Below are positions 1 to 64,000 of a stretch of DNA of 64,000 nucleotides, piece after piece. The stretch comes from an uncultured virus (IMG/VR IMGVR_UViG_3300025034_000006). Taxonomy: Duplodnaviria; Heunggongvirae; Uroviricota; Caudoviricetes. The notes below the pieces were generated by a model. It did not search any database. It was not told where the DNA came from and worked only from the letters and a program-made list of their open reading frames with translations. The position numbers and the translations under genes are program-made. Positions within the stretch are counted from its first letter, which is position 1; every line of letters starts with the position of its first letter. Location of the stretch: the IMG/VR virus record IMGVR_UViG_3300025034_000006; one strand, given 5' to 3'.

Positions 1-1149
1 GGTCAGGTAGAAGTCAACATCCCCGGTGGAGGCGGCGGCGGCGCTGTGGCGATCGAAGATGAAGGGGTGGAAGTCATCTCCGAGGCTTCGCGCCTGAACT
101 TTACCGGCGACGGTGTTACCGTTACCGATTCAGGTGCAGGTGAAGTCGAGATCAACGTCACCGGTGGTTCCGGCGGTGGGGTTGTAGGTAGCTCTTTGGC
201 GAACCCACCTAGTATCCGGGCAACCAGCGCGGCACAGGCTTTCAACGCAAATTCCGTTGTGGTCAATTGGCCGAGCGGGACGGTGGCTGGTGATTTGGTT
301 CTTATTTTCACAGGACATGGCTGGGAAACCTTAGCACCTGTTGGTTGGTCACAATACGCAAACCTTATTGGAACAGGATCAAACGGTGCTGTGCTTGGAC
401 GCATCATGACACCTGCTGATATATCGTCCGGGTCTGTGACCGTAACTTTTGGAGGCTCGTTCAACGGCGTGGTCCAAGCAGTCAGCATCGTTGGTAGCAC
501 AGTGGCCGGTATTCGCAGCGTAACTGGGTTCCGAAGTGGTTCGGCTGCATCTACCATTCCTTTGAATGGTGATAGTTCTTCTGACCGAGATTTGGCACTT
601 GGTTTTGCCTTCAATCGAGCAGCTTCAAACAACAGCTTACCAGCAAACTGGACGACATTGGCGTCTGTCAACGCCGCTAATGGCTCAAGCGTTTTTGGTC
701 GTATTTCGAACAACCCACCGGTCATAATCCAAGACAACGCCACTTCTTCCGCCACCGGCCCCGGACGATACTCAGCAGTTGTCTCTCTAATTGGTGTGGT
801 GACCTCCACCTTATTGGACTTCGATATTTCTTCGTATTTCCAAGGTGTTCCTCCGGGTCTTTTCGAAGTGTTCACCTACACCGCTACACGGGACTTCACG
901 CTCCCAATCAATTTCGAAGGATCGTTCGCTTACGCAAATATCACACCCATCGGTCCTGTGACTTTCCAGATCAAGAAGAATGACACGGTTATCGGAACCG
1001 TAAGCTTCGCTTTTGGAGAAAATACAGGAACATTCGTAGCCGCTGAGGGTGCATCGTTTGTTGCTGGAGACCGTTTGTCAGTGGTTAGTCCATCTGATGT
1101 TAGTGAATTAGCTAACCTTTCGGTGAGTTTCGCAGGAACAAGAGTATGA
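1..1149 (+). CDS. Tail/tail-fibre-associated structural protein, 5' end outside window
   Basis: Frame is open from base 1; Gly/Ser/Thr/Val-rich beta-type sequence with a repeated G(Q/E)VE(V/I)N..GGxGGG unit; overlaps the next start (ATGA). Confidence 0.6.
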   Translation, partial: GQVEVNIPGGGGGGAVAIEDEGVEVISEASRLNFTGDGVTVTDSGAGEVEINVTGGSGGGVVGSSLANPPSIRATSAAQAFNANSVVVNWPSGTVAGDLVLIFTGHGWETLAPVGWSQYANLIGTGSNGAVLGRIMTPADISSGSVTVTFGGSFNGVVQAVSIVGSTVAGIRSVTGFRSGSAASTIPLNGDSSSDRDLALGFAFNRAASNNSLPANWTTLASVNAANGSSVFGRISNNPPVIIQDNATSSATGPGRYSAVVSLIGVVTSTLLDFDISSYFQGVPPGLFEVFTYTATRDFTLPINFEGSFAYANITPIGPVTFQIKKNDTVIGTVSFAFGENTGTFVAAEGASFVAGDRLSVVSPSDVSELANLSVSFAGTRV

Positions 1150-2183
1150 TTTACGAGTTAATTGGTTTTGACGAGTTCGAGACACTTGAAGATGTTCAAA
1201 GGACTTTTTCAACTGTAGGTGCAGGCTGCTCGTTGGTAACCGATACAGAATCTGGGAGAGGAAAAGCCCTCCGGATCGTTTCCGGTGGTGGCTCGGTTCT
1301 CGTCCCTGTATCCCCGCCGCCTTTGACAGTAATGGGTGCTTCTTTCCGTGTCCGTGTCATAAGCATGGAAAGTCAATCGAACCGACGCATCCTGTATCGC
1401 GTAGAGCGTGATGGTGTTGCTCAATACTCTTTACAGATGGATAACATCGGTAGACTTTATACGACCACAGCCGGTGGAACAGGTAATCCCAACGTGACAT
1501 ACCCTGTCCCGCTGGTTTTTGGGCAGTGGTATCATATCGAAGTCAAAGGTAGGTCAGCCGACTTCGGAGTCGATGGTGGATTCTTTGAAGTAAAGCTCAA
1601 CGGAAAAACCATCATTTACATCGAAAGAGACACAAACAACGTAAACGGTGCGGTTTCGGTGGATTCAGTGAGGCTAAACCTAGCTTTTGCTTTCGGTGGT
1701 GTGGTTGATATTGATGATATTACCTTATGGGATGAAACTGGTGACGAGAACAATGACTTCCTAGGGGATGTCGAAGTTGAGACTTTGTTCGCAAATGCGG
1801 ACGGGACCATCACCGGGTGGACTCCCAACACCGGAACGGCGTGGGAAGCTGTGGACGATACCAGCGAGGATGGCGACACCACTTACATCTCAAGCTCAAC
1901 TGTGGGGGGCTCAGCTTCCTTCGGAGTCACTGACTTAGCCAGCAACCCTACCGAGGTCTTGGCGGTGAAGGTCTTCGGTATAGCTCGTAAAGATGGATTA
2001 GGTGACCGGGCAATTAAGCTAGGTGTGGTCAGTAACGGGATCGTGTCGGAAGGTTTGGAGACAACATTATCGACCAGCTATGGGCCTGTGATAGCTGTGT
2101 TCAATAGAGACCCTGATGGTGATGTAACTTGGACACCTCTTTCTGTAAATGCATTACAACCACGAGTTAGTTTGACACTATGA
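1146..2183 (+). CDS. Virion structural protein with concanavalin/LamG-like region
   Basis: 345 aa; GQWYHIEV motif typical of LamG-like folds; lies in tail operon. Confidence 0.55.
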   Translation: MIYELIGFDEFETLEDVQRTFSTVGAGCSLVTDTESGRGKALRIVSGGGSVLVPVSPPPLTVMGASFRVRVISMESQSNRRILYRVERDGVAQYSLQMDNIGRLYTTTAGGTGNPNVTYPVPLVFGQWYHIEVKGRSADFGVDGGFFEVKLNGKTIIYIERDTNNVNGAVSVDSVRLNLAFAFGGVVDIDDITLWDETGDENNDFLGDVEVETLFANADGTITGWTPNTGTAWEAVDDTSEDGDTTYISSSTVGGSASFGVTDLASNPTEVLAVKVFGIARKDGLGDRAIKLGVVSNGIVSEGLETTLSTSYGPVIAVFNRDPDGDVTWTPLSVNALQPRVSLTL

Positions 2184-5100
2184 CGGCACGCGTTACTCAG
2201 ATTGGCATCCAAGGGCTCGTAAAGGGCGATCCTGACGCACGTCTGGCTCAGATCGGTGTGCAGAGCCTTGTCAAGAATATCCCCGACGTGCGCGTCAGCC
2301 AATTGGGTATCAAGGCGCTTGCCCGGAATAATAAAAACGCCGACGAAATTGAACCCACCACACGACTCCTGCAAGCCACGACCAGTGCCTCGTTAGGTAT
2401 TCCCGGTGATCCTTACTACAACAAAGTCTCTCTTCTTCTCCAAGCGGATAAGGGGTTTCGGGACCTGTCGAAATACAATGACTATGTGAACGGAGATAGG
2501 GGGTTTTTGTTCATCCGGGACACGCCGGCTAAGTTCCTAAAGGCATTTGAATCTGTCTCCAGTAACACCATGGGAATCCGTTACGATCGCAATCCAGAGC
2601 GGTTCGATTTCGGACGCGGGGCTTTTACCATTGAGGGCTGGATCAATCGTCCGGCGTTTAGCGGTTTCCGCTATATCATGGGTAACTGGTATCTGAAAAC
2701 GGAGCGTTCTTGGTTCATTGGGACCAACAACAACGCCCTGACTTTCAGAGCCTCGATCGATGGGACGGAAGCCAACTTCTTCAATCTCGAAGGAGCGGAC
2801 TTACCAGCCAATACGTGGACTCACATCTGCGTAGAGCGCGACATCGAGGGGACGGTCCGTATGTATGTCAACGGTCAAACCGTGGCAACTGGGACTTTTC
2901 CAAATGAAATCCGAAAGGTTGATACTAAGCTGATCTTGATGGGTAGAAACCACTCATCGTCTATTGGTGGTATGAATAATTTTGAGGGCTTATTGGATGA
3001 TTTCCGGGTAACAAAGGGGGTTGCTCGGTATGCTTCTGATGCCGGGTTTGTCATTCCAACAGCCCCGAATCCGATTGGCCCTGTTGACTACGAGCCATTC
3101 AATACCGATCCTTTCTGGGATAAGACTACGTGTGTCCTCGATCCTTTCGATGGTGCTGCTATTGATTACAAGCGCGGAGCCACGATCACTGGTTTAACCG
3201 CAAGTAGCTTACAATTCAGCGGCGTCGGAACCATAGCGCATGTGGACGGACAATGGAACTTTGGTGGGCGGACGGAGCCTTTCACCTTTGAAGTCGATAT
3301 TGGTTGGAATAGTTCTTCGGGTAACAGTGTCGTTCAGATTATTTGTCCGGGCAACTGGCACCTCGCTACCGGAACTTCTGTTATAGCCTTTCGCGTCTGG
3401 AATGGGACATCTTTTGTTGAGGTGTTTTCGTGGCCCAACATAGATGCTGACTGGTATTTCCCCAGAGCCACTGAAACCACAATAATTACCCGTGACGAGA
3501 TGGGGGTTTATCGGTTCTACCAGCAGGGTAAATACATGGGTAGCGCCGTGGCTCCATTTGCACCTGACACACCGACGGCTGATTTGACCATCAATGCTGA
3601 CTCGGCTCGCGTAATCCGCTGCTTGCGGATGACGTGGGACGCCGTTCGTTACCGGGAAGAAGACTTCATCAATAGCCCGATCGCGGATTTACCGCCCCCG
3701 CGTAGTGGGCCGGCTTATGCCGCCCCGATCCTCCCGGATGCGACATACCCCTATGACTTGGCATTCCCTGATCCCAAGGACGGAGCAGTAACTTGGCGGA
3801 GCGTTGTCGGTGCCAGCCCGTCCCCTAGGACTATCCATACTTCTGGTGTTCTTTACGAAGAAGACCCGAATGATCGCTGGCGTTGGGCTACAGGAAATTC
3901 TTCCACCACATTGTTGGATTATCATAGACTCCTTATCCCTGTTCAATATCTTGATGACATTGATGCAGGTGGAGTCTTCCTTGAATACTCCGCACTAGCG
4001 GCTGCCCCTTTCGATCACGCTGGGAACGGCACCCTCGTGGCGCTCGCGTTGGATAAGAATAGTCAAATGCTAAACGCATCCAGCAGCGACGCTGTTGTGA
4101 CGGATAAGACTTTCAAGAACACGCAAGGGGCTATGTTCCTACCAGTGGGAACCCGGACCGTTGAGGTGGGTATCCTAGCTGGGTTGAGTGCTTTCCAAGG
4201 TAACTACGTCATGAGCCGCATCTCTGCCCGTCTCGTTGACGGGTTTGAGGATGCTCGCGAATATCTCAGCAAACCGACTCAGTTGATGGGCTCGATCATC
4301 AAGACTGACAATACGGAATGGACCGACGCTCGCGGCGGCACCATTATCGATACAGCAAACCTGAGTTGGCTGGCTACTTCGCTGACCACAACCCAGAGGG
4401 TGATGGACCTTCGGTGTGTGGATGATCTTCCGAGCAGCTACTTCACCAGCATCGACAACGGACTGGCGGCTTTTCGTTTTAAGGCTATCGCAACTCAGAA
4501 TGAGGTCGATGATTTTGGGTGGGCCTATGTCGAGTTTCTGGATGTGTCAGATCAAGTAGTCGGCCGCCGGGTTTTCAGTTCACCTAACCCACGGGTTGCA
4601 TCGCCAAGGTTTGTGGGTCTCAATGTCGATTGTCCGATCCCGGTCGGTGCCCGTAAGGTCGTCATGGCTATCATGGGCTCGATGAATTATGGCGAAGTCG
4701 TGAATGGCACCAACCAGATCAATTTCCCGACGAACTTCCACGAGGCATATTGCTACATCCCGGCGTCAGGGGAGATGCCAGTAATCCCGGTCCCGCCGAC
4801 TCCGGCAGGGGATGAGCATTGGGATAACGTAGTCTGCCTTCTGTCTACCCGTAATGGGGTGATCGAGAATCTGGGTAACCCCCGATACAGAGAACACATC
4901 GCTCCGGTCGGTGTGTCCGTAGCCTCGATCGATTCTCCATTCGGAGACACAGCCATAGCGTCCAACTTGTCTCTGGTGACAGGTAATTCGTTCTATGTCG
5001 AAGTCAAACTGGCTGACTTTGAAGGAGGGGCCTTTGGTCCCCAGATGACTTTCGAGGGCTGGTTCTACAGAACTCATCCAGTTAACACAGCGTTACCGAG

Positions 5101-5539
5101 TATCGGTATTCACAACCAGTTAAACGGTAATAACGGCGCTATTGATGGCGCGACTACTGGTATCCTGATGGATGGTGTGACGACGACAAACGTCCAAAGC
5201 ATCATCGATCAGTGGTATCACATCGCCTATTGTCGTGACGAAACTGGTAGAGCGGTTCTGTTCGTAAACGGCGAACGTCAGAATATCGGTAGAACCGCGT
5301 TTGCAACGTTGTGGAACCGGGTTTTCCGGATCGGCCAATGGAATGTCGCATCCAATGTTTTCGGATGGTGCGGGTATTACGACGAAATTCGGATTACCAA
5401 AGACGTTGAACGATACACCGAAAACTTCACACCTCCGGGCAATCGTTACCCGACCAAGCTGCCTTCTGGGTCGCTTTTGTTGAATGGCGAAACCGGGCGC
5501 TTGCTACTCTCCGGAGACACTGGTGGAATCCTTACCTAA
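2180..5539 (+). CDS. Large tail fibre / receptor-binding protein with LamG-like domains
   Basis: 1119 aa; repeated FTIEGW...WTHI...LDDFRVTKGVARY and MTFEGW...WYHIAY...YDEIRITK modules. Confidence 0.7.
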   Translation: MTARVTQIGIQGLVKGDPDARLAQIGVQSLVKNIPDVRVSQLGIKALARNNKNADEIEPTTRLLQATTSASLGIPGDPYYNKVSLLLQADKGFRDLSKYNDYVNGDRGFLFIRDTPAKFLKAFESVSSNTMGIRYDRNPERFDFGRGAFTIEGWINRPAFSGFRYIMGNWYLKTERSWFIGTNNNALTFRASIDGTEANFFNLEGADLPANTWTHICVERDIEGTVRMYVNGQTVATGTFPNEIRKVDTKLILMGRNHSSSIGGMNNFEGLLDDFRVTKGVARYASDAGFVIPTAPNPIGPVDYEPFNTDPFWDKTTCVLDPFDGAAIDYKRGATITGLTASSLQFSGVGTIAHVDGQWNFGGRTEPFTFEVDIGWNSSSGNSVVQIICPGNWHLATGTSVIAFRVWNGTSFVEVFSWPNIDADWYFPRATETTIITRDEMGVYRFYQQGKYMGSAVAPFAPDTPTADLTINADSARVIRCLRMTWDAVRYREEDFINSPIADLPPPRSGPAYAAPILPDATYPYDLAFPDPKDGAVTWRSVVGASPSPRTIHTSGVLYEEDPNDRWRWATGNSSTTLLDYHRLLIPVQYLDDIDAGGVFLEYSALAAAPFDHAGNGTLVALALDKNSQMLNASSSDAVVTDKTFKNTQGAMFLPVGTRTVEVGILAGLSAFQGNYVMSRISARLVDGFEDAREYLSKPTQLMGSIIKTDNTEWTDARGGTIIDTANLSWLATSLTTTQRVMDLRCVDDLPSSYFTSIDNGLAAFRFKAIATQNEVDDFGWAYVEFLDVSDQVVGRRVFSSPNPRVASPRFVGLNVDCPIPVGARKVVMAIMGSMNYGEVVNGTNQINFPTNFHEAYCYIPASGEMPVIPVPPTPAGDEHWDNVVCLLSTRNGVIENLGNPRYREHIAPVGVSVASIDSPFGDTAIASNLSLVTGNSFYVEVKLADFEGGAFGPQMTFEGWFYRTHPVNTALPSIGIHNQLNGNNGAIDGATTGILMDGVTTTNVQSIIDQWYHIAYCRDETGRAVLFVNGERQNIGRTAFATLWNRVFRIGQWNVASNVFGWCGYYDEIRITKDVERYTENFTPPGNRYPTKLPSGSLLLNGETGRLLLSGDTGGILT

Positions 5540-5551
5540 AAGGAAATTGAA

Positions 5552-6139
5552 ATGGCTGATAAAGACACATTAGCATTAGACGTAGCGGGCCTGCTGGATG
5601 GCTCAGAGCAGGTTCACATCGTTCAGGACGGGGAGAGCGTGAGGACGAGTGCCGGCGACATTGCCGCTCTCGCGGGCGATCCCGGATCGGTATTTGGTCC
5701 TAAGTGGGAGATCGCTTTCCAGTGGACGTGGACGACTAACGTCACGATGGTCGATGCAAACAATCTGGGCGATTACAAAGAACTGATTGTTATCTGTAAA
5801 GATATTTCAACCAGTGCTTCTGTTCTTCGTTTGTTACAGCTTAGCACCAATAACGGAGTGAGCTACTTTTCTGGTGCAACTGACTACACTCTTCTGGCGA
5901 ATACAGGAACCCTGACCAACAGGAATAATGCCGCCAGCCATGTCAGAACCAACAACGGTCAAAGAACGATTTTCATGCGCCTGCCGACTAACATCGATGG
6001 GGCTATCAAGGTTATCCAGAGCAACGAAGGTAACGTTATTTTCCAAGCCAGCAACGCGAAGGTGGATGCCGTTCGGCTCCTGCTCAGCGCTGCTGGGAAC
6101 ATCACCGGCGGATCGATGATGATCCTCGGTCTGCGATAA
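5552..6139 (+). CDS. Tail-associated protein
   Basis: 195 aa with SD; last gene of structural block; no family recognised. Confidence 0.45.
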   Translation: MADKDTLALDVAGLLDGSEQVHIVQDGESVRTSAGDIAALAGDPGSVFGPKWEIAFQWTWTTNVTMVDANNLGDYKELIVICKDISTSASVLRLLQLSTNNGVSYFSGATDYTLLANTGTLTNRNNAASHVRTNNGQRTIFMRLPTNIDGAIKVIQSNEGNVIFQASNAKVDAVRLLLSAAGNITGGSMMILGLR

Positions 6140-6151
6140 GAAAGAGATACC

Positions 6152-6985
6152 ATGCAAGTCAAAAACCACATCCTCGAAGGCGTGCGCGTCGTGCGGTCTC
6201 CCAACATCTCCGGGTTCATGACACCGACTGGTGCAATCATGCACTACACCGCCAGTTTCAATGCCGATAGTGCAATTCGAACCTTGACAAATCCGGCTGC
6301 CAAGGTATCTGCACATTTGGTGATCGATACTGATGGAACGATCACGCAGCTTGTCCCCTTCAACCGGGTTGCATGGCACGCCGGACCGTCGAAGCTGGCT
6401 GGCCGGACCGGATGCAACAACTTCACGATCGGGTTCGAGTTCGTTAATCCGGGATTTTTCCGGATCGCCAAGGACGGCACAATCATGGATTGGGAAGGCA
6501 AGCGACCCGTCCCGAAGGCAACGTTGGACCGTTTCGATCTCAGTCTACGTGCGCCAAACCGCCGTGTGGGAGGCGGGACTTTTGTCTGGCCGGGGTATTC
6601 CAAGGCCCAGATCAACGCCGGCCTCGAAGCTCTCAAGGCCATCAAGGAGGCTTACGGTATCACACTGATCGCCGGTCATGAAGACATCGACACACGGGGC
6701 TGGAAGACCGATCCGGGCCCGGCTTTCCCGATGGGTGATTTCAAGGCCGTCATCCATGGCGGCGAAGATCGCGCCGATGGGATGCAGCCGGCTAAGAGCC
6801 GCTTCCTTGTCAACACCCCGCGCCTCAACGTCCGGGCCGCACCCAACGGATCAGGCGCGATCCTGACTACCCTGTCGGGCGGCTCTGAGGTGGTGGTGAT
6901 CGAAGACCTCGGAGCGTGGAGTCATGTCGAATACGCTCCGGGAAAACGCGGCTACCTTGCAGATCAATTCCTCAAGAAAGGGTAA
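6152..6985 (+). CDS. Endolysin: N-acetylmuramoyl-L-alanine amidase with C-terminal SH3-like domain
   Basis: HYTA, SAHLVI, AWHAG, GHEDI, KTDPGPAF amidase_2 motifs; LNVRAAP SH3b motif. Confidence 0.9.
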   Translation: MQVKNHILEGVRVVRSPNISGFMTPTGAIMHYTASFNADSAIRTLTNPAAKVSAHLVIDTDGTITQLVPFNRVAWHAGPSKLAGRTGCNNFTIGFEFVNPGFFRIAKDGTIMDWEGKRPVPKATLDRFDLSLRAPNRRVGGGTFVWPGYSKAQINAGLEALKAIKEAYGITLIAGHEDIDTRGWKTDPGPAFPMGDFKAVIHGGEDRADGMQPAKSRFLVNTPRLNVRAAPNGSGAILTTLSGGSEVVVIEDLGAWSHVEYAPGKRGYLADQFLKKG

Positions 6986-6988
6986 ACC

Positions 6989-7423
6989 ATGCCACTTGTT
7001 TCAATCCCGACTTGGGCAGCCGCAAAGCTCTTTTTCAAGAGCAAGAAGTTCCTGATCCCGGCCGCCATCATCACCTTGCTGTTGGCGATCGGGGGCGGCA
7101 CCTACCTCTATCTGAATCACCAACAGAAAGAGGCTGTCTCAGCAGCCGTCGAAGCAGCCGATTCCAACGCTACGATCCAGACCTACGAAACCAAGGAAAC
7201 CATCAACACCCGCACGATCGAAGTGGACCGCCGCTTCGAAGACCTCCAGCGGCAGACCATCAAGGATTACGCCAATGTCCGAAACCAAATCGAAGATGCC
7301 CCGGTTGAAGAGCGCGATGCTCAAGCCCCTCCTTTGCTCATTGATACTCTCAATGAGCTTGACCGCCTGCGCCAGCAGAGAAACACGGGTGGAGTTCCTG
7401 ACGCCGACGTTCCGGTCGGATGA
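6989..7423 (+). CDS. Inner-membrane spanin (Rz-like)
   Basis: N-terminal TM helix then coiled-coil; directly follows endolysin. Confidence 0.75.
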   Translation: MPLVSIPTWAAAKLFFKSKKFLIPAAIITLLLAIGGGTYLYLNHQQKEAVSAAVEAADSNATIQTYETKETINTRTIEVDRRFEDLQRQTIKDYANVRNQIEDAPVEERDAQAPPLLIDTLNELDRLRQQRNTGGVPDADVPVG

Positions 7424-7619
7424 ACTGGTCTGCATGGATGCACCGGCCGGCCAGCTTCCATCTGACACGGCGCTGGTGACCGCAATCGAGCGGGTTGTCG
7501 GAATCGACGAAGCTGGTGAAGACTGCCGCCAGCGCCTCGACCGGGTGAAAACCAAGATCGAAATCTTCAACGAGGTGGTAGCGGCAATCAACGCCGGTAA
7601 AGACCCGAAAAAAGATTGA
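7317..7619 (+). CDS. Outer-membrane lipoprotein spanin (Rz1-like)
   Basis: Signal peptide with lipobox LTAC; overlaps 3' end of Rz-like gene in another frame. Confidence 0.75.
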   Translation: MLKPLLCSLILSMSLTACASRETRVEFLTPTFRSDELVCMDAPAGQLPSDTALVTAIERVVGIDEAGEDCRQRLDRVKTKIEIFNEVVAAINAGKDPKKD

Positions 7620-7646
7620 CAATCACCGCCATTCTGAATATACAGT
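7616..7646 (+). promoter_or_regulatory. Sigma70-type promoter for thyX
   Basis: TTGACA then TATACA 17 nt later; ACCGCCATTCT motif in spacer. Confidence 0.6.
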
Positions 7647-7735
7647 CCGCCTTGCAAGAGCGAACGGCGGGGGAACGTCACTCACCCTCCGGGGTCACAC
7701 GTCCCGCCAAGTAGCTCCCGTCCTTAGGAAACCCA

Positions 7736-8605
7736 ATGACCTCTGTGATTCTCTCCCCGCTGGTCAGCGCGACCATCCTTGCCGACTCCATCTCGCCCGC
7801 CGGCGTCCGTCTGACGACCATGGAACTGGTCTACCCCCGCTTCATTCACTCTGAACTGATGACCCACCGCGTGTTCTCCCGGAACGCTTCATCGAGCCGC
7901 GCTATCCCGACCAAGCGTGCGATCAAGATGATCCGGGAGAACCCGGCCGTGCCCGCTTCGTGGCGTATGAACCAGCCGGGTATGCAGGGCTACGAAGTCG
8001 CTTCCGAAGAGACCACGCTGGCTGCCCAGACGATCTGGCTCGCCGCGATGGAAGATGCGATCCGTCACGCCGAAGCGATGGATGCATTGGGCATCCACAA
8101 GCAAGTGGTCAACCGCATCACAGAGCCGTTCGCTCACATCAAGGTCGTCCTCACGAGCGTTTACTGGGGCAACTGGGATGGCCTTCGCCGGCATGGTGCC
8201 GCTGACCCCACTATCTGTGCGCTGGCCGAAGCGATTCACGAAGCACGAACCAACTCGGTCCCGCAAGACCTGCCGATGGGTGAATGGCACCTGCCCTACA
8301 TCACCAAGGAAGAGCTTGCGATCCACGGCATCAATCTGTGCAAGAAGATCAGCACCGCCCGGTGCGCCCGTGTGAGCTACAACAACCACGACGGCACCAA
8401 GACGACGCCCGAAGCGGACCTCAAGCTGCACGATATGCTGCTGGTCGATCAGCCGATCCACGCCAGCCCGGCCGAGCATCAGGCGACTCCTGACCAACGC
8501 CGGTTCAATGGATGGGATAAACCCGAACTTCATGGCAACCTTGCCGGCTGGATTCAGTATCGCAAGACGCTGACCGGTGAAAACATGGACGCCATTATCG
8601 GTTAA
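7736..8605 (+). CDS. thyX: Flavin-dependent thymidylate synthase
   Basis: ELMTHRVFSRNASSSR ThyX signature; HASPAEH. Confidence 0.9.
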   Translation: MTSVILSPLVSATILADSISPAGVRLTTMELVYPRFIHSELMTHRVFSRNASSSRAIPTKRAIKMIRENPAVPASWRMNQPGMQGYEVASEETTLAAQTIWLAAMEDAIRHAEAMDALGIHKQVVNRITEPFAHIKVVLTSVYWGNWDGLRRHGAADPTICALAEAIHEARTNSVPQDLPMGEWHLPYITKEELAIHGINLCKKISTARCARVSYNNHDGTKTTPEADLKLHDMLLVDQPIHASPAEHQATPDQRRFNGWDKPELHGNLAGWIQYRKTLTGENMDAIIG

Positions 8606-8677
8606 CCACTGCAATTCTGACTTGACAGACAGGCCCGCCTCCTTCACTGGAAGTGGGCCTTTCTAATTGGAGACTGA

Positions 8678-10804
<2,127 letters not shown>

Positions 10805-10961
10805 GGTTCGGAGACATCGTGACGATCCCGAAGCACTCTGATCCAGAGGAACGATTCGTGGTGCTGAACAGCTTCAACGGAATGTTGTTGGTGGCGTCTG
10901 GTCGAAACACCTCGTTCTTCACCCGAGAAACAAACTGCGTATTGTTGGAGGTGACGGACTG

Positions 10962-11192
10962 ATGGCTACGATCAACGTCGGTGAAGACGATTTCCTCGCG
11001 GTCGCTTTGGCAGCCGCCAGCGCCAAGGACGAAGGCGATATGGATCAGGCACGAGCGCTCGACAAGATCGCCCGCAAGATCAACGCCAGTCTGTCTTCGG
11101 CCGCGACCAAGCAATATCGCTGGCTGGGCGGTTCCACGAAACGTGAGCCCCTGCGTTGGCAGGATGTTCCTTCAACCATAGGAGAAAACTAA
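10962..11192 (+). CDS. Hypothetical protein
   Basis: SD plus ATG, tightly packed in operon. Confidence 0.55.
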   Translation: MATINVGEDDFLAVALAAASAKDEGDMDQARALDKIARKINASLSSAATKQYRWLGGSTKREPLRWQDVPSTIGEN

Positions 11193-11413
11193 TGACGCTG
11201 ATCATCAGCTCAAAGGAGATAATGCCCACCTTCAAGGTCCGGGAGCCTGAGAAGGGCCCGCCGATCTTCGCAGGAGATGTGTTCGATCACCCGACCTACA
11301 CCGCTGTCGTCGTCGAAGATGTCACGATCGATGAACGCTCGATGCCGCGTGAGCGCGTCGTAACCTTCCGCGCCGCCACCCGGCAGGAACTCGAAGAGAA
11401 TGGATACATCTGA
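11192..11413 (+). CDS. Hypothetical protein
   Basis: TAATG coupling, AGGAG SD. Confidence 0.55.
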   Translation: MTLIISSKEIMPTFKVREPEKGPPIFAGDVFDHPTYTAVVVEDVTIDERSMPRERVVTFRAATRQELEENGYI

Positions 11414-11624
11414 TGCCGATCCCCGCTGCTCCGCCGTCGTCAAGCGCAACCAAGCTGGTTACGTCATGACCGTCCTTGCCATCTTCCCGACCTCAGAAGA
11501 GGCGTGGGAGTGGGCTCAGAACGCCAATGAGTGGTATGGTGCGGATCACCCGCTCACACCATTGACGATCATGGATGACATCCTGTCCAGCCCGCCTAAG
11601 TTCCCTGTGGAAGCCATGCGGTGA
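11400..11624 (+). CDS. Hypothetical protein
   Basis: Overlapping operon packing. Confidence 0.5.
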   Translation: MDTSDADPRCSAVVKRNQAGYVMTVLAIFPTSEEAWEWAQNANEWYGADHPLTPLTIMDDILSSPPKFPVEAMR

Positions 11625-12286
11625 AACCCGCTGGCGCTCCTCCCAAGGACCTCGGACTGGTAGCTCTCACACCCAGCGAGATGATGTTCTGGATGTATCT
11701 TCCGGTGTCCGAACCGGGGAATATGCTGGCGCTCGTGCCACATAACCTCAGACAGTTCGACCCCATCCTTTCGGCTGTGCGCGCTGACGATCCGGACCGA
11801 TGGATGGACAGCTACGTCTATCTGACCGCGAAGACACTCTGGGTGGAAGGTGGATACATCGGCAACCGACCCGGCTGGCACATCGATGGCTACGGGACGG
11901 ATGATGTGAACTACATCTAGTCTGACCGGGCCCCGACGGTGTTTCTCATCCAGCAAAACCGCTGGATGCTGTCCGAGGACTGCGACGAGTCGTTGCGCCA
12001 GATGGCAAAGATCGGCCGCTATGCCGAAGCCTTCGACCACGTAGGTCTCCGCACCTACCCGGACAAGCACTTGCTCCGTCTGGACAACACGGTTCTGCAC
12101 AGATCACCCACCGGATTCGAGGCTGGGATGCGGACCTTCGTGAAGGTCTCCCTGAGCCGGGATCGCTACAACCTCAAAGGCAATTCGGTGAACCACCTCT
12201 TGCCTGAGACTCACTGGCCTCTTGTCGATCGACAGGAAGTCCGCAACCACCCGGCGTTCAAGAACTCCGACTTCATCAAGGATTGA
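11621..12286 (+). pseudogene. 2OG-Fe(II) oxygenase-like gene interrupted by in-frame TAG at 11918-11920
   Basis: ORFs 11621-11920 and 11939-12286 share a frame; joined protein has WHIDG (HxD), VLHRSP and RTFVKVS motifs. Confidence 0.65.
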
Positions 12287-12618
12287 TCATGGGATACCAT
12301 CTCTTTCTTGATGATGTTCGTATGCCCGGTGATGTTACTTGGGTAGAAATCCCGCCGGCTCGATACGTGATCGTCAGGAGCTACGATGAGTTCCGATCCT
12401 GCATTGGTGAGTTCGGGCTACCAGTTCATATCTCTTTCGACAACGACCTCGCCGACGGTGATAAGGAAGGGATTCACTGCGCTAAATGGCTGGTCGATGA
12501 GATCATGGATGGACGCCTGACTGGTGACTTTACCTACACCATTCATTCGAAGAACCCGGTTGCAGCCGAATGGCTTAACGGATTCCTAAACAACTTCTTC
12601 ACACATTGGGAGCCGTGA
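12283..12618 (+). CDS. Cyclic-phosphate-processing receiver-like domain protein
   Basis: LFLDDVR, ISFDNDL, IHSKNP motifs. Confidence 0.7.
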   Translation: MIMGYHLFLDDVRMPGDVTWVEIPPARYVIVRSYDEFRSCIGEFGLPVHISFDNDLADGDKEGIHCAKWLVDEIMDGRLTGDFTYTIHSKNPVAAEWLNGFLNNFFTHWEP

Positions 12619-13238
12619 TGGGATATATTATTCAACAAGCAAACGAGGCGTTCCAGCGGAATCATTATTCGTCCGATGCGATCTTCTTTTTCGACTTCGA
12701 TGGCGTTCTCGCCACGCAGTGCGAGGAGAAGATTTTCCGAATGGATGAACGTCCAATGGAGCGTCGTCGGTTGGAGGAGAAAGCCCCCTTTGCGTCTGTA
12801 GATGCAGCCCTCTATCCTAGCACCAACTACCTTCGGCACATGGTCTACCAAGGGTATGCGTGGGGATCGGTCCCAGACGCCCACGAGGAGGCCACCAGCT
12901 TCGCTCGATCGCTGAGTGACAGTGGTGACCCATATTTCATCGTTACGGCACGTAGCGGGCTTTGGGCGGTCCGTAGGCTGCTCGATTTTACCCAACAGCA
13001 GTTGATCTACCCTCAAGAGGTCTTCTGTCTCGGCCGGGCATCCAAGGCGCTCTTGCTGGCAGAGCTTCGCAAGGATTGGCCCGATCGTCAGTTCGTGTTC
13101 TTCGAGGACTCCGATCACCACATCGAAGCCTGCCGGGCTCTGGCTGATCCGCTTCTGGAGATCGTAAAGATCGAGTGGCCGACCTGCACCAAGAACGCCG
13201 AAGCCCTGTGCGACGCTTACCTCGGACCGGTGATGTAG
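12618..13238 (+). CDS. HAD-superfamily phosphatase
   Basis: FFFDFDGVLA motif I, IVTAR motif II, FFEDS motif IV. Confidence 0.75.
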   Translation: MGYIIQQANEAFQRNHYSSDAIFFFDFDGVLATQCEEKIFRMDERPMERRRLEEKAPFASVDAALYPSTNYLRHMVYQGYAWGSVPDAHEEATSFARSLSDSGDPYFIVTARSGLWAVRRLLDFTQQQLIYPQEVFCLGRASKALLLAELRKDWPDRQFVFFEDSDHHIEACRALADPLLEIVKIEWPTCTKNAEALCDAYLGPVM

Positions 13239-13477
13239 TGGATGCGCTGGGATACCTGTGTCTTGGCTACTTGGTGATCGGAATGGTTCTGATAGCTGCC
13301 GGGTATATCCTCACGCCCCTCATCGAATACGATGGTGACAACAACATCCTGTTCCATCTCGGCGACTTCGCTGAGGATGTTATGGGACAACTTACGGCCG
13401 GCTATTTGCTTGCGCTGCCGATCATCATGGTCATCTGCTGCTACCTGACCGGTAGGGCACTCGGAGAACTCGCATGA
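13238..13477 (+). CDS. Small membrane protein
   Basis: Two hydrophobic segments; start uncertain. Confidence 0.45.
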   Translation: MDALGYLCLGYLVIGMVLIAAGYILTPLIEYDGDNNILFHLGDFAEDVMGQLTAGYLLALPIIMVICCYLTGRALGELA

Positions 13478-13643
13478 AACGTTTCCTGATCAATCTCTGG
13501 CGGCAGCACAAGGACCCGCTCTATTGCCGCAAGTGTGAGCGCTGGAATATGCGGCTCCCATGGCGCGATGGGAACTGGGCCTGTGTTCGCTGCGAGCTTA
13601 CCCCGCCCCATCAATCGATCGATCACTTCATGGCCCGGTAATC

Positions 13644-13680
13644 AAAAAGGCCCGCTGGATCGCTCCAGCGGGCCTTTCCC
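13644..13680. terminator. Bidirectional intrinsic terminator
   Basis: AAAAAGGCCCGCTGGA-TCGC-TCCAGCGGGCCTTT between convergent genes. Confidence 0.8.
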
Positions 13681-13698
13681 AAAGCGTGCCAACGCTTA

Positions 13699-14454
13699 TT
13701 ACTGAGGGCGAAGCGTCGAGACGACTGCACCCAAAATCTTGAGGTCCTTGGCGGCGACTTCCTGCTTGTCACCCCGCGAGCCTTCGACCATGACCTTGCT
13801 CGACTTGGCAAAAGACGGGGCGATGCGGATCACTTCCATACCGCCGTTGACTTCGATCACGTAGGTATCGAACTCGTTCGAGACGGACTGGACGCTGGAG
13901 TCCACGAACAGGCGAGTGTCCTGACGCAAGCCGAACGCATCGGCATTGTGACCGAGGACGTAGACCTTGAGCGTGCGGACGCTTTCCACGTAACTCTCGG
14001 CCAGCGATCGCGGCATCGCGAAAGTTCCACTGTTGTAGGAACCATCCCGGCCGAAAGTGATCTCGTCCACATTGACGGTCGCTTCGGCCGCATTCATGTC
14101 GCCGACGGCCTTGACGCCGTGTTCCCCGAATGCGAGGAAGGATGGCGAGACCTTGAGGACCCGCGCCAGTGCTTCGACGATCGGGATCGGCGGCATGATT
14201 GTGTTGCGTTCGTAAGCGACGATGGTGCCACGGCACTTGTCGGCCGCCTTGGCGAGTTGATCCTGCGTCACATTTTCACGCAGTCGGGCATAGGCCAGTC
14301 GCCCGCCCAGTGATCCGAGATCGAGATCGCTGTCAGAACCAGCGAGATCAGAGCGGCGTGCAACAGCAGGCACAGCGTGCATCTGGATTTTTGCTTTGGA
14401 CTTCCCGGTGACACGTCCGCCGGGAGGCTTCGTAAGGGTTGCGTGAGCAGCCAT
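13699..14454 (-). CDS. XRE-family HTH transcriptional regulator
   Basis: RLAYARLRENVTQDQLA...IVAYERN HTH; GGAG SD before ATG at 14454. Confidence 0.8.
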   Translation of the reverse strand: MAAHATLTKPPGGRVTGKSKAKIQMHAVPAVARRSDLAGSDSDLDLGSLGGRLAYARLRENVTQDQLAKAADKCRGTIVAYERNTIMPPIPIVEALARVLKVSPSFLAFGEHGVKAVGDMNAAEATVNVDEITFGRDGSYNSGTFAMPRSLAESYVESVRTLKVYVLGHNADAFGLRQDTRLFVDSSVQSVSNEFDTYVIEVNGGMEVIRIAPSFAKSSKVMVEGSRGDKQEVAAKDLKILGAVVSTLRPQ

Positions 14455-14587
14455 GTCTAGTTTCTCCATTTGTTTCGGTGATTCGCTTACTAGGGCAAAG
14501 ACCGATTCGGTGTCAAGCGAAAATGCAGTCAAGATCATTTAGAATGTTCTCAACTGCATTTTTGACCCGTCAAATAGGAGGAATATA

Positions 14588-14851
14588 TCAGGATTCCAAG
14601 ACGGACCAATCTTTTGACAGATCGCTGTATCCGCCTAACCGCTTCCCTACTGGATCAGTCAGACTGGCGTCCTGATCCATGATAAAGACCTGAGGCACAG
14701 TGTTTGTTCCGGTCTTCTGATAAAAATCCTGACGGAGCGAATCATCGGTCAGATCGACTTCGGTGTAGGTATAGCCACGCTTCACAAGCTCCATCTTGAG
14801 GAGCGAGCAAAACGGGCACCCGAGCTTGGAGTAGACGACGATCTGCATCAC
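14588..14851 (-). CDS. Glutaredoxin
   Basis: CPFC, TVPQVF, GGYSDL; next to RNR genes. Confidence 0.9.
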   Translation of the reverse strand: MMQIVVYSKLGCPFCSLLKMELVKRGYTYTEVDLTDDSLRQDFYQKTGTNTVPQVFIMDQDASLTDPVGKRLGGYSDLSKDWSVLES

Positions 14852-15858
14852 GCGTTATCCTCGAACTTGGAAACGAAGTTCCACGTATTCTCATCCCAGC
14901 CGGTCACGCCGCCCTTGGCATACTCGGTCGATCGGCCTTCGAAGAAGTTGGTGTGCGTGTGGGCAGCCATCATCTCGTCGATCCAGTCGAGTGGGTTTTC
15001 CTTCTGGCGGTAGATCGGCTTGAGACCCAACTGGATCATGCGGCGATCGGCCGTGTAGCGGATGTAGGTCTTGGTCTCCTCGGCCGTGATGCCGGCGACC
15101 TCGCCCATGGCGAACATGAGGTCGATGAAGCGGTCTTCGAGCCGCACCATGTCCTTGGCGATCTGGCGGATGGCTGCCTTGACATCTTCGTTCCAGAGCT
15201 TCGGGTTCTCCTTGATCATGGTGTGGAAGAGCTTGAGCATACATTCGACGTGCAGAGTCTCGTCACGCAGCGACCACTCAACGATGGTGGACATGCCCTT
15301 CATCAGGTTGCGGCGCTTGAAGCTCAGCAGGACAGCGAAGCTGGAGAAAAGCTGCATACCTTCCCCGAAGGCCGAGAACACCGCCAGATCGAGCGCCAGA
15401 CGCTCACGCGGGGTGAACCGCCGGCCGTCAGTCCCTTCGGTCCGATCAGCGAACATATACTCGTGTTTCTCAGCCATCTCGGCGTATTCGGCAAAGGCGC
15501 TGTAATCGGACTCCGGCATCCCGACCGTATCGATCAACTGAGAATACGAGTGGATGTGGTTGGCTTCCTGCGTCGCAATTGCCGAGAGCATCATGCGAAT
15601 CTCGGTCGGCTTGAACATCGGGATGTAGACATCAAGGTAGCCGTGCGTGATGTCTTCATCACCCTTGGTGAAGAAGCGGAAAAGCTGGGTGAGAAGATTC
15701 TTCTCGGATGGGGTGAGCTTTGAGTTCCAGTCATGCACATCCTCTTGAAGAGGAACTTCGGATGGAAGCCAATGAGTCTTCTGCAACATATCGTAAGCTT
15801 CGAACGCCCACGGAAACTGGAAAGGCTTGTATGCAGCGCTCTTCTTAAAAATGGACAT
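14848..15858 (-). CDS. nrdB: Ribonucleotide reductase class Ia beta subunit
   Basis: EANHIHSY, EGMQLFSSF, RDETLH, NFFE..Y motifs. Confidence 0.95.
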   Translation of the reverse strand: MSIFKKSAAYKPFQFPWAFEAYDMLQKTHWLPSEVPLQEDVHDWNSKLTPSEKNLLTQLFRFFTKGDEDITHGYLDVYIPMFKPTEIRMMLSAIATQEANHIHSYSQLIDTVGMPESDYSAFAEYAEMAEKHEYMFADRTEGTDGRRFTPRERLALDLAVFSAFGEGMQLFSSFAVLLSFKRRNLMKGMSTIVEWSLRDETLHVECMLKLFHTMIKENPKLWNEDVKAAIRQIAKDMVRLEDRFIDLMFAMGEVAGITAEETKTYIRYTADRRMIQLGLKPIYRQKENPLDWIDEMMAAHTHTNFFEGRSTEYAKGGVTGWDENTWNFVSKFEDNA

Positions 15859-16342
15859 CTTTCCAAATCTTTCTTGTCTTAATGCGAGAAATCACTGTGG
15901 CATCTATGCCGTAATCTCTTGCTATTTCTTTTTGCTTGTCTCCGCTTGCTAGGCGGCGTTTAATTTGAGATACATCGACTTCGGTAAGCTTTGCTTGGGT
16001 ATGTTGTTCGCCTTTCATAGCGGCGAAGCCAAGAGTTCTTCCTTTTTCAGCTTTGTCATCCATGTTGTCCTTGTTCGTGCCTTCGAACAAATGCTCTGGA
16101 CGAACACATGCAGGGTTATCGCAACGATGGCAGGCTTGGAGATTACCTAGGGGACCGTGTAAACGCTCGTAAGCGAAGCGATGAGCCCTAGCGTTCTTCT
16201 GTTTCTCACCGTCCCAGAACAACCCGTAGCCGTCCTTGTCCAATGATCCTTGCCACTCCCAACAACCAGTTTCTGACACTTTGAACATAGCGTCGAAACG
16301 TTCATTGTTGGTGAGACCGCGCTGTCCTTGGAAGCTGGTCAC
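15845..16342 (-). CDS. HNH homing endonuclease
   Basis: CWEWQG, RAHR, CHRCDNPACVRPEHL; lower GC; between nrdA and nrdB. Confidence 0.85.
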   Translation of the reverse strand: MTSFQGQRGLTNNERFDAMFKVSETGCWEWQGSLDKDGYGLFWDGEKQKNARAHRFAYERLHGPLGNLQACHRCDNPACVRPEHLFEGTNKDNMDDKAEKGRTLGFAAMKGEQHTQAKLTEVDVSQIKRRLASGDKQKEIARDYGIDATVISRIKTRKIWKDVHF

Positions 16343-16575
16343 AGCCGGTAGCGGTGTTCTCGGGCGATGATCCGGCGCGGCCAGACAGCGGTGTTCCCGC
16401 CCACATGGAAGGAACCGTCGGGGTTGACTTGGGTGACCTCGTAGTCACCGGGTGGGATGATGCAGTCGGGCTCATCTCCAAGCGTCACGATGTCACCGAC
16501 GACGGGGAGGAAGTCGGGATCGATACCCATCAGTAGGTCTCCGGCATGATGGTATGCAGATCGGTGATTTGACAC
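16339..16575 (-). CDS. Hypothetical protein
   Basis: Operon packing; start uncertain. Confidence 0.45.
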   Translation of the reverse strand: MSNHRSAYHHAGDLLMGIDPDFLPVVGDIVTLGDEPDCIIPPGDYEVTQVNPDGSFHVGGNTAVWPRRIIAREHRYRL

Positions 16576-16817
16576 CCCCGAATCTCACCACTTTCGGTAT
16601 AGAGCATAACGTGATTTTGACGGTGAATCTGAGCATAGACCCTCCCCCAAATGGTGCGCTTGAGACGAGGAGTCCGCCCCGGCTTGATGTGGCTGGGGTG
16701 GGGCTGGTGGGGGTATTCGTAACCGACTACCCGACCCACCAGATCGCCCTTGAAATCGGGAAAAGCATCAGCATAGCTATCGAGAAAATTATCCTTCACA
16801 GGCGAGGCATCCTTCAT
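16530..16817 (-). CDS. Hypothetical protein
   Basis: Operon packing. Confidence 0.4.
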   Translation of the reverse strand: MKDASPVKDNFLDSYADAFPDFKGDLVGRVVGYEYPHQPHPSHIKPGRTPRLKRTIWGRVYAQIHRQNHVMLYTESGEIRGCQITDLHTIMPETY

Positions 16818-18555
16818 CTTCGGGCATGACCATTTCCAGCGCAGCCACCTTGGTGTTCATGTTCTCAGCTTTCTTGGGAGCCTTGGACCGCACATAATAC
16901 ATACTTTTGCTACCACCGGCCCAAGCCATGAAGTGCAGTTCGAGCATGTAGTCGGCGTCCACGAATGCGGGCACCGAGATGTTAAGGCTAACGCCCTGAT
17001 CGACGTAGCCGGAACGATCGTTCGCCATCTGAATGGTCAGGCGCTGGTCGGTCTCGAAGGCGGTGGCGAACACAGCCTTTTCCTGATCGGTCAGGAAGTC
17101 CAGATGCTGGACCGAACCTTCGTGGAGCAGGATGTCCTTCCAGACTTCCTTGGTGTTCTTGCCCTTGGTTTCGAGCAGGCGAACCAGCGACGGATTCTTA
17201 ACGGTGTGCGAACCGGTCAGAGTCTTGTGGATGAAGATGTTCTCCGGCCACTGTTCGATGGACGGCGAGATCGGACCCTGCGGCACGAAGATCGACGACG
17301 AAGCATTCGGAGCCACAGCCATGCGGTGGGAGAAGCGATGCCCGGTGCCGGCCATGTCTGGCGCTTCACCGCGTTCAGCACCGAGCTTGAGCGAAGCCGC
17401 GATCGTCTTCTTCTGCAAGTCTTCGAACATCATCACGTTGTAGGCGCGAGCAAGGTCACTGCCCCACACGATCCCGTGATCCTGCAAGTAGGTGTGGAGG
17501 CCCATGCCGCCCAGACCGACCGACCGCTCGTTCTTTGCTGAGGCGACAGCACGCCACAGTTCCGGAGGAGCCTTCGCGATGAAGTCATCCAGCGTGTTGT
17601 CGAGCATCCGCATGAGGTCTTCGATGAAGAGCGGGTGATCCTTCCACTCATCGTAGGCCGCGAGGTTCGGACTCGACAGGCAGCAGACCGCTGTGCGATC
17701 TTCGGCCGTCGGAAGCATGATCTCCGTGCAGAGATTCGAGTGATTGATCTTGAGGCCCTTGTCCTTGAGAGGCTGGGGCAGCGCACGATTGGCGGTGTCC
17801 TTGAACAGGATGAAGGGCTCGCCGGTCTGGTGGCGCGTCTCGACGATCTTCCGCATCAGAGCGCGGGCGTTGACCGTCTTCTTGATCTCGCCGGTCTTCG
17901 GGCTGCGGAAGTTCCACTCAGCATCGGCCAGACAGGCGCGCATGAAGTCGTCTGTGATGTTGATGGCGTGGTGAAGGTTCAGTGCCTTGCGGTTTGCGTC
18001 ACCACCCGACGGCTTGCGAAGCTCAAGGAACTCATCCGTTTCCGGGTGCGAGATGTCGAGATAGGCGCAGTAGCTACCGCGCCGGGTCTTACCCTGCGAG
18101 AACGCCAGCATGTAGCGATCGAGGATGCAGACAAACGGGATGCCGCCGGACGACGCCGAACCCTTGGATGTGCCTTCCGCGCCGCGCACAGCGATGTAGC
18201 CACCAACACCACCACCGAGGCTGGAGAGCCACGAAGTCTCTTCGTAGTGGGCGTTGATGCCCTTGCGGCTGTCGGCCATGTAGTTGAGGTAGCAGGAGAT
18301 CGGAAGACCGCGCTCGGTGCCGCCATTGGAGAGTAGCGGGGTGGCGAACATGAACCAGCCCTTGGAAGCATAATCGTAGAGTCGCTGGGCATGTGCGGCG
18401 TCATCGGCGAAGGCTGCCGAGGCGCGGGCGAACGCATGTTGAGGACTGGTCTCCCCTTCAACCATGTAGCGATCTTGTAGGGTTTCAATGGCGTGCGGAG
18501 CGAGCAGAGCGTCGCGCCCGAGATCGATAATGACCTCGTTCGGGGAGACTGGCAT
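16789..18555 (-). CDS. nrdA: Ribonucleotide reductase class Ia alpha subunit
   Basis: PISCYL, SNLCTEI, VAPNASSS, SMYYVRS, C-terminal CLACEG; start moved to ATG 18555 downstream of a promoter. Confidence 0.95.
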   Translation of the reverse strand: MPVSPNEVIIDLGRDALLAPHAIETLQDRYMVEGETSPQHAFARASAAFADDAAHAQRLYDYASKGWFMFATPLLSNGGTERGLPISCYLNYMADSRKGINAHYEETSWLSSLGGGVGGYIAVRGAEGTSKGSASSGGIPFVCILDRYMLAFSQGKTRRGSYCAYLDISHPETDEFLELRKPSGGDANRKALNLHHAINITDDFMRACLADAEWNFRSPKTGEIKKTVNARALMRKIVETRHQTGEPFILFKDTANRALPQPLKDKGLKINHSNLCTEIMLPTAEDRTAVCCLSSPNLAAYDEWKDHPLFIEDLMRMLDNTLDDFIAKAPPELWRAVASAKNERSVGLGGMGLHTYLQDHGIVWGSDLARAYNVMMFEDLQKKTIAASLKLGAERGEAPDMAGTGHRFSHRMAVAPNASSSIFVPQGPISPSIEQWPENIFIHKTLTGSHTVKNPSLVRLLETKGKNTKEVWKDILLHEGSVQHLDFLTDQEKAVFATAFETDQRLTIQMANDRSGYVDQGVSLNISVPAFVDADYMLELHFMAWAGGSKSMYYVRSKAPKKAENMNTKVAALEMVMPEDEGCLACEG

Positions 18556-18666
18556 GAGTTTTGGGTGTCCGTAGATGAAGTGAAAACGGCCGCACAGTAT
18601 AGCGAAAATGTCGGTGGTGATCAAGGAGTAAATTTGCTGTGCAGCAAATATACCGCTTGACACGAA

Positions 18667-19284
18667 TTAGTGCTGGAGGACGGTGGAGAGACCCTTGGCT
18701 ACGCTGAACCGAGGAAGCGCCAGACCAGTTCCGTAGACCCAACGACCGAACTCTGGGTGGACCCGTTCACCGTAGGAGCCGATCTCAATCTCGGCGAGTT
18801 CCAGATCGAAGCCAATGTCAGTGGCAACAATATCCGGATCGATCCCACTCAGGACACCGACCACTTCGCGGGCGTCATGCATGACGCGATCGACAGTCGC
18901 ATCTTCGACAGTGACGAAGAGTTCGGCCTTCATGAATCCAGTCTGGTAGAAGATGTTCTGGACTGGCTCATGGCGGAAACAAGGTGTCACACCGATGTAT
19001 GCGCCGGGCTTGAGACCCATGGACAAAAAGCCTTGCTCGGCAGACCCCACGAGGTAGTGGGCTTCTTCGAAGGCATCAGTCGCGCCGATCCATTTACCAT
19101 CATGGTCGCGGTGGTCAAAACGGGGACCGGCAACGTAGACAGGAAACTCCGGCGGTAAGGTGGCGCGGATCGGTGCCTCAGGCACTAGCCAAGGGACTTC
19201 CTTGTAGACGTAGCCGCGTTTCTGATACTCCGTGACCGCCCGGCCGAGTAGCGCGTAGTCGATCATGGGTGTCATATCAGTCAT
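18667..19284 (-). CDS. Stand-alone class II aminoacyl-tRNA synthetase-like catalytic domain
   Basis: GSAEQ, PCFRHE (motif 2), FMKAEL, GTGLALPR (motif 3); about 205 aa with no tRNA-binding domain. Confidence 0.7.
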   Translation of the reverse strand: MTDMTPMIDYALLGRAVTEYQKRGYVYKEVPWLVPEAPIRATLPPEFPVYVAGPRFDHRDHDGKWIGATDAFEEAHYLVGSAEQGFLSMGLKPGAYIGVTPCFRHEPVQNIFYQTGFMKAELFVTVEDATVDRVMHDAREVVGVLSGIDPDIVATDIGFDLELAEIEIGSYGERVHPEFGRWVYGTGLALPRFSVAKGLSTVLQH

Positions 19285-19516
19285 CGTCCTCTTGGTCTTC
19301 GTCGCCGAAATCGTCTGGCCCCATGATGAAGTCGCTGCACATCTCGCAAAGCTGGGTGCATTCATCGACCCACGGACCGGTATCACCACACTCCATGCAT
19401 TCGTCAGGATCGGGAATCCGTTCGAGGACCTTACCGTCCTTGTCAACAAGGAACCGACCCTCAGCCGTCTCGACGATCTCGGGATAGAAAACCGGTTGGG
19501 CCTTGATCTCAGTCAT
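19277..19516 (-). CDS. Small Cys-containing acidic protein
   Basis: CxxC...CxxxCxxC; start re-assigned. Confidence 0.45.
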   Translation of the reverse strand: MTEIKAQPVFYPEIVETAEGRFLVDKDGKVLERIPDPDECMECGDTGPWVDECTQLCEMCSDFIMGPDDFGDEDQEDDD

Positions 19517-19868
19517 CACAGTTCTCCTGCCTCGCGGCAAACTCAGGGCAAAGCTCAGCGACCTTGCGATGCTGATCGTATCGGTAATCCGCCCACGGAT
19601 CATCTTCACCACCAACGAGACGGACAAAGCCGGTCTGCTCGTTGACCACACGGGCTCGGGTATATCGCTCGCCCTGCCCATCGTCACGAAAGACGTGATA
19701 ATCCGGCGTTTCGATCCCGGCGTCTTCCATCTCGACCAGAAGCGCTTCGAAGCGCTTGCGCCATTCCATGGGCATGACTTGCAGTGCGAGCTTGGGCAGC
19801 ACCAAGTAAGGCGTCCGGGCAAGCCGAAGATCGAACGGACACTGCTCCATGACCATGGCCTCAGCCAT
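19509..19868 (-). CDS. Hypothetical protein
   Basis: YLVLPKLALQVMP phage-type ORF; start uncertain. Confidence 0.5.
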   Translation of the reverse strand: MAEAMVMEQCPFDLRLARTPYLVLPKLALQVMPMEWRKRFEALLVEMEDAGIETPDYHVFRDDGQGERYTRARVVNEQTGFVRLVGGEDDPWADYRYDQHRKVAELCPEFAARQENCDD

Positions 19869-20154
19869 CACGGTTCTCCCGCACACCCGACTCGAAAGCC
19901 CGCTTGGTGACAGCCGCCATCGCGGCAAGGTCTGCAAGGGTCACAGTCGGGTGATGCTTTACCAGCCACCCTTCGATCGCTCCGATCACATCGGAGAGTT
20001 CGACCAGCGCCATGATCTGGACGTTCTGGTCAAGAGCATCGGCGAACTCGTCGATCTCTTCGTAAATCTTGGAGTCCTCACCGAACACACCGCGAGCGAT
20101 CACAGCCTTGTGATAGCCCAGCAGGGCGTCGATGGTCTCATCGGGATCAGCCAC
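19861..20154 (-). CDS. MazG-like all-alpha NTP pyrophosphatase
   Basis: KIYEEIDE...VELSDV ExxE/ExxD pattern. Confidence 0.55.
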   Translation of the reverse strand: MADPDETIDALLGYHKAVIARGVFGEDSKIYEEIDEFADALDQNVQIMALVELSDVIGAIEGWLVKHHPTVTLADLAAMAAVTKRAFESGVRENRDG

Positions 20155-21006
20155 GCTTCTTCATCCTCTTGCGAAATGCACGGTTCTCGACAGCCATTGC
20201 CTTGCGTCGCTGGGCCCGGTTCAAGCCTGCGTATCGGGGATCGATGTTGTCAACGAAAGTCAAACCGGACTTCATGTCGAACAAAGCGCCAGTGGAATCC
20301 CACTCGTCAAATCCATAGGATTCCATGTCCATGTGAGTGATCACTTGCCGGCTACCACATCGATCACTACGGCGAGACCAACAGCAGCGAGCAGAAGGAT
20401 CGCGGTGGCCTGAATCCAAGAAAGCTTTCTATCCATTTTCTTTCCCCTGTTTTCAAGTCACCGCATATCCATAATGGCGGTGGTTGTCAATCGAAAGTTA
20501 ATCGATTCGATGAATCCGCGCACCGGGAACGGCACGTTCAATCATCAGGGCGACTTCTTCGACATCGGCCGAAAGGTCCAGCGATGCAATCACACCGAAC
20601 TGACCGAAGGCGACCAACTTGGTCTCTTGCTGGGTGGCGTCCGGACAAAGAGCAAACAATGCCCGGCCGTCAATGAAGTAGGGTCCGTTGTCCTTGTCAA
20701 CGAAGCGGAGAAGGTCCATCACTTGTCCACTTCGAAGGTGCGCTCATACGTCTCGGCGGGATTTTCCTCGGCGTATTTGCGGCTGACAAACCGGCCCGTG
20801 ATGGCCGAGACGAAGCGCTTGAAGCGCCGGCGGAGATTGAAGCGGCTCATGAGCCGATATACTTCAAGAGAGCTTTGATGATCAGGACAGCGATGGTGAT
20901 GACGACACCAATACCACCCAGCCACATCAGAATCGCAACGCAGCCGATCGTGGCCTGAGCCTTCTCAAAACTGTTCATGGGCATGTAATAATTTCCTTGT
21001 TGAGGA

Positions 21007-21576
21007 TTACGCCTTGTCGGCGCGGTTCTGGGCATCGGCGTCGGTGTATTTCATCCCGGCGTAGCGGACGCTGAGCTTGGCGATGTTCTGGTCCAGAACC
21101 GTCTCAAGCTTGACGCCGGAGAGTGAGCGCATGGTGATGAGTTGGCATTCCATACGGAACAGGGCCACAGTCAGAGCATCCCGATCGAGCGGCTTGTTGT
21201 AGACAACATGCTTCTTGACTTGATCGAGGATTTGGCTGGCAGCCATGTTGATCAGAGCCGCGACGACCATCGGCTGGTCCGACTGGTAGAAATCGAACCG
21301 CTGCTCGTAAAGGAACTCACGCGTGATGCCGACGTTGGTGCGAAGCTGCTGGAGATAGAACTCCATGTCGCCCATTTCTTCGATCAGGTTTTCCAGATCG
21401 AGTTCGGTGCGGTCGCTCAGTTCGAAGCTGAAAAGAGCCTCGGTGATCTCACCAGCCTCACCGGAGATGCCGGTGGCAGCGTGCCACATATCGACCTTTT
21501 CAGGGGTCAACGATGCAAGGATGTCGTTGCCGGGCTTCGCCAGTGCGGCAACGAGTTCGGGGTGCGTCAGATTCAA
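21007..21576 (-). CDS. MazG-like nucleotide pyrophosphohydrolase
   Basis: GEAGE...EEMGD, NIAKLSVRY; TTG start after AAGGAA. Confidence 0.75.
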   Translation of the reverse strand: MNLTHPELVAALAKPGNDILASLTPEKVDMWHAATGISGEAGEITEALFSFELSDRTELDLENLIEEMGDMEFYLQQLRTNVGITREFLYEQRFDFYQSDQPMVVAALINMAASQILDQVKKHVVYNKPLDRDALTVALFRMECQLITMRSLSGVKLETVLDQNIAKLSVRYAGMKYTDADAQNRADKA

Positions 21577-21586
21577 GGCGAGTTCC

Positions 21587-22087
21587 TTAGGCTGCGATCG
21601 AAGAGGGAGCGGAATCCGCGTTGGCGATTTTCGCCGACCCGTTCTGGGCCACGTATTCCTCAGCGAATTTCCAGACCGCGTTGCGGAAATCCACATCAGT
21701 AAGAAGGTAACGCATGTAGGTGCCAACGACCTGAGCCGTGGTAGGAAGGCTGTGACCGGTCGGATCACCGCCTTCGTTATCCAGCGAGACGTTGTAACGA
21801 CCGGTAGTGAGGTCCTTATCGATCAAGGAGATCGTCATCTTGGCAGGCTGTTCGGTCATCGGCATTTCCGGGTTGTCCCGCGTCATGCTGTCAATCAGGT
21901 CGCGACCGAAGGCGACAACGCCATCCGCAAACTCTTCGGTGGCAACAATCGTATTCAGATAGAACGCCGTGAAATATGCGGCGGTAGCCTGTCCGTCATC
22001 GATCTCGGTTCCAGATGCCGAGAAATCAACCTTGTAGGTGGCCGCTGCAAGATCAATGTCGCTAACAGTCAAGGTGACGAATGCCAT
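21587..22087 (-). CDS. Hypothetical protein with two internally similar halves
   Basis: LTVSDIDL...TAA and ISLIDKDL...TTA repeats; GGAG SD. Confidence 0.55.
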   Translation of the reverse strand: MAFVTLTVSDIDLAAATYKVDFSASGTEIDDGQATAAYFTAFYLNTIVATEEFADGVVAFGRDLIDSMTRDNPEMPMTEQPAKMTISLIDKDLTTGRYNVSLDNEGGDPTGHSLPTTAQVVGTYMRYLLTDVDFRNAVWKFAEEYVAQNGSAKIANADSAPSSIAA

Positions 22088-22141
22088 AATAAGTTACTCC
22101 AGTTACAGGCAAAGTTATCCTCCAGAAGAAGGACATGCCTT

Positions 22142-22729
22142 CTACAGGAGACGCAGCTTGTCGAGAAAGCGCATCTGGAACTCTTGGATCGCGTAGGGCT
22201 CTTGGCCCGGCGCGGCCCGCCGATTGGTGATTTTTTGACCTGCTGGGAGCTTCGCAATCAATTCGTCAATCAGAGCTTCGGATTCGTGTTCCCCCTCAAT
22301 GGGCTTGATCCAGTCGGCCGTGATGCCAAAGCATACACCACCGGCGGCTTCAACGGCCCGCATTTCATTGGGGAAGCGCACATCAGTGATCACGGTGTCC
22401 CGTCCACTGGTGAGCCCTATCGCAGTGCTGATCCAGAGATCATCTGCGATGAGTTGGCGACCCCATTCCGTCCCCAAAGTCTGCATCGCAAACCTTGGTG
22501 TTTGACCCGAAAGGTAGGAAGTCGGCATCTCTTTGAGATCGCCTTCTACCATTCGTTCGACAGTCTGAGCATCAAGACCACGATAGGTCAAGAAACATCT
22601 CAGCATGTCTTTCAAGGCCCCCGCAAACTTGACGTTCTGGTAACCCTGAGACAGCAGCACGAGGGCCGCTGTATCTTTGCCTGATCCCTTCCGACCTAGT
22701 AGGCCGATGAGCTTCGGTGCCGATGTCAT
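22142..22729 (-). CDS. Deoxynucleoside monophosphate kinase
   Basis: GRKGSGKDT, QTLGTEWGR, ITDVRFPNE, HESE. Confidence 0.9.
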   Translation of the reverse strand: MTSAPKLIGLLGRKGSGKDTAALVLLSQGYQNVKFAGALKDMLRCFLTYRGLDAQTVERMVEGDLKEMPTSYLSGQTPRFAMQTLGTEWGRQLIADDLWISTAIGLTSGRDTVITDVRFPNEMRAVEAAGGVCFGITADWIKPIEGEHESEALIDELIAKLPAGQKITNRRAAPGQEPYAIQEFQMRFLDKLRLL

Positions 22730-22837
22730 GCTTCTGATACTTTCTCTAACATGGCGCAAGTGGTCACGGTAGTCCGTGCAAAATTAGCGCTGAGTTGATG
22801 GAACCTGATAGTCAAACTGGCGGTTTTAAGCCATTTC

Positions 22838-24166
22838 TCATGCGACAATGACCAGTCGTTCTGCCGCACGAGTGATGGCCGTGTAGAGCCATTTGTCGGC
22901 ATCTTCCCGGAACGAACCCGAATCATCGTGAACGATCACTTCATCCCACTGACTGCCTTGCGCCTTGTGGCAAGTGATCGCCCAGCCGAAGTCAAGCTGG
23001 TGGTCATTGATTCGCGAACGGAAGGCCCGGTCCTTGGTCGTGGTGGCGAAGTTCTTGACGCGGCCGAAATGCTCTTCCAGAAGTCCTTGGTAGCAGAACA
23101 TCGAATAGGCTTTGCCTTCCTCATCGCGAATCTTCGCAAGGAAACGGTCGGCACCATCAGCAGCCATTCCGTGATCCTCAGCGGAGAAAACTTGTGTCCC
23201 GTTGACGAGATTCGGATAGGTCCGACTGTTGCGGCACATGATCAGCGGCTCACCCTTGTGGGGCAAGGTATCGAGAAAGCCGCCTTCCTTGCGCATCTTG
23301 CTGGTCTGCTTCCAACGGTTCTTGTTGGTGCCGACGATCACCTGAGCATCCCGATCCAGATCGAGTGTGTAGATGTCCTTTTTCGCCGGCACGATCAGAA
23401 CACCGTTACCGTAGTCACCATAGTCACCCCGCTGGCCCTTGCGAACCAGAGTGGCAAGGTGGATGATCGGGTTGTCGGCAGCCTGCCGGTGGACTTCGGT
23501 CAGGAAGGCATCCGGGGAACCATTGAGAAAGCCGGGGTCTTCACCAACCGGTGGAAGCTGGCCGGGATCACCCATCACGAGGATGGGAATCTCGAAGTCC
23601 ATGAGGTCTTCGGCCATCTGCTCACCGACCATGGAGCCTTCGTCCACCACAATGAGGTGGATGTCAGACTGCACGAGACGCGAGTCGGGGTTGAGTGAGA
23701 AGCGGAGATCGTTCAGATCGTAGGCGCGATCGAGGTCACGGGTGAGGATGTGAATCTTCTTCTCGGCTTCGTGGAGATCAGCCTTCAAGTTGCCCGACGG
23801 CGGAGCTACGCTACCAGCCTTGAGCATGGTGACGAAGGTCTTCATCTCAGCCAACTCGCGCTCCAGCGCCTCGGCCTTCTGCGGCTTTGGCGTGTAGATC
23901 AGCGAGTGGATTGTCGAAGGGTAGACGTTGATGCCTTGAGCCCGGAGCTTGGTTCCCATGACCTTGGCGGCCTTACCAGTCGGCGCACAGAAGGCCACCT
24001 GTTCAGGATCAAGCCCAAGGGCGTCTAGGATGTCAGGCAGGATGGTGGACTTACCGGTGCCTGCAAATCCACACATCACGAACACCTGCTTCATCGCGGT
24101 GCTGTTCTTGAACCATTCGCGGATGCGGCGCACGGCGTCTCCCTGCTGTGGGGAAAGCTCGAACAT
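22838..24166 (-). CDS. SF1B helicase (RecD2/Dda-like)
   Basis: GFAGTGKST, VDEGSM, GDPGQLPPV, HKAQGSQW, YTAITRA. Confidence 0.9.
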   Translation of the reverse strand: MFELSPQQGDAVRRIREWFKNSTAMKQVFVMCGFAGTGKSTILPDILDALGLDPEQVAFCAPTGKAAKVMGTKLRAQGINVYPSTIHSLIYTPKPQKAEALERELAEMKTFVTMLKAGSVAPPSGNLKADLHEAEKKIHILTRDLDRAYDLNDLRFSLNPDSRLVQSDIHLIVVDEGSMVGEQMAEDLMDFEIPILVMGDPGQLPPVGEDPGFLNGSPDAFLTEVHRQAADNPIIHLATLVRKGQRGDYGDYGNGVLIVPAKKDIYTLDLDRDAQVIVGTNKNRWKQTSKMRKEGGFLDTLPHKGEPLIMCRNSRTYPNLVNGTQVFSAEDHGMAADGADRFLAKIRDEEGKAYSMFCYQGLLEEHFGRVKNFATTTKDRAFRSRINDHQLDFGWAITCHKAQGSQWDEVIVHDDSGSFREDADKWLYTAITRAAERLVIVA

Positions 24167-24464
24167 TGGAGTTCCTTAGTCGAAGGTGACCTTGACTTTG
24201 TAATTGACATGCTCACCGTTTACCCGGTGAAGGGTATAGGCAATCACTGTAAACAACATCATCAAGATGAAGGGCACAATGATCGATACCACCGTCACCG
24301 GGTAAGACAGGAGTCTGAGGATCAGCTTGAACGCAAACCGCCCCGCTCCCTTGACTTTCTCAGGCTCGTTAATCCAGTAAAGGAGGGTCCCGGCGAAAAG
24401 CACGAGAATGCTGAGAGCGAGCATGAGGGTCTGGAGAGAGGAGTCGGTCAGGACCATAGCGTGA

Positions 24465-24788
24465 TCAGTCAGCCTTCGCGGCAGCCGACGTGGGTGTCGG
24501 AGCTTCGCTCGCGGTGGTGCGAATCTCGAACAGTGCGAGACCCGACGACAGGAGATCACGGAACTCCTGTTCGGCGATCACGAGCGAGCCACGACCACCG
24601 ACGTTCACCGTGTAGGTGACAGTCGGAACGTTGGGACCGAAGATCGCTTCGATGAACACATTACGGCCCGGTCCTTCGATCAAGGCGGCCTGAATGAAGA
24701 TGCCCGGATGCTTTTCGTAGGGCTGGGTAATCGACGCCTCGGGAAGACGCGTGATGAAATCGAAAGGGTTGGCGACCTGATTGGTCAT
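24465..24788 (-). CDS. Hypothetical protein
   Basis: AGGAG SD, 107 aa. Confidence 0.5.
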   Translation of the reverse strand: MTNQVANPFDFITRLPEASITQPYEKHPGIFIQAALIEGPGRNVFIEAIFGPNVPTVTYTVNVGGRGSLVIAEQEFRDLLSSGLALFEIRTTASEAPTPTSAAAKAD

Positions 24789-24857
24789 GCTCTGTCTCCT
24801 GTGAGTGATGGGCGATGGGGAGGCGCAGAGGCGTGGGTGCGCCTCCCCATCTAACCG

Positions 24858-25901
24858 TTAGTCGAAGTTGCGGACCCGGCGACCACCACCGGCGGCACCA
24901 CGACCACGACGGGGAGCGGGAGCTTCCTCCTCTTCCTCTTCGACCGGAGCAGCGGCAGCCCGACCACGGCGGGGAGCAGGAGCTTCTTCCTCCTCTTCCT
25001 CGACCGGAGCAGCAGCCTTACGACCACGACGCGGAGCAGGAGCTTCGGGCTCGTCTTCCTCCTCTTCTTCTTCGACAGGAGCAGCGGCACGGCGACCACG
25101 GCGCGGAGCAGGGGCTTCTTCCTCCTCCTCTTCCTCAACCGGGGCAGCAGCGCGACGACCACGGGCCGGAGCCGGTGCTTCCTCTTCCTCTTCTTCCTCG
25201 GGCGGCGGAGCGATCGCCTTCTTCTTCTTGGCGGCCGGTGCCGGCTCTTCGAAGTCGTCTTCGTCGTCGTAATCACCGTCACCAGTGAGCCCGGCCAGTT
25301 CTTCGGCCGTCATCCAGCCAACGATCTTGAGAACCGGCGACCATTTGATCTTGCCGTGCTTCTTGACCTTGGGCACGTAGGATTCCGCACCGAGTTCGAT
25401 GATCGGAAACTCGCCGGGGTGCTGGGCAAACACGCGACCGTAAGCGGCCGAGAGCTTGCGAAGCTGGCGGACCTGACCACCGGTGGAAGTCTTCCAGAGC
25501 AGCGGGGTGCCGACGGCTTCGTCCTGATCGTCGGTGCCATAGCTCTCCAGAACGAGGCTGATGGAAGCGGCTTCGCGCCAACCATCGTCATCGTCATAGG
25601 GTCCATGATCTTCCAGTTCATGTTCCATCGGCGGCTTGCCATCGACCACGGGAACGAGGATTTCTTCCTCGACCGCGCTCTCGACCCAGCACATCCAGCC
25701 GAACGCGAGGGTTCCCATGTCACCGACGACGCGGCTCTTTGCGGGAAGGTCTTCGTCGTCCTGACCGAACGACCAGCGGCCGTCGTTGCCATTGAACTTG
25801 AGGTAGGCACCGTCTGCCACACCCTTGCCGGCTTCCGCCCAAGGGTTTGCACCGGTGGTAGCGACATCACGGCCGCCGGACTGAGGAACAAGCTGTCCCA
25901 T
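24858..25901 (-). CDS. Probable single-stranded DNA-binding / annealing protein with long repetitive tail
   Basis: YLKFNG...PVLKIVGW core typical of phage SSB-like proteins; acidic repeat tail; replication context. Confidence 0.6.
   Translation of the reverse strand: MGQLVPQSGGRDVATTGANPWAEAGKGVADGAYLKFNGNDGRWSFGQDDEDLPAKSRVVGDMGTLAFGWMCWVESAVEEEILVPVVDGKPPMEHELEDHGPYDDDDGWREAASISLVLESYGTDDQDEAVGTPLLWKTSTGGQVRQLRKLSAAYGRVFAQHPGEFPIIELGAESYVPKVKKHGKIKWSPVLKIVGWMTAEELAGLTGDGDYDDEDDFEEPAPAAKKKKAIAPPPEEEEEEEAPAPARGRRAAAPVEEEEEEEAPAPRRGRRAAAPVEEEEEEDEPEAPAPRRGRKAAAPVEEEEEEAPAPRRGRAAAAPVEEEEEEAPAPRRGRGAAGGGRRVRNFD
24885..25205 (-). repeat. Coding tandem repeat, about five units of E(6-8)-APAP-RRGR-xAAAPV
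   Basis: Visible in DNA (~60-66 nt units) and in the translation. Confidence 0.9.
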
Positions 25902-25954
25902 AGTTACTCCATTTTTAGAGGGGGTTTCCGGGCGACCCGCCCGGCGAGGGCAGA

Positions 25955-26245
25955 TTAGTCCTTGAGGACGCTCTTGAGCTTGGCGAGGACCTTGGCCGCT
26001 TCGACAGCCTTGTCGATGTCGGCGCGAACTTCATCGATCGCCTTGTCCGCTTCTTCACGGATGCTGCTGATCTGGGCTTCGGCGTCGGACAGCACGTCTT
26101 CGATCCGCTCTTCGAGAGCGTTCACGGTTTCGTCGTTCTGAGCGAGGAAGATGTCGAGCTTGGCATCAAGCGCGACCACGAAGGCGACAAGCGAGTCGCT
26201 GCTGCGTGCGATGAAACGCAGCAGCCAAGAGTTGAGTGTGTTCAT
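25955..26245 (-). CDS. Coiled-coil hypothetical protein
   Basis: Heptad-rich; follows a promoter at 26321. Confidence 0.55.
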   Translation of the reverse strand: MNTLNSWLLRFIARSSDSLVAFVVALDAKLDIFLAQNDETVNALEERIEDVLSDAEAQISSIREEADKAIDEVRADIDKAVEAAKVLAKLKSVLKD

Positions 26246-26349
26246 GTCGGGAGAACCTTTCGGAAGGTGATTCGGTATTGGTTGTTCAGAGGCATTCTAG
26301 CTACACACCGTTAAGGTTAATGTCAAGCCAAAATGTCGGTGGTGGATAA

Positions 26350-26598
26350 TTAAGCGACGAAGGGCGGCTGACCATCCTTGGACTTCCACGAGATACCGAG
26401 GTAGCCGCGCTCGGGGCGATGGGTCACACCGTCCTTATCGACAACCCGGTGCCCGCCGTCGGCAAGCAGGTAGAGTGTCACTGGCCGGTTGATGCGGAAC
26501 TTTGCACCATTGGCGTAGCTGTAGGTCCGGTAGTCTTCCGAGGAAATATCCACGATCGTCCACGGGGTGATGTCGGGATCAACCGCACTGGTATCCAT
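26350..26598 (-). CDS. Hypothetical protein
   Basis: Operon packing. Confidence 0.55.
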   Translation of the reverse strand: MDTSAVDPDITPWTIVDISSEDYRTYSYANGAKFRINRPVTLYLLADGGHRVVDKDGVTHRPERGYLGISWKSKDGQPPFVA

Positions 26599-26599
26599 G

Positions 26600-27661
26600 T
26601 TATGCGTCCTTGAGTTTGACGGTCAGGCGCTCGTATCCGTTGCCTTCGCGTTGGTAATCATCGATGCTCTTCCCCAAGTCTTGGAGATCAGCGGCAAGCG
26701 AAAGAGTGTCGAGCGACTTCTTGCCCGCACACCACGAGTTGCTGATGGTGAAACGGTCATCACCAACACCCTTGGTATCGTGTTCACGGAGAATTTCCTT
26801 GATCTCTGCTTCGATCACCTTCTTCTCGTGTTCTGCTTCCTTGGCGGTAGCAGCAAATTCCTTCTGCCGGCCGGCAAGCAGCACCAGACGATCGAGGATC
26901 GCCGGGTCTTCGATCTTGCGCTTGGCCTTGGGGAAGTTCTCACCGGTGGTGAAGGCGCACTCCTGTGTGAACTCACACAGATTGCACTCACCACTAATCT
27001 TGCCCTCAGCCATCAGATCGGCCGGGTTCTCAGCCGCGAAGATCATCTTGGCGCGCTGCTTGGCAGCCTCGTAGATTTTCGGATCGCGTTTGACGACGTA
27101 GGGACGGATGTCCGAAAGCCACGATGCGTTGAAGTAGACGATCACCGCATACTCCGGTCGGAACTCAGTGAGTTCGTGGATGAGGCCCATCTGGACCTGA
27201 ACCTGACCGACGTGGATTTCCTTGGCTTCCTTGATGTTGGCGCGGGGATCGAACGACTTGTATTCGATCACCAAATCCTCGGACAGGATGTCATCGATAC
27301 CAAGCTGAGCCAGCGCATCCGGATCGAGCCCGGTTGCCAGACCGTCCGGTGTTGCTGACAGGCGGCCCTTACGAAGGGTTTCCTGTTCATCACCGGCGTA
27401 GAGCAGTTCCGCGCCTTCGGTCATGATCGCTTGTGTCGCTGGGACAGCGAAGAAGTTTTCGATGATGTCACCGCGCTTGGCGGCACCCCAGTCTTGTTCG
27501 TGATCGTCATCCGGATCATACTGGAACTTCTTGAAGTGGACCTTCCTCAGGCAAGAGAAAGCTTCCGACGCACCGACCGATGCGTTGCGGTCATACTTCC
27601 ATTCCTTCTCGTTGGAATCCGAGAAGGCTTGGAACATGCCATCGAAATTGAGCGCAGCCAT
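26600..27661 (-). CDS. PD-(D/E)XK exonuclease, Cas4/RecB-like
   Basis: ATPDG, IEYKS, QVQVQMG; N-terminal Cys and C-terminal CxxCxxxxxC. Confidence 0.8.
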   Translation of the reverse strand: MAALNFDGMFQAFSDSNEKEWKYDRNASVGASEAFSCLRKVHFKKFQYDPDDDHEQDWGAAKRGDIIENFFAVPATQAIMTEGAELLYAGDEQETLRKGRLSATPDGLATGLDPDALAQLGIDDILSEDLVIEYKSFDPRANIKEAKEIHVGQVQVQMGLIHELTEFRPEYAVIVYFNASWLSDIRPYVVKRDPKIYEAAKQRAKMIFAAENPADLMAEGKISGECNLCEFTQECAFTTGENFPKAKRKIEDPAILDRLVLLAGRQKEFAATAKEAEHEKKVIEAEIKEILREHDTKGVGDDRFTISNSWCAGKKSLDTLSLAADLQDLGKSIDDYQREGNGYERLTVKLKDA

Positions 27662-28185
27662 TACACCACCATCTCAGTCTTGAGCCCATACTTGCGGCTC
27701 GTTAGGTTGAACTTCTGGGCGACACAGGAGCCGGCGTGGAGATCGAAGCAACGGGCCAGTCGGAAGACATAGACCACCACTTCGTTGAGGTTTCGGTTCA
27801 GGTCTTCGAGTGAGCCACGAGCGCCTACCATTCCGAAGCGTTCGCGCTCTTGTTTCTTGATCGTGTTGGAGACCATTCCGACCTGAATCGCCAGATCGAG
27901 CATGATGTCCTTCGGCATACCGAACAACGGAATTTCCGGCTCCAGATTGAGTTCGAGATCGCAGCGCAGAGCAATGAGATCGCAGCAGATAATCACATCA
28001 CCAATCTCTTGGATGAGCGCTTCCTGATCGGAGCCGCCGAAAAGAATATCGGTAGCCGCTTCGATCAGTTCACCAGCTTCACCGGCAAGCTCATTGCCCG
28101 CATAGGACAGGGTGATGTCGCCGCCGGTATCCCACTCAGCTTGGCGAGCGCGATTGGCATCACGTAGATTGGTGAACTGGGTCAT
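27661..28185 (-). CDS. MazG-like nucleotide pyrophosphohydrolase
   Basis: ELAGEAGE...QEIGD, KFNLTS. Confidence 0.75.
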   Translation of the reverse strand: MTQFTNLRDANRARQAEWDTGGDITLSYAGNELAGEAGELIEAATDILFGGSDQEALIQEIGDVIICCDLIALRCDLELNLEPEIPLFGMPKDIMLDLAIQVGMVSNTIKKQERERFGMVGARGSLEDLNRNLNEVVVYVFRLARCFDLHAGSCVAQKFNLTSRKYGLKTEMVV

Positions 28186-28694
28186 CACTCGTCCTCATCT
28201 TCTTCGTCATCGTCGGCGTCGAAATCGGACTCACCAAACATGATGTCCTCATGCCGACCACGAAACTTCGCAAAGTCCTTGAACAGTTCGAGCAGCGGGA
28301 TGAAGTTCTGGATGACATCCATGGTGGGATCGGTGGCGACCATACTCTCGGCGTGGTAGCGTTCGGTGACATCGATCTCGCCGTCTTGGAATATCACCAG
28401 AACTGGTTCATCCTCGGCACCTTCGTTGACCGTTTCCGAGATGGTGAAATAGATCACACCATCTGACACATCGAGATCATCTTCGTCGCCCATTTCGAAG
28501 TGGATCATCACGAGGACGAATACTTCGGAGAACGCGTGATGGCTGTGGAAGCTATCGTTACCTTCTTGGATCGCATCCACGTCACCAGCGAATGCGACTT
28601 CCCAGTCACCATTTTCGTAGACGACCACGACTGGCGTGCCCGGCAGATCAGCGGCTGGAATTGTTGTATTGAGAGTGAGCAGTGATGCGGTCAT
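28185..28694 (-). CDS. Acidic hypothetical protein
   Basis: Two similar PV(V/L)V..(E/Q)(N/D)G(D/E) modules. Confidence 0.5.
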   Translation of the reverse strand: MTASLLTLNTTIPAADLPGTPVVVVYENGDWEVAFAGDVDAIQEGNDSFHSHHAFSEVFVLVMIHFEMGDEDDLDVSDGVIYFTISETVNEGAEDEPVLVIFQDGEIDVTERYHAESMVATDPTMDVIQNFIPLLELFKDFAKFRGRHEDIMFGESDFDADDDEEDEDE

Positions 28695-29068
28695 TAGAGG
28701 ACTCCCAACCCCTTGGCCGTGCTGAGGACGATGGTCCGGAACAGGCGGTCCTTGAACTGCTGCTCTGGCGGTAGCTCTTCGAACGGAACCATGCAGGGGT
28801 GCGTCTTGGCTTCCGGGTCCTTGACCTCGCCGTAGACCCAGCCATCGGTGACCTTCTCACGCATCCACGATTCATGGCTGGCGCTATCACCAGCGTCCGG
28901 GTTGCCGACCACGAAGCGCACACCGGCGATCGCGGAATCCTGCTGCCACTTGGGAGCGTCTTCCCATGCTGGTTGGCTGGTGTCGCCATTGTATTCGCAC
29001 CATGCGCGATTGGCTTCGTGACATACCCGTGCGAGATTGACAGCAGCGGTGCCGGAAATATAACCCAT
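28694..29068 (-). CDS. RyR-domain protein
   Basis: HESWMREK..DGWVYG..KD...KTHPCMVPFEELP...KD. Confidence 0.85.
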   Translation of the reverse strand: MGYISGTAAVNLARVCHEANRAWCEYNGDTSQPAWEDAPKWQQDSAIAGVRFVVGNPDAGDSASHESWMREKVTDGWVYGEVKDPEAKTHPCMVPFEELPPEQQFKDRLFRTIVLSTAKGLGVL

Positions 29069-29530
29069 TGTGTTTACCTTAATGCTGGAGATTTATGAGC
29101 CGTCGTCGTCGCGGATCAGGTGGAATGAAGCCTGCTCTTGCGTCTTGAAGGTACCTCGAAGAGCGTGGGTGAACAAGCTCCGGAAGTAGAAAGTGCCACG
29201 CTGATGGCCGTTGTATTGGTCGGGGACCTCGAACACCTGCCCGATCGGGAAGTGTAGTTCGGGATCGATACGGGAGAGATTATTCGACACGGATCATGTC
29301 CCAATCATCGTAGCCGAGAACGGCTGGGATAATACGAACAGTCTGCAACGCCGCATCGACAGCGGAACGAAGAGACTGGTTGTGGAAACTGTAGCTCTGC
29401 GTGACGGTCTCGATAGCGACCCGTGCGATTGCCTCAGCTTCATCTTCATCGGTGGTTATGCCCAAACACTTCCACCCTTCGCCGTTGGGGTTACGACACA
29501 TCACAGCCCAAACGCTCTCTTGCACGATCA

Positions 29531-30253
29531 TCAGGCAGCTTCTCCCAGCGCCATGAACTCCTCGTAGAGAGCCGGGGTGATCTTGCCGGCTCGTTCCAGC
29601 CGTCGGACTTCCTTGTCGAAGGCACCCAGCGCGACCAGTTCATGGAACACCTTACGGGTCCACGAAATATCGACGATAGCGGAGTGAGCGTTTTCCATCT
29701 CGACGCCGAAGAAGAAGGGAACCGCTTCCTCCAGCTTGGGCCACTTGTAGTTGGTGCTACCGACCCGGACGACTCCCTTCTTGGGAATCTTGCAGATCGG
29801 TGTGGCGGTCTTCATCGTGCAGAGGAAGGGCGATCCGGCGAAGACATCACTCGGCGTCTTGTGGTTCGGTCGGAGGCGAGCGTATTCACCTTCCATCACC
29901 TTGGTATCGAAGGCGGTGTTGTGACAAACGATCAGGTCGGCATGTTCCGCTGCGATGATGAACATCTCGACCGCATCGGCGATCGGGATACCCTGCTCTT
30001 CGCACATCTCGGGCGTGATGCCGGTGACTTCCATAGCCTTGTGTGAGATGATCGAAGGCGGAAGTTCGCCGGTGGGGTCTTCGTGGAGATACCAGTTGTC
30101 GGGCTTGATGAGGGCGTCGAGCGTGATGACATCAACGCCGTGGCGTTCGAGGATGAAACCAAGCTGCGTGATATTCGGCTGGTGGGTCTCACCAGTCTCG
30201 GGGTCCTTCCGGGGTAGGCCGGTGGATTCCACGTCGAAGAAGAGGATGTTCAT
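29531..30253 (-). CDS. DEDDh 3'-5' exonuclease (DnaQ-like)
   Basis: FDVESTG, HNTAFD, AHSAIVD. Confidence 0.9.
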   Translation of the reverse strand: MNILFFDVESTGLPRKDPETGETHQPNITQLGFILERHGVDVITLDALIKPDNWYLHEDPTGELPPSIISHKAMEVTGITPEMCEEQGIPIADAVEMFIIAAEHADLIVCHNTAFDTKVMEGEYARLRPNHKTPSDVFAGSPFLCTMKTATPICKIPKKGVVRVGSTNYKWPKLEEAVPFFFGVEMENAHSAIVDISWTRKVFHELVALGAFDKEVRRLERAGKITPALYEEFMALGEAA

Positions 30254-30322
30254 GTCGGGGAGAACCTTGTTGTCCAGACTGCGTTATGTCAAACTGTCTG
30301 TGATGTCAAGTGAAAATGGCGG

Positions 30323-30670
30323 TCAGCGCGAAAAAGGTGGCTGGGCAGGGTCGTAGGCCGGGCCTATCGGGGAGCGAATAGGTGAGCCCTCCGGCGAGCG
30401 GACAATCGGCCCCGGTGTGATGTCCACACCTGAAATGGGGAAATCGATCACCAGCTTGGGGATAGGCATGTTGAGTTCGCGGAGCTTCTTGAGCCCTTCG
30501 ATCAAAGCATCCACTTGCTCCCCGGTGAGAACCAAGCATCCTTCGGTCTGGCCGGAAGCAACCGATCTGATTTCAAACAGACCGGCCCCATCAACGTTCG
30601 GGCTGAGTGCGAGGTAATCACCGCTATCATCATCGTAGAGACGCAAGGCATATTCGGTGGTGAGCTTCAC
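30323..30670 (-). CDS. Hypothetical protein
   Basis: Operon packing. Confidence 0.45.
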   Translation of the reverse strand: MKLTTEYALRLYDDDSGDYLALSPNVDGAGLFEIRSVASGQTEGCLVLTGEQVDALIEGLKKLRELNMPIPKLVIDFPISGVDITPGPIVRSPEGSPIRSPIGPAYDPAQPPFSR

Positions 30671-30854
30671 AGGAAATACTCCAGAAGAAAGATGATCAGG
30701 CCCACCACAGCCGCAACGAACAGTGCGACAAGTTTACTGGGCGTGCTACGAGAACAATCCGGATAATCGGACCACCCATGTGGATTGGTAAGGCTCAGAT
30801 TATACAGAAGATACAAGGCAAGCCCTGCGACGACGATAACGATGGCAGGTTCGG

Positions 30855-31334
30855 TCATTGTGTTTCCTTAATGTTACTTTCGCTGTAGCTATGACGTTCT
30901 CTGAACGGACGTTCGTAACTTCCTCGGATCACAACATAGTCTCCGGGGATATACCCATTGCATTTATACCGGCTACGGGGTTCAGGATTATTTGAACCCA
31001 AAGCGATATGTCTTTTCCCTATCAGTTTATCAATAGGAAAGCACCATAGATGAGTTCCGACTACCCATAGTTCATCGATCTCATCAGGAGTGTATCCATT
31101 AAGATGAGATTTAGTTAGAAGTGGGCATCTCTCGTAAGCAAAGTGACCATCACCAAACTTAGACCACTGCGCTGTCTTTACCTGCACACGCACAGCCTTA
31201 CCTTCTTTAATGTATACGAGGTCGGCTCGGGACTGGGATGCGATTGACATATGGACATCAAAACCTTTAGCTGCCAGATGGGAGGCAACTAAAAGTTCTG
31301 ATGCTAATCCTAAAGCGGCTGTATCACGAAGCAT
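30855..31334 (-). CDS. PD-(D/E)XK endonuclease, probable homing endonuclease
   Basis: SELLV...ADLV...VQVKT; AT-rich; start overlaps polymerase stop. Confidence 0.75.
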   Translation of the reverse strand: MLRDTAALGLASELLVASHLAAKGFDVHMSIASQSRADLVYIKEGKAVRVQVKTAQWSKFGDGHFAYERCPLLTKSHLNGYTPDEIDELWVVGTHLWCFPIDKLIGKRHIALGSNNPEPRSRYKCNGYIPGDYVVIRGSYERPFRERHSYSESNIKETQ

Positions 31335-33649
31335 TAGTGTGTCTCGTGCCAAGCATAACCACACGAAGCTGACGCGTCAACTGGAAGAGCAAAGTTAAGG
31401 TAATTACCAGCTTCTAATGCAGCCTTGACACAGACTTCCATGACTTTTTCTTCAAGACCTTCTCTACAAGCAATTTGAATCTCATCGTGGACCCAAGCGC
31501 AGAATACGAAATCTTTGTCCCAACCATATTCAAGACCTTCTTCATATAGCATATCTTCCACAAAGATCAGCCACCAGTTGGCGATCGTGGCACCCATGCC
31601 TTGCAGGTCGGTGTTGAGAGCCGCGTGCTTGGAGCGCACGAACAGACGACGGCCATCCAGACCTTCGAGGAACTTACGTCCGGCTTGACGCTGGATGTCA
31701 CGGATCACCTTGTTCAGGGCCGGCAAGTTCTTGAGGAACTTCTGCTTGAGTTCCTTACCAATCTTTGCCTGTTGAACTGGGCTTGAAAGAGGAGAAATAA
31801 TCTTACCAATCTTCTCGTCGCCCGCCCCATAGAGGAAGGCGTAGATAAAGGTCTTGGCCGTGTCACGCATATCCAGCCCGGCGAGGCGCTGGTTTTCAGA
31901 GTGGATGTCACCTTCGAGCAGAACCTGCCCGTAAGCACCACCGTCATACTTCGCCATTTCATGTGCGAGGCAGCGAAGCTCGATACCAGCCAAGTCAGAC
32001 CCGACAAGCTTGAAGCCTTCATAGACCGTAAACAGCGAGCGGCACTCGTAGCCCCAGCCGCCCTTGAGCCCGAGAATGATGACTTCGACGATCAGATCGC
32101 CATCATCATCACGCTTGAAGAACGGCTCGCCATTTTCATCAACGGACTGAGCAAGCTCCTGCCAGTTATCGCAGCGCCGTCCCTTGTGCATCACAAGCAC
32201 CGGACCACCCTTGAAGATGGCATTCGGGCGGATGATACCGGTCGGCTTGGTGATCGGCTTGAGCGCAGTGATCTTGGGCTTTTTCTTGCGGACGGCCGGG
32301 ACCTGTGCAAGGTTCGGGAATGCGTGCGTCGCACGGGTGGTGACCGCGCCGCATGGGTTGACGTAGGCGTGGATGCACCCGGTGGTAGGATTGTAGACCT
32401 TGAGCCACGCCTGCTTGCCGTCAGCCAACTGGCCCATCAGCTTGCGGATCGCGAGCAGATCGGCAAGGTCTTCGGCGACCGGGAACTTCTCGACGATCCG
32501 GCGAAGGATCACGTCGTTCGCTTTGACGTTACCCTTCTCGGTATAGTCCTCATCCTCAGGCTCCCAACCAAGCTCTTGCAGTCGGTCGGTAATCTGGGGG
32601 CGTGATGTCGGCTTGAACTCCTGCCAGATGATCGGCGTGAAGTGTGCCCCGGCGCTGTAACGAGCGCGGAGCGGGTCCTTGAAGTTCAGTGCATCCTTTG
32701 GTTTGGTCTCGGGGTAGCCATACCACCGGCGGTCAGGGACCAGTTCATCCATCTCGGCGCGTTGCTTGGCGATCGCTTCGCTGGCCGACAGATTGGAATC
32801 GAACTTGATCTCAGCGGTTCCCCAGAAGTCAGGGAACTCGCCGCCGTTGACGTTCCGGCCGATCGGTGCTGTGTCCATCCGCTTCTTCGGGATGAAACGA
32901 CCGGGGAAGGAGATCGCGAGCTTGGCTTCGAGATTGGCTTGCTCGACCGTGAGTTCTCCGGCCAGCATCTTGGCGCGTGGTGCGTCGAATGGGAATCCGT
33001 TCTCCTGCTGCCGGGCCATGAGATCACCGAGACGGTGCTGCACATAGACAGCATCAGGGGAAGCCTCGCGGCTCTCGATCATCTTGACCAGAAGGCAGGT
33101 GACCTCTACGTCATTGACGCAGTATTCTTCCAGTTCTTCGGTCCACGTCCCCCAGACCCAGAGACGCATTTCCTCGGAGTCCTTGAGGTAACCCCGTTCG
33201 AGACCGATCGCTTCTTTGATCGCCTTGTAGTCGCCCTTATACATGCCGAGACGTTGGCCCCAGCTATCGAGCGTGTGCTTGCCGATCAGCTTACCTTCGA
33301 GCTTGCCGCCTTCGAACAGACGGAAGTCCTTGTCCTTCTGGTCGGGGAACATCAGACGAGCGAGGATCAGCGTGTCGCGGATACGTGCTTGCGGCTGGTA
33401 TCCGAAGAGGATTTCCAGCATGGGAATGTCGTAGGCCACGATGTTGTGGCCCCAGATTTCCTCAGCGTCGTCGAGCAGCGCGAACAGCTTGTGGATCGTG
33501 TCCTCGCGCTTGTTCTTGCGGAACACCCACCGCTGGCCGGTGTCATAATCTCGGACCGCGACGCAATGGCAGACCGTGACTTGCTCAAGCAGGCCATCGG
33601 TTTCCGCGTCGAATACGAGACGACGATATTTTTTCGGCTTGAGCTTCAA
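31334..33649 (-). CDS. polA: Family A DNA polymerase (T7-like) with 3'-5' exonuclease
   Basis: FDAETDG exo I, DLAGIELR motif A, RDTAKTFIYAFLYG motif B, WVHDEIQ motif C. Confidence 0.95.
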   Translation of the reverse strand: MKLKPKKYRRLVFDAETDGLLEQVTVCHCVAVRDYDTGQRWVFRKNKREDTIHKLFALLDDAEEIWGHNIVAYDIPMLEILFGYQPQARIRDTLILARLMFPDQKDKDFRLFEGGKLEGKLIGKHTLDSWGQRLGMYKGDYKAIKEAIGLERGYLKDSEEMRLWVWGTWTEELEEYCVNDVEVTCLLVKMIESREASPDAVYVQHRLGDLMARQQENGFPFDAPRAKMLAGELTVEQANLEAKLAISFPGRFIPKKRMDTAPIGRNVNGGEFPDFWGTAEIKFDSNLSASEAIAKQRAEMDELVPDRRWYGYPETKPKDALNFKDPLRARYSAGAHFTPIIWQEFKPTSRPQITDRLQELGWEPEDEDYTEKGNVKANDVILRRIVEKFPVAEDLADLLAIRKLMGQLADGKQAWLKVYNPTTGCIHAYVNPCGAVTTRATHAFPNLAQVPAVRKKKPKITALKPITKPTGIIRPNAIFKGGPVLVMHKGRRCDNWQELAQSVDENGEPFFKRDDDGDLIVEVIILGLKGGWGYECRSLFTVYEGFKLVGSDLAGIELRCLAHEMAKYDGGAYGQVLLEGDIHSENQRLAGLDMRDTAKTFIYAFLYGAGDEKIGKIISPLSSPVQQAKIGKELKQKFLKNLPALNKVIRDIQRQAGRKFLEGLDGRRLFVRSKHAALNTDLQGMGATIANWWLIFVEDMLYEEGLEYGWDKDFVFCAWVHDEIQIACREGLEEKVMEVCVKAALEAGNYLNFALPVDASASCGYAWHETH

Positions 33650-33983
33650 GGGGACTACCTATCGGAGGAAGGTTTTGTTAACCACAAAACGCCGTCACTG
33701 TCAATTCAAAATGTCGGTCACGGACAGCAGCGAGGCGATCCGCCGCAGACATTTGCGTAGTGACCAAACTCGAAGTCCTCGGGTTCTTCCGGCCATTCGG
33801 TTGCCTTATCGCAGACGTTGCAGCAGAAGAACAGGATACCATTGTCCTCCCACAATCCGTCTGGGAGTTCATCAGGCGTAGAGGTCTGGGTCATCATCGT
33901 TTCCGTTCATAGCAGACAAGATAATGAAAGCACAGACGATGATGCTCACCCAGAGCAAGGCGTCCGTGATCTTTTCAATGAGT

Positions 33984-34523
33984 TCAAATGTCGAGGGCAA
34001 GTTGGCCTCCATCAGTAAAGTCGTGTTCTTCTTCGTCCACCGGATCATCGTATTTGATGTAGCCGGCATTGATCGACATATTGCGGCCGATCTCCTCGAA
34101 GAAGCCGTGGTAGCCGTAATCGTGGCAAACGACTTGACCGTTAAGCATTCCGAAATTGGCGTAGTGGATGTCGTGGAGAACCGACGGGATGACACCGCCT
34201 CTTGTCCGCATCAGGGCTGCCTTGAAGTCCTTGTCGCACTTGAAGGGCTCTGTCCGTCTCTGGGTTAAGACATTCCCGTAGGGATCGATGTCTACGCAAG
34301 GTGCGAACCAGTCAGAGATCGGCCATTCCTTCATCTCCTGCCAGACCAGCCATTCGGTCTGGTTGTGGAATGTCCGGGCGGTGGTCTCGACTTTCATCAC
34401 AAGCGTCGGGTCATGGATAACCTCGTAGACTTCACGAGATGCCCCAGCGCCAATGCATTTTCCCAAGAACATTGTGAGGATGGAGTTCTTGAGCGGGTCC
34501 ACGTAATTCCAAGGATTGCTCAT
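33984..34523 (-). CDS. Minimal protein-kinase-like protein
   Basis: IGAGASREVY, VMKVE, HDIHYANFG, HDYG. Confidence 0.7.
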   Translation of the reverse strand: MSNPWNYVDPLKNSILTMFLGKCIGAGASREVYEVIHDPTLVMKVETTARTFHNQTEWLVWQEMKEWPISDWFAPCVDIDPYGNVLTQRRTEPFKCDKDFKAALMRTRGGVIPSVLHDIHYANFGMLNGQVVCHDYGYHGFFEEIGRNMSINAGYIKYDDPVDEEEHDFTDGGQLALDI

Positions 34524-34611
34524 CGGTCTCTTGGTTCCTCCATGACATCCATAAGCATCTCATCGATCTCGACGATGCTGGACAATCCGTTGTCCATCTG
34601 GATGGCGATAA

Positions 34612-36246
34612 TCATGCGTGGAACCTTCCCTTGTTGAGCGTGATGATCGTCCGCTTGCCGTTTTGATACGTGATGATGTGGCTGTGCGACCACGACGAAG
34701 GGCCCTTGTTGTAACCCATGTCGAGGCTACCAGAGACGCCACCAACGTAGGCACCATCGCGGATGGCCGGGCTGTGGGTGTGGCCGGTATTCGACTTACG
34801 GCCTGATCGGCTGATCGCCAGCGGCGAACCCCGCGACCCGTTTGGTCCAAGGTGGCCGTGCATACCGCATTCGATGTCGCCGCAGATGATGAAAGACTGA
34901 TCTTCGTTGCAGAACACAACGTCCTCAGGTGTTCCCATCTCCCGCATGACTTGCTGGAACACGTCCGGCGAACTGTTCCCGGCCTGCATCTCCATGTAGA
35001 GCCACTTCTGGCAACTCAGGAAGAACAAGGCGTTCTCAGGATCATCACGATAGTCGGCCGTCTTGAGCCACTTGAGAAGGGCTTGGTCGTGGTTGGATTC
35101 CACAATCACTGACGTGCAGTCATCCCGATGAATTTGCTTGATGAACTCAGCGCAGCCATTCAAAGCCAACTGGACATTGTTGTTCTGTCCGCCGCGAGTG
35201 TGGGCAGCAAACCGGAAGTGGTGGTCCTTGATGTTGTGGTGGTTGCGCGGCGAGAAGTCGCTGAGGTCGTGGAAGAACTCATACTTCGGCCGCAGCCGGT
35301 GGATCAGCGGCAGCGGGCGCGGATCGTGTGGGTCTCGGAAATTGTCGATGTCCCAAGCTTCCTGCGACGGGACATGGTATCCCCACGTCAGCATGGCGAC
35401 TTCGTGATCCAGCTTTTCGTGGTGAATGTCACCATAGCTGATCGCTTCGACGCGGTGATTGGTCGTCACACCTTGGCTGGTGACATAGCGATCGAGATCG
35501 TAGAACGAGCCATTCTCAAGATCGGTGGTCAGCAGGTGCCGGCAGTAGGTAGCACCGTCCGGAGTCATCTCGACCAGCACGGCACCAATCTGGTGGTGGA
35601 AGGTGGCCTTGATACCGGCCTTCTTGCGGACGTAGTTCGGTAGCGTGACCGAACCCGTGGTCATCAACTGCTTGGCACGCTCGTGCTTCATCGTCGCCAC
35701 CGATTCCAACTGGACCTTCGGGTGCGGGAAGACGCCCCAGCGAGCGCGGGTGTAGGTGGCGAAACCAGACAGTGGGGTAACAGCCGTCGGTAGCGTGTTC
35801 ATCTCGCCGCAGAAATCCACTTCGTCGCCCAGCCGCACGCGGTCATGAACGATGAAGTCATCCACAGACGGGTGGAAGCCGACTTTGGATGAACGGGTGT
35901 CGTGATCCTCGAACAGCTTCTTGCTGTAGGTGAACCCTGAAACGATGATCTCACATTCGCCCAGCCAGTGGGCGTAGACATTTAGCGCGTTCCAGAAGTC
36001 CTCGTGGATGTCCGAACTGTCTTGAGCCGAAGTCAGGATGAAATAGCGAGTGTGATCCAGCGGTTCGTAAACCGTCGGCCGGAGCGGACGGTTCGATGAG
36101 AACACGAACTCGATCTGTTCACCGAGGTCTTCCTGCACTGCAATGTTTCGCTTCATGCGATAACGCAGTGTGGACTCGGCGATGTTGAGGGCGCGGGCAG
36201 CCGGGCGGATACCGCCGTGCTGGGCGACCAGTTCAAGATATTCCAT
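34612..36246 (-). CDS. HTH plus calcineurin-like metallophosphoesterase protein
   Basis: N-terminal HTH; GDIH, HDLSDF, SNHD, MHGH, GHTH motifs. Confidence 0.7.
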   Translation of the reverse strand: MEYLELVAQHGGIRPAARALNIAESTLRYRMKRNIAVQEDLGEQIEFVFSSNRPLRPTVYEPLDHTRYFILTSAQDSSDIHEDFWNALNVYAHWLGECEIIVSGFTYSKKLFEDHDTRSSKVGFHPSVDDFIVHDRVRLGDEVDFCGEMNTLPTAVTPLSGFATYTRARWGVFPHPKVQLESVATMKHERAKQLMTTGSVTLPNYVRKKAGIKATFHHQIGAVLVEMTPDGATYCRHLLTTDLENGSFYDLDRYVTSQGVTTNHRVEAISYGDIHHEKLDHEVAMLTWGYHVPSQEAWDIDNFRDPHDPRPLPLIHRLRPKYEFFHDLSDFSPRNHHNIKDHHFRFAAHTRGGQNNNVQLALNGCAEFIKQIHRDDCTSVIVESNHDQALLKWLKTADYRDDPENALFFLSCQKWLYMEMQAGNSSPDVFQQVMREMGTPEDVVFCNEDQSFIICGDIECGMHGHLGPNGSRGSPLAISRSGRKSNTGHTHSPAIRDGAYVGGVSGSLDMGYNKGPSSWSHSHIITYQNGKRTIITLNKGRFHA

Positions 36247-36252
36247 GGGACC

Positions 36253-36993
36253 TCAGTTCAGAACGAGCGGGCCGGACTTCGGCTGGCCGGGCTTGGGTGC
36301 AAAATCGGGATGGGAGTAAGCGATGCCGGCAGCACCGGCCTTGTGACGCCAGTCCCAGACGAACCACGAATAGTTGTGGCGCGGCGATCCGGTGGAGCCA
36401 GCAACCCAGCGCGGGCGCTTGGAGACCACGATTTTCTTGTGGAAGGGTGGGAGACCGAACAGTGGCATACGCCCCTTCGAGCAGTCGTATTCGTTCCGCA
36501 GGAACATCGCGACTTGACCCTTGACCGGCTGCATGAGCTTGAGGGCGTGCTTGATGAACTCTTCCGGGAGATCACCGGCGTAGGGTGGATTGGAAACGAT
36601 CGCCTTGATCGAGGGATCAGGCAGCTTGTCCATCTTGAGGAAGTCACCGATCGTGAAGCGATCTTCGTAACCATAATCGATGATGTCGCTCGACCAGACA
36701 GTGTGGCCGAAGTCCGTCAGACGCTGCGAGATGTCACCCTTGCCGGCCGCGCATTCCCAAACGTTGGGATGGATGTTGACGTGCTGGAGAAGGCAGTCCA
36801 CGTTCTCCGGCGGCGTGCAGTAATGATCTGCTTCGATCCGCTCGTATCCGGAGTCGCCAAGCATGGCGGCGTCCTTCTTCTCCAGCGCCTTGCGTCGGAT
36901 CATTTCCTCGGCGATCGCGAGAGGAACGCCCATTCCCATTGCGATCTCCTCAGCGGTTCCTTCGCGCCAGTTCAGTTCAGGTAGCGATGTCAT
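36253..36993 (-). CDS. DNA N6-adenine/N4-cytosine methyltransferase
   Basis: YCTPP, WECAAGKG SAM-binding motif, VSNPPY catalytic motif. Confidence 0.8.
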   Translation of the reverse strand: MTSLPELNWREGTAEEIAMGMGVPLAIAEEMIRRKALEKKDAAMLGDSGYERIEADHYCTPPENVDCLLQHVNIHPNVWECAAGKGDISQRLTDFGHTVWSSDIIDYGYEDRFTIGDFLKMDKLPDPSIKAIVSNPPYAGDLPEEFIKHALKLMQPVKGQVAMFLRNEYDCSKGRMPLFGLPPFHKKIVVSKRPRWVAGSTGSPRHNYSWFVWDWRHKAGAAGIAYSHPDFAPKPGQPKSGPLVLN

Positions 36994-36994
36994 G

Positions 36995-37522
36995 TTATTC
37001 CTCGGAACTCAGCGTGGTCATCATGACACCCGCTTCTTGAAAAATGGCGCGTGTCGCGGCGAGGCTGGTTCCCCACCGTTCAAGCTGTTCTGGTGTGGGC
37101 TCAGGGCTCACAACGCGGGTGATCCCAGCCTGCACGACGAAGACGGCGCACCGGTCACAGGGAGTGAACGTGCAGTAGAGAGTGCAGCCATCCACCGGCC
37201 CATGGGCATTGAGAATGGCGTTCATTTCCGCGTGAACGATGCGGCTGTATTTGGTCTCCCGATCCTCATAGAGAGACGGGTGATCTGACATGCCACGGGG
37301 GAAGCCGTTATAGCCGACGCTGATGACCGTGTTGTTGGGCCGGACGATCACAGCCCCCACCTTGGTGGAAGGGTCCTTGCTGGCTGTGGCGATGTATTGT
37401 GCCATGCCGAGATAGAACTGATCCCACTTGTCGATGCGGTAGGCTCGGCGCATGATCTCGTCTTCGTAATCGAAGCGAGGGTCTACATCGCTCCGGCCGA
37501 TCGGTGGGGGACAGCAGTTCAC
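36995..37522 (-). CDS. dCMP deaminase
   Basis: SKDPSTKVGA, HAEMNA, PCDRC. Confidence 0.9.
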   Translation of the reverse strand: MNCCPPPIGRSDVDPRFDYEDEIMRRAYRIDKWDQFYLGMAQYIATASKDPSTKVGAVIVRPNNTVISVGYNGFPRGMSDHPSLYEDRETKYSRIVHAEMNAILNAHGPVDGCTLYCTFTPCDRCAVFVVQAGITRVVSPEPTPEQLERWGTSLAATRAIFQEAGVMMTTLSSEE

Positions 37523-37769
37523 TTGGCGGCCTTGTTGGCGATGTCCAGCTTCACTTCGGGCGGCAAGCCGTCCATCACCGCCTTGACCATGCGGTCCACC
37601 TTCTGTTCCAGCAGCCGGATTCCGGGAGTAGGGACACGCGACTTGTCCGCTTCCTCGTAAACCTTAACGATCGCATCGGACAGCATGGTGAGGTCGTCAG
37701 TGCGGGAGATGTCGGCGTCGATGATCGCGCCCTCGGGGAGAATGGGCGATGCGAGGCGGATATGGATGT

Positions 37770-38537
37770 TCACAGGAGAAATCCTCTCTTGGTGTATTCC
37801 AAAGGCTCGTAGTTGCCTTCGGTTTCGATGATGGTCTGGTAGCGGCGAATGAAGCGGTCCTTGGCTTCCTTGGCCGACCAAACACGGAACTCTGGAACCA
37901 CGTTGTGGATCGAGATTCGGGGGTGGTCTTGCTCGTTGGTGTATGGCACCACCGGTGGCCCCATGAGTTCGTCCCGTTCAAGAAACACCATCATATTGTC
38001 CACACGGCGGACGCATTCCCGGATCGCTTGATCCACCGGGCAACGGAGTTCTTCGATGATATGCTCCATCAGGGCATCTTCGCCGTCCTTGTATCCGTTG
38101 ACCGAATACTTGACCGGGCGAACCAGATCAGCGAACCCATACCCTTCTGGCGCGTCATGGATCAGGCCGTATAGAGCCGGTGAACCGGACAGTGACCAAT
38201 CCCACTTGGGGACCAGTTTCTTGCGGTTCAGGGCGCAAATGTCAGCGACGTGAACCGAGTGCTGGGCAACCGAGTAGCGGACAGGATCACCGTAGCGATC
38301 GGCAGTCTGGCCGCCCCAGCGGGGCATCACAGCCAACGTATGAGCGATCGTCTCGATGTCGATCTCGTTGCCCGGATGCTTCGGCTGGAGCGGCCAGAAG
38401 TAGCGCCCCTTGTAGATTTGGATCGCCCCTTCGAGGCTCGATACCTTGGCTACTGCCCGGTTGCGATTGATCCGGGCTTGCCACTGGCTGTCAGAGAGAC
38501 ACACAGAAGGCTTCGCCTGTGTCGGGTGGTTGAGCAT
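37770..38537 (-). CDS. HD-domain hydrolase (YfbR-like 5'-deoxynucleotidase)
   Basis: YSVAQHSV, LIHDAPE, D..RPVK. Confidence 0.8.
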   Translation of the reverse strand: MLNHPTQAKPSVCLSDSQWQARINRNRAVAKVSSLEGAIQIYKGRYFWPLQPKHPGNEIDIETIAHTLAVMPRWGGQTADRYGDPVRYSVAQHSVHVADICALNRKKLVPKWDWSLSGSPALYGLIHDAPEGYGFADLVRPVKYSVNGYKDGEDALMEHIIEELRCPVDQAIRECVRRVDNMMVFLERDELMGPPVVPYTNEQDHPRISIHNVVPEFRVWSAKEAKDRFIRRYQTIIETEGNYEPLEYTKRGFLL

Positions 38538-38616
38538 GTGGGGTTTTCCTTGGTCGGGATGGACACTGTTAAGCAGAAATGCCGGTCAGTGTCAAGCGAT
38601 AATGTCGGTGCCTGCC

Positions 38617-38937
38617 TCAGTAACCCGGAGCCGGGGTGTGCAGAAGACCGTCCACATAAAGACGCGGCGTCTCGACATCGACCGACAGAACAGCGAACGA
38701 ATTGTCGAGAGCAGAGGACGACATTGCGCACGGAGTCACGTTGTCTGTGATGTAGGTGATCTTGGCGATCGCCGCTCGGCCGGTGTATTGACCAGTCCGG
38801 GGATCGAACTCACGCAGCAGCATCCGATCGCCGATGGCATAATCCCGATCGCGCTTGTCCCGCATGTCGTGCTTCTTGCGTCCCACGATCATCTCTTCGA
38901 AGAACCACGGCCACGACTTCACTTCGTAATCATATTC
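38617..38937 (-). CDS. ASCH/DUF3850-like protein
   Basis: VKSWP.FF...GRKK...R..DRDY.IGD...LRE. Confidence 0.75.
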   Translation of the reverse strand, partial: EYDYEVKSWPWFFEEMIVGRKKHDMRDKRDRDYAIGDRMLLREFDPRTGQYTGRAAIAKITYITDNVTPCAMSSSALDNSFAVLSVDVETPRLYVDGLLHTPAPGY

Positions 38938-38954
38938 CATATCAGTTTCCTTCC

Positions 38955-39128
38955 TCATTCATAATCTGCAATGATCTTGGCGACTTCATCCTCATCGTAG
39001 AGGACTTCGCACTCGCAATCACATTCCGGACAGAACCCAAGGTCCATCGGCATGGGACGGGTCGGGTGTTCGTTCAACTCGGTCACTGGACCAATCCAGC
39101 CGCATTGACCACATTCAGTGAACCACAT
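38955..39128 (-). CDS. Small zinc-finger-like protein (57 aa; below ORF-track cutoff)
   Basis: Hand translation MWFTECGQCGWIG...FCPECDCECEV. Confidence 0.55.
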   Translation of the reverse strand: MWFTECGQCGWIGPVTELNEHPTRPMPMDLGFCPECDCECEVLYDEDEVAKIIADYE

Positions 39129-39131
39129 AGG

Positions 39132-40940
39132 TCATCTTCCCATCTTCATTGTTGGTTCGATACCATCCACACCTTCTTGGATCATCGAAATACGATCCAC
39201 CAGTGTCTGGATGGTCAAGGCGTCGATGGTGCCATCAACGACCAAGAAGTGAATCAGCACGTTGTGTTCAAGGCCGATCCGGTGGGCCCGGTCTTCGCAC
39301 TGTTCCATGTCGCCGGGAACCGACCACATCTCCACGAACACGACGACGGTGGCTTCCGTCAGAGTGTGGCCGACGCCGCCGGCCTTGAGGTTGCACAAGA
39401 TGACATTGCATTCTGGATCGGGAGCGATCCGGGCATCCTTGTCACCTTGGAATCGCAGCTTCTCAGCTTCGACTTTCTTGGCACCCATCCCACCAACGAT
39501 CCGGGCGGCCGTGGGGAACTTAGCGTGAAGTTCCGAGATCACGTCCTTGTGGATCGCGAAAACGATTACCTTCTCACCGGCGTCTACGAGCCGCTGGATG
39601 TGTTCGGCCGCCATCGGCACCTTGGACAGCGCGAGATCACGGCGTGCCTCTGAGTAGGCCGCAAAGCCCGGTGCAAGCTCCCCTACGTCAAGGTCGTCGA
39701 TCTCCGGCGCATCGAAGCCTTGAGGCAGGATGGTCGCCATTGTGTCGAGGATAAGAGCCGGGTCCACTTCTTCGAGGACCAGCTTCTTGTTGTATTCGAT
39801 CCCGGTGTTGGCCGCGTCGAGCATGGCGAGCGCGTCGGTGAACTTGTCACGCTCGGTCTTGATGGTCTTCTTCAAGCCCTCAGGCGGAAAGACGATCACC
39901 TGTCTCGTCTTGCTGGGTAGGTCTTTCAGCACGTTGCTCTTGAGGCGGCGAATCATGAACGCCCGGCGAAGCTTCTCGTTGAGTTCGGACAGGTTCGAAC
40001 CACCGGTGGCTTGTAAGCCGAACGGAGACATCACACCATCGCAATACGTCATGGCGAAGTCTTCCCAGCACTTCCCCAGACCCTCAGGATCGAAGTCGCG
40101 GATCATCGTCCACATATCCTTCGGCTGCTTCATCATCGGAGTCCCGGTGAGCATCAGCCGAATGTTCGCTGGTAGGCAGGGAAGCTTCCGGGTGCTACCC
40201 ACCCGTTGTTTCATCCGCTCATATTTACGCTTCCACTTCTCTGTCCTCGGGTCGAAGAACCAAGTCCCAAAGATGGCCTGAGTTCTCTTGGAGTTCCCAT
40301 TGGACAGATACTGGGCTTCATCACAAACCAAGATGTCCCAATGTTCTGCCCACAACTTCTCCCGGTTCTTGTGGAGAATGTCGTAGTTGATGATGACGAA
40401 ATCGGTATCCGGAACATCAGAGCCGGCGGCGACGCCCACGGTGAGGTCCTTGTCCACCAACCACTTCAACATCTCCTTGAGCCAGTTCAGCTTCAAGGTC
40501 GAGGGACATACGATAATCCCATTGGTGAGCCCGAGATGGTTGATCAGGCCGATCGCTTGGATCGTCTTACCAAGCCCCGGACTATCCCCAATCAGGGTGT
40601 CATCACGCTCAGCGGCATAGAGGATACCAGCCTTCTGGTAAGGTAAATAATCCAGCACCTCCCCTTTGTGATTGACCAGATGCGGCCGGGCAATGTCCGC
40701 TTCGGCGAACATGGAATAGGAGGCGTTCATCGCCTCTTCCAGTTCGGTCAGCTTAGCATCAAGATCATTCCACAACTCGTCGGAGTCAGACCATTCGATA
40801 TACTCGGCCGCTTTACGCCAGTCCGTTGTGGTGTAGAACCTGTTGCGCCGATCGAATATCCAACCGGCATCACGAAGCTCGGCCCAACGAGACTCGCGGG
40901 ACGTGATGATGTAGCGGTCGTGGGATTGTGAAAGCTCCAC
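39132..40940 (-). CDS. SNF2-family (HARP/SMARCAL1-like) helicase
   Basis: DSPGLGKT, DEAQ, LTGTP, QCEDRAHRIG. Confidence 0.9.
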   Translation of the reverse strand: MELSQSHDRYIITSRESRWAELRDAGWIFDRRNRFYTTTDWRKAAEYIEWSDSDELWNDLDAKLTELEEAMNASYSMFAEADIARPHLVNHKGEVLDYLPYQKAGILYAAERDDTLIGDSPGLGKTIQAIGLINHLGLTNGIIVCPSTLKLNWLKEMLKWLVDKDLTVGVAAGSDVPDTDFVIINYDILHKNREKLWAEHWDILVCDEAQYLSNGNSKRTQAIFGTWFFDPRTEKWKRKYERMKQRVGSTRKLPCLPANIRLMLTGTPMMKQPKDMWTMIRDFDPEGLGKCWEDFAMTYCDGVMSPFGLQATGGSNLSELNEKLRRAFMIRRLKSNVLKDLPSKTRQVIVFPPEGLKKTIKTERDKFTDALAMLDAANTGIEYNKKLVLEEVDPALILDTMATILPQGFDAPEIDDLDVGELAPGFAAYSEARRDLALSKVPMAAEHIQRLVDAGEKVIVFAIHKDVISELHAKFPTAARIVGGMGAKKVEAEKLRFQGDKDARIAPDPECNVILCNLKAGGVGHTLTEATVVVFVEMWSVPGDMEQCEDRAHRIGLEHNVLIHFLVVDGTIDALTIQTLVDRISMIQEGVDGIEPTMKMGR

Positions 40941-41104
40941 GACTTAACCAGCGATACGGAAACGATGCTCTTCGATCCCGTCTTCCCAACAGGTGCTGAT
41001 GCCGACGCATTCTGGCATGATCATCGCATATATGCGATCAACCAACGCTACTGCCGCCGGGTTGTCTGGATCGTGTTGGAGCGTGATGGTGTGGTGTGCC
41101 TCAC

Positions 41105-41599
41105 TCACGTAACCAGCCCATCGTAAAAAGCGAACACCGCATTCAGGTCGATGTCGAGGTCGATCACTTCCACATTTTCTTCATCGACATAGCGCTTGGT
41201 CATCAGAAAATGACCCAAGTTGCTCGTGATGTGACGGGTATCGGAAACGCTCAGAGCGCCGGCGTCGGCCAGCATCTCCAAAATCATCAACAGCAGGGTT
41301 GTCTTCCCGCTCATCTGATTTGCTGCGATAGCGATCGAGATACCAGCTTTCTGTTGCTGCTGGATGTTCTTTCGCTGTGCCTCGGTCGGGAAGGGACTGG
41401 CGTGCGGCGGGAAGTCCTTTGCCTTGTTGGCGTCGGTCATCTCTTCTTCGATGATAGCGAAGCGGTTTTCGAGAGATGCTTCCAGCATCGCTTTATGGCG
41501 AGCCGCATAGCGCTGGGCCCAGAGGTCGTCACGCATCTTGTTTACCAGCGCGTGGCAGTAGTCTTCGATGTCCTGATCGGTGAAAGCGGCGATGTCCAT
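41105..41599 (-). CDS. Hypothetical protein
   Basis: AGGAG SD; SGKTT segment. Confidence 0.5.
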   Translation of the reverse strand: MDIAAFTDQDIEDYCHALVNKMRDDLWAQRYAARHKAMLEASLENRFAIIEEEMTDANKAKDFPPHASPFPTEAQRKNIQQQQKAGISIAIAANQMSGKTTLLLMILEMLADAGALSVSDTRHITSNLGHFLMTKRYVDEENVEVIDLDIDLNAVFAFYDGLVT

Positions 41600-42085
41600 A
41601 AGTTCTCCTGATTCGGTTACCAGCTAGACGAATTAGCTTGCACTGTCAACTCAAAATTGCTATGGTGCGAACTCAGAATGTCGGTGAGTTCTCCATGAAG
41701 ATCGTAAAAGGTTCGGTTATTTCTTCCACCCCACTCCCCACGGATTGGGATGAAGACGCTTGCCTGTGTCAAGGTAAGGTCCCGGAAGACAAGCGGATCG
41801 ACGTGGTGGAACGCATCTATGACGAGAAGCGCGAGAAGCACCGCTGGAAGGTGTATGTCCGCTACCACCAAGACTGTCCAGTTCACGGATGCCACCGCAA
41901 GGAGACTGCGTAATGCCACGAGGTTTGAGCCCCACCAAGTGCAACGAAATCGAACGGGATGGGGTCATCCCTGATGAGTGCCGTTTCCTGAACCCAACCC
42001 TTCACTTCTGCCCCGACTGGCAGGGTGCCTTGATCGACTCCTCCGATCCTGAATATGAGCGGTGTGCATGTCCGAAGGCCCGGTA

Positions 42086-42454
42086 ATGACCTTGGAAGAA
42101 ATCCACGATGCGCTGATCACCGATCACCGTGCGAACGGACCTGATGGTTGCTCGAACATCGATCGTATCAGATTTATCGGCGAAACCATGCAGCCGCAGG
42201 TGATCGACCTGACTGTGGACTATGACTTCACATTGGTAGTCGAGGAAGAGAGTCCGATCTTGGTGGCGGCGGTGAAACATCTGGCGCTTCTGAAACTGGA
42301 CTACATCAACCGGCTTTATGATCATTGCCACATGATGAAAGAGGTGTATGACGCTGAGGCAGCCAAGCTGATCCTCGCCGTGCGCCGCATTGACCATCAT
42401 CTTTCCTATTTGGAAGAAGGTCTACCCACCCCACCATTCTCGGTGTTCTCGTAG
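42086..42454 (+). CDS. Hypothetical protein
   Basis: TAATG coupling with an upstream small Cys-rich ORF. Confidence 0.5.
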   Translation: MTLEEIHDALITDHRANGPDGCSNIDRIRFIGETMQPQVIDLTVDYDFTLVVEEESPILVAAVKHLALLKLDYINRLYDHCHMMKEVYDAEAAKLILAVRRIDHHLSYLEEGLPTPPFSVFS

Positions 42455-42542
42455 GTCCAGTAGTTTTTCCACTTATTTGTTGACACGAATCGCGAATCGC
42501 CTTAACTCGCGATTACCGAAAGCAACAAAGGAGTGAAACACT

Positions 42543-43169
42543 ATGGCTATCAAGCGTGCCAAGACCTTCGATGAGAAGCAGTTCTATCGGCTGCTTACTC
42601 ACATCGAAACCCACAGCGTCATGCCCAAGCGTGACAAGCTGATTGTGGCTCTGTCATTCAAGGCCGGGCTGCGTGTCGGTGAGATCGCCAAGATCAAGAT
42701 CAGCGCGATGACCGATGTCGATGGCGCTATCGCCAAGCAGATCAACATCTTTTCCGATGTTGGTAAGAAGCAGCGGATGCGTGACATCCCGATGAACCCC
42801 CTGATCAGAACCTGTCTGGAAGAGTTCCGCGAGGAATATCCCAACGCCAAGTTCGTTGCGATTTCTTCGCAGCCCTTCCGTTGGATTCTGGCACGGGGCC
42901 GGCCGATCCCGAAAGATGCTGAGTTCAAGCAGATGTCCCCGGAAGCCTTGAAGACTTACTATCTCAAGATGCTCAAGTCGTTCGGGTTCGAAGGCGCTTC
43001 CACTCACTCGGGTCGCCGAACTTTTGGAACCCAGCTTGCCCGAACAGCTAACGCTCACCACTGCTCACTTCGTGACGTTCAGCGGTTGATGGGTCACGCT
43101 CGGATGGAAACTACCGAAGCGTATATCGAACTCACCGAAGATGCATCTGCGATGGTGATGGCACTCTAA
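42543..43169 (+). CDS. Tyrosine recombinase, catalytic domain only
   Basis: GLRVGE, HSGRR, LMGH, TEAY (R-H-x-x-R-H-Y). Confidence 0.9.
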   Translation: MAIKRAKTFDEKQFYRLLTHIETHSVMPKRDKLIVALSFKAGLRVGEIAKIKISAMTDVDGAIAKQINIFSDVGKKQRMRDIPMNPLIRTCLEEFREEYPNAKFVAISSQPFRWILARGRPIPKDAEFKQMSPEALKTYYLKMLKSFGFEGASTHSGRRTFGTQLARTANAHHCSLRDVQRLMGHARMETTEAYIELTEDASAMVMAL

Positions 43170-43243
43170 CAAACTTTTTTCTTGACCAACTAGGTGGAGC
43201 GTCATAGAGAACGAATCACCGACAACAAATGGAGGATACAGAC

Positions 43244-43810
43244 ATGACGAATGCAGTGAAAACCCCCGCCCGTGGGCGCAAGAAGATCGATCAGGCAGCC
43301 CTCGACGCTGCGAACGAAGCCTCCAAGGCACTGAGCGAGAAGCAGCAGCAGGCCGCTTCGAAGCCCCGTGCCAAGGCGGCTCCCAAGACCCGCGCCAAGG
43401 CCGCTACTGGTCTGGGCAAGCAGCGTCAGGCAGATGCCGCTGCTCCGGTGATGGAAAAGCAGGGGGCTTCGGCTTCCGGTAAGTCCGCTCCGGTCGAAGA
43501 GCTTCGCGGCGGCACCAAGCAGGTGCTGATCACCGAAGCTGTGATGGTCGGACGTTCCGGCCGGCCGGCTGGTGTCGAGGAATACCCGTTCGGCGAGCTT
43601 CCGCCCGCCTACAAGGATGAGAACGGACAGATCGTTGGTCTCTCGTTCTTCATCCCGATGACTGACAAGGCCGAGGGCAAGCTTTCTGCTGCCCGCAAGC
43701 GCCACAAGTGCCTGTTCTGGAGCCGCACGGTTTACGAGCAGGTCAATGGCAAGGGCCCCAAGGTCGAAGGTCTTCGCATCTGGCGTGGCACGCCTGACAT
43801 CAAGGCGTAA
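43244..43810 (+). CDS. Basic Ala/Lys-rich protein, possibly DNA-binding
   Basis: GGAGG SD; histone-like N-terminus; ends GLRIWR. Confidence 0.55.
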   Translation: MTNAVKTPARGRKKIDQAALDAANEASKALSEKQQQAASKPRAKAAPKTRAKAATGLGKQRQADAAAPVMEKQGASASGKSAPVEELRGGTKQVLITEAVMVGRSGRPAGVEEYPFGELPPAYKDENGQIVGLSFFIPMTDKAEGKLSAARKRHKCLFWSRTVYEQVNGKGPKVEGLRIWRGTPDIKA

Positions 43811-43820
43811 CCACGCAAAC

Positions 43821-43853
43821 GGAAGGGCCGTCACGAAGGTGGCGGCCCTTTCC
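43821..43853 (+). terminator. Intrinsic terminator
   Basis: AAGGGCCGTCAC/GTGGCGGCCCTT hairpin followed by TCCTT. Confidence 0.7.
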
Positions 43854-43931
43854 TTATAGTGAGAGCCAAATAATTTTCACTGACTGTCATTTTTATGTTG
43901 ACACTGACAGTGAGAATCGGTAATTCGGCCC

Positions 43932-44150
43932 TCCAACGTCTGCTCCATGGTTTTCCGAGGGGCAGGAACAGCCGGAGTCACTCTGACCCCGCAGCGTCGA
44001 ACTTGGGCGCGAGCGAGTCATTGGCCGGTCTGGTGCGGATACGTTTCGTGTCAAGGGCGGGTAGAACGGGGGAAGCCCCGAGATCACCGGCCCCCAGCAC
44101 GATAGGCCAAGCCAGCGCAAGTGGTCCTGTCACGCGGTAAGTCATGGAAT
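43932..44150 (+). ncRNA. Unassigned structured RNA (~215 nt)
   Basis: Own promoter TTGACA(43898)-17-TAATTC; TCCATGG/TCATGGA closing pair; no credible ORF. Confidence 0.45.
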
Positions 44151-44209
44151 ATCTCGACGAGTTGATTTGATTAAGTGTTGACACGAATCGAATCACCTAA
44201 TAGAGAGAC

Positions 44210-44771
44210 GGAATGCCAGCCTGATGGCGATAGTGTGAGGCAACTCACATAAAGGGGGTAAGGCCACTTAACCCCGCCGGTCCCGATCGGTCAATTCAGG
44301 CAAGCGCAGTCAGGTCCGCGAGGACCGCTTCACCGGGATAACCTTGCAAACTTAGCATAGTTGGTAATGCAAACGACTCTTAATCGTGAGATCGGTGGTT
44401 CAAACCCACCAGTCTGCTCCAAACGCAAAGATTGCCACGACTGCATGTGAAAGACGCCTAATGCCATAGAGGCTTGCCTCAATGTGGCCCGACCTGATCT
44501 CGCAAGGTGATGGTTGGTTGGTGGAAGAAGTTTCGTTGGGCCCGCAAGCCCTTAATGGCTGGAGACAGTCAGCGGAATCGAAACTGCCGAATATCATGCA
44601 GTGTCACCGCAAATGCCAGCGGTCCCGTGAGAACCGGGAGAAAAAGGCGGCGTTGGTCTGGAACTGAGCTACCGCAAGGGGCTTGGTGGATAAGTCGGGA
44701 AGGTGACTCGCAAGGTCACTATAATCTGACGAATGACGGATCGTAGCGGGTGTAATCTCAACCTGCTTCCA
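44210..44771 (+). ncRNA. GOLLD-like large structured RNA with embedded tRNA
   Basis: Promoter at 44178; many GNRA-capped hairpins; long-range pairs CTGCATG/CATGCAG and GTTTCG/CGAAAC; internal tRNA; family call from architecture only. Confidence 0.5.
44346..44421 (+). tRNA. tRNA-Lys(CTT), inside the large RNA
   Basis: Cloverleaf, loop CTCTTAA, TTCAAAC, CCA. Confidence 0.85.
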
Positions 44772-44780
44772 TTTTTCGAT

Positions 44781-44953
44781 TTCTATGTTGGCCCAGCAAA
44801 GAAGGTTAGCTACCTTCCCCTCGGTTCCCGCAGGTCAGGTCGATCCCAGCAATTCTCGAATGCAGACGGATCGTCGAAGCATCAGGTCCAGTAATTCGAG
44901 CCGTGGCTTGATCGCATTGGGCGTCGCTGCAAACCCGCTGGGTCATCATAGAA
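44781..44953 (+). ncRNA. Rod-like RNA (~173 nt), 6S-like size and shape
   Basis: Nested pairs TTCTATG/CATAGAA, TGGCCCAGC/GCTGGGTCA, CTCGAAT/ATTCGAG. Confidence 0.45.
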
Positions 44954-44960
44954 AACGATA

Positions 44961-45129
44961 GCCCGGAGTAACCGCCACAACAGATTGGTAGCTTCCATGG
45001 AAAGTTGTCGGGAGTTGGTCAGGGATGTTTAGGTGAAGTCGCCTTCGAAAGCGGCGCGGTGGATCGGAAAGCAGGGTTGATCTCCTGTGGAACGATAGGC
45101 CAGTGGTTCGACTCCACCTCCGGGCTCCA
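44961..45129 (+). ncRNA. tRNA-like RNA with ~130-nt body
   Basis: 8-bp acceptor GCCCGGAG/CTCCGGGC, T arm GTGG-TTCGACT-CCAC, ends TCCA. Confidence 0.6.
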
Positions 45130-45136
45130 TAACGCT

Positions 45137-45276
45137 TCACTCGTAATGAAGCTTCTCAGCGGAATGTCGGCGGTCACGCGACCTAACCGGCGATCCGTGG
45201 GTTTACACTGAACCGGCGGAAGGAAGGGCGTAGTGAACCCGGCCGAGCTTCGAGAGGCCCCATTACGAGTGATCCA
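45137..45276 (+). ncRNA. Structured RNA with 12-bp terminal stem and NCCA end
   Basis: TCACTCGTAATG/CATTACGAGTGA followed by TCCA. Confidence 0.55.
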
Positions 45277-45278
45277 TT

Positions 45279-45402
45279 TGTGATCGGGCCGGCGGCACCA
45301 GATAGGTTTAAGGCGAGTGGACTCCCGTCGAACGGAGACGACAGACCCGGATAAAAACCGTGTATGGGTGTTGCTAGTGCTTTGGCCGCCGGCCTGATCA
45401 CA
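45279..45402 (+). ncRNA. Structured RNA closed by 18-bp stem
   Basis: TGTGATCGGGCCGGCGGC/GCCGCCGGCCTGATCACA. Confidence 0.5.
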
Positions 45403-45408
45403 GATGTT

Positions 45409-45494
45409 TCACTTGCAACAAGGGAGGCGGGCACCGTCGGGAAACCGGGACGGATGATTCGCGAACTTTAGTCCGCTCTCCTTGTTGCGAGTGA
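45409..45494 (+). ncRNA. Long hairpin RNA
   Basis: TCACTTGCAACAAGG...GCGGGC pairs with GTCCGC...CCTTGTTGCGAGTGA. Confidence 0.45.
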
Positions 45495-45682
45495 TGTTCG
45501 AGTTTTTCTCACTTCCCTGTCCGCAGGGGTGACCCGGTAGGTAACCAAGGGTGGTTCGAATATCCTCGCATTTAGTTCCTGTGGGTTCCATGGAGCCCCT
45601 TGAATCCTCAAGCAGGTGACAGAGAGTTAAAGGAGCCGCCCTGCTCCGAAACCAGATAAAATGGGTGAGTGCAATTTTTTAG

Positions 45683-45711
45683 TTGACATTCGAATCGGAT
45701 GTCGTTACACT
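45683..45711 (+). promoter_or_regulatory. Promoter of tRNA operon 1
   Basis: TTGACA-17-TACACT with CGAATCG in spacer. Confidence 0.8.
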
Positions 45712-45763
45712 TCGATCATCAAGACCGGGATGTTCCGGCCAAACAGGATTTCAGAGTTCAACC

Positions 45764-45853
45764 ATGTTCAACGTAGTCGCCATGAATAACCCAGCAGCAC
45801 CGGCCATTATGGTCCCGGTCGCGATGGCGTGCGAACAGATGGTTGGTGGCTAG
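45764..45853 (+). CDS. Leader peptide 1 MFNVVAMNNPAAPAIMVPVAMACEQMVGG
   Basis: Between promoter and terminator; 22 of 28 post-start codons are N/V/A/M/P/I. Confidence 0.8.
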   Translation: MFNVVAMNNPAAPAIMVPVAMACEQMVGG

Positions 45854-45882
45854 GCCACTTCACTCTCCAAGCAGTTATCTCG

Positions 45883-45919
45883 ATCGGGGGCCATGGCAAC
45901 ATGGCCCCCGATTTCGTTT
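45883..45919 (+). terminator. Attenuator terminator 1
   Basis: Perfect 13-bp stem ATCGGGGGCCATG-GCAA-CATGGCCCCCGAT followed by TTCGTTT. Confidence 0.85.
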
Positions 45920-45995
45920 CAGGGTCTAGCTCAGTTGGAAGAGCGTCCGGTTTGGGACCGGAAGGCCGTAGGTTCGAGCCCTACGATCCTGACCA
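45920..45995 (+). tRNA. tRNA-Pro(TGG)
   Basis: Canonical cloverleaf, CCA. Confidence 0.95.
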
Positions 45996-46007
45996 TTTCA
46001 AGAGTAT

Positions 46008-46086
46008 CAGGCGGTAGGGGAGTCTGGCCGTCCCTACCTCCCTCGGACGGAGGGGATCGCAGGTTCGAATCCTGCCCGCCTGACCA
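46008..46086 (+). tRNA. tRNA-Pro(CGG)
   Basis: Cloverleaf, loop CTCGGAC, CCA. Confidence 0.9.
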
Positions 46087-46092
46087 AGTTAT

Positions 46093-46163
46093 AGCAGAGC
46101 CTCAGTGGGGGCGGGGCCTCATAAGCCTTTGACCCGGTGGCGCACATCCACCCTTTGCTACCA
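46093..46163 (+). tRNA. tRNA-Met(CAT), atypical (short D arm, T loop CGCACAT)
   Basis: Acceptor AGCAGAG/CTTTGCT, loop CTCATAA, CCA. Confidence 0.7.
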
Positions 46164-46301
46164 GATAGGTGACCCAGCCACCTCCTCGTCGATCGCCGAG
46201 ATCGTCAGGTGCCCCGCACGATCAGCGGAGCTAGTAAAACCACTGGGACGTTTCGAACCGTCTCGTTGAGACGCGTCTAAGCCGGAGTAATTAACCGGCG
46301 T

Positions 46302-46412
46302 ATGCGGGGCGGTTGTAGAACGAGGAGGACGCCGGTTCGAATCCGGCCACCGGGGCAAGGCTCCGGTGTAGCTCAGGTGGTTAGAGCGCCTTGTTGATTT
46401 CGTCCCCGGCAT
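46302..46412 (+). ncRNA. YrlA-like Y RNA / circularly permuted tRNA-like element
   Basis: Order is T arm, looped acceptor hairpin (CACCGG/CCGGTG), D arm; closed by AACGAGG/CCTTGTT. Confidence 0.7.
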
Positions 46413-46442
46413 CCGTCAAATCGGATGGGACAAAGAGTTTGT

Positions 46443-46518
46443 TGGTGATTAGCTCATTCAGGAGAGCGCTGGTGTCACATACCAGAGGCGGCAGGGGCAG
46501 AGCCTGCATCACCAACCA
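46443..46518 (+). tRNA. tRNA-Val(CAC)
   Basis: Cloverleaf, atypical T loop GGCAGAG, CCA. Confidence 0.85.
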
Positions 46519-46519
46519 T

Positions 46520-46597
46520 CCACGGATAGCTCAGTTGGTAGAGCGGCCGACCGATAATCGGCGTCTTGCGCAGGTTCGAGCCCTGCTCTGTGGACCA
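46520..46597 (+). tRNA. tRNA-Ile(GAT)
   Basis: Cloverleaf, loop CCGATAA, CCA. Confidence 0.9.
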
Positions 46598-46744
46598 GTT
46601 ACCAAACCCTTGACGGGGTGAGGACGCAGGGGTTAGTCTCCCTGTAAGAGCGAGACTAATAGACCGAACATTCGGCCGGCGGATGAGTTGACGACTCGCA
46701 CTCCCGGTTGATCAGTAGGTTGAGGTCTCGCTACCAGTTTATGT

Positions 46745-46828
46745 TCGGTGGTGACAGAGTGGTAATGTGCCCGGCTGTTAACCGGTGTCCCCGAAAGGGC
46801 GGAGGTTCGACCCCTCCCCGCCGAGCCA
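46745..46828 (+). tRNA. tRNA-Asn(GTT) with long variable arm
   Basis: U1-A72, G73, loop CTGTTAA, CCA. Confidence 0.85.
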
Positions 46829-46843
46829 ATTTAGGAGAAGTGA

Positions 46844-47152
46844 GTGGAACGCTACAACATCAGCTACGATCGACCCGGACGAAAACTCCGGGAGACCGAT
46901 CCGGGCCCGTCTGATACCACATGGAAAGGTGTCCGGGAACATTGGTCGAGATCGCATGATGGGCAGTTTCTCTCGGACTATCAGGAAGGTGTCGCACTGG
47001 CCCAAGCGGATTTGACCGCTGATAACCGGGACAATCGCGACGCGCTCTTGGCGGTAGAGGTAGCAGATCGCGGACTTGGCTGGGAAGCCCAGCGCGATGG
47101 TTACCTCGACACGATCGGCGAAGGAAAATACGTCGCTCGTTTGGATTTTTAA
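46844..47152 (+). CDS. Hypothetical protein within tRNA operon
   Basis: AGGAG SD plus GTG. Confidence 0.55.
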   Translation: MERYNISYDRPGRKLRETDPGPSDTTWKGVREHWSRSHDGQFLSDYQEGVALAQADLTADNRDNRDALLAVEVADRGLGWEAQRDGYLDTIGEGKYVARLDF

Positions 47153-47541
47153 TGACAGAGATGAACGTCTTATGTCTGACTTGCCAAACGGAATTGACTG
47201 GTAAACAGACCAAGTTTTGCTCACGAGCATGTCAGAACAAAAACGGTAATGTGAGGAATCAACTCTACGAAAAACAACAAGCCCGAGGCTTGAAAAGAAA
47301 AATGGAGTTGATAAACCTTCGAGGAGGTGGTTGTGAAGAATGTGGTTACAGAGATAATCTAGCTGCTTTGTGTTTTCATCATACAGATGAGACTTCAAAA
47401 GGTTTCGAGCTTACTTTAAGAGAGCTTTCGAATCACAAAGAAGAAACTATAATGAAAGAGTTCGCCAAATGTGTTGTGTTATGTCATAATTGCCATATCG
47501 AACACCACAATCCGAGCCTGAATGGCTGGTATAAGAAATAA
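47152..47541 (+). CDS. HNH endonuclease, probable homing endonuclease in the tRNA cluster
   Basis: CEECGY...LCFHH...LCHNCHIEHH; AT-rich. Confidence 0.85.
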   Translation: MTEMNVLCLTCQTELTGKQTKFCSRACQNKNGNVRNQLYEKQQARGLKRKMELINLRGGGCEECGYRDNLAALCFHHTDETSKGFELTLRELSNHKEETIMKEFAKCVVLCHNCHIEHHNPSLNGWYKK

Positions 47542-47543
47542 TT

Positions 47544-47617
47544 GATCCTGTAGCTTAGTGGTCTAAAGCTCTCTCCTCATAAGAGATGAAACGTAGGTTC
47601 AAATCCTACCGGGATTA
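47544..47617 (+). tRNA. tRNA-Met/Ile2(CAT), no encoded CCA
   Basis: Cloverleaf, loop CTCATAA. Confidence 0.85.
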
Positions 47618-47618
47618 C

Positions 47619-47693
47619 GCTTCGTTAGCTCACCAGTAGAGCGCTGCCGTGACAAGGCAGAGGTAGGAGGGGCAGCACCTTCACGAAGCACCA
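47619..47693 (+). tRNA. tRNA-Val(GAC)
   Basis: Cloverleaf, T loop GGCAGCA, CCA. Confidence 0.85.
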
Positions 47694-47699
47694 CAGTTT

Positions 47700-47777
47700 G
47701 GGGTCGCATGTTCCAAGGGAAGGCGACGGACCCTTGCAAGGTCTGTGAGGTGGGTTCGATTCCCACCGGCTCCACCA
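47700..47777 (+). tRNA. tRNA-Ala(TGC)
   Basis: G3-U70 pair, loop CTTGCAA, CCA. Confidence 0.9.
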
Positions 47778-47839
47778 TACTTGACACGGCCAAAATTTGG
47801 CCTATTGTCGGCCGAAGCAATCATGCTAAAGGAACCGAC

Positions 47840-48016
47840 ATGAACACTTTGTATAGCTGGAAAATCCGCCGGGCTGGTGCTGGTATGACCATCACTCATT
47901 CGTGCGGTAAGATCGTCAACGTCGCTGACATCGAAGCCAAGGGTGACCGGATCATTGCCACCACGGCGACTGGGGCTGAGTTCGAATTGGCGACGCCGCC
48001 CCTCCTCGCAGGGTAA
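47840..48016 (+). CDS. Small hypothetical protein
   Basis: TTGACA at 47781, AAGGA SD, ATG. Confidence 0.55.
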   Translation: MNTLYSWKIRRAGAGMTITHSCGKIVNVADIEAKGDRIIATTATGAEFELATPPLLAG

Positions 48017-48045
48017 ATTAAAAATACGCCAGTGTGATTTTTGTG

Positions 48046-48074
48046 TTGACATAACGAATCGAATCACATATAGT
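48046..48074 (+). promoter_or_regulatory. Promoter of tRNA operon 2
   Basis: TTGACA-17-TATAGT with tandem CGAATC. Confidence 0.85.
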
Positions 48075-48127
48075 TCGGCTTCAACAACGGACACAGTGTC
48101 CACCAAACAGGATTTTGAGTAACTGCT

Positions 48128-48190
48128 ATGACCTACGGATTTACCAAACGAGATCGCCGGAGAGGCGAAGAACGAGGTTTCACCTCGTAA
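48128..48190 (+). CDS. Leader peptide 2 MTYGFTKRDRRRGEERGFTS
   Basis: 14 of 19 post-start codons are K/R/D/G/E/F; 5' UTR shares CCAAACAGGATTT..GAGT with leader 1. Confidence 0.8.
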   Translation: MTYGFTKRDRRRGEERGFTS

Positions 48191-48226
48191 CCCGGTAGTG
48201 CGTAGAGCTATCGGTGTCGTTTTGAC

Positions 48227-48302
48227 GGACCTTTAGCTCAGTAGGTAGAGCAGGCGGCTCTTAACCGCAAGGTGGTAGGTTCAAGCCCTACAAGGTCCAC
48301 CA
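48227..48302 (+). tRNA. tRNA-Lys(CTT)
   Basis: Canonical cloverleaf, CCA; lies upstream of terminator 2. Confidence 0.95.
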
Positions 48303-48320
48303 AAACGACATCGATTTTTG

Positions 48321-48358
48321 AACGCCCTACCGGTCGCCCGGTGGGGCGTTTTTCGTTT
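48321..48358 (+). terminator. Attenuator terminator 2
   Basis: 13-bp stem AACGCCCTACCGG-TCGC-CCGGTGGGGCGTT followed by TTTCGTTT. Confidence 0.85.
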
Positions 48359-48377
48359 CCCGGCTGGTTCTTGGCAT

Positions 48378-48453
48378 GGACCGGTAGCTCAGTAGGCAGA
48401 GCGCGGGACTTTTAATCTTGAGGTCGTGGGTTCGAACCCCACTCGGTCTACCA
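48378..48453 (+). tRNA. tRNA-Lys(TTT)
   Basis: Canonical cloverleaf, CCA. Confidence 0.95.
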
Positions 48454-48479
48454 AGAATATCAATAGTTTACGACTAGAT

Positions 48480-48554
48480 GCGGGTGTAGCTCAGTGGTAG
48501 AGCGCCTGCTTGCCAAGTAGAAGGTCGCGGGTTCGATCCCCGCTACCCGCTCCA
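48480..48554 (+). tRNA. tRNA-Gly(GCC)
   Basis: Canonical cloverleaf, CCA. Confidence 0.95.
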
Positions 48555-48582
48555 GTCGAAGTTGTTAGTGATGAGTGATGAT

Positions 48583-48658
48583 GCAGCCGTAGCTCAGCGG
48601 TAGAGCGGGAGGCTTCCACCCTCCGTCAGCGCGGGTTCGATCCCCGCCGGCCGCTCCA
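48583..48658 (+). tRNA. tRNA-Gly(TCC)
   Basis: Cloverleaf, loop CTTCCAC, CCA. Confidence 0.9.
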
Positions 48659-48670
48659 TCACTTATTATT

Positions 48671-48745
48671 GGCCGTGAAGCCCAACGGTTGGGCAGCGGA
48701 TTGTCTATCCGAAGGTTGCGGGTTCGAATCCCGTCACGGTCGCCA
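48671..48745 (+). tRNA. tRNA-Asp(GTC)
   Basis: Cloverleaf, G73, CCA. Confidence 0.9.
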
Positions 48746-48748
48746 GTT

Positions 48749-48858
48749 TGCAGTATCGTCTAATCCCCGACAACGGGGACAGAGTGTCATGACCTCTGGG
48801 ACTAGGATGGCCGGGCGAAGAACCGGAAGATGTCGGTTCGATCCCGGCTGCTGCGCCA
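48749..48858 (+). ncRNA. tRNA-like RNA with two hairpins inserted in the D loop and an 8-nt anticodon-position loop
   Basis: GCAGTA/TGCTGC acceptor, GTCGG-TTCGATC-CCGGC T arm, CCA. Confidence 0.6.
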
Positions 48859-48916
48859 GTTAACCGGTCAGATATGACCTACAAGCCCGTCTTGTGTGCC
48901 ATATATGACCATATGA

Positions 48917-48990
48917 GGCCCTATCCTCTATGGGTAAGAGTCCACCCTCTCACGGTGAGAAACCGGGTTCGAGCCCCGGTAGGGCCTCCA
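48917..48990 (+). tRNA. tRNA-Glu(CTC)
   Basis: Loop CTCTCAC, CCA; near-duplicate of 49095-49168. Confidence 0.9.
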
Positions 48991-49009
48991 TGAATTAGTT
49001 TACGAGTTC

Positions 49010-49086
49010 GGTCTGGAAGCTCAACTGGAAGAGCAACCGCCTACGAAGCGGAAGGTTGATGGGTTCGACTCCCTCGCAGACCACCA
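49010..49086 (+). tRNA. tRNA-Arg(ACG)
   Basis: Loop CTACGAA, CCA. Confidence 0.9.
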
Positions 49087-49094
49087 ATTTATAT

Positions 49095-49168
49095 GGCCCT
49101 ATCCTCTATGGGTAAGAGTCCGCCCTTTCACGGCGAGAAACCGGGTTCGAGCCCCGGTAGGGCTACCA
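49095..49168 (+). tRNA. tRNA-Glu(TTC)
   Basis: Loop CTTTCAC, CCA. Confidence 0.9.
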
Positions 49169-49179
49169 GATAAGTCAGT

Positions 49180-49255
49180 GCCGCTTTAGCTCAACTGGAG
49201 AGAGCGCGGGCGTCCGAAGCCCAAGACCGGGGTTCGAGTCCCTGAGGCGGCACCA
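49180..49255 (+). tRNA. tRNA-Arg(CCG)
   Basis: Loop GTCCGAA, CCA. Confidence 0.9.
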
Positions 49256-49261
49256 GAGATT

Positions 49262-49336
49262 GCAGGAATAGCTCAGTGGTAGAGCGGTAGGTTGAAAACC
49301 TACGCGTCGGTGGTTCGAACCCATCTTCTTGCACCA
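49262..49336 (+). tRNA. tRNA-Phe(GAA)
   Basis: Canonical cloverleaf, CCA. Confidence 0.95.
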
Positions 49337-49343
49337 GATCACC

Positions 49344-49413
49344 GCCCCCGCCGAGGCGGGCCATGAGCCTTCTAAGCTCTAAGGCGTCGGTTCGACTCCG
49401 GCCGGGGGCTCCA
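49344..49413 (+). tRNA. tRNA-Arg(TCT), short D arm
   Basis: Loop CTTCTAA, T arm, CCA; 70 nt. Confidence 0.75.
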
Positions 49414-49453
49414 CGCCCAGATCAAAAAAAAACACCGTCAGCAAAAATAAGTG

Positions 49454-49482
49454 TTGACTCCTTTAACTTCCTTCCATATACT
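49454..49482 (+). promoter_or_regulatory. Promoter of tRNA operon 3
   Basis: TTGACT-17-TATACT; ATG begins 8 nt downstream, so the mRNA is probably leaderless. Confidence 0.85.
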
Positions 49483-49489
49483 TCGCAGC

Positions 49490-49573
49490 ATGTTCACACA
49501 GACCGCCTTGCAAAGCCTTACGGGCTCCTTACTATGCTGGCATAGCCAGTATAGTTCCCTGTCACCCTTCTAA
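49490..49573 (+). CDS. Leader peptide 3 MFTQTALQSLTGSLLCWHSQYSSLSPF
   Basis: 21 of 26 post-start codons are T/Q/L/S/C/W/H/Y. Confidence 0.8.
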   Translation: MFTQTALQSLTGSLLCWHSQYSSLSPF

Positions 49574-49608
49574 GGGAGCAGCCCTGACGCGCTGCTCTCT
49601 TTCCAAGA

Positions 49609-49705
49609 GGAGCGGTGGCAGAGTCTGGGTTATTGCGGCGGTCTCGAAAACCGTTGGACCATCGAGAGATGTGTTCCGTGGGTTCAAATCCCACTCGCTC
49701 CTCCA
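49609..49705 (+). tRNA. tRNA-Ser(CGA)
   Basis: Long variable arm, loop CTCGAAA, CCA; lies upstream of terminator 3. Confidence 0.9.
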
Positions 49706-49715
49706 GCATTTTCAG

Positions 49716-49754
49716 AGCGTCAGAGCCCACCGGGTTCTGGCGCTATTTTCGTTT
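49716..49754 (+). terminator. Attenuator terminator 3
   Basis: 13-bp stem AGCGTCAGAGCCC-ACC-GGGTTCTGGCGCT followed by ATTTTCGTTT. Confidence 0.8.
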
Positions 49755-49767
49755 CATCACAAGTTTC

Positions 49768-49860
49768 GGGTGATCTTCCCCCTGCCGGCCTGTAACCCCG
49801 GTGCCGTTTCAGAACGTGGGGGACGGATGGCGAGAGGTTCGAGTCCTCGGTCACCCACCA
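49768..49860 (+). tRNA. tRNA-Tyr(GTA), non-canonical (8/4 stems, no D arm)
   Basis: GGGTGATC/GGTCACCC acceptor, loop CTGTAAC, GAGG-TTCGAGT-CCTC, ACCA. Confidence 0.65.
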
Positions 49861-49904
49861 TTTTAGGAGAATACCTGTGAATACAGGAGCTTAATAAGAG
49901 TTAC

Positions 49905-49988
49905 GTGAGCGTGGCTTCATAGGGAATGGTATACCTTGCCGGCTCAGACCCGGTAGCTTTGGGAGTTCGAGTCTCCCCGCTCACACCA
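49905..49988 (+). tRNA. tRNA-Leu(CAG), atypical
   Basis: Loop CTCAGAC; short variable loop; extra bases before D arm. Confidence 0.8.
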
Positions 49989-49996
49989 ACTTAAAT

Positions 49997-50079
49997 CCGC
50001 GATTGGCGAAATTGGTAAACGCAGCGTCTTGAGAGGGCGTGGCCTAGGCTTCCCGGTTCAAGTCCGGGATCGCGGACCA
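49997..50079 (+). tRNA. tRNA-Leu(GAG)
   Basis: Loop TTGAGAG, variable arm, CCA. Confidence 0.9.
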
Positions 50080-50093
50080 ACACAACAAGCTAC

Positions 50094-50178
50094 GGGTGCG
50101 TGGCGACAGGGGAATTGGTAGACTCACCGGACTTAAAATTCGGCCGCTTTGTGGGTTCGAGTCCCACCGCACCCACCA
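50094..50178 (+). tRNA. tRNA-Leu(TAA), atypical
   Basis: Loop CTTAAAA; short variable loop; extra bases before D arm. Confidence 0.8.
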
Positions 50179-50193
50179 GATATGAAGTTCAAT

Positions 50194-50268
50194 GCCGGTT
50201 TAGCTCAGTGGTAGCAGCAGCGCCTTTGTAACGCGAAGACGAGGGTTCGATTCCCTCATCCGGCTCCA
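50194..50268 (+). tRNA. tRNA-Thr(TGT)
   Basis: Loop TTTGTAA, CCA. Confidence 0.85.
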
Positions 50269-50290
50269 GATAATGTTCCACGGTTTAGGT

Positions 50291-50364
50291 GTGGCCGAGG
50301 CAGAGATGGATGATGCGCCGGCTTGTGATGCCGGAGATGGCGGGTTCGAATCCCGCCGGTCACC
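50291..50364 (+). tRNA. tRNA-His(GTG)
   Basis: Loop TTGTGAT, C73, no encoded CCA. Confidence 0.85.
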
Positions 50365-50382
50365 CCTAAGCCGTGGAACAAT

Positions 50383-50457
50383 TGCCCGATCGACTAATTG
50401 GCAAGTCGCTCGACTCTGAATCCTGAAATGTAGGTTCGACCCCTGCTCGGGCATCCA
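50383..50457 (+). tRNA. tRNA-Gln(CTG)
   Basis: U1-A72, loop CTCTGAA, CCA. Confidence 0.85.
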
Positions 50458-50472
50458 ATTATGGAGTTAGTT

Positions 50473-50721
50473 ATGGAAGTTCTTGACGAACAAACTGACC
50501 AACCTGATGCCCCTTCGGCTAATGGTAAGTCAGCGCCCTTTGAAGGCGAAGACGTTGGTTCGATCCCAACAGGGGCATCCAAAAATTTAGCTCCGATCCA
50601 TCGCTGCACTGTGCGGCAGATCGGGGAGTTCACGTTTGTTCTGGTTGAACCTGATGGTTCCCTGTTCAACGTGGTCGAAGAGATCGATCGTCAGTTTATG
50701 GCTGGAGGTTGTAACAAGTAA
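50473..50721 (+). CDS. Hypothetical protein whose frame spans tRNA-Gln(TTG)
   Basis: GGAG SD plus ATG; frame is open through the tRNA. Confidence 0.45.
   Translation: MEVLDEQTDQPDAPSANGKSAPFEGEDVGSIPTGASKNLAPIHRCTVRQIGEFTFVLVEPDGSLFNVVEEIDRQFMAGGCNK
50508..50581 (+). tRNA. tRNA-Gln(TTG)
   Basis: U1-A72, loop CTTTGAA, CCA. Confidence 0.9.
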
Positions 50722-50722
50722 C

Positions 50723-50798
50723 GCCGTTTGAGCAAGCTGGGACTGCACTCCCTTGGTAGGGGAGAGAAGAGTCGGTTCGATTCCGACAAACGGCTCCA
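50723..50798 (+). tRNA. tRNA-Thr(GGT)
   Basis: Loop TTGGTAG, CCA. Confidence 0.85.
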
Positions 50799-50804
50799 AT
50801 TAGA

Positions 50805-50892
50805 GGAGGGTGCCGAGGTCGGCTCCTCAACTGGCTTGCTAAGCCGGGGTGACCCTTCGGGGTCAGGGGTTCGATGCCTCCACCTTCCTCCA
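50805..50892 (+). tRNA. tRNA-Ser(GCT), 8/4 type
   Basis: 8-bp acceptor, 4-bp T stem, long variable arm, CCA. Confidence 0.8.
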
Positions 50893-50900
50893 CAACATAT

Positions 50901-50988
50901 GGAAAGCGCGTGGGTCGGCTCCCTAATCAGCTTGGAACGCTGTCGTGACCCTTCGGGGTCAGGGGTTCGATGCCCCCGCTTTCCTCCA
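50901..50988 (+). tRNA. tRNA-Ser(GGA), 8/4 type
   Basis: 8-bp acceptor, 4-bp T stem, same variable arm as the previous tRNA. Confidence 0.8.
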
Positions 50989-51026
50989 CATACGTTGAAG
51001 CATATATCCACCCGATAATATATGCT

Positions 51027-51069
51027 TTGACATATCATGTGAAATCGCTTAGTTCACATGATATGTCAA
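51027..51069. repeat. Perfect 17-bp inverted repeat starting with TTGACA on both strands
   Basis: TTGACATATCATGTGAA-9nt-TTCACATGATATGTCAA. Confidence 0.9.
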
Positions 51070-51073
51070 TCAA

Positions 51074-51159
51074 GCCGCCTTGGCCGAGTCTGGTAAGGCA
51101 CCCGGTTGCAACCCGGAGGTTCCGAAAGGACGCAGGTTCAAATCCTGTGGGCGGCTCCA
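51074..51159 (+). tRNA. tRNA-Cys(GCA) with long variable arm
   Basis: Loop TTGCAAC, U73, CCA. Confidence 0.85.
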
Positions 51160-51173
51160 GATTATGAGGTGAA

Positions 51174-51509
51174 ATGAACGTAGACGATTTTTATGCTGAG
51201 TGCGCTGTGATCCTTGGAGTTCCCCACGAGGGCGAAGAGTTCACCCACTACAAGCGGACCCGCTGGAACAACCGGCGGCCCGGCCGAGGACGTTTTCCCG
51301 GTGCTGGTTTGATCCGCGTGTTCGGCGATGTCGTCCACATCAATATCCGTTTCCCAGTGGTCGCCCGGCAGACGATCACCGGGCTCCCCGAAGCGTTAGA
51401 TTATCTTCGCGGTCGGGTTGGCACTATGGGAGTGTCGTCTAATGGTAAGACAGCGGATTCCAAACCCGCTGACGTGGGTTCGATTCCTACCTCTCCCGCC
51501 ACACCGTAA
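51174..51509 (+). CDS. Hypothetical protein whose 3' end spans tRNA-Trp
   Basis: GAGGTG SD plus ATG; RTRWNNRRPG.GRFPG.G segment. Confidence 0.65.
   Translation: MNVDDFYAECAVILGVPHEGEEFTHYKRTRWNNRRPGRGRFPGAGLIRVFGDVVHINIRFPVVARQTITGLPEALDYLRGRVGTMGVSSNGKTADSKPADVGSIPTSPATP
51428..51501 (+). tRNA. tRNA-Trp(CCA)
   Basis: Loop TTCCAAA, G73, CCA. Confidence 0.9.
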
Positions 51510-51577
51510 TTTTCGATTGACAATCGTTGGCTTTTATCTTAACGATGTGTCTCTCAAAAATGTAGGTGGAATAACTA

Positions 51578-52156
51578 ATGGAATTTTCTGCTCGCCAGCA
51601 AACATTCGGCATCAGCCAGCTACAGCGCTTGCTTGGTAAGAGTTCGCAGGACGTTGAGCGTTTCGCCTCTTACAGTGGATGGCCCGGCTTGACCGGACAG
51701 ATGGTGACCGTGGATGTCTCCGGCGCTCTCAACATGATGGTTCACTCCACAGCGGCCGACTTCGGTGTCGAACGCAACGTGGTTGGTTCTTGGCTTCCGG
51801 GTCTGCGGACCGGGGCTCTCATGGTTCTGGGGCGGAATGTGGACAACTGGACCGTCAACGCCACTCCTGAGGAACAGAACCGATTCTTCGCCAGCCTCTT
51901 CGGCGAGCAATCGAAGGTCAATGATTTCGTTGCCACCACCCTTGGCTGTCACTCGGGCTCGGCCAAGCGCCAGATGCGCTTCCACTCTGCGACCGACGTA
52001 GAGCTTCTGTCGGAAGCAGAGTTTCTGGCCGGATACAGTTCACGATCGCCGCGCTTCGTGATCGATTCGCGAGCCCTCGCTGACCGGCTGTCGGCCATTT
52101 CGCAACCGCTCTTTGTTGCCAGCGTCAAGGTGACTTCGCCCTCGCCCTATCTCTGA
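51578..52156 (+). CDS. Hypothetical protein
   Basis: Own TTGACA promoter; 192 aa. Confidence 0.6.
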   Translation: MEFSARQQTFGISQLQRLLGKSSQDVERFASYSGWPGLTGQMVTVDVSGALNMMVHSTAADFGVERNVVGSWLPGLRTGALMVLGRNVDNWTVNATPEEQNRFFASLFGEQSKVNDFVATTLGCHSGSAKRQMRFHSATDVELLSEAEFLAGYSSRSPRFVIDSRALADRLSAISQPLFVASVKVTSPSPYL

Positions 52157-52216
52157 TTTTCGACGCGCTCTCAATTTTCAGTTGACAGTGATGTGCGAAT
52201 CGCTTATTCTTCTCCT

Positions 52217-52608
52217 CGTCAAGTGCTTCGGCATGAAGACTACGGTCGTAGAAGGCCATCTAAGTCAAGCGGAGACCCGAGGGCAGAACTCGGCACCTCC
52301 ACCAAAGACCCCTGCGGCCGCCTGAAACGCGGTCAGGGTGACGATCCGCCTAGGCTCTGGACGACGGTCCTTTGTAAGGCAGCGGGGTTCTTTGATGGGG
52401 GTGAATTTAGGATCGATCCGTAAGGCCGATGTGGAGAAGCGCCCCGTTTAGATACCGCCCGTATGCGGATCAAATTCATCAACTGTCAACGACAATGATG
52501 TGGTCGTCGCCAGCGAAGAGATTCGTCTCGCCGCGTAAGCGACAAAATCCCTAGGGCCTCACACCTCTAGGTGGCGCGTGGTCCCGAGCGTAGCAACAGT
52601 TTCGGGAC
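52217..52608 (+). ncRNA. ssrA: Two-piece circularly permuted tmRNA
   Basis: Acceptor piece ends CACCTCC-ACCA at 52304; spacer hairpin; coding piece starts GGGGGTG at 52397 (G3-U70); tag frame 52485-52538 VNDNDVVVASEEIRLAA*. Confidence 0.9.
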
Positions 52609-52609
52609 A

Positions 52610-52801
52610 ACATCTTTTTCGCCAACGTCTCGTCCTACTGTTCTAGGCGGTCGAAAGCGAGGGTCACGGCTGAGCGGCCCGGCTGATATTCTGGTTCGAA
52701 TCCGGAACAGGGGGATGTAAACCTCCTAGCCATGGTGGGAAGGCGCGGGCGTCTGGGTTCGAATCCCAGCCCAAACGTCGGGGCGTTGGCGAAAGAGATG
52801 T
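52610..52801 (+). ncRNA. Y-RNA-like RNA with two T-arm hairpins
   Basis: ~23-bp closing stem; GTCGAAAG motif; two GGTTCGAATCC loops; D-arm-like TAGCC..GG..AGGC. Confidence 0.6.
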
Positions 52802-52857
52802 AAAATAGTTATTGACGAACCGGACGAATCATCCTATTTGTTTGTCATCGAGTTTAT

Positions 52858-52962
52858 CGGGGAAGTGGCCTTAACCAGTGGCCGAAGCACGAGAAGAGAT
52901 CGCCGGGTGCCCGGAGGATTGTTGAGGATCGTGTGGACGGGTTCGTAGCCCGGCCCCCGCCA
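52858..52962 (+). ncRNA. tRNA-like RNA ending in CCA
   Basis: Promoter TTGACG at 52812; CGGGG/CCCCG ends; CGGG-TTCGTAG-CCCG T-like arm. Confidence 0.45.
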
Positions 52963-53017
52963 GTTACCGCCGGGAGATGAAGGTCTGTCTCCAACTCGCT
53001 GTGAAGCTCCCGGCATT

Positions 53018-53049
53018 GGCCCGGCCGTCGCAAGATGGCCGGGCCTTTC
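53018..53049 (+). terminator. Intrinsic terminator
   Basis: GGCCCGGCCGTC-GCAA-GATGGCCGGGCC-TTT. Confidence 0.75.
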
Positions 53050-53177
53050 GATTCATGCGGAAATTATTTTCGTCCGTAGCTGTCCACAACCGTCCAGTGT
53101 GTCCAAGGTGCGACATTCTTGCTTGACATGACGGCAATTCTAGCTTAACCATGGCGCTCTTCTGGAGATAGCGCTAC

Positions 53178-53624
53178 ATGACGACCATAGCTTACCGCTC
53201 GGGCCTGCTGGCTGCCGATACATTGATCTCCTACACCAGTATCACCAACGGCTCCCGCGAGAAGATCGCCAAGTGTGGTGGGTTCACCGTTGCCCTCGCT
53301 GGTCCGGCATGGCTTCGACGACCTCTGGAAGCTTGGTGTGCTGGTGGTTGCCCTGAGGATGACGTTCCTCAAGTTCTGCTCGATCACGGTAACGACTTCT
53401 CGGCCCTGATCATCGACAACACCACCGGCGATCTCTTCGAGTTCGATAACGGTTATCTACTCCCCATCTTTGCCGATTACACCGCAATCGGTTCTGGCGC
53501 TCTACTGGCGCTAGGTGCCATGGCTCATGGAGCCTCCGCTGAGGAAGCCGTCGAAGCGGCATCCAAGCACGATAAGAACACAGGCGGCCCGGTGACCAGC
53601 CTGTCCTTTTCCCTCACAGCATAA
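53178..53624 (+). CDS. Ntn-hydrolase / HslV-like peptidase subunit
   Basis: N-terminal TTIAY, LAAD, AIGSG, D..TGG. Confidence 0.75.
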   Translation: MTTIAYRSGLLAADTLISYTSITNGSREKIAKCGGFTVALAGPAWLRRPLEAWCAGGCPEDDVPQVLLDHGNDFSALIIDNTTGDLFEFDNGYLLPIFADYTAIGSGALLALGAMAHGASAEEAVEAASKHDKNTGGPVTSLSFSLTA

Positions 53625-53632
53625 GGTCACCA

Positions 53633-56600
53633 ATGACCCCCTACACCCAACTCATTCACGACCTGATGGGTCGTGCATCTGGAGCCGTCACCGTCGAAGC
53701 AGCCGACGGGAGCTATATCACCAGCGATGACCTTCTCGAAGTCGGTGCGTTCGCTTCCCATGCCGATGACCCGTGGATTGATCTCGTCACCGACGAAGGC
53801 TTTGCCGTGGGCGTCTTCGTAGCTGGTAACCCGGAAGTCGTCGTTCCTCAGCCGTCCTTCGATGTCGATGGCGGAATGATCTACATGATCGACGGTGATC
53901 CGATCCCCGGCATGAAGCAGGGCCTGCATATGTGCCCTCTCAGCGTCTTCATGCATAAGGGCAAGCCTGACTTCGACGGGTTGAACTGGTATCTCCCGGA
54001 AGACCTCGACCTGAAAACGCCGGGATCGGATCGCCAGATCACCCTCATGACTGGTCGTCGCCGCGACGAAGGCCAAGGCAAGTGGAAAGAGATTTCCAGC
54101 ACCTTCGGCCAGTTCGAAACTGTGCTGCAAGATCACAAGGAAGGGCAGAAAGACGGTCCCTGCTTCTTACAAGGGAAGTCGGCCAACGGCGCTCGCAAAG
54201 CTGTTGCCATGATCGAGAACCACATCCTTGGGGTCGATCTCGATTCGGGCGCTCCCTTGACGGATGTGATGGAGACCATCCAGAAGTATGGTCTGGAAGC
54301 CGTCATCTACACGACTCACAGCCACCTCAAGGACACCAGTGTCATCAAGCGCGACCACTTCATCAAGTGGAACGAGGAAGGTGAGGTTGATGAAGAGGCT
54401 GTTCGCGATTACCTGATCAAGGTCAAGGGCACTTTGCCTCAGATCGTTGACGATCTGGAGATCATCGACGACGCCCACCACACCGAAGAGGGTGTGGTCA
54501 TCCTCGTCAAGCACAAGCCGATGCCCAAGTTCCGGGCGGTGTTCCCGCTCAAGGAAGCTTTCGTCTTCGCCAAGCGTGGTGGTTCCCAGAAGGATGCCAT
54601 CAACGAGTGGAAGGAGCGCTATGCCGGCTTCTGCACCGAACTGGGCTTGTTCTTCGACGAGAAGTGCGTCGATCCCGCACGCTTGTTCTATCTGCCTCGC
54701 CACCCATCCAAGAGCAAAAATCACGGCTCTTGGTTGGTAGTGGGTGAACCCCTCGATCTCGACAAGTTCGATCGTGTGAAAATGAAGCGCGGGCGCACCG
54801 GTAAGCGCAGTGCTGTCTCCAGTAATGCGTTCACGGACGCGGCCGGCGGCGCTGGCTATGACGACGAAGACGACGCCGATCGCTACATCACCTCTTGCGG
54901 TTTCAACCTCAAGGGATGGTCGATCAAATATGCCAAGCGCTTCGAAGTCCAGACCATGATCGAAGAAGTGGTTGGTGGTGACTTCGTTCGCGAATCCCGT
55001 GGTAACAAGCCGGGTGTCCATGTCGAATGTCCTTTCGAAGCTGAGCATTCAAGCTTTGGTGGTGGCGGCACCTTCGTGGTCAATGCGTCCGACAATCTGG
55101 ACGACGGATACGATGGTGGTTTCACCTTCACCTGCGTTCACAATTCGTGCGCCGGCCGGGATCGTCTCGATTATCTCAAGGAGATGATCGAACAGGAACT
55201 GATCACGGTTGCTGATCTCAAGAACAAGGACTTCCTGTTCGAACTGGAAGAGGACGAAGAGGAAGAAGATGTTCCGGCTCAGCGTGAGAAGCCGAAGAAG
55301 CACACCCGTCAGACAGATGCGGAACACCGGGAAGAGCATGAGGATCAGATCAACGATGATGACTTCGGTGATGACGAAGACTCGATGCTCAAGGCGTTCA
55401 ACCGGCGCTACGCGGTGATCCGCACCAGTGGTGGGGTCCGCATTCTTGTGGAGCCCCGGACGCCGGAAGATGATGTCGTTTTCGAAAGCCAGAACGACGT
55501 GGCGCTCTACGAGAAGAACCGCATCATCTGGGTGACAGAAGGTAAGCAAACCCGCAAGGTCGAAGCATTCAAGCAGTGGCTTGAGTGGGAGAAGCGTCGC
55601 ACCTATCGGAACGTCGTGTTCGCGCCGGGCGAGAAGACCCCGAAGGATGTTTACAATCTGTTTCAGGGTTGGCCTTTTGAAGCTGTCCCCACCTCGTGGG
55701 AAGAGGTTCTGGACAACAAGGACAAGCCGGTCGCGGGTGACTGGTCGATGCTGCGTGGTCACATCTACGAGAACATCTGCGAATCGAACGATGCCTATTT
55801 CGAGTGGCTGATGACATGGATCGCCATGCTTTTCCAGAAGCCTCAGGCAAAGCCCGGTTCAACGGTGGTTATCACCGGTAAGAAGGGGACTGGTAAGTCC
55901 ACGCTGTTCGATTACATCAACCAGCTTCTCGGTCGGTGTGGGATCACTGTGTCCCAGCGTAAGCAGATCGTCGGCCAGTTCAACGGTCACCTTGCCACCA
56001 CCTTGCTGATGGTCTGTGAAGAAGCCTTCTGGGCGGCCGATCCGCAAGCCGAAGGTGTCCTCAAGGACATGATCACCAACAAGTCGGTGCTGATCGAAAA
56101 GAAGGGCTACGATCCGATCCAGTCGCGGAATTACACGCGGCTGGCGCTGATCTCGAACAACGAATGGGTTGTTCCGGCGTCTCTCAAGGACGAACGTCGC
56201 TTCTTCGTGCTGCGATGCTCCGACGCGGTGCAGGGCAATATCCAATTCTTCGAGGACATGCGCGAGCAGATGGAAAAGAAGGGTGGTCTCGAAGCCATGC
56301 TCTATGATCTCCTCCACTGGGAACCTGTGGGCGGAACCTTCTCGACCTTGTTCACGCCGCCGGCAACTGCATATCTCCAGCAGCAGCAGATCGAGTCGCT
56401 GTCTGGTGTGCAGAAGTTCATGCTCGAACTGGTCAAGTCCGGGGTCTATGAAACCCACGATGACAAGGTGACGCCGATCGAACTGAACACCGACACCGAG
56501 ACGACTGTCTACGCTGTGGACATGCGTGCGGCTGTGGAGGATTACGTTCGGTTCCAGTTCTCCTCGGACAAGGCCAAGACCAGCTACGACGACATCTCGG

Positions 56601-56785
56601 CTGTGGTCACCGACTGGTTCGGTGCCCGAGAAATCAAGATGAAGGTCGATGGTCAGGTAAACGGGAAGCGCACCTTCATCTTCCCGCCGCTGTCTGAGGT
56701 CCGTTCGAAGCTCAAGGAAAACAAGGGTCTGGATGTCGAGGCAATGACCGAAGAGGCGGTCAAATCGATCCGGCTGCGGTCGTAA
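53633..56785 (+). CDS. Primase-helicase (primase-like N-terminus, SF3/D5-like NTPase)
   Basis: VDLD, YTTHSH, FRAVFP, Zn motif CPF..EH/CVHNSC, GKKGTGKST, ERRF. Confidence 0.85.
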   Translation: MTPYTQLIHDLMGRASGAVTVEAADGSYITSDDLLEVGAFASHADDPWIDLVTDEGFAVGVFVAGNPEVVVPQPSFDVDGGMIYMIDGDPIPGMKQGLHMCPLSVFMHKGKPDFDGLNWYLPEDLDLKTPGSDRQITLMTGRRRDEGQGKWKEISSTFGQFETVLQDHKEGQKDGPCFLQGKSANGARKAVAMIENHILGVDLDSGAPLTDVMETIQKYGLEAVIYTTHSHLKDTSVIKRDHFIKWNEEGEVDEEAVRDYLIKVKGTLPQIVDDLEIIDDAHHTEEGVVILVKHKPMPKFRAVFPLKEAFVFAKRGGSQKDAINEWKERYAGFCTELGLFFDEKCVDPARLFYLPRHPSKSKNHGSWLVVGEPLDLDKFDRVKMKRGRTGKRSAVSSNAFTDAAGGAGYDDEDDADRYITSCGFNLKGWSIKYAKRFEVQTMIEEVVGGDFVRESRGNKPGVHVECPFEAEHSSFGGGGTFVVNASDNLDDGYDGGFTFTCVHNSCAGRDRLDYLKEMIEQELITVADLKNKDFLFELEEDEEEEDVPAQREKPKKHTRQTDAEHREEHEDQINDDDFGDDEDSMLKAFNRRYAVIRTSGGVRILVEPRTPEDDVVFESQNDVALYEKNRIIWVTEGKQTRKVEAFKQWLEWEKRRTYRNVVFAPGEKTPKDVYNLFQGWPFEAVPTSWEEVLDNKDKPVAGDWSMLRGHIYENICESNDAYFEWLMTWIAMLFQKPQAKPGSTVVITGKKGTGKSTLFDYINQLLGRCGITVSQRKQIVGQFNGHLATTLLMVCEEAFWAADPQAEGVLKDMITNKSVLIEKKGYDPIQSRNYTRLALISNNEWVVPASLKDERRFFVLRCSDAVQGNIQFFEDMREQMEKKGGLEAMLYDLLHWEPVGGTFSTLFTPPATAYLQQQQIESLSGVQKFMLELVKSGVYETHDDKVTPIELNTDTETTVYAVDMRAAVEDYVRFQFSSDKAKTSYDDISAVVTDWFGAREIKMKVDGQVNGKRTFIFPPLSEVRSKLKENKGLDVEAMTEEAVKSIRLRS

Positions 56786-56897
56786 AAATTCTAGGACAAA
56801 TTGTCCGGAAAGCCTTGACAGGCATTTTACCTGCCGCTAGAGACATCCTCGCTAAACGTGATTTGTCACTTTCTGGTTTTCAACAAAGGAGGTTGTC

Positions 56898-56906
56898 ATG
56901 AAGTAA
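56898..56906 (+). CDS. Minigene Met-Lys-stop upstream of rtcB
   Basis: AGGAGG (56887-56892), 5 nt, ATG AAG TAA. Confidence 0.6.
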   Translation: MK

Positions 56907-56996
56907 GCAGTTAGGCCGCCAACCCAATATGGCATTAGAGATATGATGGCCGCGCTAGGGTAACACCAGCGCGGCCTTAGAAAAAGGGAGACAGAC

Positions 56997-58238
56997 ATGC
57001 GTATCGATCAGATTACCGATTCATTGGGTAACAAGAAGCTGGTGAAGCTCTGGGAGCCGGAAGGCTATCCATTCGAGCCCGAAGCTGTCGAGCAGATCAA
57101 CAACATGGCCCGGCTCCCGTTCGTGTTCAAGCACGTTGCTGTGATGCCTGATGCCCACGCCGGCAAGGGCTCCACTGTGGGCACCGTTTTCGCTACAAAG
57201 GGCGCGATCGTCCCGGCTGCTGTCGGAGTTGACATCGGCTGCGGAATGATGGCCGTCCGCACCACCCTGACCGCAATCGATCTTCCGGACAGCCTCTCCC
57301 ATATCCGTGGAATGATTGAGGCTGCTGTTCCGCATGGTCGTGGGTCGATGGATCAGATTCGCAGTGGGCGTGATCCCGGCTCGTGGGGTAACCCGACGCC
57401 GCAAGCGCAGTCTCGCTGGAAGTCGCTGGCCGACCGCTACGATGCGATCGTCGCCAAGCACCCGAAGATTGCCCAGAAGCGTCACCCGGTGCATCACATG
57501 GGCACGTTGGGAACCGGCAACCACTTCATCGAAATCTGTCTGGACGAAGACCAGAACGTGTGGGTGATGCTCCACTCGGGCTCGCGTGGTATCGGCAATG
57601 CGATCGGCACCTACTTCATCAACAAGGCGAAGGAGGAGATGCACCGGTATCATATCGCGCAGTATCTGCCGGATGAAGACCTGTCGTATCTGGTCGAACA
57701 TACCGAGGTCTATGACGATTACGTCGAGGCTGTCGGCTGGGCTCAGGACTTCGCGATGGCAAACCGCCAGACGATGATGGATGCCGTGTTGGGCGTGATG
57801 CGTCAGACCCTGCCGCCGTTCCTGTCCGATCAGATGGCGATCAACTGCCACCACAACTACGTGACCAAGGAGCAGCACTACGGCGAGCCTGTGTTGGTGA
57901 CCCGTAAGGGTGCCGTGCAGGCTCGTGAGGGCACCATGGGGATCATTCCGGGGTCGATGGGCACCGGTAGCTTCATCGTCCGTGGTCTCGGCAACCATCA
58001 CTCGTTCCACTCGTGCAGTCACGGGGCTGGGCGCGTGATGAGTCGCACCAAGGCGAAGAAGCTGATCTCGATGGAGCAGCACGCTGAGGCGATGAAGGGA
58101 ATCGAAGCTCGCTTGGATGCAGATGTGCTGGACGAAAGTCCGGCCGCCTACAAGCCGATCGGCGCTGTGATGGATGCTCAGAGCGATCTCGTCGAGATCG
58201 TTCACCGGCTCCGTCAGGTTCTCAACGTCAAGGGTTGA
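56997..58238 (+). CDS. rtcB: RNA 3'-phosphate/5'-OH ligase
   Basis: MPDAHAG, VGVDIGCG, GNHFIE, HSGSRG, HHNY, SHGAGR, AYK. Confidence 0.95.
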   Translation: MRIDQITDSLGNKKLVKLWEPEGYPFEPEAVEQINNMARLPFVFKHVAVMPDAHAGKGSTVGTVFATKGAIVPAAVGVDIGCGMMAVRTTLTAIDLPDSLSHIRGMIEAAVPHGRGSMDQIRSGRDPGSWGNPTPQAQSRWKSLADRYDAIVAKHPKIAQKRHPVHHMGTLGTGNHFIEICLDEDQNVWVMLHSGSRGIGNAIGTYFINKAKEEMHRYHIAQYLPDEDLSYLVEHTEVYDDYVEAVGWAQDFAMANRQTMMDAVLGVMRQTLPPFLSDQMAINCHHNYVTKEQHYGEPVLVTRKGAVQAREGTMGIIPGSMGTGSFIVRGLGNHHSFHSCSHGAGRVMSRTKAKKLISMEQHAEAMKGIEARLDADVLDESPAAYKPIGAVMDAQSDLVEIVHRLRQVLNVKG

Positions 58239-58239
58239 G

Positions 58240-58533
58240 GTGGATAGCATTTCCGCGATCGTCAGCAGAGACCCAGACGCCGCATTGCTTTTCGCAATAA
58301 AGCTTCGGCGTCTGGGTTTTCCCGCTGAAACGTATGTGGCTTCGTCCACAAAAGGATACAAGAAAGCCGTAGGTAAGGCTATGAAACATGAAATGGCAAT
58401 TCTTCTTGACGAAGATGTTGCCATTGATACAGTCTTGGATGAACGTTACGATCTAAAAGAAGTGGACGTAATGAGTGTCATCATCGACAACATGGAGCAT
58501 TTACCACCTGCTCGATTGTGGCGTCATCTATAA
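58240..58533 (+). CDS. Hypothetical protein
   Basis: GTG just after rtcB stop; lower GC. Confidence 0.45.
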   Translation: MDSISAIVSRDPDAALLFAIKLRRLGFPAETYVASSTKGYKKAVGKAMKHEMAILLDEDVAIDTVLDERYDLKEVDVMSVIIDNMEHLPPARLWRHL

Positions 58534-58554
58534 ATCAATAACAGGGAGTATGAC

Positions 58555-58959
58555 ATGAATACCAAAGTGAAAGTAGGGTTGGCGGCTGTCGCTATCCTGA
58601 TCGGTGTCCCAGTCGCCATCTCGGCAATCGGCACCGTCAACAGCGTCGCCACCGCCCCCGGTCGCGTCGTCCAGAAGACGATGGAGACCAACAACATCAT
58701 CGACACTTACGAAGGATTCTTCGTGCGTAAGGGTCAGTATGATACCCGGCTCGGTCAGATCACCGAACACAAGACGATCATGTCGGAGAACACCGACCCC
58801 GCCGAAGCCGCCCGGCTGCGTATCGAACTGGCCGCCATGCGTCAGTCGTGTCGCGATCTCGCGGTGATATACAACGCGAACGCGTCGATGGCGAACAAGG
58901 AACTTTTCCGTTCCGACGATCTGCCGGCGGAACTCTCGGAGGCTGATTGTGATGCGTAA
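58555..58959 (+). CDS. Membrane-anchored hypothetical protein
   Basis: N-terminal hydrophobic helix; GGGAG SD. Confidence 0.65.
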   Translation: MNTKVKVGLAAVAILIGVPVAISAIGTVNSVATAPGRVVQKTMETNNIIDTYEGFFVRKGQYDTRLGQITEHKTIMSENTDPAEAARLRIELAAMRQSCRDLAVIYNANASMANKELFRSDDLPAELSEADCDA

Positions 58960-59451
58960 GCTCGCATTCGCGGCCGTCCTTGGCCTTTCCTTCATCCTCG
59001 CCGGCTGCGGTGAAAATCAGCCTGAAACCCCAAGAAGGCTCAGGCTCAGAAGGCTGAGGCCGCTGCGGCGTCTCTCCAGTTCACCGAGAACGCGGAAATC
59101 GACAACATCAAGCGTCGGCTCGAACTCACGAGCAAGCCGGGCGCGATCGGTTATATCGTTCTCCTGAACGAAGCTGGTCAGCCGATCCTCTACACCGGGG
59201 TCAAGGGCAAGGTCACCTCCTCAGGCAAGCGCCTCACCAGTCCTCAGCAGGGTGTCAGCATTCGATGCGGCGACTTCTGCTCGGAAGCTCTGGGTGATGG
59301 TCCTTCCGATGAAGGCACCTATGGATCGTCCGATCCCTACGTGTTCTTCTGGGATACCAACGGTGTCTACCACCAGTGGTCCGGTCGCTATCTCTACAGT
59401 GACAAACCCATCCGTCTCCGCGTCGAACCGCTGGTCATCAGCAGCCTGTAA
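58952..59451 (+). pseudogene. Lipoprotein gene with a frameshift at the C-run 59028-59031
   Basis: Lipobox LAGC; -1 frame continues about 140 aa (…KGKVTSSGKRLT…SDEGTYG…YLYSDKP) to TAA 59451. Confidence 0.75.
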
Positions 59452-59463
59452 GAAGGAACTATC

Positions 59464-59886
59464 ATGGAATCTCGAAATCTTTTCAGCCTCACGGCTGCCA
59501 TCGCTCTTCTCCTCGTTGTCGTGGTCGGCGGCGGTCTGGGTAGCTGTGCTGCCTACAACTCGGTCCGTGTCTGGAACGCTGAGACGGCCGGTGAAGCCGA
59601 ACTGGCTCAGGCAAGCTCGAACCGCCGCATCGCGGTGCTGGAAGCTCAGGCTCTGATGGACAGCGCCAAGCTCAAGGCAGATGCCGAAGTCGCTCGCGCT
59701 CGGGGTGTTGCCGAAGCCAACCGCATCGTGGCGGAAGGGCTGGGCGGTCCTGAGGGCTACCTTCGGTATCTCTACATCAACAACCTCGAAAATTCGAAGG
59801 GCCAGATCATCTATATCCCGACCGAAGCCGGGTTGCCGATTCTCGAAGCCAATCGTCTGCGCCCGGCCCCGGCCCCGGCCGAGTGA
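59464..59886 (+). CDS. Membrane protein with SPFH/band-7-like coiled-coil tail
   Basis: TM helix, AEA-rich coil, YLRYL..IYIPTEAGLPILEA. Confidence 0.7.
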   Translation: MESRNLFSLTAAIALLLVVVVGGGLGSCAAYNSVRVWNAETAGEAELAQASSNRRIAVLEAQALMDSAKLKADAEVARARGVAEANRIVAEGLGGPEGYLRYLYINNLENSKGQIIYIPTEAGLPILEANRLRPAPAPAE

Positions 59887-59915
59887 TCCAACTCCTCTAA
59901 CACAAGGAATCTACC

Positions 59916-60155
59916 ATGACTGAGCAAGCTGTAGACGATCGCCTTCGTCTCCTGATCGAGCGTATCGAGCGCCTCGAAGAAGAGAAGAAGGGAATCGCCG
60001 ACGACATCAAGGATGTCTATGCTGAGGCCAAGGCTGTTGGTTTCGATCCCAAGATCATGCGTATGATCGTGCGTCTCCGGAAGATGAAGCCGGACGATCG
60101 CAGCGAGCAGGACATGATCCTCGAAACCTACAAGAACGCGCTGGGCATGGCCTGA
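59916..60155 (+). CDS. gapR: GapR-like nucleoid-associated protein (DUF2312)
   Basis: [31 protein letters not shown]. Confidence 0.9.
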
Positions 60156-60625
60156 TGACTCAAGTCATCCTGTTCAGCGGCTGGTATAGCGCGGCGCTCT
60201 GCCGTGCATGTCCGGACTTGCTGTTCGTGTTCGGTGACAATATGCTTGGGTTCGGAAAGGGTGGTCAGGCGATCATTCGATCCGAACCCAACACCTTCGG
60301 AATCCCTACGAAGCGTAAACCTTCTATGGCTTCTGGGGCTTTCTTCATGGAGGGGAATGAGCGCGATCTTGATGCCGTCCTACTTAGTCTGGGGGACTTG
60401 TGGGATAAGCTCGAAGAAGGTCGCACTGTCGTTATCCCAATCAACCAAGAAGGGGAGATCAGTCTTGGCCTCGAAAGAGCCCGTCTCCGGCAAACCGCGC
60501 CGAGTATCTACGACACCATCAAAAACCACGTCAACGAAATGTGTGTCGCCCACCGCTGGACGAAAATCGAGAACGAAGAAGGACTCAAAACCTTTCAGGC
60601 TGCTCTCGGAGGACCCGAGAGTTAA
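60155..60625 (+). CDS. Conserved phage protein
   Basis: FVFGDN..G.GGQA.IR..PN.FGIPTK motif. Confidence 0.65.
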   Translation: MTQVILFSGWYSAALCRACPDLLFVFGDNMLGFGKGGQAIIRSEPNTFGIPTKRKPSMASGAFFMEGNERDLDAVLLSLGDLWDKLEEGRTVVIPINQEGEISLGLERARLRQTAPSIYDTIKNHVNEMCVAHRWTKIENEEGLKTFQAALGGPES

Positions 60626-60638
60626 CCTCCTACAATCC

Positions 60639-60938
60639 ATGGTTCAAAGCCTAGATCACTTTGAAAGGAAGGGATTAACGGCACGTCATCTCAAGGTATT
60701 TTTTGCGGTCGAGTTGTTCATAAGCATTTCACAGGCCCGGACCAAACCAGATGATAAGGGGATCGGTATGCTCCTCGGGATGCATGTCGAGGATTTCAGG
60801 AAGGAACTGGAAGAGCTTGTGGAGAATAGGTATCTCCATAGGATGCACCCAACCTACGGTGAGTTGATTTACACTTACAAAATAGGGTCTCTTGGTGGAA
60901 CATTGATGCGTAAAGTAGCTTCCCCAAGTCATCCCTAA
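60639..60938 (+). CDS. Possible winged-helix protein
   Basis: Helix-turn-helix-like pattern; start uncertain. Confidence 0.4.
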   Translation: MVQSLDHFERKGLTARHLKVFFAVELFISISQARTKPDDKGIGMLLGMHVEDFRKELEELVENRYLHRMHPTYGELIYTYKIGSLGGTLMRKVASPSHP

Positions 60939-61079
60939 CTATCCGAAACAGGTGAGAATGTCGGTGAACGAAGCGATCCTTCGTTCACCGACATTTTTGC
61001 TTGCCTAAGATGGAATTTCCTGCTATCATAGATGATCATTCGGTGCATTCCCACCGTCGCTCCCAGCAGGTGACATCAT

Positions 61080-61445
61080 ATGTTCCTAGTTTATCTGGCG
61101 GTGGTGTGCAGCGCCATGTCGTTCCTCACCGGTATCGTCATCATCGGCTCCGGTAAGGAGTTCCAGTATCAACCCAAGCATATCCTACAAGGACGCCGCG
61201 ACGCGCTCCTATACGTCTGGCTGATCTTCTCATCTATCTTCGCTCTGGCACACTGTGCCTCGCTGATTGAATACGGGATCACGGAAGATTGGCAATATCG
61301 ATTCAGTGACACCGGGCGATGGATGGCGATCCATTCCGGTGTAGGTGCCCTCCTTACTGCCGCCCACCTGTTCATTCGCCATGATCTTGAAGGTGGGGCT
61401 TCTTCACACATATTCCTTTGGGGTGCGCGTCGCCATGCCGTCTAG
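61080..61445 (+). CDS. Membrane protein (3 TM)
   Basis: Three hydrophobic segments. Confidence 0.55.
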   Translation: MFLVYLAVVCSAMSFLTGIVIIGSGKEFQYQPKHILQGRRDALLYVWLIFSSIFALAHCASLIEYGITEDWQYRFSDTGRWMAIHSGVGALLTAAHLFIRHDLEGGASSHIFLWGARRHAV

Positions 61446-61866
61446 CTTTTCGATCTTAGCTACCGATACCGATCTCCAGCACAGCATCTGGGTCGCTACC
61501 GGCGGCGCTATGTTAGTGCTTCTACAATCGATTCTTTCAGGAGAGCGTCGCGTGTGGTGGAAATTGCTTGCCTCTTGCATCATCGGTGGTAGCGCCGCTG
61601 CTCTTGTGGGTCACGCCTTTGAAGGCTCTTCGTGGGTCTACATCTACTGTGGTATCTCGGCGATCGTCGCTGAGAACATCATCTTCGGTCTGGTTAAGGC
61701 TTCCGAGCAGTTCAAGCAGAGCCCGATCTCCGTGTTTGCCCAGTTGTGGCGTGTTGTGATGCCGAGCTTCGGTAAGGTCACTGACAAGCCGGCTGATGCT
61801 CTCGACATCAACCCGGACACCGGCAAACCAGCCGATCGGAACAACGACACACCCGCTGTAGGCTAA
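61435..61866 (+). CDS. Membrane protein, holin candidate
   Basis: Three hydrophobic segments and a charged C-terminal tail. Confidence 0.45.
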   Translation: MPSSFSILATDTDLQHSIWVATGGAMLVLLQSILSGERRVWWKLLASCIIGGSAAALVGHAFEGSSWVYIYCGISAIVAENIIFGLVKASEQFKQSPISVFAQLWRVVMPSFGKVTDKPADALDINPDTGKPADRNNDTPAVG

Positions 61867-61895
61867 GAGCCACCAAAACCCACACCCCAGCGTTG

Positions 61896-61926
61896 ACGCC
61901 CCGGAAGAGATTCCGGGGCGTTTTTC
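61896..61926 (+). terminator. Intrinsic terminator
   Basis: ACGCCCCGGAA-GAGA-TTCCGGGGCGT-TTTT. Confidence 0.85.
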
Positions 61927-61981
61927 GTTGACAAATCTTCCGGTTCGTATATTTCATCTGGAACACCAACGAGGAGATCAC

Positions 61982-62449
61982 ATGATTCTTTCAAACCAAG
62001 TTCGCTGCCACAAGTGTGGTGACACCCCTTTCAGTTCCCATCGCCATGACTTTCGACATTGCCGTTGTGGCTCGATCGCGGTTGATGGTGGTATGAGCTA
62101 CCTCCGCCGGGCGGGTAACATCGATGCTTACGACGACATGAGCATCACCTTCCCAGATGAAGCCGCCCACAAGATCATCTATGCACTCAATCAGGTCATC
62201 GGTGACGAAGGCGATTATAGCCCGGCATCTTTGCTGCTGGTTGTTGCCCGCGCTCTGGAAGAAGAAGGTATCACCGTCGATCGCCATCGTGAGGAGCATG
62301 AAGGTGCAATCGATGAAGCCTTTGCGGCCGCTGTCGTATGGGCATCCCAGAACGGACGCAACGGACTGGGCGCTCTGTGTGCTGTGGCCCGTTACGTCCG
62401 CGACGCCGGCGGCATCTGGATGTTCAAGGAAGAGCCTGTCAATGCCTGA
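61982..62449 (+). CDS. Zn-ribbon-containing phage protein
   Basis: CHKCGD..S.HRHDF..C.CG..AVDGG..Y.RR. Confidence 0.7.
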   Translation: MILSNQVRCHKCGDTPFSSHRHDFRHCRCGSIAVDGGMSYLRRAGNIDAYDDMSITFPDEAAHKIIYALNQVIGDEGDYSPASLLLVVARALEEEGITVDRHREEHEGAIDEAFAAAVVWASQNGRNGLGALCAVARYVRDAGGIWMFKEEPVNA

Positions 62450-63077
62450 ACGTTTCTCTTGTGCTGACCTGCACTTCGGCCACAAGGGCATGGTCATGTT
62501 CACCAGTGGTGGTAAGCCGATCCGGCCGTGGGGAACTGCGGTAGGGAAGGTCAAGTTCGACGATCTCGATCCCGAAGTCCAAGCCGACATCATGCGCCGG
62601 GTCGAGGAAATGGACGAAGCCATGGTCGATAACTGGAACCGCGTCGTCGGTCCCAAGGACAAGGTGGAAGTGTTGGGTGATGCCGTGATCGGTCGGCAGC
62701 AAATTCACACCTTCGGTCGTCTCAACGGTCGCAAGCGTCTCCGCATGGGTAACCACGATGTGTTCGTCAAGAACAACAACCGGGACTATGCCCAGTATTT
62801 CGAGGAGATCACCGCCTATAAGGTCTTCGACGATCTGATCATGTCGCATATCCCGCTCCACCCGGAGTCGGTCAAGGAGCGCTGGAAGGCGAACGTCCAC
62901 GGACATCTTCACACCAAACGCGTGATGATGACGGTGCCGACGTGGTGGGGAGGTGCGCGTGAGGTGATCGATCCTCGCTATCTGTGCGTCTCGATGGAAC
63001 ATATCGACTACACACCCATTCCTATGGATGAGGTATATCGTCGTATCGAGGAACAGCAGGAGAATGCCCGTGGCTAA
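62442..63077 (+). CDS. Calcineurin-like metallophosphoesterase
   Basis: ADLHFGH, LGD, GNHD, SHIP, HGHLH. Confidence 0.9.
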   Translation: MPERFSCADLHFGHKGMVMFTSGGKPIRPWGTAVGKVKFDDLDPEVQADIMRRVEEMDEAMVDNWNRVVGPKDKVEVLGDAVIGRQQIHTFGRLNGRKRLRMGNHDVFVKNNNRDYAQYFEEITAYKVFDDLIMSHIPLHPESVKERWKANVHGHLHTKRVMMTVPTWWGGAREVIDPRYLCVSMEHIDYTPIPMDEVYRRIEEQQENARG

Positions 63078-63396
63078 GCTCAAGACGCCGGCTTCGGCCG
63101 TCATCGACTTCCGCGAGCGTCATCGCTTGGATCAAGCGGCGGTAGATCGCTTGTTCGGATTCTCGTCGGAAGGACGCGCTTGTCGCCGGTGGGAAGCCGA
63201 GGACGCTCCTTACTACGTCACGATCCTGATGGGATACGCTGACACCTACGGCCTTGCAAAGATGGAAGAGCTTGCGGCCAGCCGAGAACTTGAAGCTTGA
63301 CCGTCATAGTTTAATGTTCTAGCTTTGTCTCGAAGCTTGGTCCTCCTAGCTTTCGGTGGCCTCGCCCGTCGCTCTAGCAGCGGCGGGCGAAGTCAC

Positions 63397-63726
63397 TTAG
63401 ACTTCGCTGTCACCTCGGACCCACAGAGCCACGGGCGGTAGGTTGTTCCCTGACACCAACATCCGGATGGGCTCTCCCTTGTTGAGCAGGTGCAGTTCCT
63501 CAGCCGTGGGCCGCCACTCTGACATGAACGCCGGGTAGACTTCCTCGCCGCTGGGAAGCTGCGATCGCACGATCCGAACAGCCGGTTCGAACAGAATGTC
63601 GCCGGTGGCTCCGACGCGGCGAACAGCCAGCGTGCCGCAATCAGCTTCGTCCCAGTCGGTCGGCTTACCCATCCGGATGTAGTGATCCGGTGCGTCCGGG
63701 TGCGGTCCAATGTCGGTTGCTTGCAT
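63397..63726 (-). CDS. Hypothetical protein
   Basis: GAGGAG SD upstream; S.W.PT.EEL..L..G motif. Confidence 0.55.
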   Translation of the reverse strand: MQATDIGPHPDAPDHYIRMGKPTDWDEADCGTLAVRRVGATGDILFEPAVRIVRSQLPSGEEVYPAFMSEWRPTAEELHLLNKGEPIRMLVSGNNLPPVALWVRGDSEV

Positions 63727-63727
63727 G

Positions 63728-64000
63728 TCAGGTGTTCTCCTCATCATCGATCGGAATTTGGTCTTCGAAGGGACCGAACGATCCCATGTATTGCTTGGTC
63801 CACTTATCGCGATCCATGTCTCGCAACATATCGATGTATTCCTGAGGCCAGATGGAACGCGGTCTTGTGACCTCATCGTAAGCCTCGCGATATGCCTCTG
63901 GGAGAACCACAATCGGATTCTTGGTTGCGTCATTGACCGTCACGGTGAAGCCGGCCTTCATGAGCGCCCTGATCTCGTCGATTTGCCGGTTCTTTTCGGC
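63728..64000 (-). CDS. Hypothetical protein, probably truncated by the window end
   Basis: Frame is open to the window edge. Confidence 0.45.
   Translation of the reverse strand, partial: AEKNRQIDEIRALMKAGFTVTVNDATKNPIVVLPEAYREAYDEVTRPRSIWPQEYIDMLRDMDRDKWTKQYMGSFGPFEDQIPIDDEENT

What the first reader, a model, noticed from the sequence alone, without database searches (positions are those of the whole stretch)
49454..49754. Attenuator 3: leaderless sensor ORF sampling five Leu, four Ser and three Thr codons plus Cys, Trp, His, Tyr and Gln
Seen: the ATG starts 8 nt after the -10 box with no SD. The ORF uses TTG, CTT, TTA, CTA, CTG; AGC, AGT, TCC, TCA; ACA, ACC, ACG; CAG, CAA; TGC, TGG, CAT, TAT. 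This diversity contrasts with the GC3-biased coding genes. GCCCTGACGC (49581-49590) pairs 9 of 10 with the terminator arm GCGTCAGAGC and overlaps a competing hairpin GGGAGCAGC/GCTGCTCTC next to the stop. As in operon 2, the first tRNA, Ser(CGA), precedes the terminator and its codon TCG is absent from the leader.
Basis: partly seen in the sequence, partly recalled or inferred. Interest (0 to 1): 0.85.

Follow-up and report, generated by a model that had tools for sequence, protein, structure and literature searches.

The report
Leaderless sensor ORF gating phage tRNAs
A phage puts a tiny test gene, written almost entirely in the eight amino acids whose tRNA genes lie behind it, in front of a transcription stop signal; this probably lets it make those tRNAs when ribosomes run short of them, a control known for amino-acid synthesis genes but not described for tRNA genes.

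Summary
The sequence features are real, and the core reading holds up by comparison; nothing was tested experimentally. The window comes from a CbK-like phage of sphingomonads. Its tRNA array has three promoter-led units, and their tRNAs divide the 20 amino acids among them.

Each unit starts with a short ORF enriched in its own unit's amino acids:
- Unit A: 22/28 residues.
- Unit B: 14/19 residues.
- Unit C, this finding: 21/26 residues.
- The 3x3 chi-square gives p = 9e-14.

Across 11 distinct relatives of unit C:
- The promoter hexamers, the 7-9 nt distance to the ATG, and the reading frame (22-27 codons, in-frame indels) are kept.
- The composition is kept: 240/276 residues in set, against 34-38% in the other frames.
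- The stop codon always abuts hairpin H3.
- The H3 5' arm and loop mimic the terminator's 3' arm and can pair with its 5' arm across tRNA-Ser.

Mechanism and polarity are inferred, and folding models are inconclusive for this unit. They are clear for the parallel unit B.

Two side claims fail. The leader's GC3 equals that of the genes (0.67). The absence of TCG is neither significant nor conserved.

This scan noted the same element before on near-identical DNA, and similar devices in other phages. Five searches found no paper describing it. Rating: new variant of a known kind, high interest.

The parts
49454..49482 (+). sigma-70-type promoter: -35 TTGACT (49454-49459), 17-nt spacer, -10 TATACT (49477-49482); A/T-rich stretch upstream
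   Evidence: scores it 10 of 12. In 11 of 11 relatives the -35 is TTGAC[AT] and the spacer is 17 nt of varying sequence. The -10 is TATACT in 9 of 11, TATAAG in one and TATCAT in one.
49490..49573 (+). Leaderless sensor ORF: 27 codons plus TAA (MFTQTALQSLTGSLLCWHSQYSSLSPF). Inferred transcription start at about 49487-49490.
   Evidence: The frame is open in 11 of 11 relatives at 22-27 codons. Residues in set {S,Y,L,T,H,Q,C,W}: 240 of 276, against 88/258 and 97/252 in the other two frames.
49514..49526 (+). Small hairpin H1 inside the ORF (AGCCU/GGGCU)
   Evidence: An equivalent hairpin with other stem sequences is predicted in 10 of the 11 ORF folds. It is missing in L030, which has a 15-nt in-frame deletion here.
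49531..49555 (+). Hairpin H2 inside the ORF (codons 14-22), 11 pairs, loop AUA
   Evidence: It is present in all 11 relatives with compensatory stem changes, read by eye. The ORF RNA folds better than shuffles in all 11 (at most 10 of 200 shuffles reach it).
49574..49599 (+). Hairpin H3, starting at the base after the stop codon: 9 pairs, 8-nt loop CCUGACGC (49583-49590). The 5' arm plus loop is the proposed antiterminator strand; the 3' arm is its local competitor.
   Evidence: In RNAalifold, 5 of the 9 pairs have double-sided compensatory changes. The stop abuts H3 in 11 of 11. The loop heptamer CTGACGC is invariant in 11 of 11.
49609..49705 (+). tRNA-Ser(CGA), lying between the leader and the terminator
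   Evidence: ARAGORN; Rfam tRNA model 50.1 bits. A Ser tRNA holds this place in all relatives scanned. Its anticodon is CGA, except TGA in L015.
49716..49755 (+). Intrinsic terminator: stem 49716-49728 / 49732-49744, U-rich tail ATTTTCGTTTC. The 5' arm GCGTCAG (49717-49723) is complementary to the H3 loop.
   Evidence: One search finds 13 pairs. In one search the distal stem pairs covary while GCGTCAG is nearly invariant. The same tail motif follows the terminators of units A and B.
49770..51501 (+). The tRNA genes behind the terminator: a Tyr-like tRNA (uncalled), Leu(CAG), Leu(GAG), Leu(TAA)-like, Thr(TGT), His, Gln x2, Thr(GGT), Ser(GCT), Ser(GGA), Cys and Trp. No consensus + strand promoter is found between 49754 and 52182.
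   Evidence: Tyr and Leu(TAA) are assigned by eye and by position homology to L001 and L015.

Best explanation
This is a ribosome-mediated (leader-peptide type) transcription attenuator that gates the third block of the phage's tRNA genes.

Proposed sequence of events:
1. A strong sigma-70-type promoter starts the RNA at or within about 3 nt of the AUG at 49490, so 70S ribosomes can translate a 27-codon leaderless ORF.
2. The ORF is built from codons for Ser, Tyr, Leu, Thr, His, Gln, Cys and Trp. These are exactly the amino acids whose tRNAs are encoded in this block, so the ORF reports how fast those codons are being read.
3. The stop codon touches hairpin H3.
4. The 5' arm and loop of H3 look like the 3' arm of the terminator 143 nt downstream. 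They can pair with the terminator's 5' arm across the folded tRNA-Ser, which would prevent the terminator hairpin.

Inferred logic, by analogy with trp-type attenuators and with unit B of the same phage:
- When the sensor codons are read quickly, ribosomes keep arriving at the stop. There they melt or cover this strand, the terminator forms, and only tRNA-Ser(CGA) is made.
- When ribosomes are held up at hungry codons, the strand stays free, catches the terminator's 5' arm, and RNA polymerase reads on into the 13 tRNA genes behind.

Shown by sequence comparison: the promoter, the ORF and its composition, the hairpins, the complementarity and the terminator.

Inferred: translation of the ORF, the start site, the polarity of the switch, and its effect on termination.
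For: (1) ORF composition in the window.
- 21/26 residues are in set. The binomial p is 4e-5 against a codon-count null and 3e-7 against a proteome null.
- 0.0003 of 20,000 dinucleotide shuffles reach this count.

(2) Same rule in the window's other two units.
- The leader-by-set matrix is A 22/4/2, B 0/14/5, C 2/3/21; chi-square p = 9e-14.
- All 20 amino acids occur in the leader of their own unit. Random peptides do this with P = 6.5e-5.
- The diagonal sum of 57/73 was reached by 0 of 200,000 random sets.
- The other ORFs in the leader intervals (two each in units A and B, none in C) show no such match.

(3) Conservation.
- 20 leader ORFs in 9 records all have their largest count in their own set.
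- Among 11 distinct unit-C sequences, the frame is open in 11/11 with in-frame indels, and 240/276 residues are in set. The other frames give 34% and 38% and carry stops in several sequences.
- Differences between window, L001 and L002 in the ORF are mostly amino-acid changes that stay inside the set.

(4) Leaderless start.
- The promoter hexamers are conserved over a diverged spacer, and the -10 to ATG distance is 7 nt in 10/11 and 9 nt in 1/11.
- The first ~20 nt of the ORF are unpaired in the folds.
- Leaderless mRNAs are common and well translated in an alphaproteobacterium: 375 in Caulobacter (PMC4117421, passages read).

(5) Switch anatomy.
- The stop abuts H3 in 11/11, and H3 and the terminator are supported by covariation.
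- The leader-to-trailer duplex is -16 to -28 kcal/mol. It is reached by at most 5 of 200 shuffles in 8 of 11 sequences.
- The loop heptamer and the terminator heptamer are complementary over 7 bp in 9 of 11.

(6) Parallel case, unit B.
- The segment from the stop codon to tRNA-Lys pairs with the trailer and the terminator's 5' arm at -33 to -42 kcal/mol. No shuffle of 200 reaches this in 8 of 8 genomes, and the sequences differ between genomes.
- Masking a ribosome at the last codons lowers the antiterminator probability from 0.78 to 0.19.

(7) A distant CbK-like record (L063) has an ORF rich in R, N, V, Q, I and Y. It sits before a terminator and before Val, Ile, Gln, Asn and Arg tRNAs.
Against: - There are no experimental data. 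The start site, translation and termination are all unverified. No RNA run was usable.
- The stop codon and the terminator arm are 143 nt apart with a whole tRNA between them. A ribosome that terminates promptly would be gone before the polymerase reaches the terminator, so the model needs ribosome occupancy, a lag or a pause that I cannot show.
- H3 forms locally and earlier, and it sequesters half of the proposed antiterminator strand.
- Nested-structure folding gives zero probability for the 7-bp loop pairing at every ribosome position, and the terminator forms at 0.97-0.98 throughout. That run cannot model the pseudoknot.
- With the tRNA constrained (9 of the 11 sequences run), the pairing probability is erratic. 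It is about 0 in L019, L029 and L030. The terminator was mis-parsed in L017. In the window the probability does not fall when the ribosome is at the stop.
- The long-range pairing shows no covariation. In L030 an A>T change in the terminator arm is compensated inside the terminator but not in the H3 loop. In L029 the last pair is lost.
- The leader-to-trailer duplex is not better than shuffles at the 5% level in 3 of 11: L001 36/200, L019 32/200, L029 15/200.
- No terminator is predicted between unit B and this promoter. Read-through transcripts would therefore carry the ORF internally without an SD.
Confidence: 0.6

Rival explanations
1. The ORF is a real translated sensor, but the polarity or the read-out differs. 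Three versions: (a) completed translation, not stalling, opens H3 and promotes read-through, so tRNA output follows translational capacity. (b) H3 with its invariant loop is a nut/put-like signal that makes the polymerase terminator-resistant unless a ribosome covers it. (c) Translation controls folding or RNase P processing of tRNA-Ser, because the ORF's end can pair with the tRNA's first bases.
For: - The H3 loop is invariant in 11/11 even where the terminator arm changes, in L029 and L030. This suggests a partner other than, or in addition to, the terminator.
- RNAalifold pairs the last 6 nt before the stop with the 5' acceptor strand of tRNA-Ser in all 11. The changes are one-sided only.
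- The folding model for this unit gives no clear polarity.
- The 143-nt gap fits a persistent modification of the polymerase better than a local hairpin choice (inference).
Against: - No Rfam family of any kind matches 49483-49608.
- The leader-terminator complementarity beats shuffles in 8 of 11.
- Unit B clearly uses a leader-terminator helix that a ribosome at the stop would block.
- No candidate antitermination protein was looked for.
Confidence: 0.22
2. The leader is a non-coding structured RNA, a 5' leader and processing signal for pre-tRNA-Ser. The open frame is a by-product of conserved sequence. The terminator simply ends a monocistronic tRNA-Ser transcript or is a leaky stop.
For: - H1, H2 and H3 are conserved with compensatory changes.
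- The first 23 nt from the ATG are identical in 7 of the 11 sequences, third codon positions included. L015 differs at one base, and L017, L019 and L020 diverge.
- A 27-codon frame is open in about 31% of shuffles.
- There is no SD.
Against: - The frame is open in 11/11 despite indels, all of them in frame, while the other frames acquire stops.
- The in-set composition (87% against 34-38%) is not explained by RNA structure.
- Two unrelated leader sequences in the same array follow the same rule with their own tRNA sets.
Confidence: 0.08
3. The ORF encodes a small protein with a function of its own, and its composition reflects that function.
For: The ORF is conserved in length and position.
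Against: - No Pfam or PHROG family matches at E up to 1.
- The residue order is poorly conserved while the residue class is kept.
- Length varies from 22 to 27 residues.
- Half of the ORF is a covarying hairpin.
- The match to the downstream tRNA set recurs in three unrelated ORFs.
Confidence: 0.04

Closest known systems
Multivalent leader-peptide transcription attenuators of enterobacterial amino-acid operons (thrL for Thr/Ile, ilvL for Leu/Val/Ile; trpL and hisL as the single-amino-acid models). Recalled knowledge, no paper read here.
   Same: A promoter-proximal short ORF is enriched in the codons whose supply is to be sensed. An intrinsic terminator lies before the controlled genes. A strand next to or inside the ORF mimics the terminator's 3' arm.
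   Different: - The controlled genes are tRNA genes, not biosynthetic enzymes.
- Eight amino acids are sampled, mostly once to six times each, instead of runs of one to three.
- The mRNA is apparently leaderless.
- A complete tRNA gene lies between the leader and the terminator.
- The local competitor of the antiterminator strand (the H3 3' arm) lies downstream of it rather than in the ORF.
- The element belongs to a phage.
pheST (pheM leader) attenuator of E. coli, which ties a Phe-rich leader peptide to phenylalanyl-tRNA synthetase genes. Recalled; only the pheL paper PMC3082878 appeared in a search listing.
   Same: Leader-peptide attenuation is applied to a component of the translation apparatus for the sensed amino acid.
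   Different: It controls a synthetase, senses one amino acid, has an SD-led ORF, has no tRNA inside the leader, and is a cellular gene.
whiB7 uORF attenuator of mycobacteria (PMC10274678, abstract read)
   Same: Stalling in a uORF leads to antitermination. According to the abstract, knock-down of tRNAs, tRNA synthetases and amino-acid synthesis genes activates it, and the uORF's coding sequence decides what is sensed.
   Different: Its output is a transcription factor. The uORF is enriched for alanine, not matched to a set of downstream tRNA genes. It is not a phage element.
Units A (45683-45915) and B (48046-48360) of the same window, and leader-ORF devices before tRNA arrays in other phages noted earlier in this scan (AI notes)
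   Same: Same logic. Unit B also has its first tRNA between the leader and the terminator, and its stop codon abuts the antiterminator strand.
   Different: - Units A and B have 5' UTRs of about 50 nt and unrelated leader sequences.
- Unit A has no tRNA before its terminator.
- Unit B's long-range helix is far stronger and covaries.

Membership tests
Leader-peptide (ribosome-mediated) transcription attenuator | A short ORF lies close behind the promoter and is translated | tested here: inconclusive
   The ORF is present and conserved, 11/11 open with in-frame indels. Translation and the start site could not be tested, because no RNA data were usable.
Leader-peptide (ribosome-mediated) transcription attenuator | The ORF is enriched in codons of the amino acids relevant to the controlled genes | tested here: met
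   21/26 in the window and 240/276 over the 11 relatives. Shuffle p is at most 3e-4. The 3x3 chi-square gives p = 9e-14.
Leader-peptide (ribosome-mediated) transcription attenuator | An intrinsic terminator lies between the ORF and the controlled genes | tested here: met
   A 13-bp stem plus U-rich tail at 49716-49755; the stem covaries. One tRNA lies before it and 13 lie behind it. Termination activity was not tested.
Leader-peptide (ribosome-mediated) transcription attenuator | An alternative pairing sequesters the terminator's 5' arm (antiterminator) | tested here: inconclusive
   The complementarity is present in 11/11 (7 bp in 9, 6 bp in 1, 5+1 bp in 1). The extended duplex beats shuffles in 8 of 11. 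There is no covariation, and one uncompensated change in L030.
Leader-peptide (ribosome-mediated) transcription attenuator | The ribosome's position on the ORF decides between the two structures | tested here: inconclusive
   The stop abuts the antiterminator strand in 11/11. Ribosome-mask folding gives no consistent result for this unit. It gives a clear result for unit B.
Leader-peptide (ribosome-mediated) transcription attenuator | The controlled genes are amino-acid biosynthesis or aminoacyl-tRNA synthetase genes (classical members) | tested here: not met
   The genes behind the terminator are tRNA genes.
T-box riboswitch (tRNA-sensing leader RNA) | Match to the T-box leader model (specifier loop, T-box antiterminator bulge) | tested here: not met
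   No Rfam match to any cis-regulatory family in 49400-50000 at E up to 10, apart from chance hits on the tRNA itself. Nothing was found in 44000-53200 at E up to 1.
Processive antitermination RNA (lambdoid nut/boxB, HK022 put) | A conserved promoter-proximal hairpin acts on the polymerase, alone or with a phage protein | not tested
   H3 has an invariant loop, and no Rfam family matches it. No protein partner was sought. Activity cannot be tested with these tools.

The most novel reading that the evidence does not exclude
The three leaders together form a distributed read-out of the host's charged-tRNA pools. The 20 amino acids are split among three tRNA operons, and each operon is switched on by slow reading of its own amino acids' codons. 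The phage could then replace exactly the tRNAs that are depleted or cut during infection, for example by host shut-off or by anticodon-nuclease defence systems. The first tRNA of an operon would serve as the scaffold or delay line that brings the sensor strand to the terminator. This would be demand-driven control of tRNA gene transcription by the ribosome itself, a regulatory principle not described for tRNA genes in cells or viruses.
Probability: 0.4. Interest if true: 0.9.

Novelty: new variant of a known kind. Interest (0 to 1): 0.8.

Why it matters
Phage tRNA genes are usually discussed as passive codon-usage supplements or as spares against tRNA-targeting defence. How their expression is controlled is hardly known. 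A leader ORF written in the codons of the tRNAs behind it would mean the phage measures tRNA supply directly at the ribosome and sets tRNA transcription accordingly.

- It extends leader-peptide attenuation from amino-acid metabolism to the tRNA pool itself.
- It gives a directly testable link between tRNA depletion and phage counter-measures. This phage also carries RtcB, a tmRNA, and Y-RNA-like and GOLLD-like RNAs.
- It offers compact natural sensors for the availability of defined groups of aminoacyl-tRNAs.
- The split of all 20 amino acids over three separately sensed operons is a striking piece of genome organisation.

Tried and rejected
- Leader-tRNA helix. The full-length minimum-energy fold pairs the ORF's 5' part with the 5' half of tRNA-Ser. 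ORF-to-tRNA duplex energies are no better than shuffles in any of the 11 sequences (z from -1.4 to +1.0), so I dropped it as a model artefact.
- Ribosome-mask folding of unit C.
  - Unconstrained: probability 0 for the 7-bp loop pairing at every position. The method cannot model the pseudoknot.
  - With the tRNA acceptor stem enforced, on 9 of 11 sequences: erratic, the L017 terminator was mis-parsed, and no consistent dependence on position.
- RNA evidence.
  - No RNA holder was listed. Four wastewater 'RNA-Seq' runs hold 12-26% of the sampled words.
  - Laid on 43000-55000, they gave only short low-depth contigs, flagged 'probably DNA', mostly cross-matching tRNAs. No starts or ends could be read.
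- Widening the family.
  - The pattern for the stop, H3 and loop gave 19 viral loci. Of these, 8 were not in contigs already held; two of those 8 share their core with a third, and all are unrelated coding-region matches.
  - An earlier pattern gave 7 loci, of which 2 (L026, L028) were unrelated.
  - The metagenome scan with the HslV-like protein gave 6 loci and no new variant of the array.
  - tblastn of that protein against the phage collection found only the two Erythrobacter phages.
- My own earlier thought that H2's 3' arm or the tRNA T-arm competes with the terminator: only 5-bp matches seen by eye and not conserved. Not pursued.
- Rfam: no family for the leader.
- Pfam and PHROGs: nothing for the three leader peptides.
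- Coevolution test. In L020, Thr(TGT) and Arg(TCT) sit in unit A, and its leader A starts M-T-T. However, other leader A peptides also contain T and R without those tRNAs, so this says nothing.
- Script problems. One search timed out and was rerun in smaller pieces. One search used wrong start coordinates for leaders A and B and was corrected.
Full report
**What the window is**

Bases 44.3-52.6 kb hold a dense tRNA array. ARAGORN tRNAs and Rfam finds two more. The array is followed by a permuted alpha-type tmRNA at 52178-52609.

The nearest named relatives are Erythrobacter phages vB_EliS-L02 (78.6% identity over 66% of a 1-kb query) and XM05. A near-identical IMG/VR record, G001, is held. The phage belongs to the CbK-like siphoviruses of sphingomonads (PMC9127768, passages read).

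**The observation**

- TTGACT-17-TATACT lies at 49454-49482.
- The ATG is at 49490, the 8th base after the -10. Nothing but promoter lies upstream.
- The ORF has 27 codons and ends with TAA at 49571-49573, with the listed codons.
- Hairpin H3 lies at 49574-49599, directly after the stop.
- tRNA-Ser(CGA) lies at 49609-49705.
- A 13-bp terminator at 49716-49744 has the tail ATTTTCGTTT.
- The loop-plus-stem segment 49581-49590 is complementary to 49717-49726 in 9 of 10 positions.

Two statements do not hold.
- The leader's GC3 is 0.67, the same as the genes at 0.66-0.67. Only the Leu codons are unusually diverse: 5 kinds in 5, P = 0.029. Ser gives 0.66 and Thr 0.29.
- The missing TCG is neither significant nor conserved. 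TCG is 26% of Ser codons, so six Ser codons would lack it about 16% of the time. L030 has TCG. L015 has Ser(TGA) as its first tRNA and TCA in its leader.

**The key result: three units, three matched leaders**

Consensus promoters at 45683, 48046 and 49454 head three tRNA blocks.
- Unit A: Pro, Pro, Ile, Asn, Met, Val, Ala.
- Unit B: Lys, Lys, Gly, Gly, Asp, Glu, Arg, Glu, Arg, Phe, Arg.
- Unit C: Ser, a Tyr-like tRNA, Leu x3, Thr x2, His, Gln x2, Ser x2, Cys, Trp.

Val(GAC), Tyr and Leu(TAA) were read by eye and by position homology. The three sets divide the 20 amino acids without overlap.

Each block begins with a short ORF.
- A, 45764-45853: MFNVVAMNNPAAPAIMVPVAMACEQMVGG.
- B, 48128-48190: MTYGFTKRDRRRGEERGFTS.
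- C: the finding.

Counting residues after the start by set (A/B/C) gives 22/4/2, 0/14/5 and 2/3/21.
- The chi-square gives p = 9e-14.
- All 20 amino acids occur in the leader of their own unit. Random peptides with the window's composition do this with P = 6.5e-5.
- A diagonal of 57/73 was reached by none of 200,000 random sets.
- The other ORFs of 10 or more codons in the three leader intervals (two in A, two in B, none in C) show no such match.

**Relatives**

A 20-nt pattern, a second pattern and the neighbouring HslV-like protein brought in related arrays. More sequence came from two complete records.

In 20 leader ORFs from 9 records, the largest count always falls in the ORF's own set. 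Three further leaders from L036 and L037, which I counted by eye, give 22/29 (A), 17/19 (B) and 15/18 (B). I saw no leader-A ORF upstream of tRNA-Pro in L037.

For unit C there are 11 distinct sequences.
- The frame is open in 11/11 at 22-27 codons, and all length differences are in frame.
- In-set residues are 240/276 (87%), against 88/258 and 97/252 in the other frames. Those frames carry stops in several sequences.
- All eight amino acids occur in each of the four leaders tested, and dinucleotide shuffles reach the observed count in at most 0.0003.
- The -35 and -10 hexamers are kept while the 17-nt spacer diverges. The ATG follows the -10 by 7 nt in 10 sequences and by 9 nt in one.

This is what a leaderless start predicts. 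Leaderless mRNAs are common and efficiently translated in Caulobacter, another alphaproteobacterium (PMC4117421, passages read).

**RNA structure**

The ORF RNA is itself structured.
- The 5' ~20 nt are unpaired.
- A small hairpin H1 lies at 49514-49526.
- An 11-bp hairpin H2 lies at 49531-49555.
- Both recur with different stem sequences. All 11 ORF RNAs fold better than shuffles, with at most 10 of 200 shuffles reaching them.

So the sequence is under double constraint, coding class and pairing. This explains the many amino-acid changes that stay inside the set.

RNAalifold supports H3, with 5 of 9 pairs showing double-sided compensatory changes. It also supports the terminator, whose distal pairs covary while GCGTCAG is nearly invariant. 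It pairs the last 6 nt before the stop with the first bases of tRNA-Ser, with one-sided changes only.

**The switch**

The stop codon abuts H3 in 11/11. The H3 5' arm and loop resemble the terminator's 3' arm.
- The segment from the stop to the tRNA forms a duplex with the trailer and the terminator's 5' arm of -16 to -28 kcal/mol. At most 5 of 200 shuffles reach this in 8 of 11 sequences. The exceptions are L001, L019 and L029.
- Its core, CUGACGC with GCGUCAG, is 7 bp in 9 of 11.

It never covaries. In L030 an A>T change in the terminator arm is compensated within the terminator but not in the loop, and in L029 the last pair is lost. The pairing is therefore plausible but unproven.

Because the core lies in a hairpin loop, the structure would be a pseudoknot or would need strand invasion into H3. 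My nested-fold simulations cannot decide this.

**Unit B as the guide**

Unit B also has its first tRNA, Lys(CTT), before its terminator, and its stop codon abuts the next hairpin.
- The whole segment from the stop to the tRNA pairs with the trailer and the terminator's 5' arm at -33 to -42 kcal/mol, against -13 to -19 for shuffles. No shuffle of 200 reaches the observed energy in 8 of 8 genomes, and the sequences differ between genomes, so the helix covaries.
- At the stage where the terminator's 5' arm has emerged, the antiterminator probability is 0.77-0.78 with no ribosome or with a ribosome at codons 2-18. It falls to 0.57, 0.23 and 0.19 for the last two codons and the stop.

That is the trp-type logic: a ribosome that reaches the stop favours termination, and a ribosome held upstream favours read-through. 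I carry this polarity over to unit C by analogy.

The first tRNA may act as a scaffold that brings the leader and trailer together, or as a delay that gives a slowly initiating ribosome time to act. Both ideas are inference.

**Weak points**

There is no mapping of RNA ends, no footprint and no termination assay. The 143-nt distance raises a timing problem. H3 is a strong local competitor. No terminator separates unit B from this promoter, so read-through transcripts would carry an untranslatable copy of the ORF.

**Known systems and novelty**

The device works like the multivalent leader-peptide attenuators (thr, ilv; recalled), but it differs in several ways.
- It controls tRNA genes.
- It samples eight amino acids.
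- It is leaderless.
- It has a tRNA inside the leader.

It also shares its sensing logic with the whiB7 uORF, which responds to knock-down of tRNAs and synthetases (PMC10274678, abstract).

Five literature searches gave no paper on leader-peptide control of tRNA genes. The L02 paper holds no occurrence of 'terminator' and its one 'promoter' is in the reference list. The Lacusarx paper mentions only module-level predicted promoters and terminators and has no occurrence of 'attenuat'. Subscription journals and supplements were not searched.

Earlier notes of this scan describe the same element on near-identical DNA (e1-5842914) and similar devices in other phage groups. These are AI notes, not independent evidence.

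One case I checked myself is the distant record L063. Its ORF 9849-9944 (MMTYRNNVRQIRVRQFNLAG...) precedes a 14-bp terminator and Val, Ile, Gln, Asn and Arg tRNAs. An ORF-internal hairpin there overlaps a mimic of the terminator's 3' arm.

**Verdict**

The ORF is a genuine, selected sensor of the unit's own amino acids; my confidence in that part alone is about 0.9. That it acts by transcription attenuation at 49716-49755 with the stated polarity is the best-supported mechanism, at about 0.6. It is a new variant of a known kind and of high interest.

Noticed in passing
window 45683-45915: Unit A attenuator. It runs: promoter, ~50-nt UTR, a 29-codon ORF rich in P, V, I, A, N and M (22/28), a hairpin holding the stop codon, a terminator with a TTTCGTTTC tail, then tRNA-Pro. 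The ORF segment ATGGTCCC can pair with the terminator's 5' arm (by eye). It is conserved in L001, L015, L017, L020 and L036.
   Followed up: partly
window 48046-48360: Unit B attenuator. A 20-codon ORF rich in K, R, D, E, G and F (14/19) comes first, then tRNA-Lys(CTT) enclosed by a ~30-bp covarying leader-trailer helix that includes the terminator's 5' arm. The helix is -33 to -42 kcal/mol, and 0 of 200 shuffles reach it in 8 of 8 genomes.
   Followed up: yes
window 44318-44764: GOLLD-like RNA (RF02032, 122.1 bits, below the gathering score of 150, E 1.6e-32) with tRNA-Lys(CTT) 44346-44421 inside it.
   Followed up: no
window 46306-46409: A Y RNA-like (YrlA) match inside tRNA unit A (37.5 bits against a gathering score of 69, E 1.9e-5). 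In the two named relatives the gene after the array is annotated as an RtcB-type RNA ligase.
   Followed up: no
window 52178-52609: Permuted alpha-type tmRNA (75.9 bits) with a promoter-like site at 52182-52210. Relatives carry tag peptides ending in ...RLAA.
   Followed up: no
L063 9813-10240 (record G004): A distant CbK-like jumbo-phage record has an ORF at 9849-9944 whose first 16 residues after the start are mostly R, N, V, Q, I and Y. A 14-bp terminator (9974-10005) follows, then a Tyr-like tRNA and Val, Ile, Ile, Val, Gln, Gln, Asn, Arg, Arg tRNAs. An ORF-internal hairpin overlaps a mimic of the terminator's 3' arm. No consensus promoter was called there.
   Followed up: partly
window 49770-49862; 50094-50178: Two tRNA-like genes that the standard callers miss or misname. 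The first has a Tyr anticodon loop (CTGTAA), an odd D arm and a long extra arm. The second has a Leu(TAA) loop and scores 29.3 bits in Rfam; relaxed ARAGORN calls it Gly(ACC).
   Followed up: partly
window 51027-51069: A 43-nt near-perfect palindrome just before tRNA-Cys. It overlaps a promoter-like site on the minus strand (51043-51015).
   Followed up: no
L006, L007, L008 and L002 (record ends): Three IMG/VR contigs begin, and the XM05 GenBank record ends, 67-153 nt upstream of the leader ATG. One contig carries the stretch at both ends (L006 and L009). This could be a genome end or a recurrent assembly break at the A-run and tRNA repeat.
   Followed up: no
window 47781-48017: A further consensus promoter (TTGACA-16-TATTGT) lies directly after tRNA-Ala. 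It drives an SD-led 58-codon ORF between units A and B, of unknown function.
   Followed up: no

Follow-up and report, generated by a model that had tools for sequence, protein, structure and literature searches.

To our knowledge, two-codon minigenes in mRNA leaders are known from a handful of single loci, namely lambda bar, EHEC LEE1 and axe-txe, and their purpose is debated. The lambda bar minigenes carry a rare codon and are known for their toxicity in Pth-defective hosts. According to the accessible text of the LEE1 report, the two-codon Met-Lys minigene of this operon is translated, acts in cis and is required for optimal ler expression (PMC3262186); the lambda bar minigenes are cited there as well as in the accessible part of the axe-txe report (PMC8708949). 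The latter describes the axe-txe minigene mg2 as cis-acting and proposes that it protects the mRNA (PMC8708949). In the accessible portion of a third study, ribosomes bound to upstream ORFs hinder RNase E scanning in proportion to the strength of their Shine-Dalgarno (SD) sequence, while orthogonal stem-loops are readily bypassed by the enzyme (PMC9943677). For the mini-ORFs of LEE1, LEE4 and axe-txe, shielding of the mRNA from RNase by ribosomes has been argued in these parts of the literature (PMC8708949, PMC9943677). The work on RNase E scanning was done in E. coli, and the phages considered below have sphingomonad hosts.

Here, we describe a two-codon minigene in the predicted leader of an rtcB gene on a 64,000-nt stretch of DNA from an uncultured Caudoviricetes virus (IMG/VR record IMGVR_UViG_3300025034_000006), hereafter the window, together with its counterparts in related phages. 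Our literature search found no paper describing this leader; the accessible parts of the papers on the phages Lacusarx and vB_EliS-L02 mention rtcB and no leader element. The locus is organized as follows.

53633..56785, plus strand: primase/helicase-like gene (1050 aa, DUF5906), the upstream neighbour, from sequence and profile match
56815..56843, plus strand: predicted promoter, with -35 TTGACA (56815-56820), 17-nt spacer and -10-like TAGAGA (56838-56843)
56858..56869, plus strand: small 5'-UTR hairpin GTGA-TTTG-TCAC, read by eye
56885..56892, plus strand: minigene SD AAAGGAGG (core AGGAGG, 56887-56892), from sequence
56898..56906, plus strand: two-codon minigene ATG AAG TAA (Met-Lys-stop), its ATG-NNN-stop kept in 10 of 15 lineages
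56913..56919, plus strand: competitor strand AGGCCGC, overlapping hairpin 1 by 2 nt
56918..56933, plus strand: hairpin 1, GCCA / TGGC, 4 bp with an 8-nt loop
56934..56947, plus strand: A/U-rich linker immediately 5' of the GC hairpin, by eye
56948..56976, plus strand: GC hairpin of 9 bp, GGCCGCGCT (56948-56956) / AGCGCGGCC(T) (56968-56977), with an 11-nt loop
56986..56991, plus strand: rtcB SD GGGAGA, 9 nt past the GC hairpin and unpaired with it
56997..58238, plus strand: rtcB, 3'-phosphate/5'-OH RNA ligase, 413 aa (PF01139)

In the minigene, an SD at working distance precedes a start codon, which a single sense codon separates from the stop. A 5-nt spacer (TTGTC) separates AGGAGG from the ATG, and this SD is stronger than the GGGAGA of rtcB. 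Measured from the minigene ATG, the predicted promoter is 83 nt upstream and rtcB 99 nt downstream, both on the same strand; the rtcB product matches PF01139 over its full length (E 2.5e-123, residues 33-413). The TTGACA box, AGGAGG-5nt-ATG AAG TAA, AGGCCGC and the hairpin strands, from which the first-pass annotation had built its proposal of a tRNA-damage sensor, were all found at these positions, as were the two copies of tRNA-Lys(CTT) to which it had drawn attention (44346 and 48227).

Transcription is predicted to start near 56850. The promoter site belongs to a TTGAC-N16-19-YTA[G/T] family with 12 sites in the window (both strands), its TTGAC-N17-TAG form recurs at other intergenic sites of the window, and TTGAC is invariant across 11 aligned leaders; a generic sigma-70 promoter scan of the window did not call the TTGACA/TAGAGA site. 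Several lineages have, just past the -10, a CCTCC to which the minigene SD is complementary; this CCTCC would mask the SD in read-through RNA from the primase gene, and the element may therefore act differently on different transcripts. The small 5'-UTR hairpin has counterparts at the same place in Erythrobacter phage XM05 (GCGA-TTCG-TCGC) and lineage L009 (CGAT-GAA-ATCG), both read by eye, and so has hairpin 1 (GCCGA/TCGGC and TGGC/GCCA, respectively). The GC hairpin (-22.4 kcal/mol) is followed by TT and a run of A, and the segment between the minigene stop and the rtcB ATG, which contains it, folds with a z-score of -3.26. Two sequencing runs contain the window's own sequence, unchanged, and two wastewater 'RNA-Seq' runs, which are probably DNA, cover only the coding parts on either side and leave out the leader.

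The C-terminus of the primase/helicase-like protein served as the marker defining the phage clade for comparison. The comparison set comprised 15 distinct related phage lineages sharing the synteny of primase, promoter and leader; a metagenome scan yielded at least six relatives, of which at least three were new lineages, and no further lineage came from scanning IMG/VR again with the primase profile. An SD-ATG-NNN-stop is present in 10 of the 15, a five-codon ORF in one (L086) and no minigene in the remaining four. The SD, the ATG and the length of the ORF are constant, whereas the spacer, codon 2 and the stop (TAA or TGA) vary, and the leaders are otherwise nearly unalignable, with just 11 invariant alignment columns. 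The bare motif in a single genome is not above chance: a loose pattern of SD, start, codon and stop occurs seven times in the window, as against 5.88 (SD 2.54) in shuffled sequences. Its conservation is above chance, and the retention of SD, ATG and stop lends indirect support to translation of the minigene. The motif appears in 0.5-1.5% of trials per lineage when the 94-nt leaders are shuffled, and the chance of a stop directly after one sense codon is about 0.046 per lineage. With a strict pattern (GGAGG-N4-7-ATG-NNN-TRA) applied to five records, the leader was the sole match in XM05 and in Sphingobium phage Lacusarx; a 176-kb near relative had two, the leader among them, and the reversed control pattern matched once over all five records combined. 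The first-pass annotation had suggested looking for conservation upstream of rtcB in phages and bacteria alike and had named its absence as refuting the proposal; in the phages this refutation fails, since 10 of the 15 lineages keep the minigene, whereas bacterial rtcB loci have loose scattered matches in 4 of 80 and no conserved minigene. Loose scattered matches likewise occur in 4 of 70 IMG/VR rtcB loci without the minigene, and the minigene is not a general feature of rtcB. Because it is retained in most of the related phages, it is probably functional, and probably a working ribosome-docking element.

Placement of the minigene is tied to the promoter and not to rtcB. The -35 is 77-89 nt from the minigene ATG where the ORF has two codons (10 lineages) and 100 nt from it in five-codon L086, as against 91-323 nt from the minigene to the ATG of the next gene, with frames 0, 1 and 2 all found. 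Where the minigene is missing (four lineages), this same place, 61-71 nt from the -35, is taken by the strong SD-ATG of the gene itself. Three of these lineages belong to the ingroup and form one clade (support 88/96), and a single loss or a single gain therefore suffices. The leader is followed directly by rtcB in 8 of the 10 two-codon lineages. The first gene past the leader is a cytidine/dCMP-type deaminase in Lacusarx, where rtcB comes second in the operon, and in L086 and L087; in L087, the ORF after the deaminase is unlike RtcB (by eye). NCBIfam models for TadA and dCMP deaminase all scored far under cut-off with the leader deaminase.

The sense codon had been expected to be a conserved lysine (AAR) codon, and this was not borne out, as codon 2 is AAG in seven lineages and CGT, CGC and AAC in one each. 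All four variants are phage-preferred codons. Among the 41 window ORFs, AAG is used 556 times versus 100 for AAA and AAC 356 times versus 152 for AAT, and CGC (288) and CGT (204) head the arginine codons. A preferred codon 2 fits fast, non-toxic cycling of ribosomes. The window encodes 27 tRNAs and, because the tRNAs of these phages cover most amino acids, a match between codon 2 and a phage tRNA is uninformative.

We tentatively favour, at slightly less than an even chance, the interpretation that the minigene serves in the leader as a docking site for ribosomes and acts in cis, in the manner of EHEC LEE1 and axe-txe, to set or raise expression downstream. Briefly, the promoter just past the primase gene would give rise to an mRNA with a near-perfect SD some 35-40 nt from its predicted start, followed by AUG, a single preferred sense codon and a stop, and then by two hairpins and a weaker second ribosome-binding site (RBS) for rtcB or, in some relatives, for the deaminase with rtcB after it. 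Host ribosomes may bind the minigene and cycle there, staying at its SD throughout, and this docking would work in cis on how strongly the downstream genes are expressed. The likeliest route would be that the parked ribosome is an obstacle that shields the leader from 5'-end-dependent RNase attack. Several observations speak against the docking model. It leaves the conserved GC hairpin unexplained, the distance to the gene mattered in the published cases (for axe-txe the frame as well) whereas both vary here, and one clade fares well without the minigene.

The minigene could instead be a stub, that is, the RBS and first codons of an ancestral first gene, cut off by an insertion or duplication of about 100-300 nt that brought the hairpins and a new RBS, and now harmless or weakly useful. 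The minigene occupies the position of the gene start in other lineages: minigene-less L002 starts rtcB with GGGAGGTTGTT-ATG-CGA where the window minigene has AGGAGGTTGTC-ATG, and the minigenes of L017 (ATG-CGT) and L019 (ATG-CGC) equal the Met-Arg start of rtcB itself. However, SD, ATG and immediate stop are retained in five deep lineages despite the divergence of the leader, where a neutral remnant would be expected to lose its start or drift in length, and we consider such a stub fairly unlikely. Nor is a repeated mobile cassette supported, as no further copy of the 90-nt minigene-rtcB segment exists in the window or at the other loci.

Sensing of tRNA damage, as proposed in the first-pass annotation, presumes that an uncharged or cleaved codon-2 tRNA parks the initiating ribosome with an empty A site and that synthesis of RtcB rises as a result, either through remodelling of the leader or through a longer-lived shield against RNase. 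The gene served is indeed a tRNA-repair ligase. Of the 10 two-codon lineages, 8 have it directly after the leader and Lacusarx has it as the second gene of the operon, although the deaminase comes first in the latter as well as in L086 and L087. Codon 2 is restricted to Lys, Arg and Asn, and PrrC, colicin D and colicin E5 cut tRNAs of these classes. Yet codon 2 varies by lineage and is always a preferred one, and efficient initiation and termination predict the same. In the accessible part of the RNase E study, trapping of initiating ribosomes by retapamulin left RNase E sites downstream in a reporter better protected (PMC9943677); a readout of dwell time is therefore possible in principle.

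Remodelling would require an alternative structure, for which the annotation had put forward AGGCCGC as a competitor for the 3' strand of the GC hairpin. In the window this pairing reaches -14.9 kcal/mol, a value matched by 0 of 500 shuffles, but the local hairpin is more stable by 7.5 kcal/mol, and the pairing exceeds shuffles at 5% or better in only four of nine lineages (the window, L006, L008 and L019), three of which are mutual near relatives. It was not above shuffles in L007, XM05, L017 and Lacusarx and was borderline in L009 (0.074), so that no conserved alternative (anti-terminator) pairing was found across the nine lineages. The U-tract, already noted as weak, is confined to a TT tail in the window (TTAGAAAAA), where other hairpins end in TTT(T), and a T-run is absent from XM05, L009, L017 and Lacusarx; none of the lineages has a U-tract, and a terminator scan of the window was silent at the leader. 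Sequestration of the gene's SD in the hairpin was not found either, since the rtcB SD (56986-91) lies beyond the stem, and the unpaired probability of the gene RBS ranges from 0.18 to 0.74 across lineages, so masking is not consistent. The minimum free energy structure also pairs 56857-56867 with the rtcB start over a long range; this was rejected as a conserved feature (z only -1.58; one compensating change in L007, broken in L008, absent from XM05 and L009). Sensing of tRNA damage by the minigene is not supported by these comparisons and, in our assessment, is unlikely. A specific form of it, which we hold to be distinctly unlikely, is an A-site probe in which dwell time at the AUG would report charge or intactness of the codon-2 tRNA, the parked ribosome would shield the leader and the codon would be retuned in each lineage. 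If true, attack by an anticodon nuclease would automatically boost synthesis of the repair ligase, and the choice of Lys, Arg or Asn in a lineage would follow the tRNA that the nucleases of its hosts cut.

The GC hairpin, located 5-10 nt before the SD of the gene, might itself be the regulatory element, being bound as an operator by an RNA-binding protein of phage or host origin or serving as a site of processing, with the minigene merely keeping a long leader occupied. Every lineage has a perfect GC stem of 9-14 bp that differs in sequence and is always preceded by an A/U-rich stretch (comparable to that of the window by eye), z-scores of the segment range from -2.0 to -6.6 in six of seven folded segments (XM05, -1.1), and GGAAG within the loop is seen by eye in L009, L017, L019, L086 and L087. 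However, the window loop (AGGGUAACACC) lacks GGAAG, the L019 hairpin is about 115 nt from the rtcB SD and there is no known binding partner. Rfam 15, with its T-box and riboswitch families, gave nothing at gathering score for the window leader (best flavi_FSE, 22.8 bits vs 43) and no match for the leaders of seven related loci. We regard an operator or processing site as a doubtful account, of low probability.

Very improbable, in our view, is an action in trans as for lambda bar, in which cycling would shed fMet-aminoacyl-tRNA and tie up a host tRNA or peptidyl-tRNA hydrolase in the course of host takeover. Drop-off is reported to be maximal when an ORF of two codons has a strong SD and ends in UAA, as far as the accessible text goes (PMC8708949), and weak PTH2-like matches were found in XM05 (23.3 bits, cut-off 23) and vB_EliS-L02 (22.4 bits). 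Against this, codon 2 is abundant and preferred and is not read by a scarce tRNA as judged from the 41 window ORFs, each genome has one copy, and the PTH2-like gene also occurs in a phage without the minigene and is absent from the L009 genome and Lacusarx; neither PF01195 nor PF00472 had a match in the records searched.

The minigene has been kept across a clade of large, tRNA-rich sphingomonad phages while its surroundings diverged, which is unusually clean evolutionary evidence for function of so tiny an ORF. If dwell time on the minigene tunes mRNA survival, it would connect the status of translation with the expression of an RNA-repair enzyme in the simplest way conceivable. As XM05 and Lacusarx are cultured, the element can be tested.

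Among known systems, the EHEC LEE1 minigene (AUG AAA UAG, ler; Islam et al. 2012, PMC3262186) is closest, as far as the accessible text describes it: likewise a two-codon Met-Lys-stop with its own SD, it precedes the main start by roughly 100-130 nt within a long 5' leader, as predicted for the phage minigene, and is conserved among relatives, as the latter is. LEE1 is bacterial and chromosomal and the present minigene phage-borne; the LEE1 sense codon is always Lys, whereas the phage codon 2 can also be Arg or Asn, and spacing to the gene is critical in LEE1 and spans 91-323 nt in the phages. The cis effect of LEE1 is positive and experimentally shown, whereas the phage minigene is known from its sequence. 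In the accessible descriptions, axe-txe mg2 (Kedzierska and Potrykus 2021, PMC8708949) and the six-codon mini-ORF of LEE4 (Lodato et al. 2012, as cited in PMC8708949 and PMC9943677) share with the phage minigene the strong SD and the very short leader ORF; they act in cis, as proposed for the phage element, and bound ribosomes have been suggested to guard their mRNA against RNase E. Both are single loci in E. coli test systems, whereas support for the phage minigene is evolutionary, and the models for them do not need hairpins such as those conserved in the phage leader. The leader peptides of trp/his and erm/cat also pair a short translated ORF with a following hairpin, as predicted here. Unlike them, the phage leader has no conserved alternative pairing, U-tract terminator or masking of the gene SD, and one sense codon gives no nascent peptide. 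With lambda bar, finally, the element shares a phage-borne two-codon ORF after an SD; here, the codon is a preferred one and the ORF stands in the predicted leader of a specific operon.

The window belongs to the genome of a large alphaproteobacterial phage. Among isolates, the closest are Erythrobacter phage XM05 (84.8% DNA identity, 97% of a 2-kb query covered), Erythrobacter phage vB_EliS-L02 and Sphingobium phage Lacusarx. All leader features named in the first-pass annotation were located, and tRNA-Lys(CTT) indeed occurs twice in the window. The features are:

44.3-51.5 kb: 27 tRNA genes
52178-52609: tmRNA, alpha-type two-piece (permuted), adjoining the tRNA cluster
53633-56785: primase/helicase-like gene, 1050 aa
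56815-56820: -35 box TTGACA
56887-56892: AGGAGG, minigene SD, 5 nt before the ATG
56898-56906: ATG AAG TAA, minigene
56913-56919: AGGCCGC, proposed competitor strand
56948-56956 paired with 56968-56976: GC hairpin, 9 bp, with only TT after the stem
56986-56991: GGGAGA, rtcB SD
56997-58238: rtcB (PF01139, E 2.5e-123), ATG at 56997

TAGAGA lies 17 nt past TTGACA, and the pair fits the form TTGAC-N16-19-YTA[G/T], of which the window has 12 occurrences, several preceding tRNA or tmRNA genes; a generic sigma-70 scan of the window made no call at this site. The tmRNA is preceded by a TTGACA-N17-TATTCT promoter. Rfam added tRNA matches beyond the ARAGORN calls at 47619-47690 (43.3 bits) and 50103-50171 (29.3 bits), and the operon continues after rtcB with a GapR-like DNA-binding protein (59916-60152; PF10073, E 4.3e-36), GapR being otherwise a nucleoid protein of Alphaproteobacteria.

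Taken from a single genome, the minigene motif carries little information: the window contains 7 instances of a loose SD-start-codon-stop pattern and shuffles contain 5.88 (sd 2.54). The weight rests on comparison with relatives. Regions joining the primase gene to its downstream neighbour were taken from a phage collection, IMG/VR (queried with RtcB and a profile of the primase C-terminus) and metagenome contigs, among the matches listed, and merging of duplicates left 15 distinct lineages, that of the window including four identical IMG/VR contigs. SD-ATG-NNN-stop is present in 10 of them. Codon 2 and stop read AAG TAA in the window and in four related loci (L006, L007, L008, L087), AAG TGA in XM05 and locus L009, CGT TAA in L017, CGC TGA in L019 and AAC TAA in Lacusarx. 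Locus L086 has a five-codon ORF instead (ATG ATT TAC GGA CGA TAA), and no minigene was found in vB_EliS-L02, L014/L015, L084 and the outgroup Citromicrobium phage RXM. The leaders can hardly be aligned apart from promoter, SD, ATG and stop: across 11 of them, only 11 columns are invariant. The motif arises in 0.5-1.5% of trials per lineage when 94-nt leaders are shuffled, and the probability of a sense codon followed immediately by a stop is about 0.046. The strict pattern GGAGG-N4-7-ATG-NNN-TRA matches the leader alone in the whole genomes of XM05 and Lacusarx, and a 176-kb near relative has a single further match besides that at the leader. Taken together, this comparison indicates that the minigene is genuine and maintained by selection. 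The three minigene-less ingroup lineages form one clade in the primase tree (88/96); as its backbone lacks resolution, one loss or one gain both fit. Farther along its 400-nt leader, the distant relative L087 has another short ORF preceded by an SD (about 2245-2260; ATG ATC AAG CTG TAA). Weak matches to a PTH2-type peptidyl-tRNA hydrolase (cut-off 23) were seen in XM05 (23.3 bits) and vB_EliS-L02 (22.4) and none in the L009 genome or Lacusarx; the occurrence of such matches in a minigene-less phage and their absence from two with the minigene show that they do not track the minigene.

The proposed check for a conserved SD-ATG-AAR-stop before rtcB bore out the minigene itself in most of the phage lineages but not a lysine codon, and showed no conserved minigene in bacteria, where loose matches at scattered positions occurred at only 4 of 80 rtcB loci. 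Nor is the minigene a general companion of rtcB, since only 4 of the 70 IMG/VR rtcB loci without it gave similarly loose, scattered matches. The distance from the start of the -35 box to the minigene ATG is 77-89 nt (100 nt to the ORF of L086), that from minigene to next ATG ranges from 91 to 323 nt in all three relative frames, and minigene-less lineages place the gene's own strong SD-ATG at 61-71 nt from the -35 box. Compare the rtcB start of locus L002, GGGAGGTTGTT-ATG-CGA, with the window minigene, AGGAGGTTGTC-ATG. This geometry implies that the minigene occupies the normal first-gene start site and that its position follows the promoter rather than rtcB. The next gene is rtcB in 8/10 two-codon lineages and a cytidine/dCMP-type deaminase in Lacusarx, L086 and L087, followed by rtcB in the first two.

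The SD region of the first ORF has a complementary stretch with a CCTCC core between the -10 and the predicted start (56838-56851 with 56885-56897 in the window). Seven of the 15 lineages exceed 95% of shuffles in this complementarity, and three are marginal, including the window (0.064). Besides the window, the stretch was noted in L003, L017, L019, L087, L084, L014 and L001; its flanks co-vary between lineages (CCTCCCTGC/GCAGGGAGG, CCTCCCTCAT/ATGAGGGAGG, CCTCCCTGT/ACAGGGAGG), and in L084 it is a perfect 15-bp repeat. Lying upstream of the predicted start, the stretch would be able to pair only in read-through transcripts from the primase gene; alternatively, it could be a DNA operator.

A switch was proposed in which AGGCCGC competes with the 5' arm of the GC hairpin for GCGGCCT, just ahead of the rtcB SD, with control perhaps translational. 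The pairing is real in the window (0/500 shuffles as good; -14.9 kcal/mol versus -22.4 for the local hairpin), but beat shuffles at 5% or better in just four of nine lineages tested (window, L006, L008, L019); it fell short of that level in L007, XM05, L017 and Lacusarx and was borderline in L009 (0.074). The gene SD lies outside the stem, with predicted accessibility of 0.18-0.74 and no consistent masking. A U-tract behind the GC hairpin is absent from every lineage, and several other GC hairpins in the window have TTT(T) tails. Window-type leaders and L009 carry, 3' of the minigene, a small hairpin (GCCA/UGGC; GCCGA/UCGGC in XM05, UGGC/GCCA in L009), an A/U-rich linker and the GC hairpin, whose stem differs in sequence in each lineage and is always perfectly paired (segment z-scores -2.0 to -6.6 in 6/7 segments; XM05 -1.1). 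No model tested here accounts for this conserved hairpin. By eye, GGAAG is in its loop in five deep lineages, L009, L017, L019, L086 and L087, on wholly different stems, and not in the window; it may be a protein- or RNA-binding site. A 10-bp pairing of the 5'-UTR with the rtcB start in the minimum-energy fold (56857-56867/56988-56999) was rejected as a conserved feature, with one compensating change in L007, disruption in L008 and absence from XM05. A 13-nt identity of 56944-56956, around the hairpin's 5' arm, with a conserved coding motif (...MMA...) of bacterial rtcB (E 0.65 each) is probably coincidence.

Published work on two-codon minigenes and on RNase E bears on this leader. The EHEC LEE1 leader contains a translated AUG-AAA-UAG minigene about 130 nt upstream of ler, described as cis-acting, required for optimal ler expression and conserved in its Lys codon (PMC3262186). 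In the axe-txe operon, the published account has a two-codon minigene boosting txe translation in cis, with nuclease protection proposed (PMC8708949). Work from the Belasco laboratory reports that ribosomes on a uORF hamper RNase E as it scans from the 5' end, to a degree proportional to SD strength, that initiating ribosomes frozen by retapamulin block it more strongly, and that orthogonal stem-loops are bypassed (PMC9943677). The phage minigene most probably serves as a leader element for ribosome docking, of the kind represented by LEE1 and axe-txe.

The tRNAs for Lys, Arg and Asn are targets of anticodon nucleases, and the occurrence of just these residues at codon 2 would fit a sensor of tRNA damage. 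The retapamulin result would supply a plausible read-out (PMC9943677), and such a sensor is an attractive, if unsupported, elaboration. Against the Lys-specific version of the first-pass annotation, codon 2 is not fixed as Lys, and its four choices (AAG, AAC, CGC, CGT) are all preferred phage codons (AAG 556 versus AAA 100; AAC 356 versus AAT 152; Arg led by CGC 288 and CGT 204). A specific tRNA-Lys sensor is unlikely in view of this codon usage, the lack of a conserved switch and the operons that begin with the deaminase.

We found no description of this phage leader in the literature searched, and the relevant parts of the Lacusarx and vB_EliS-L02 papers name rtcB merely as a repair gene. 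Whereas the Lys codon of LEE1 is conserved, codon 2 of the phage minigene may also be Arg or Asn. As far as this literature shows, the phage minigene would be the first example of the LEE1/axe-txe kind in phages that is supported by evolutionary evidence across a clade.
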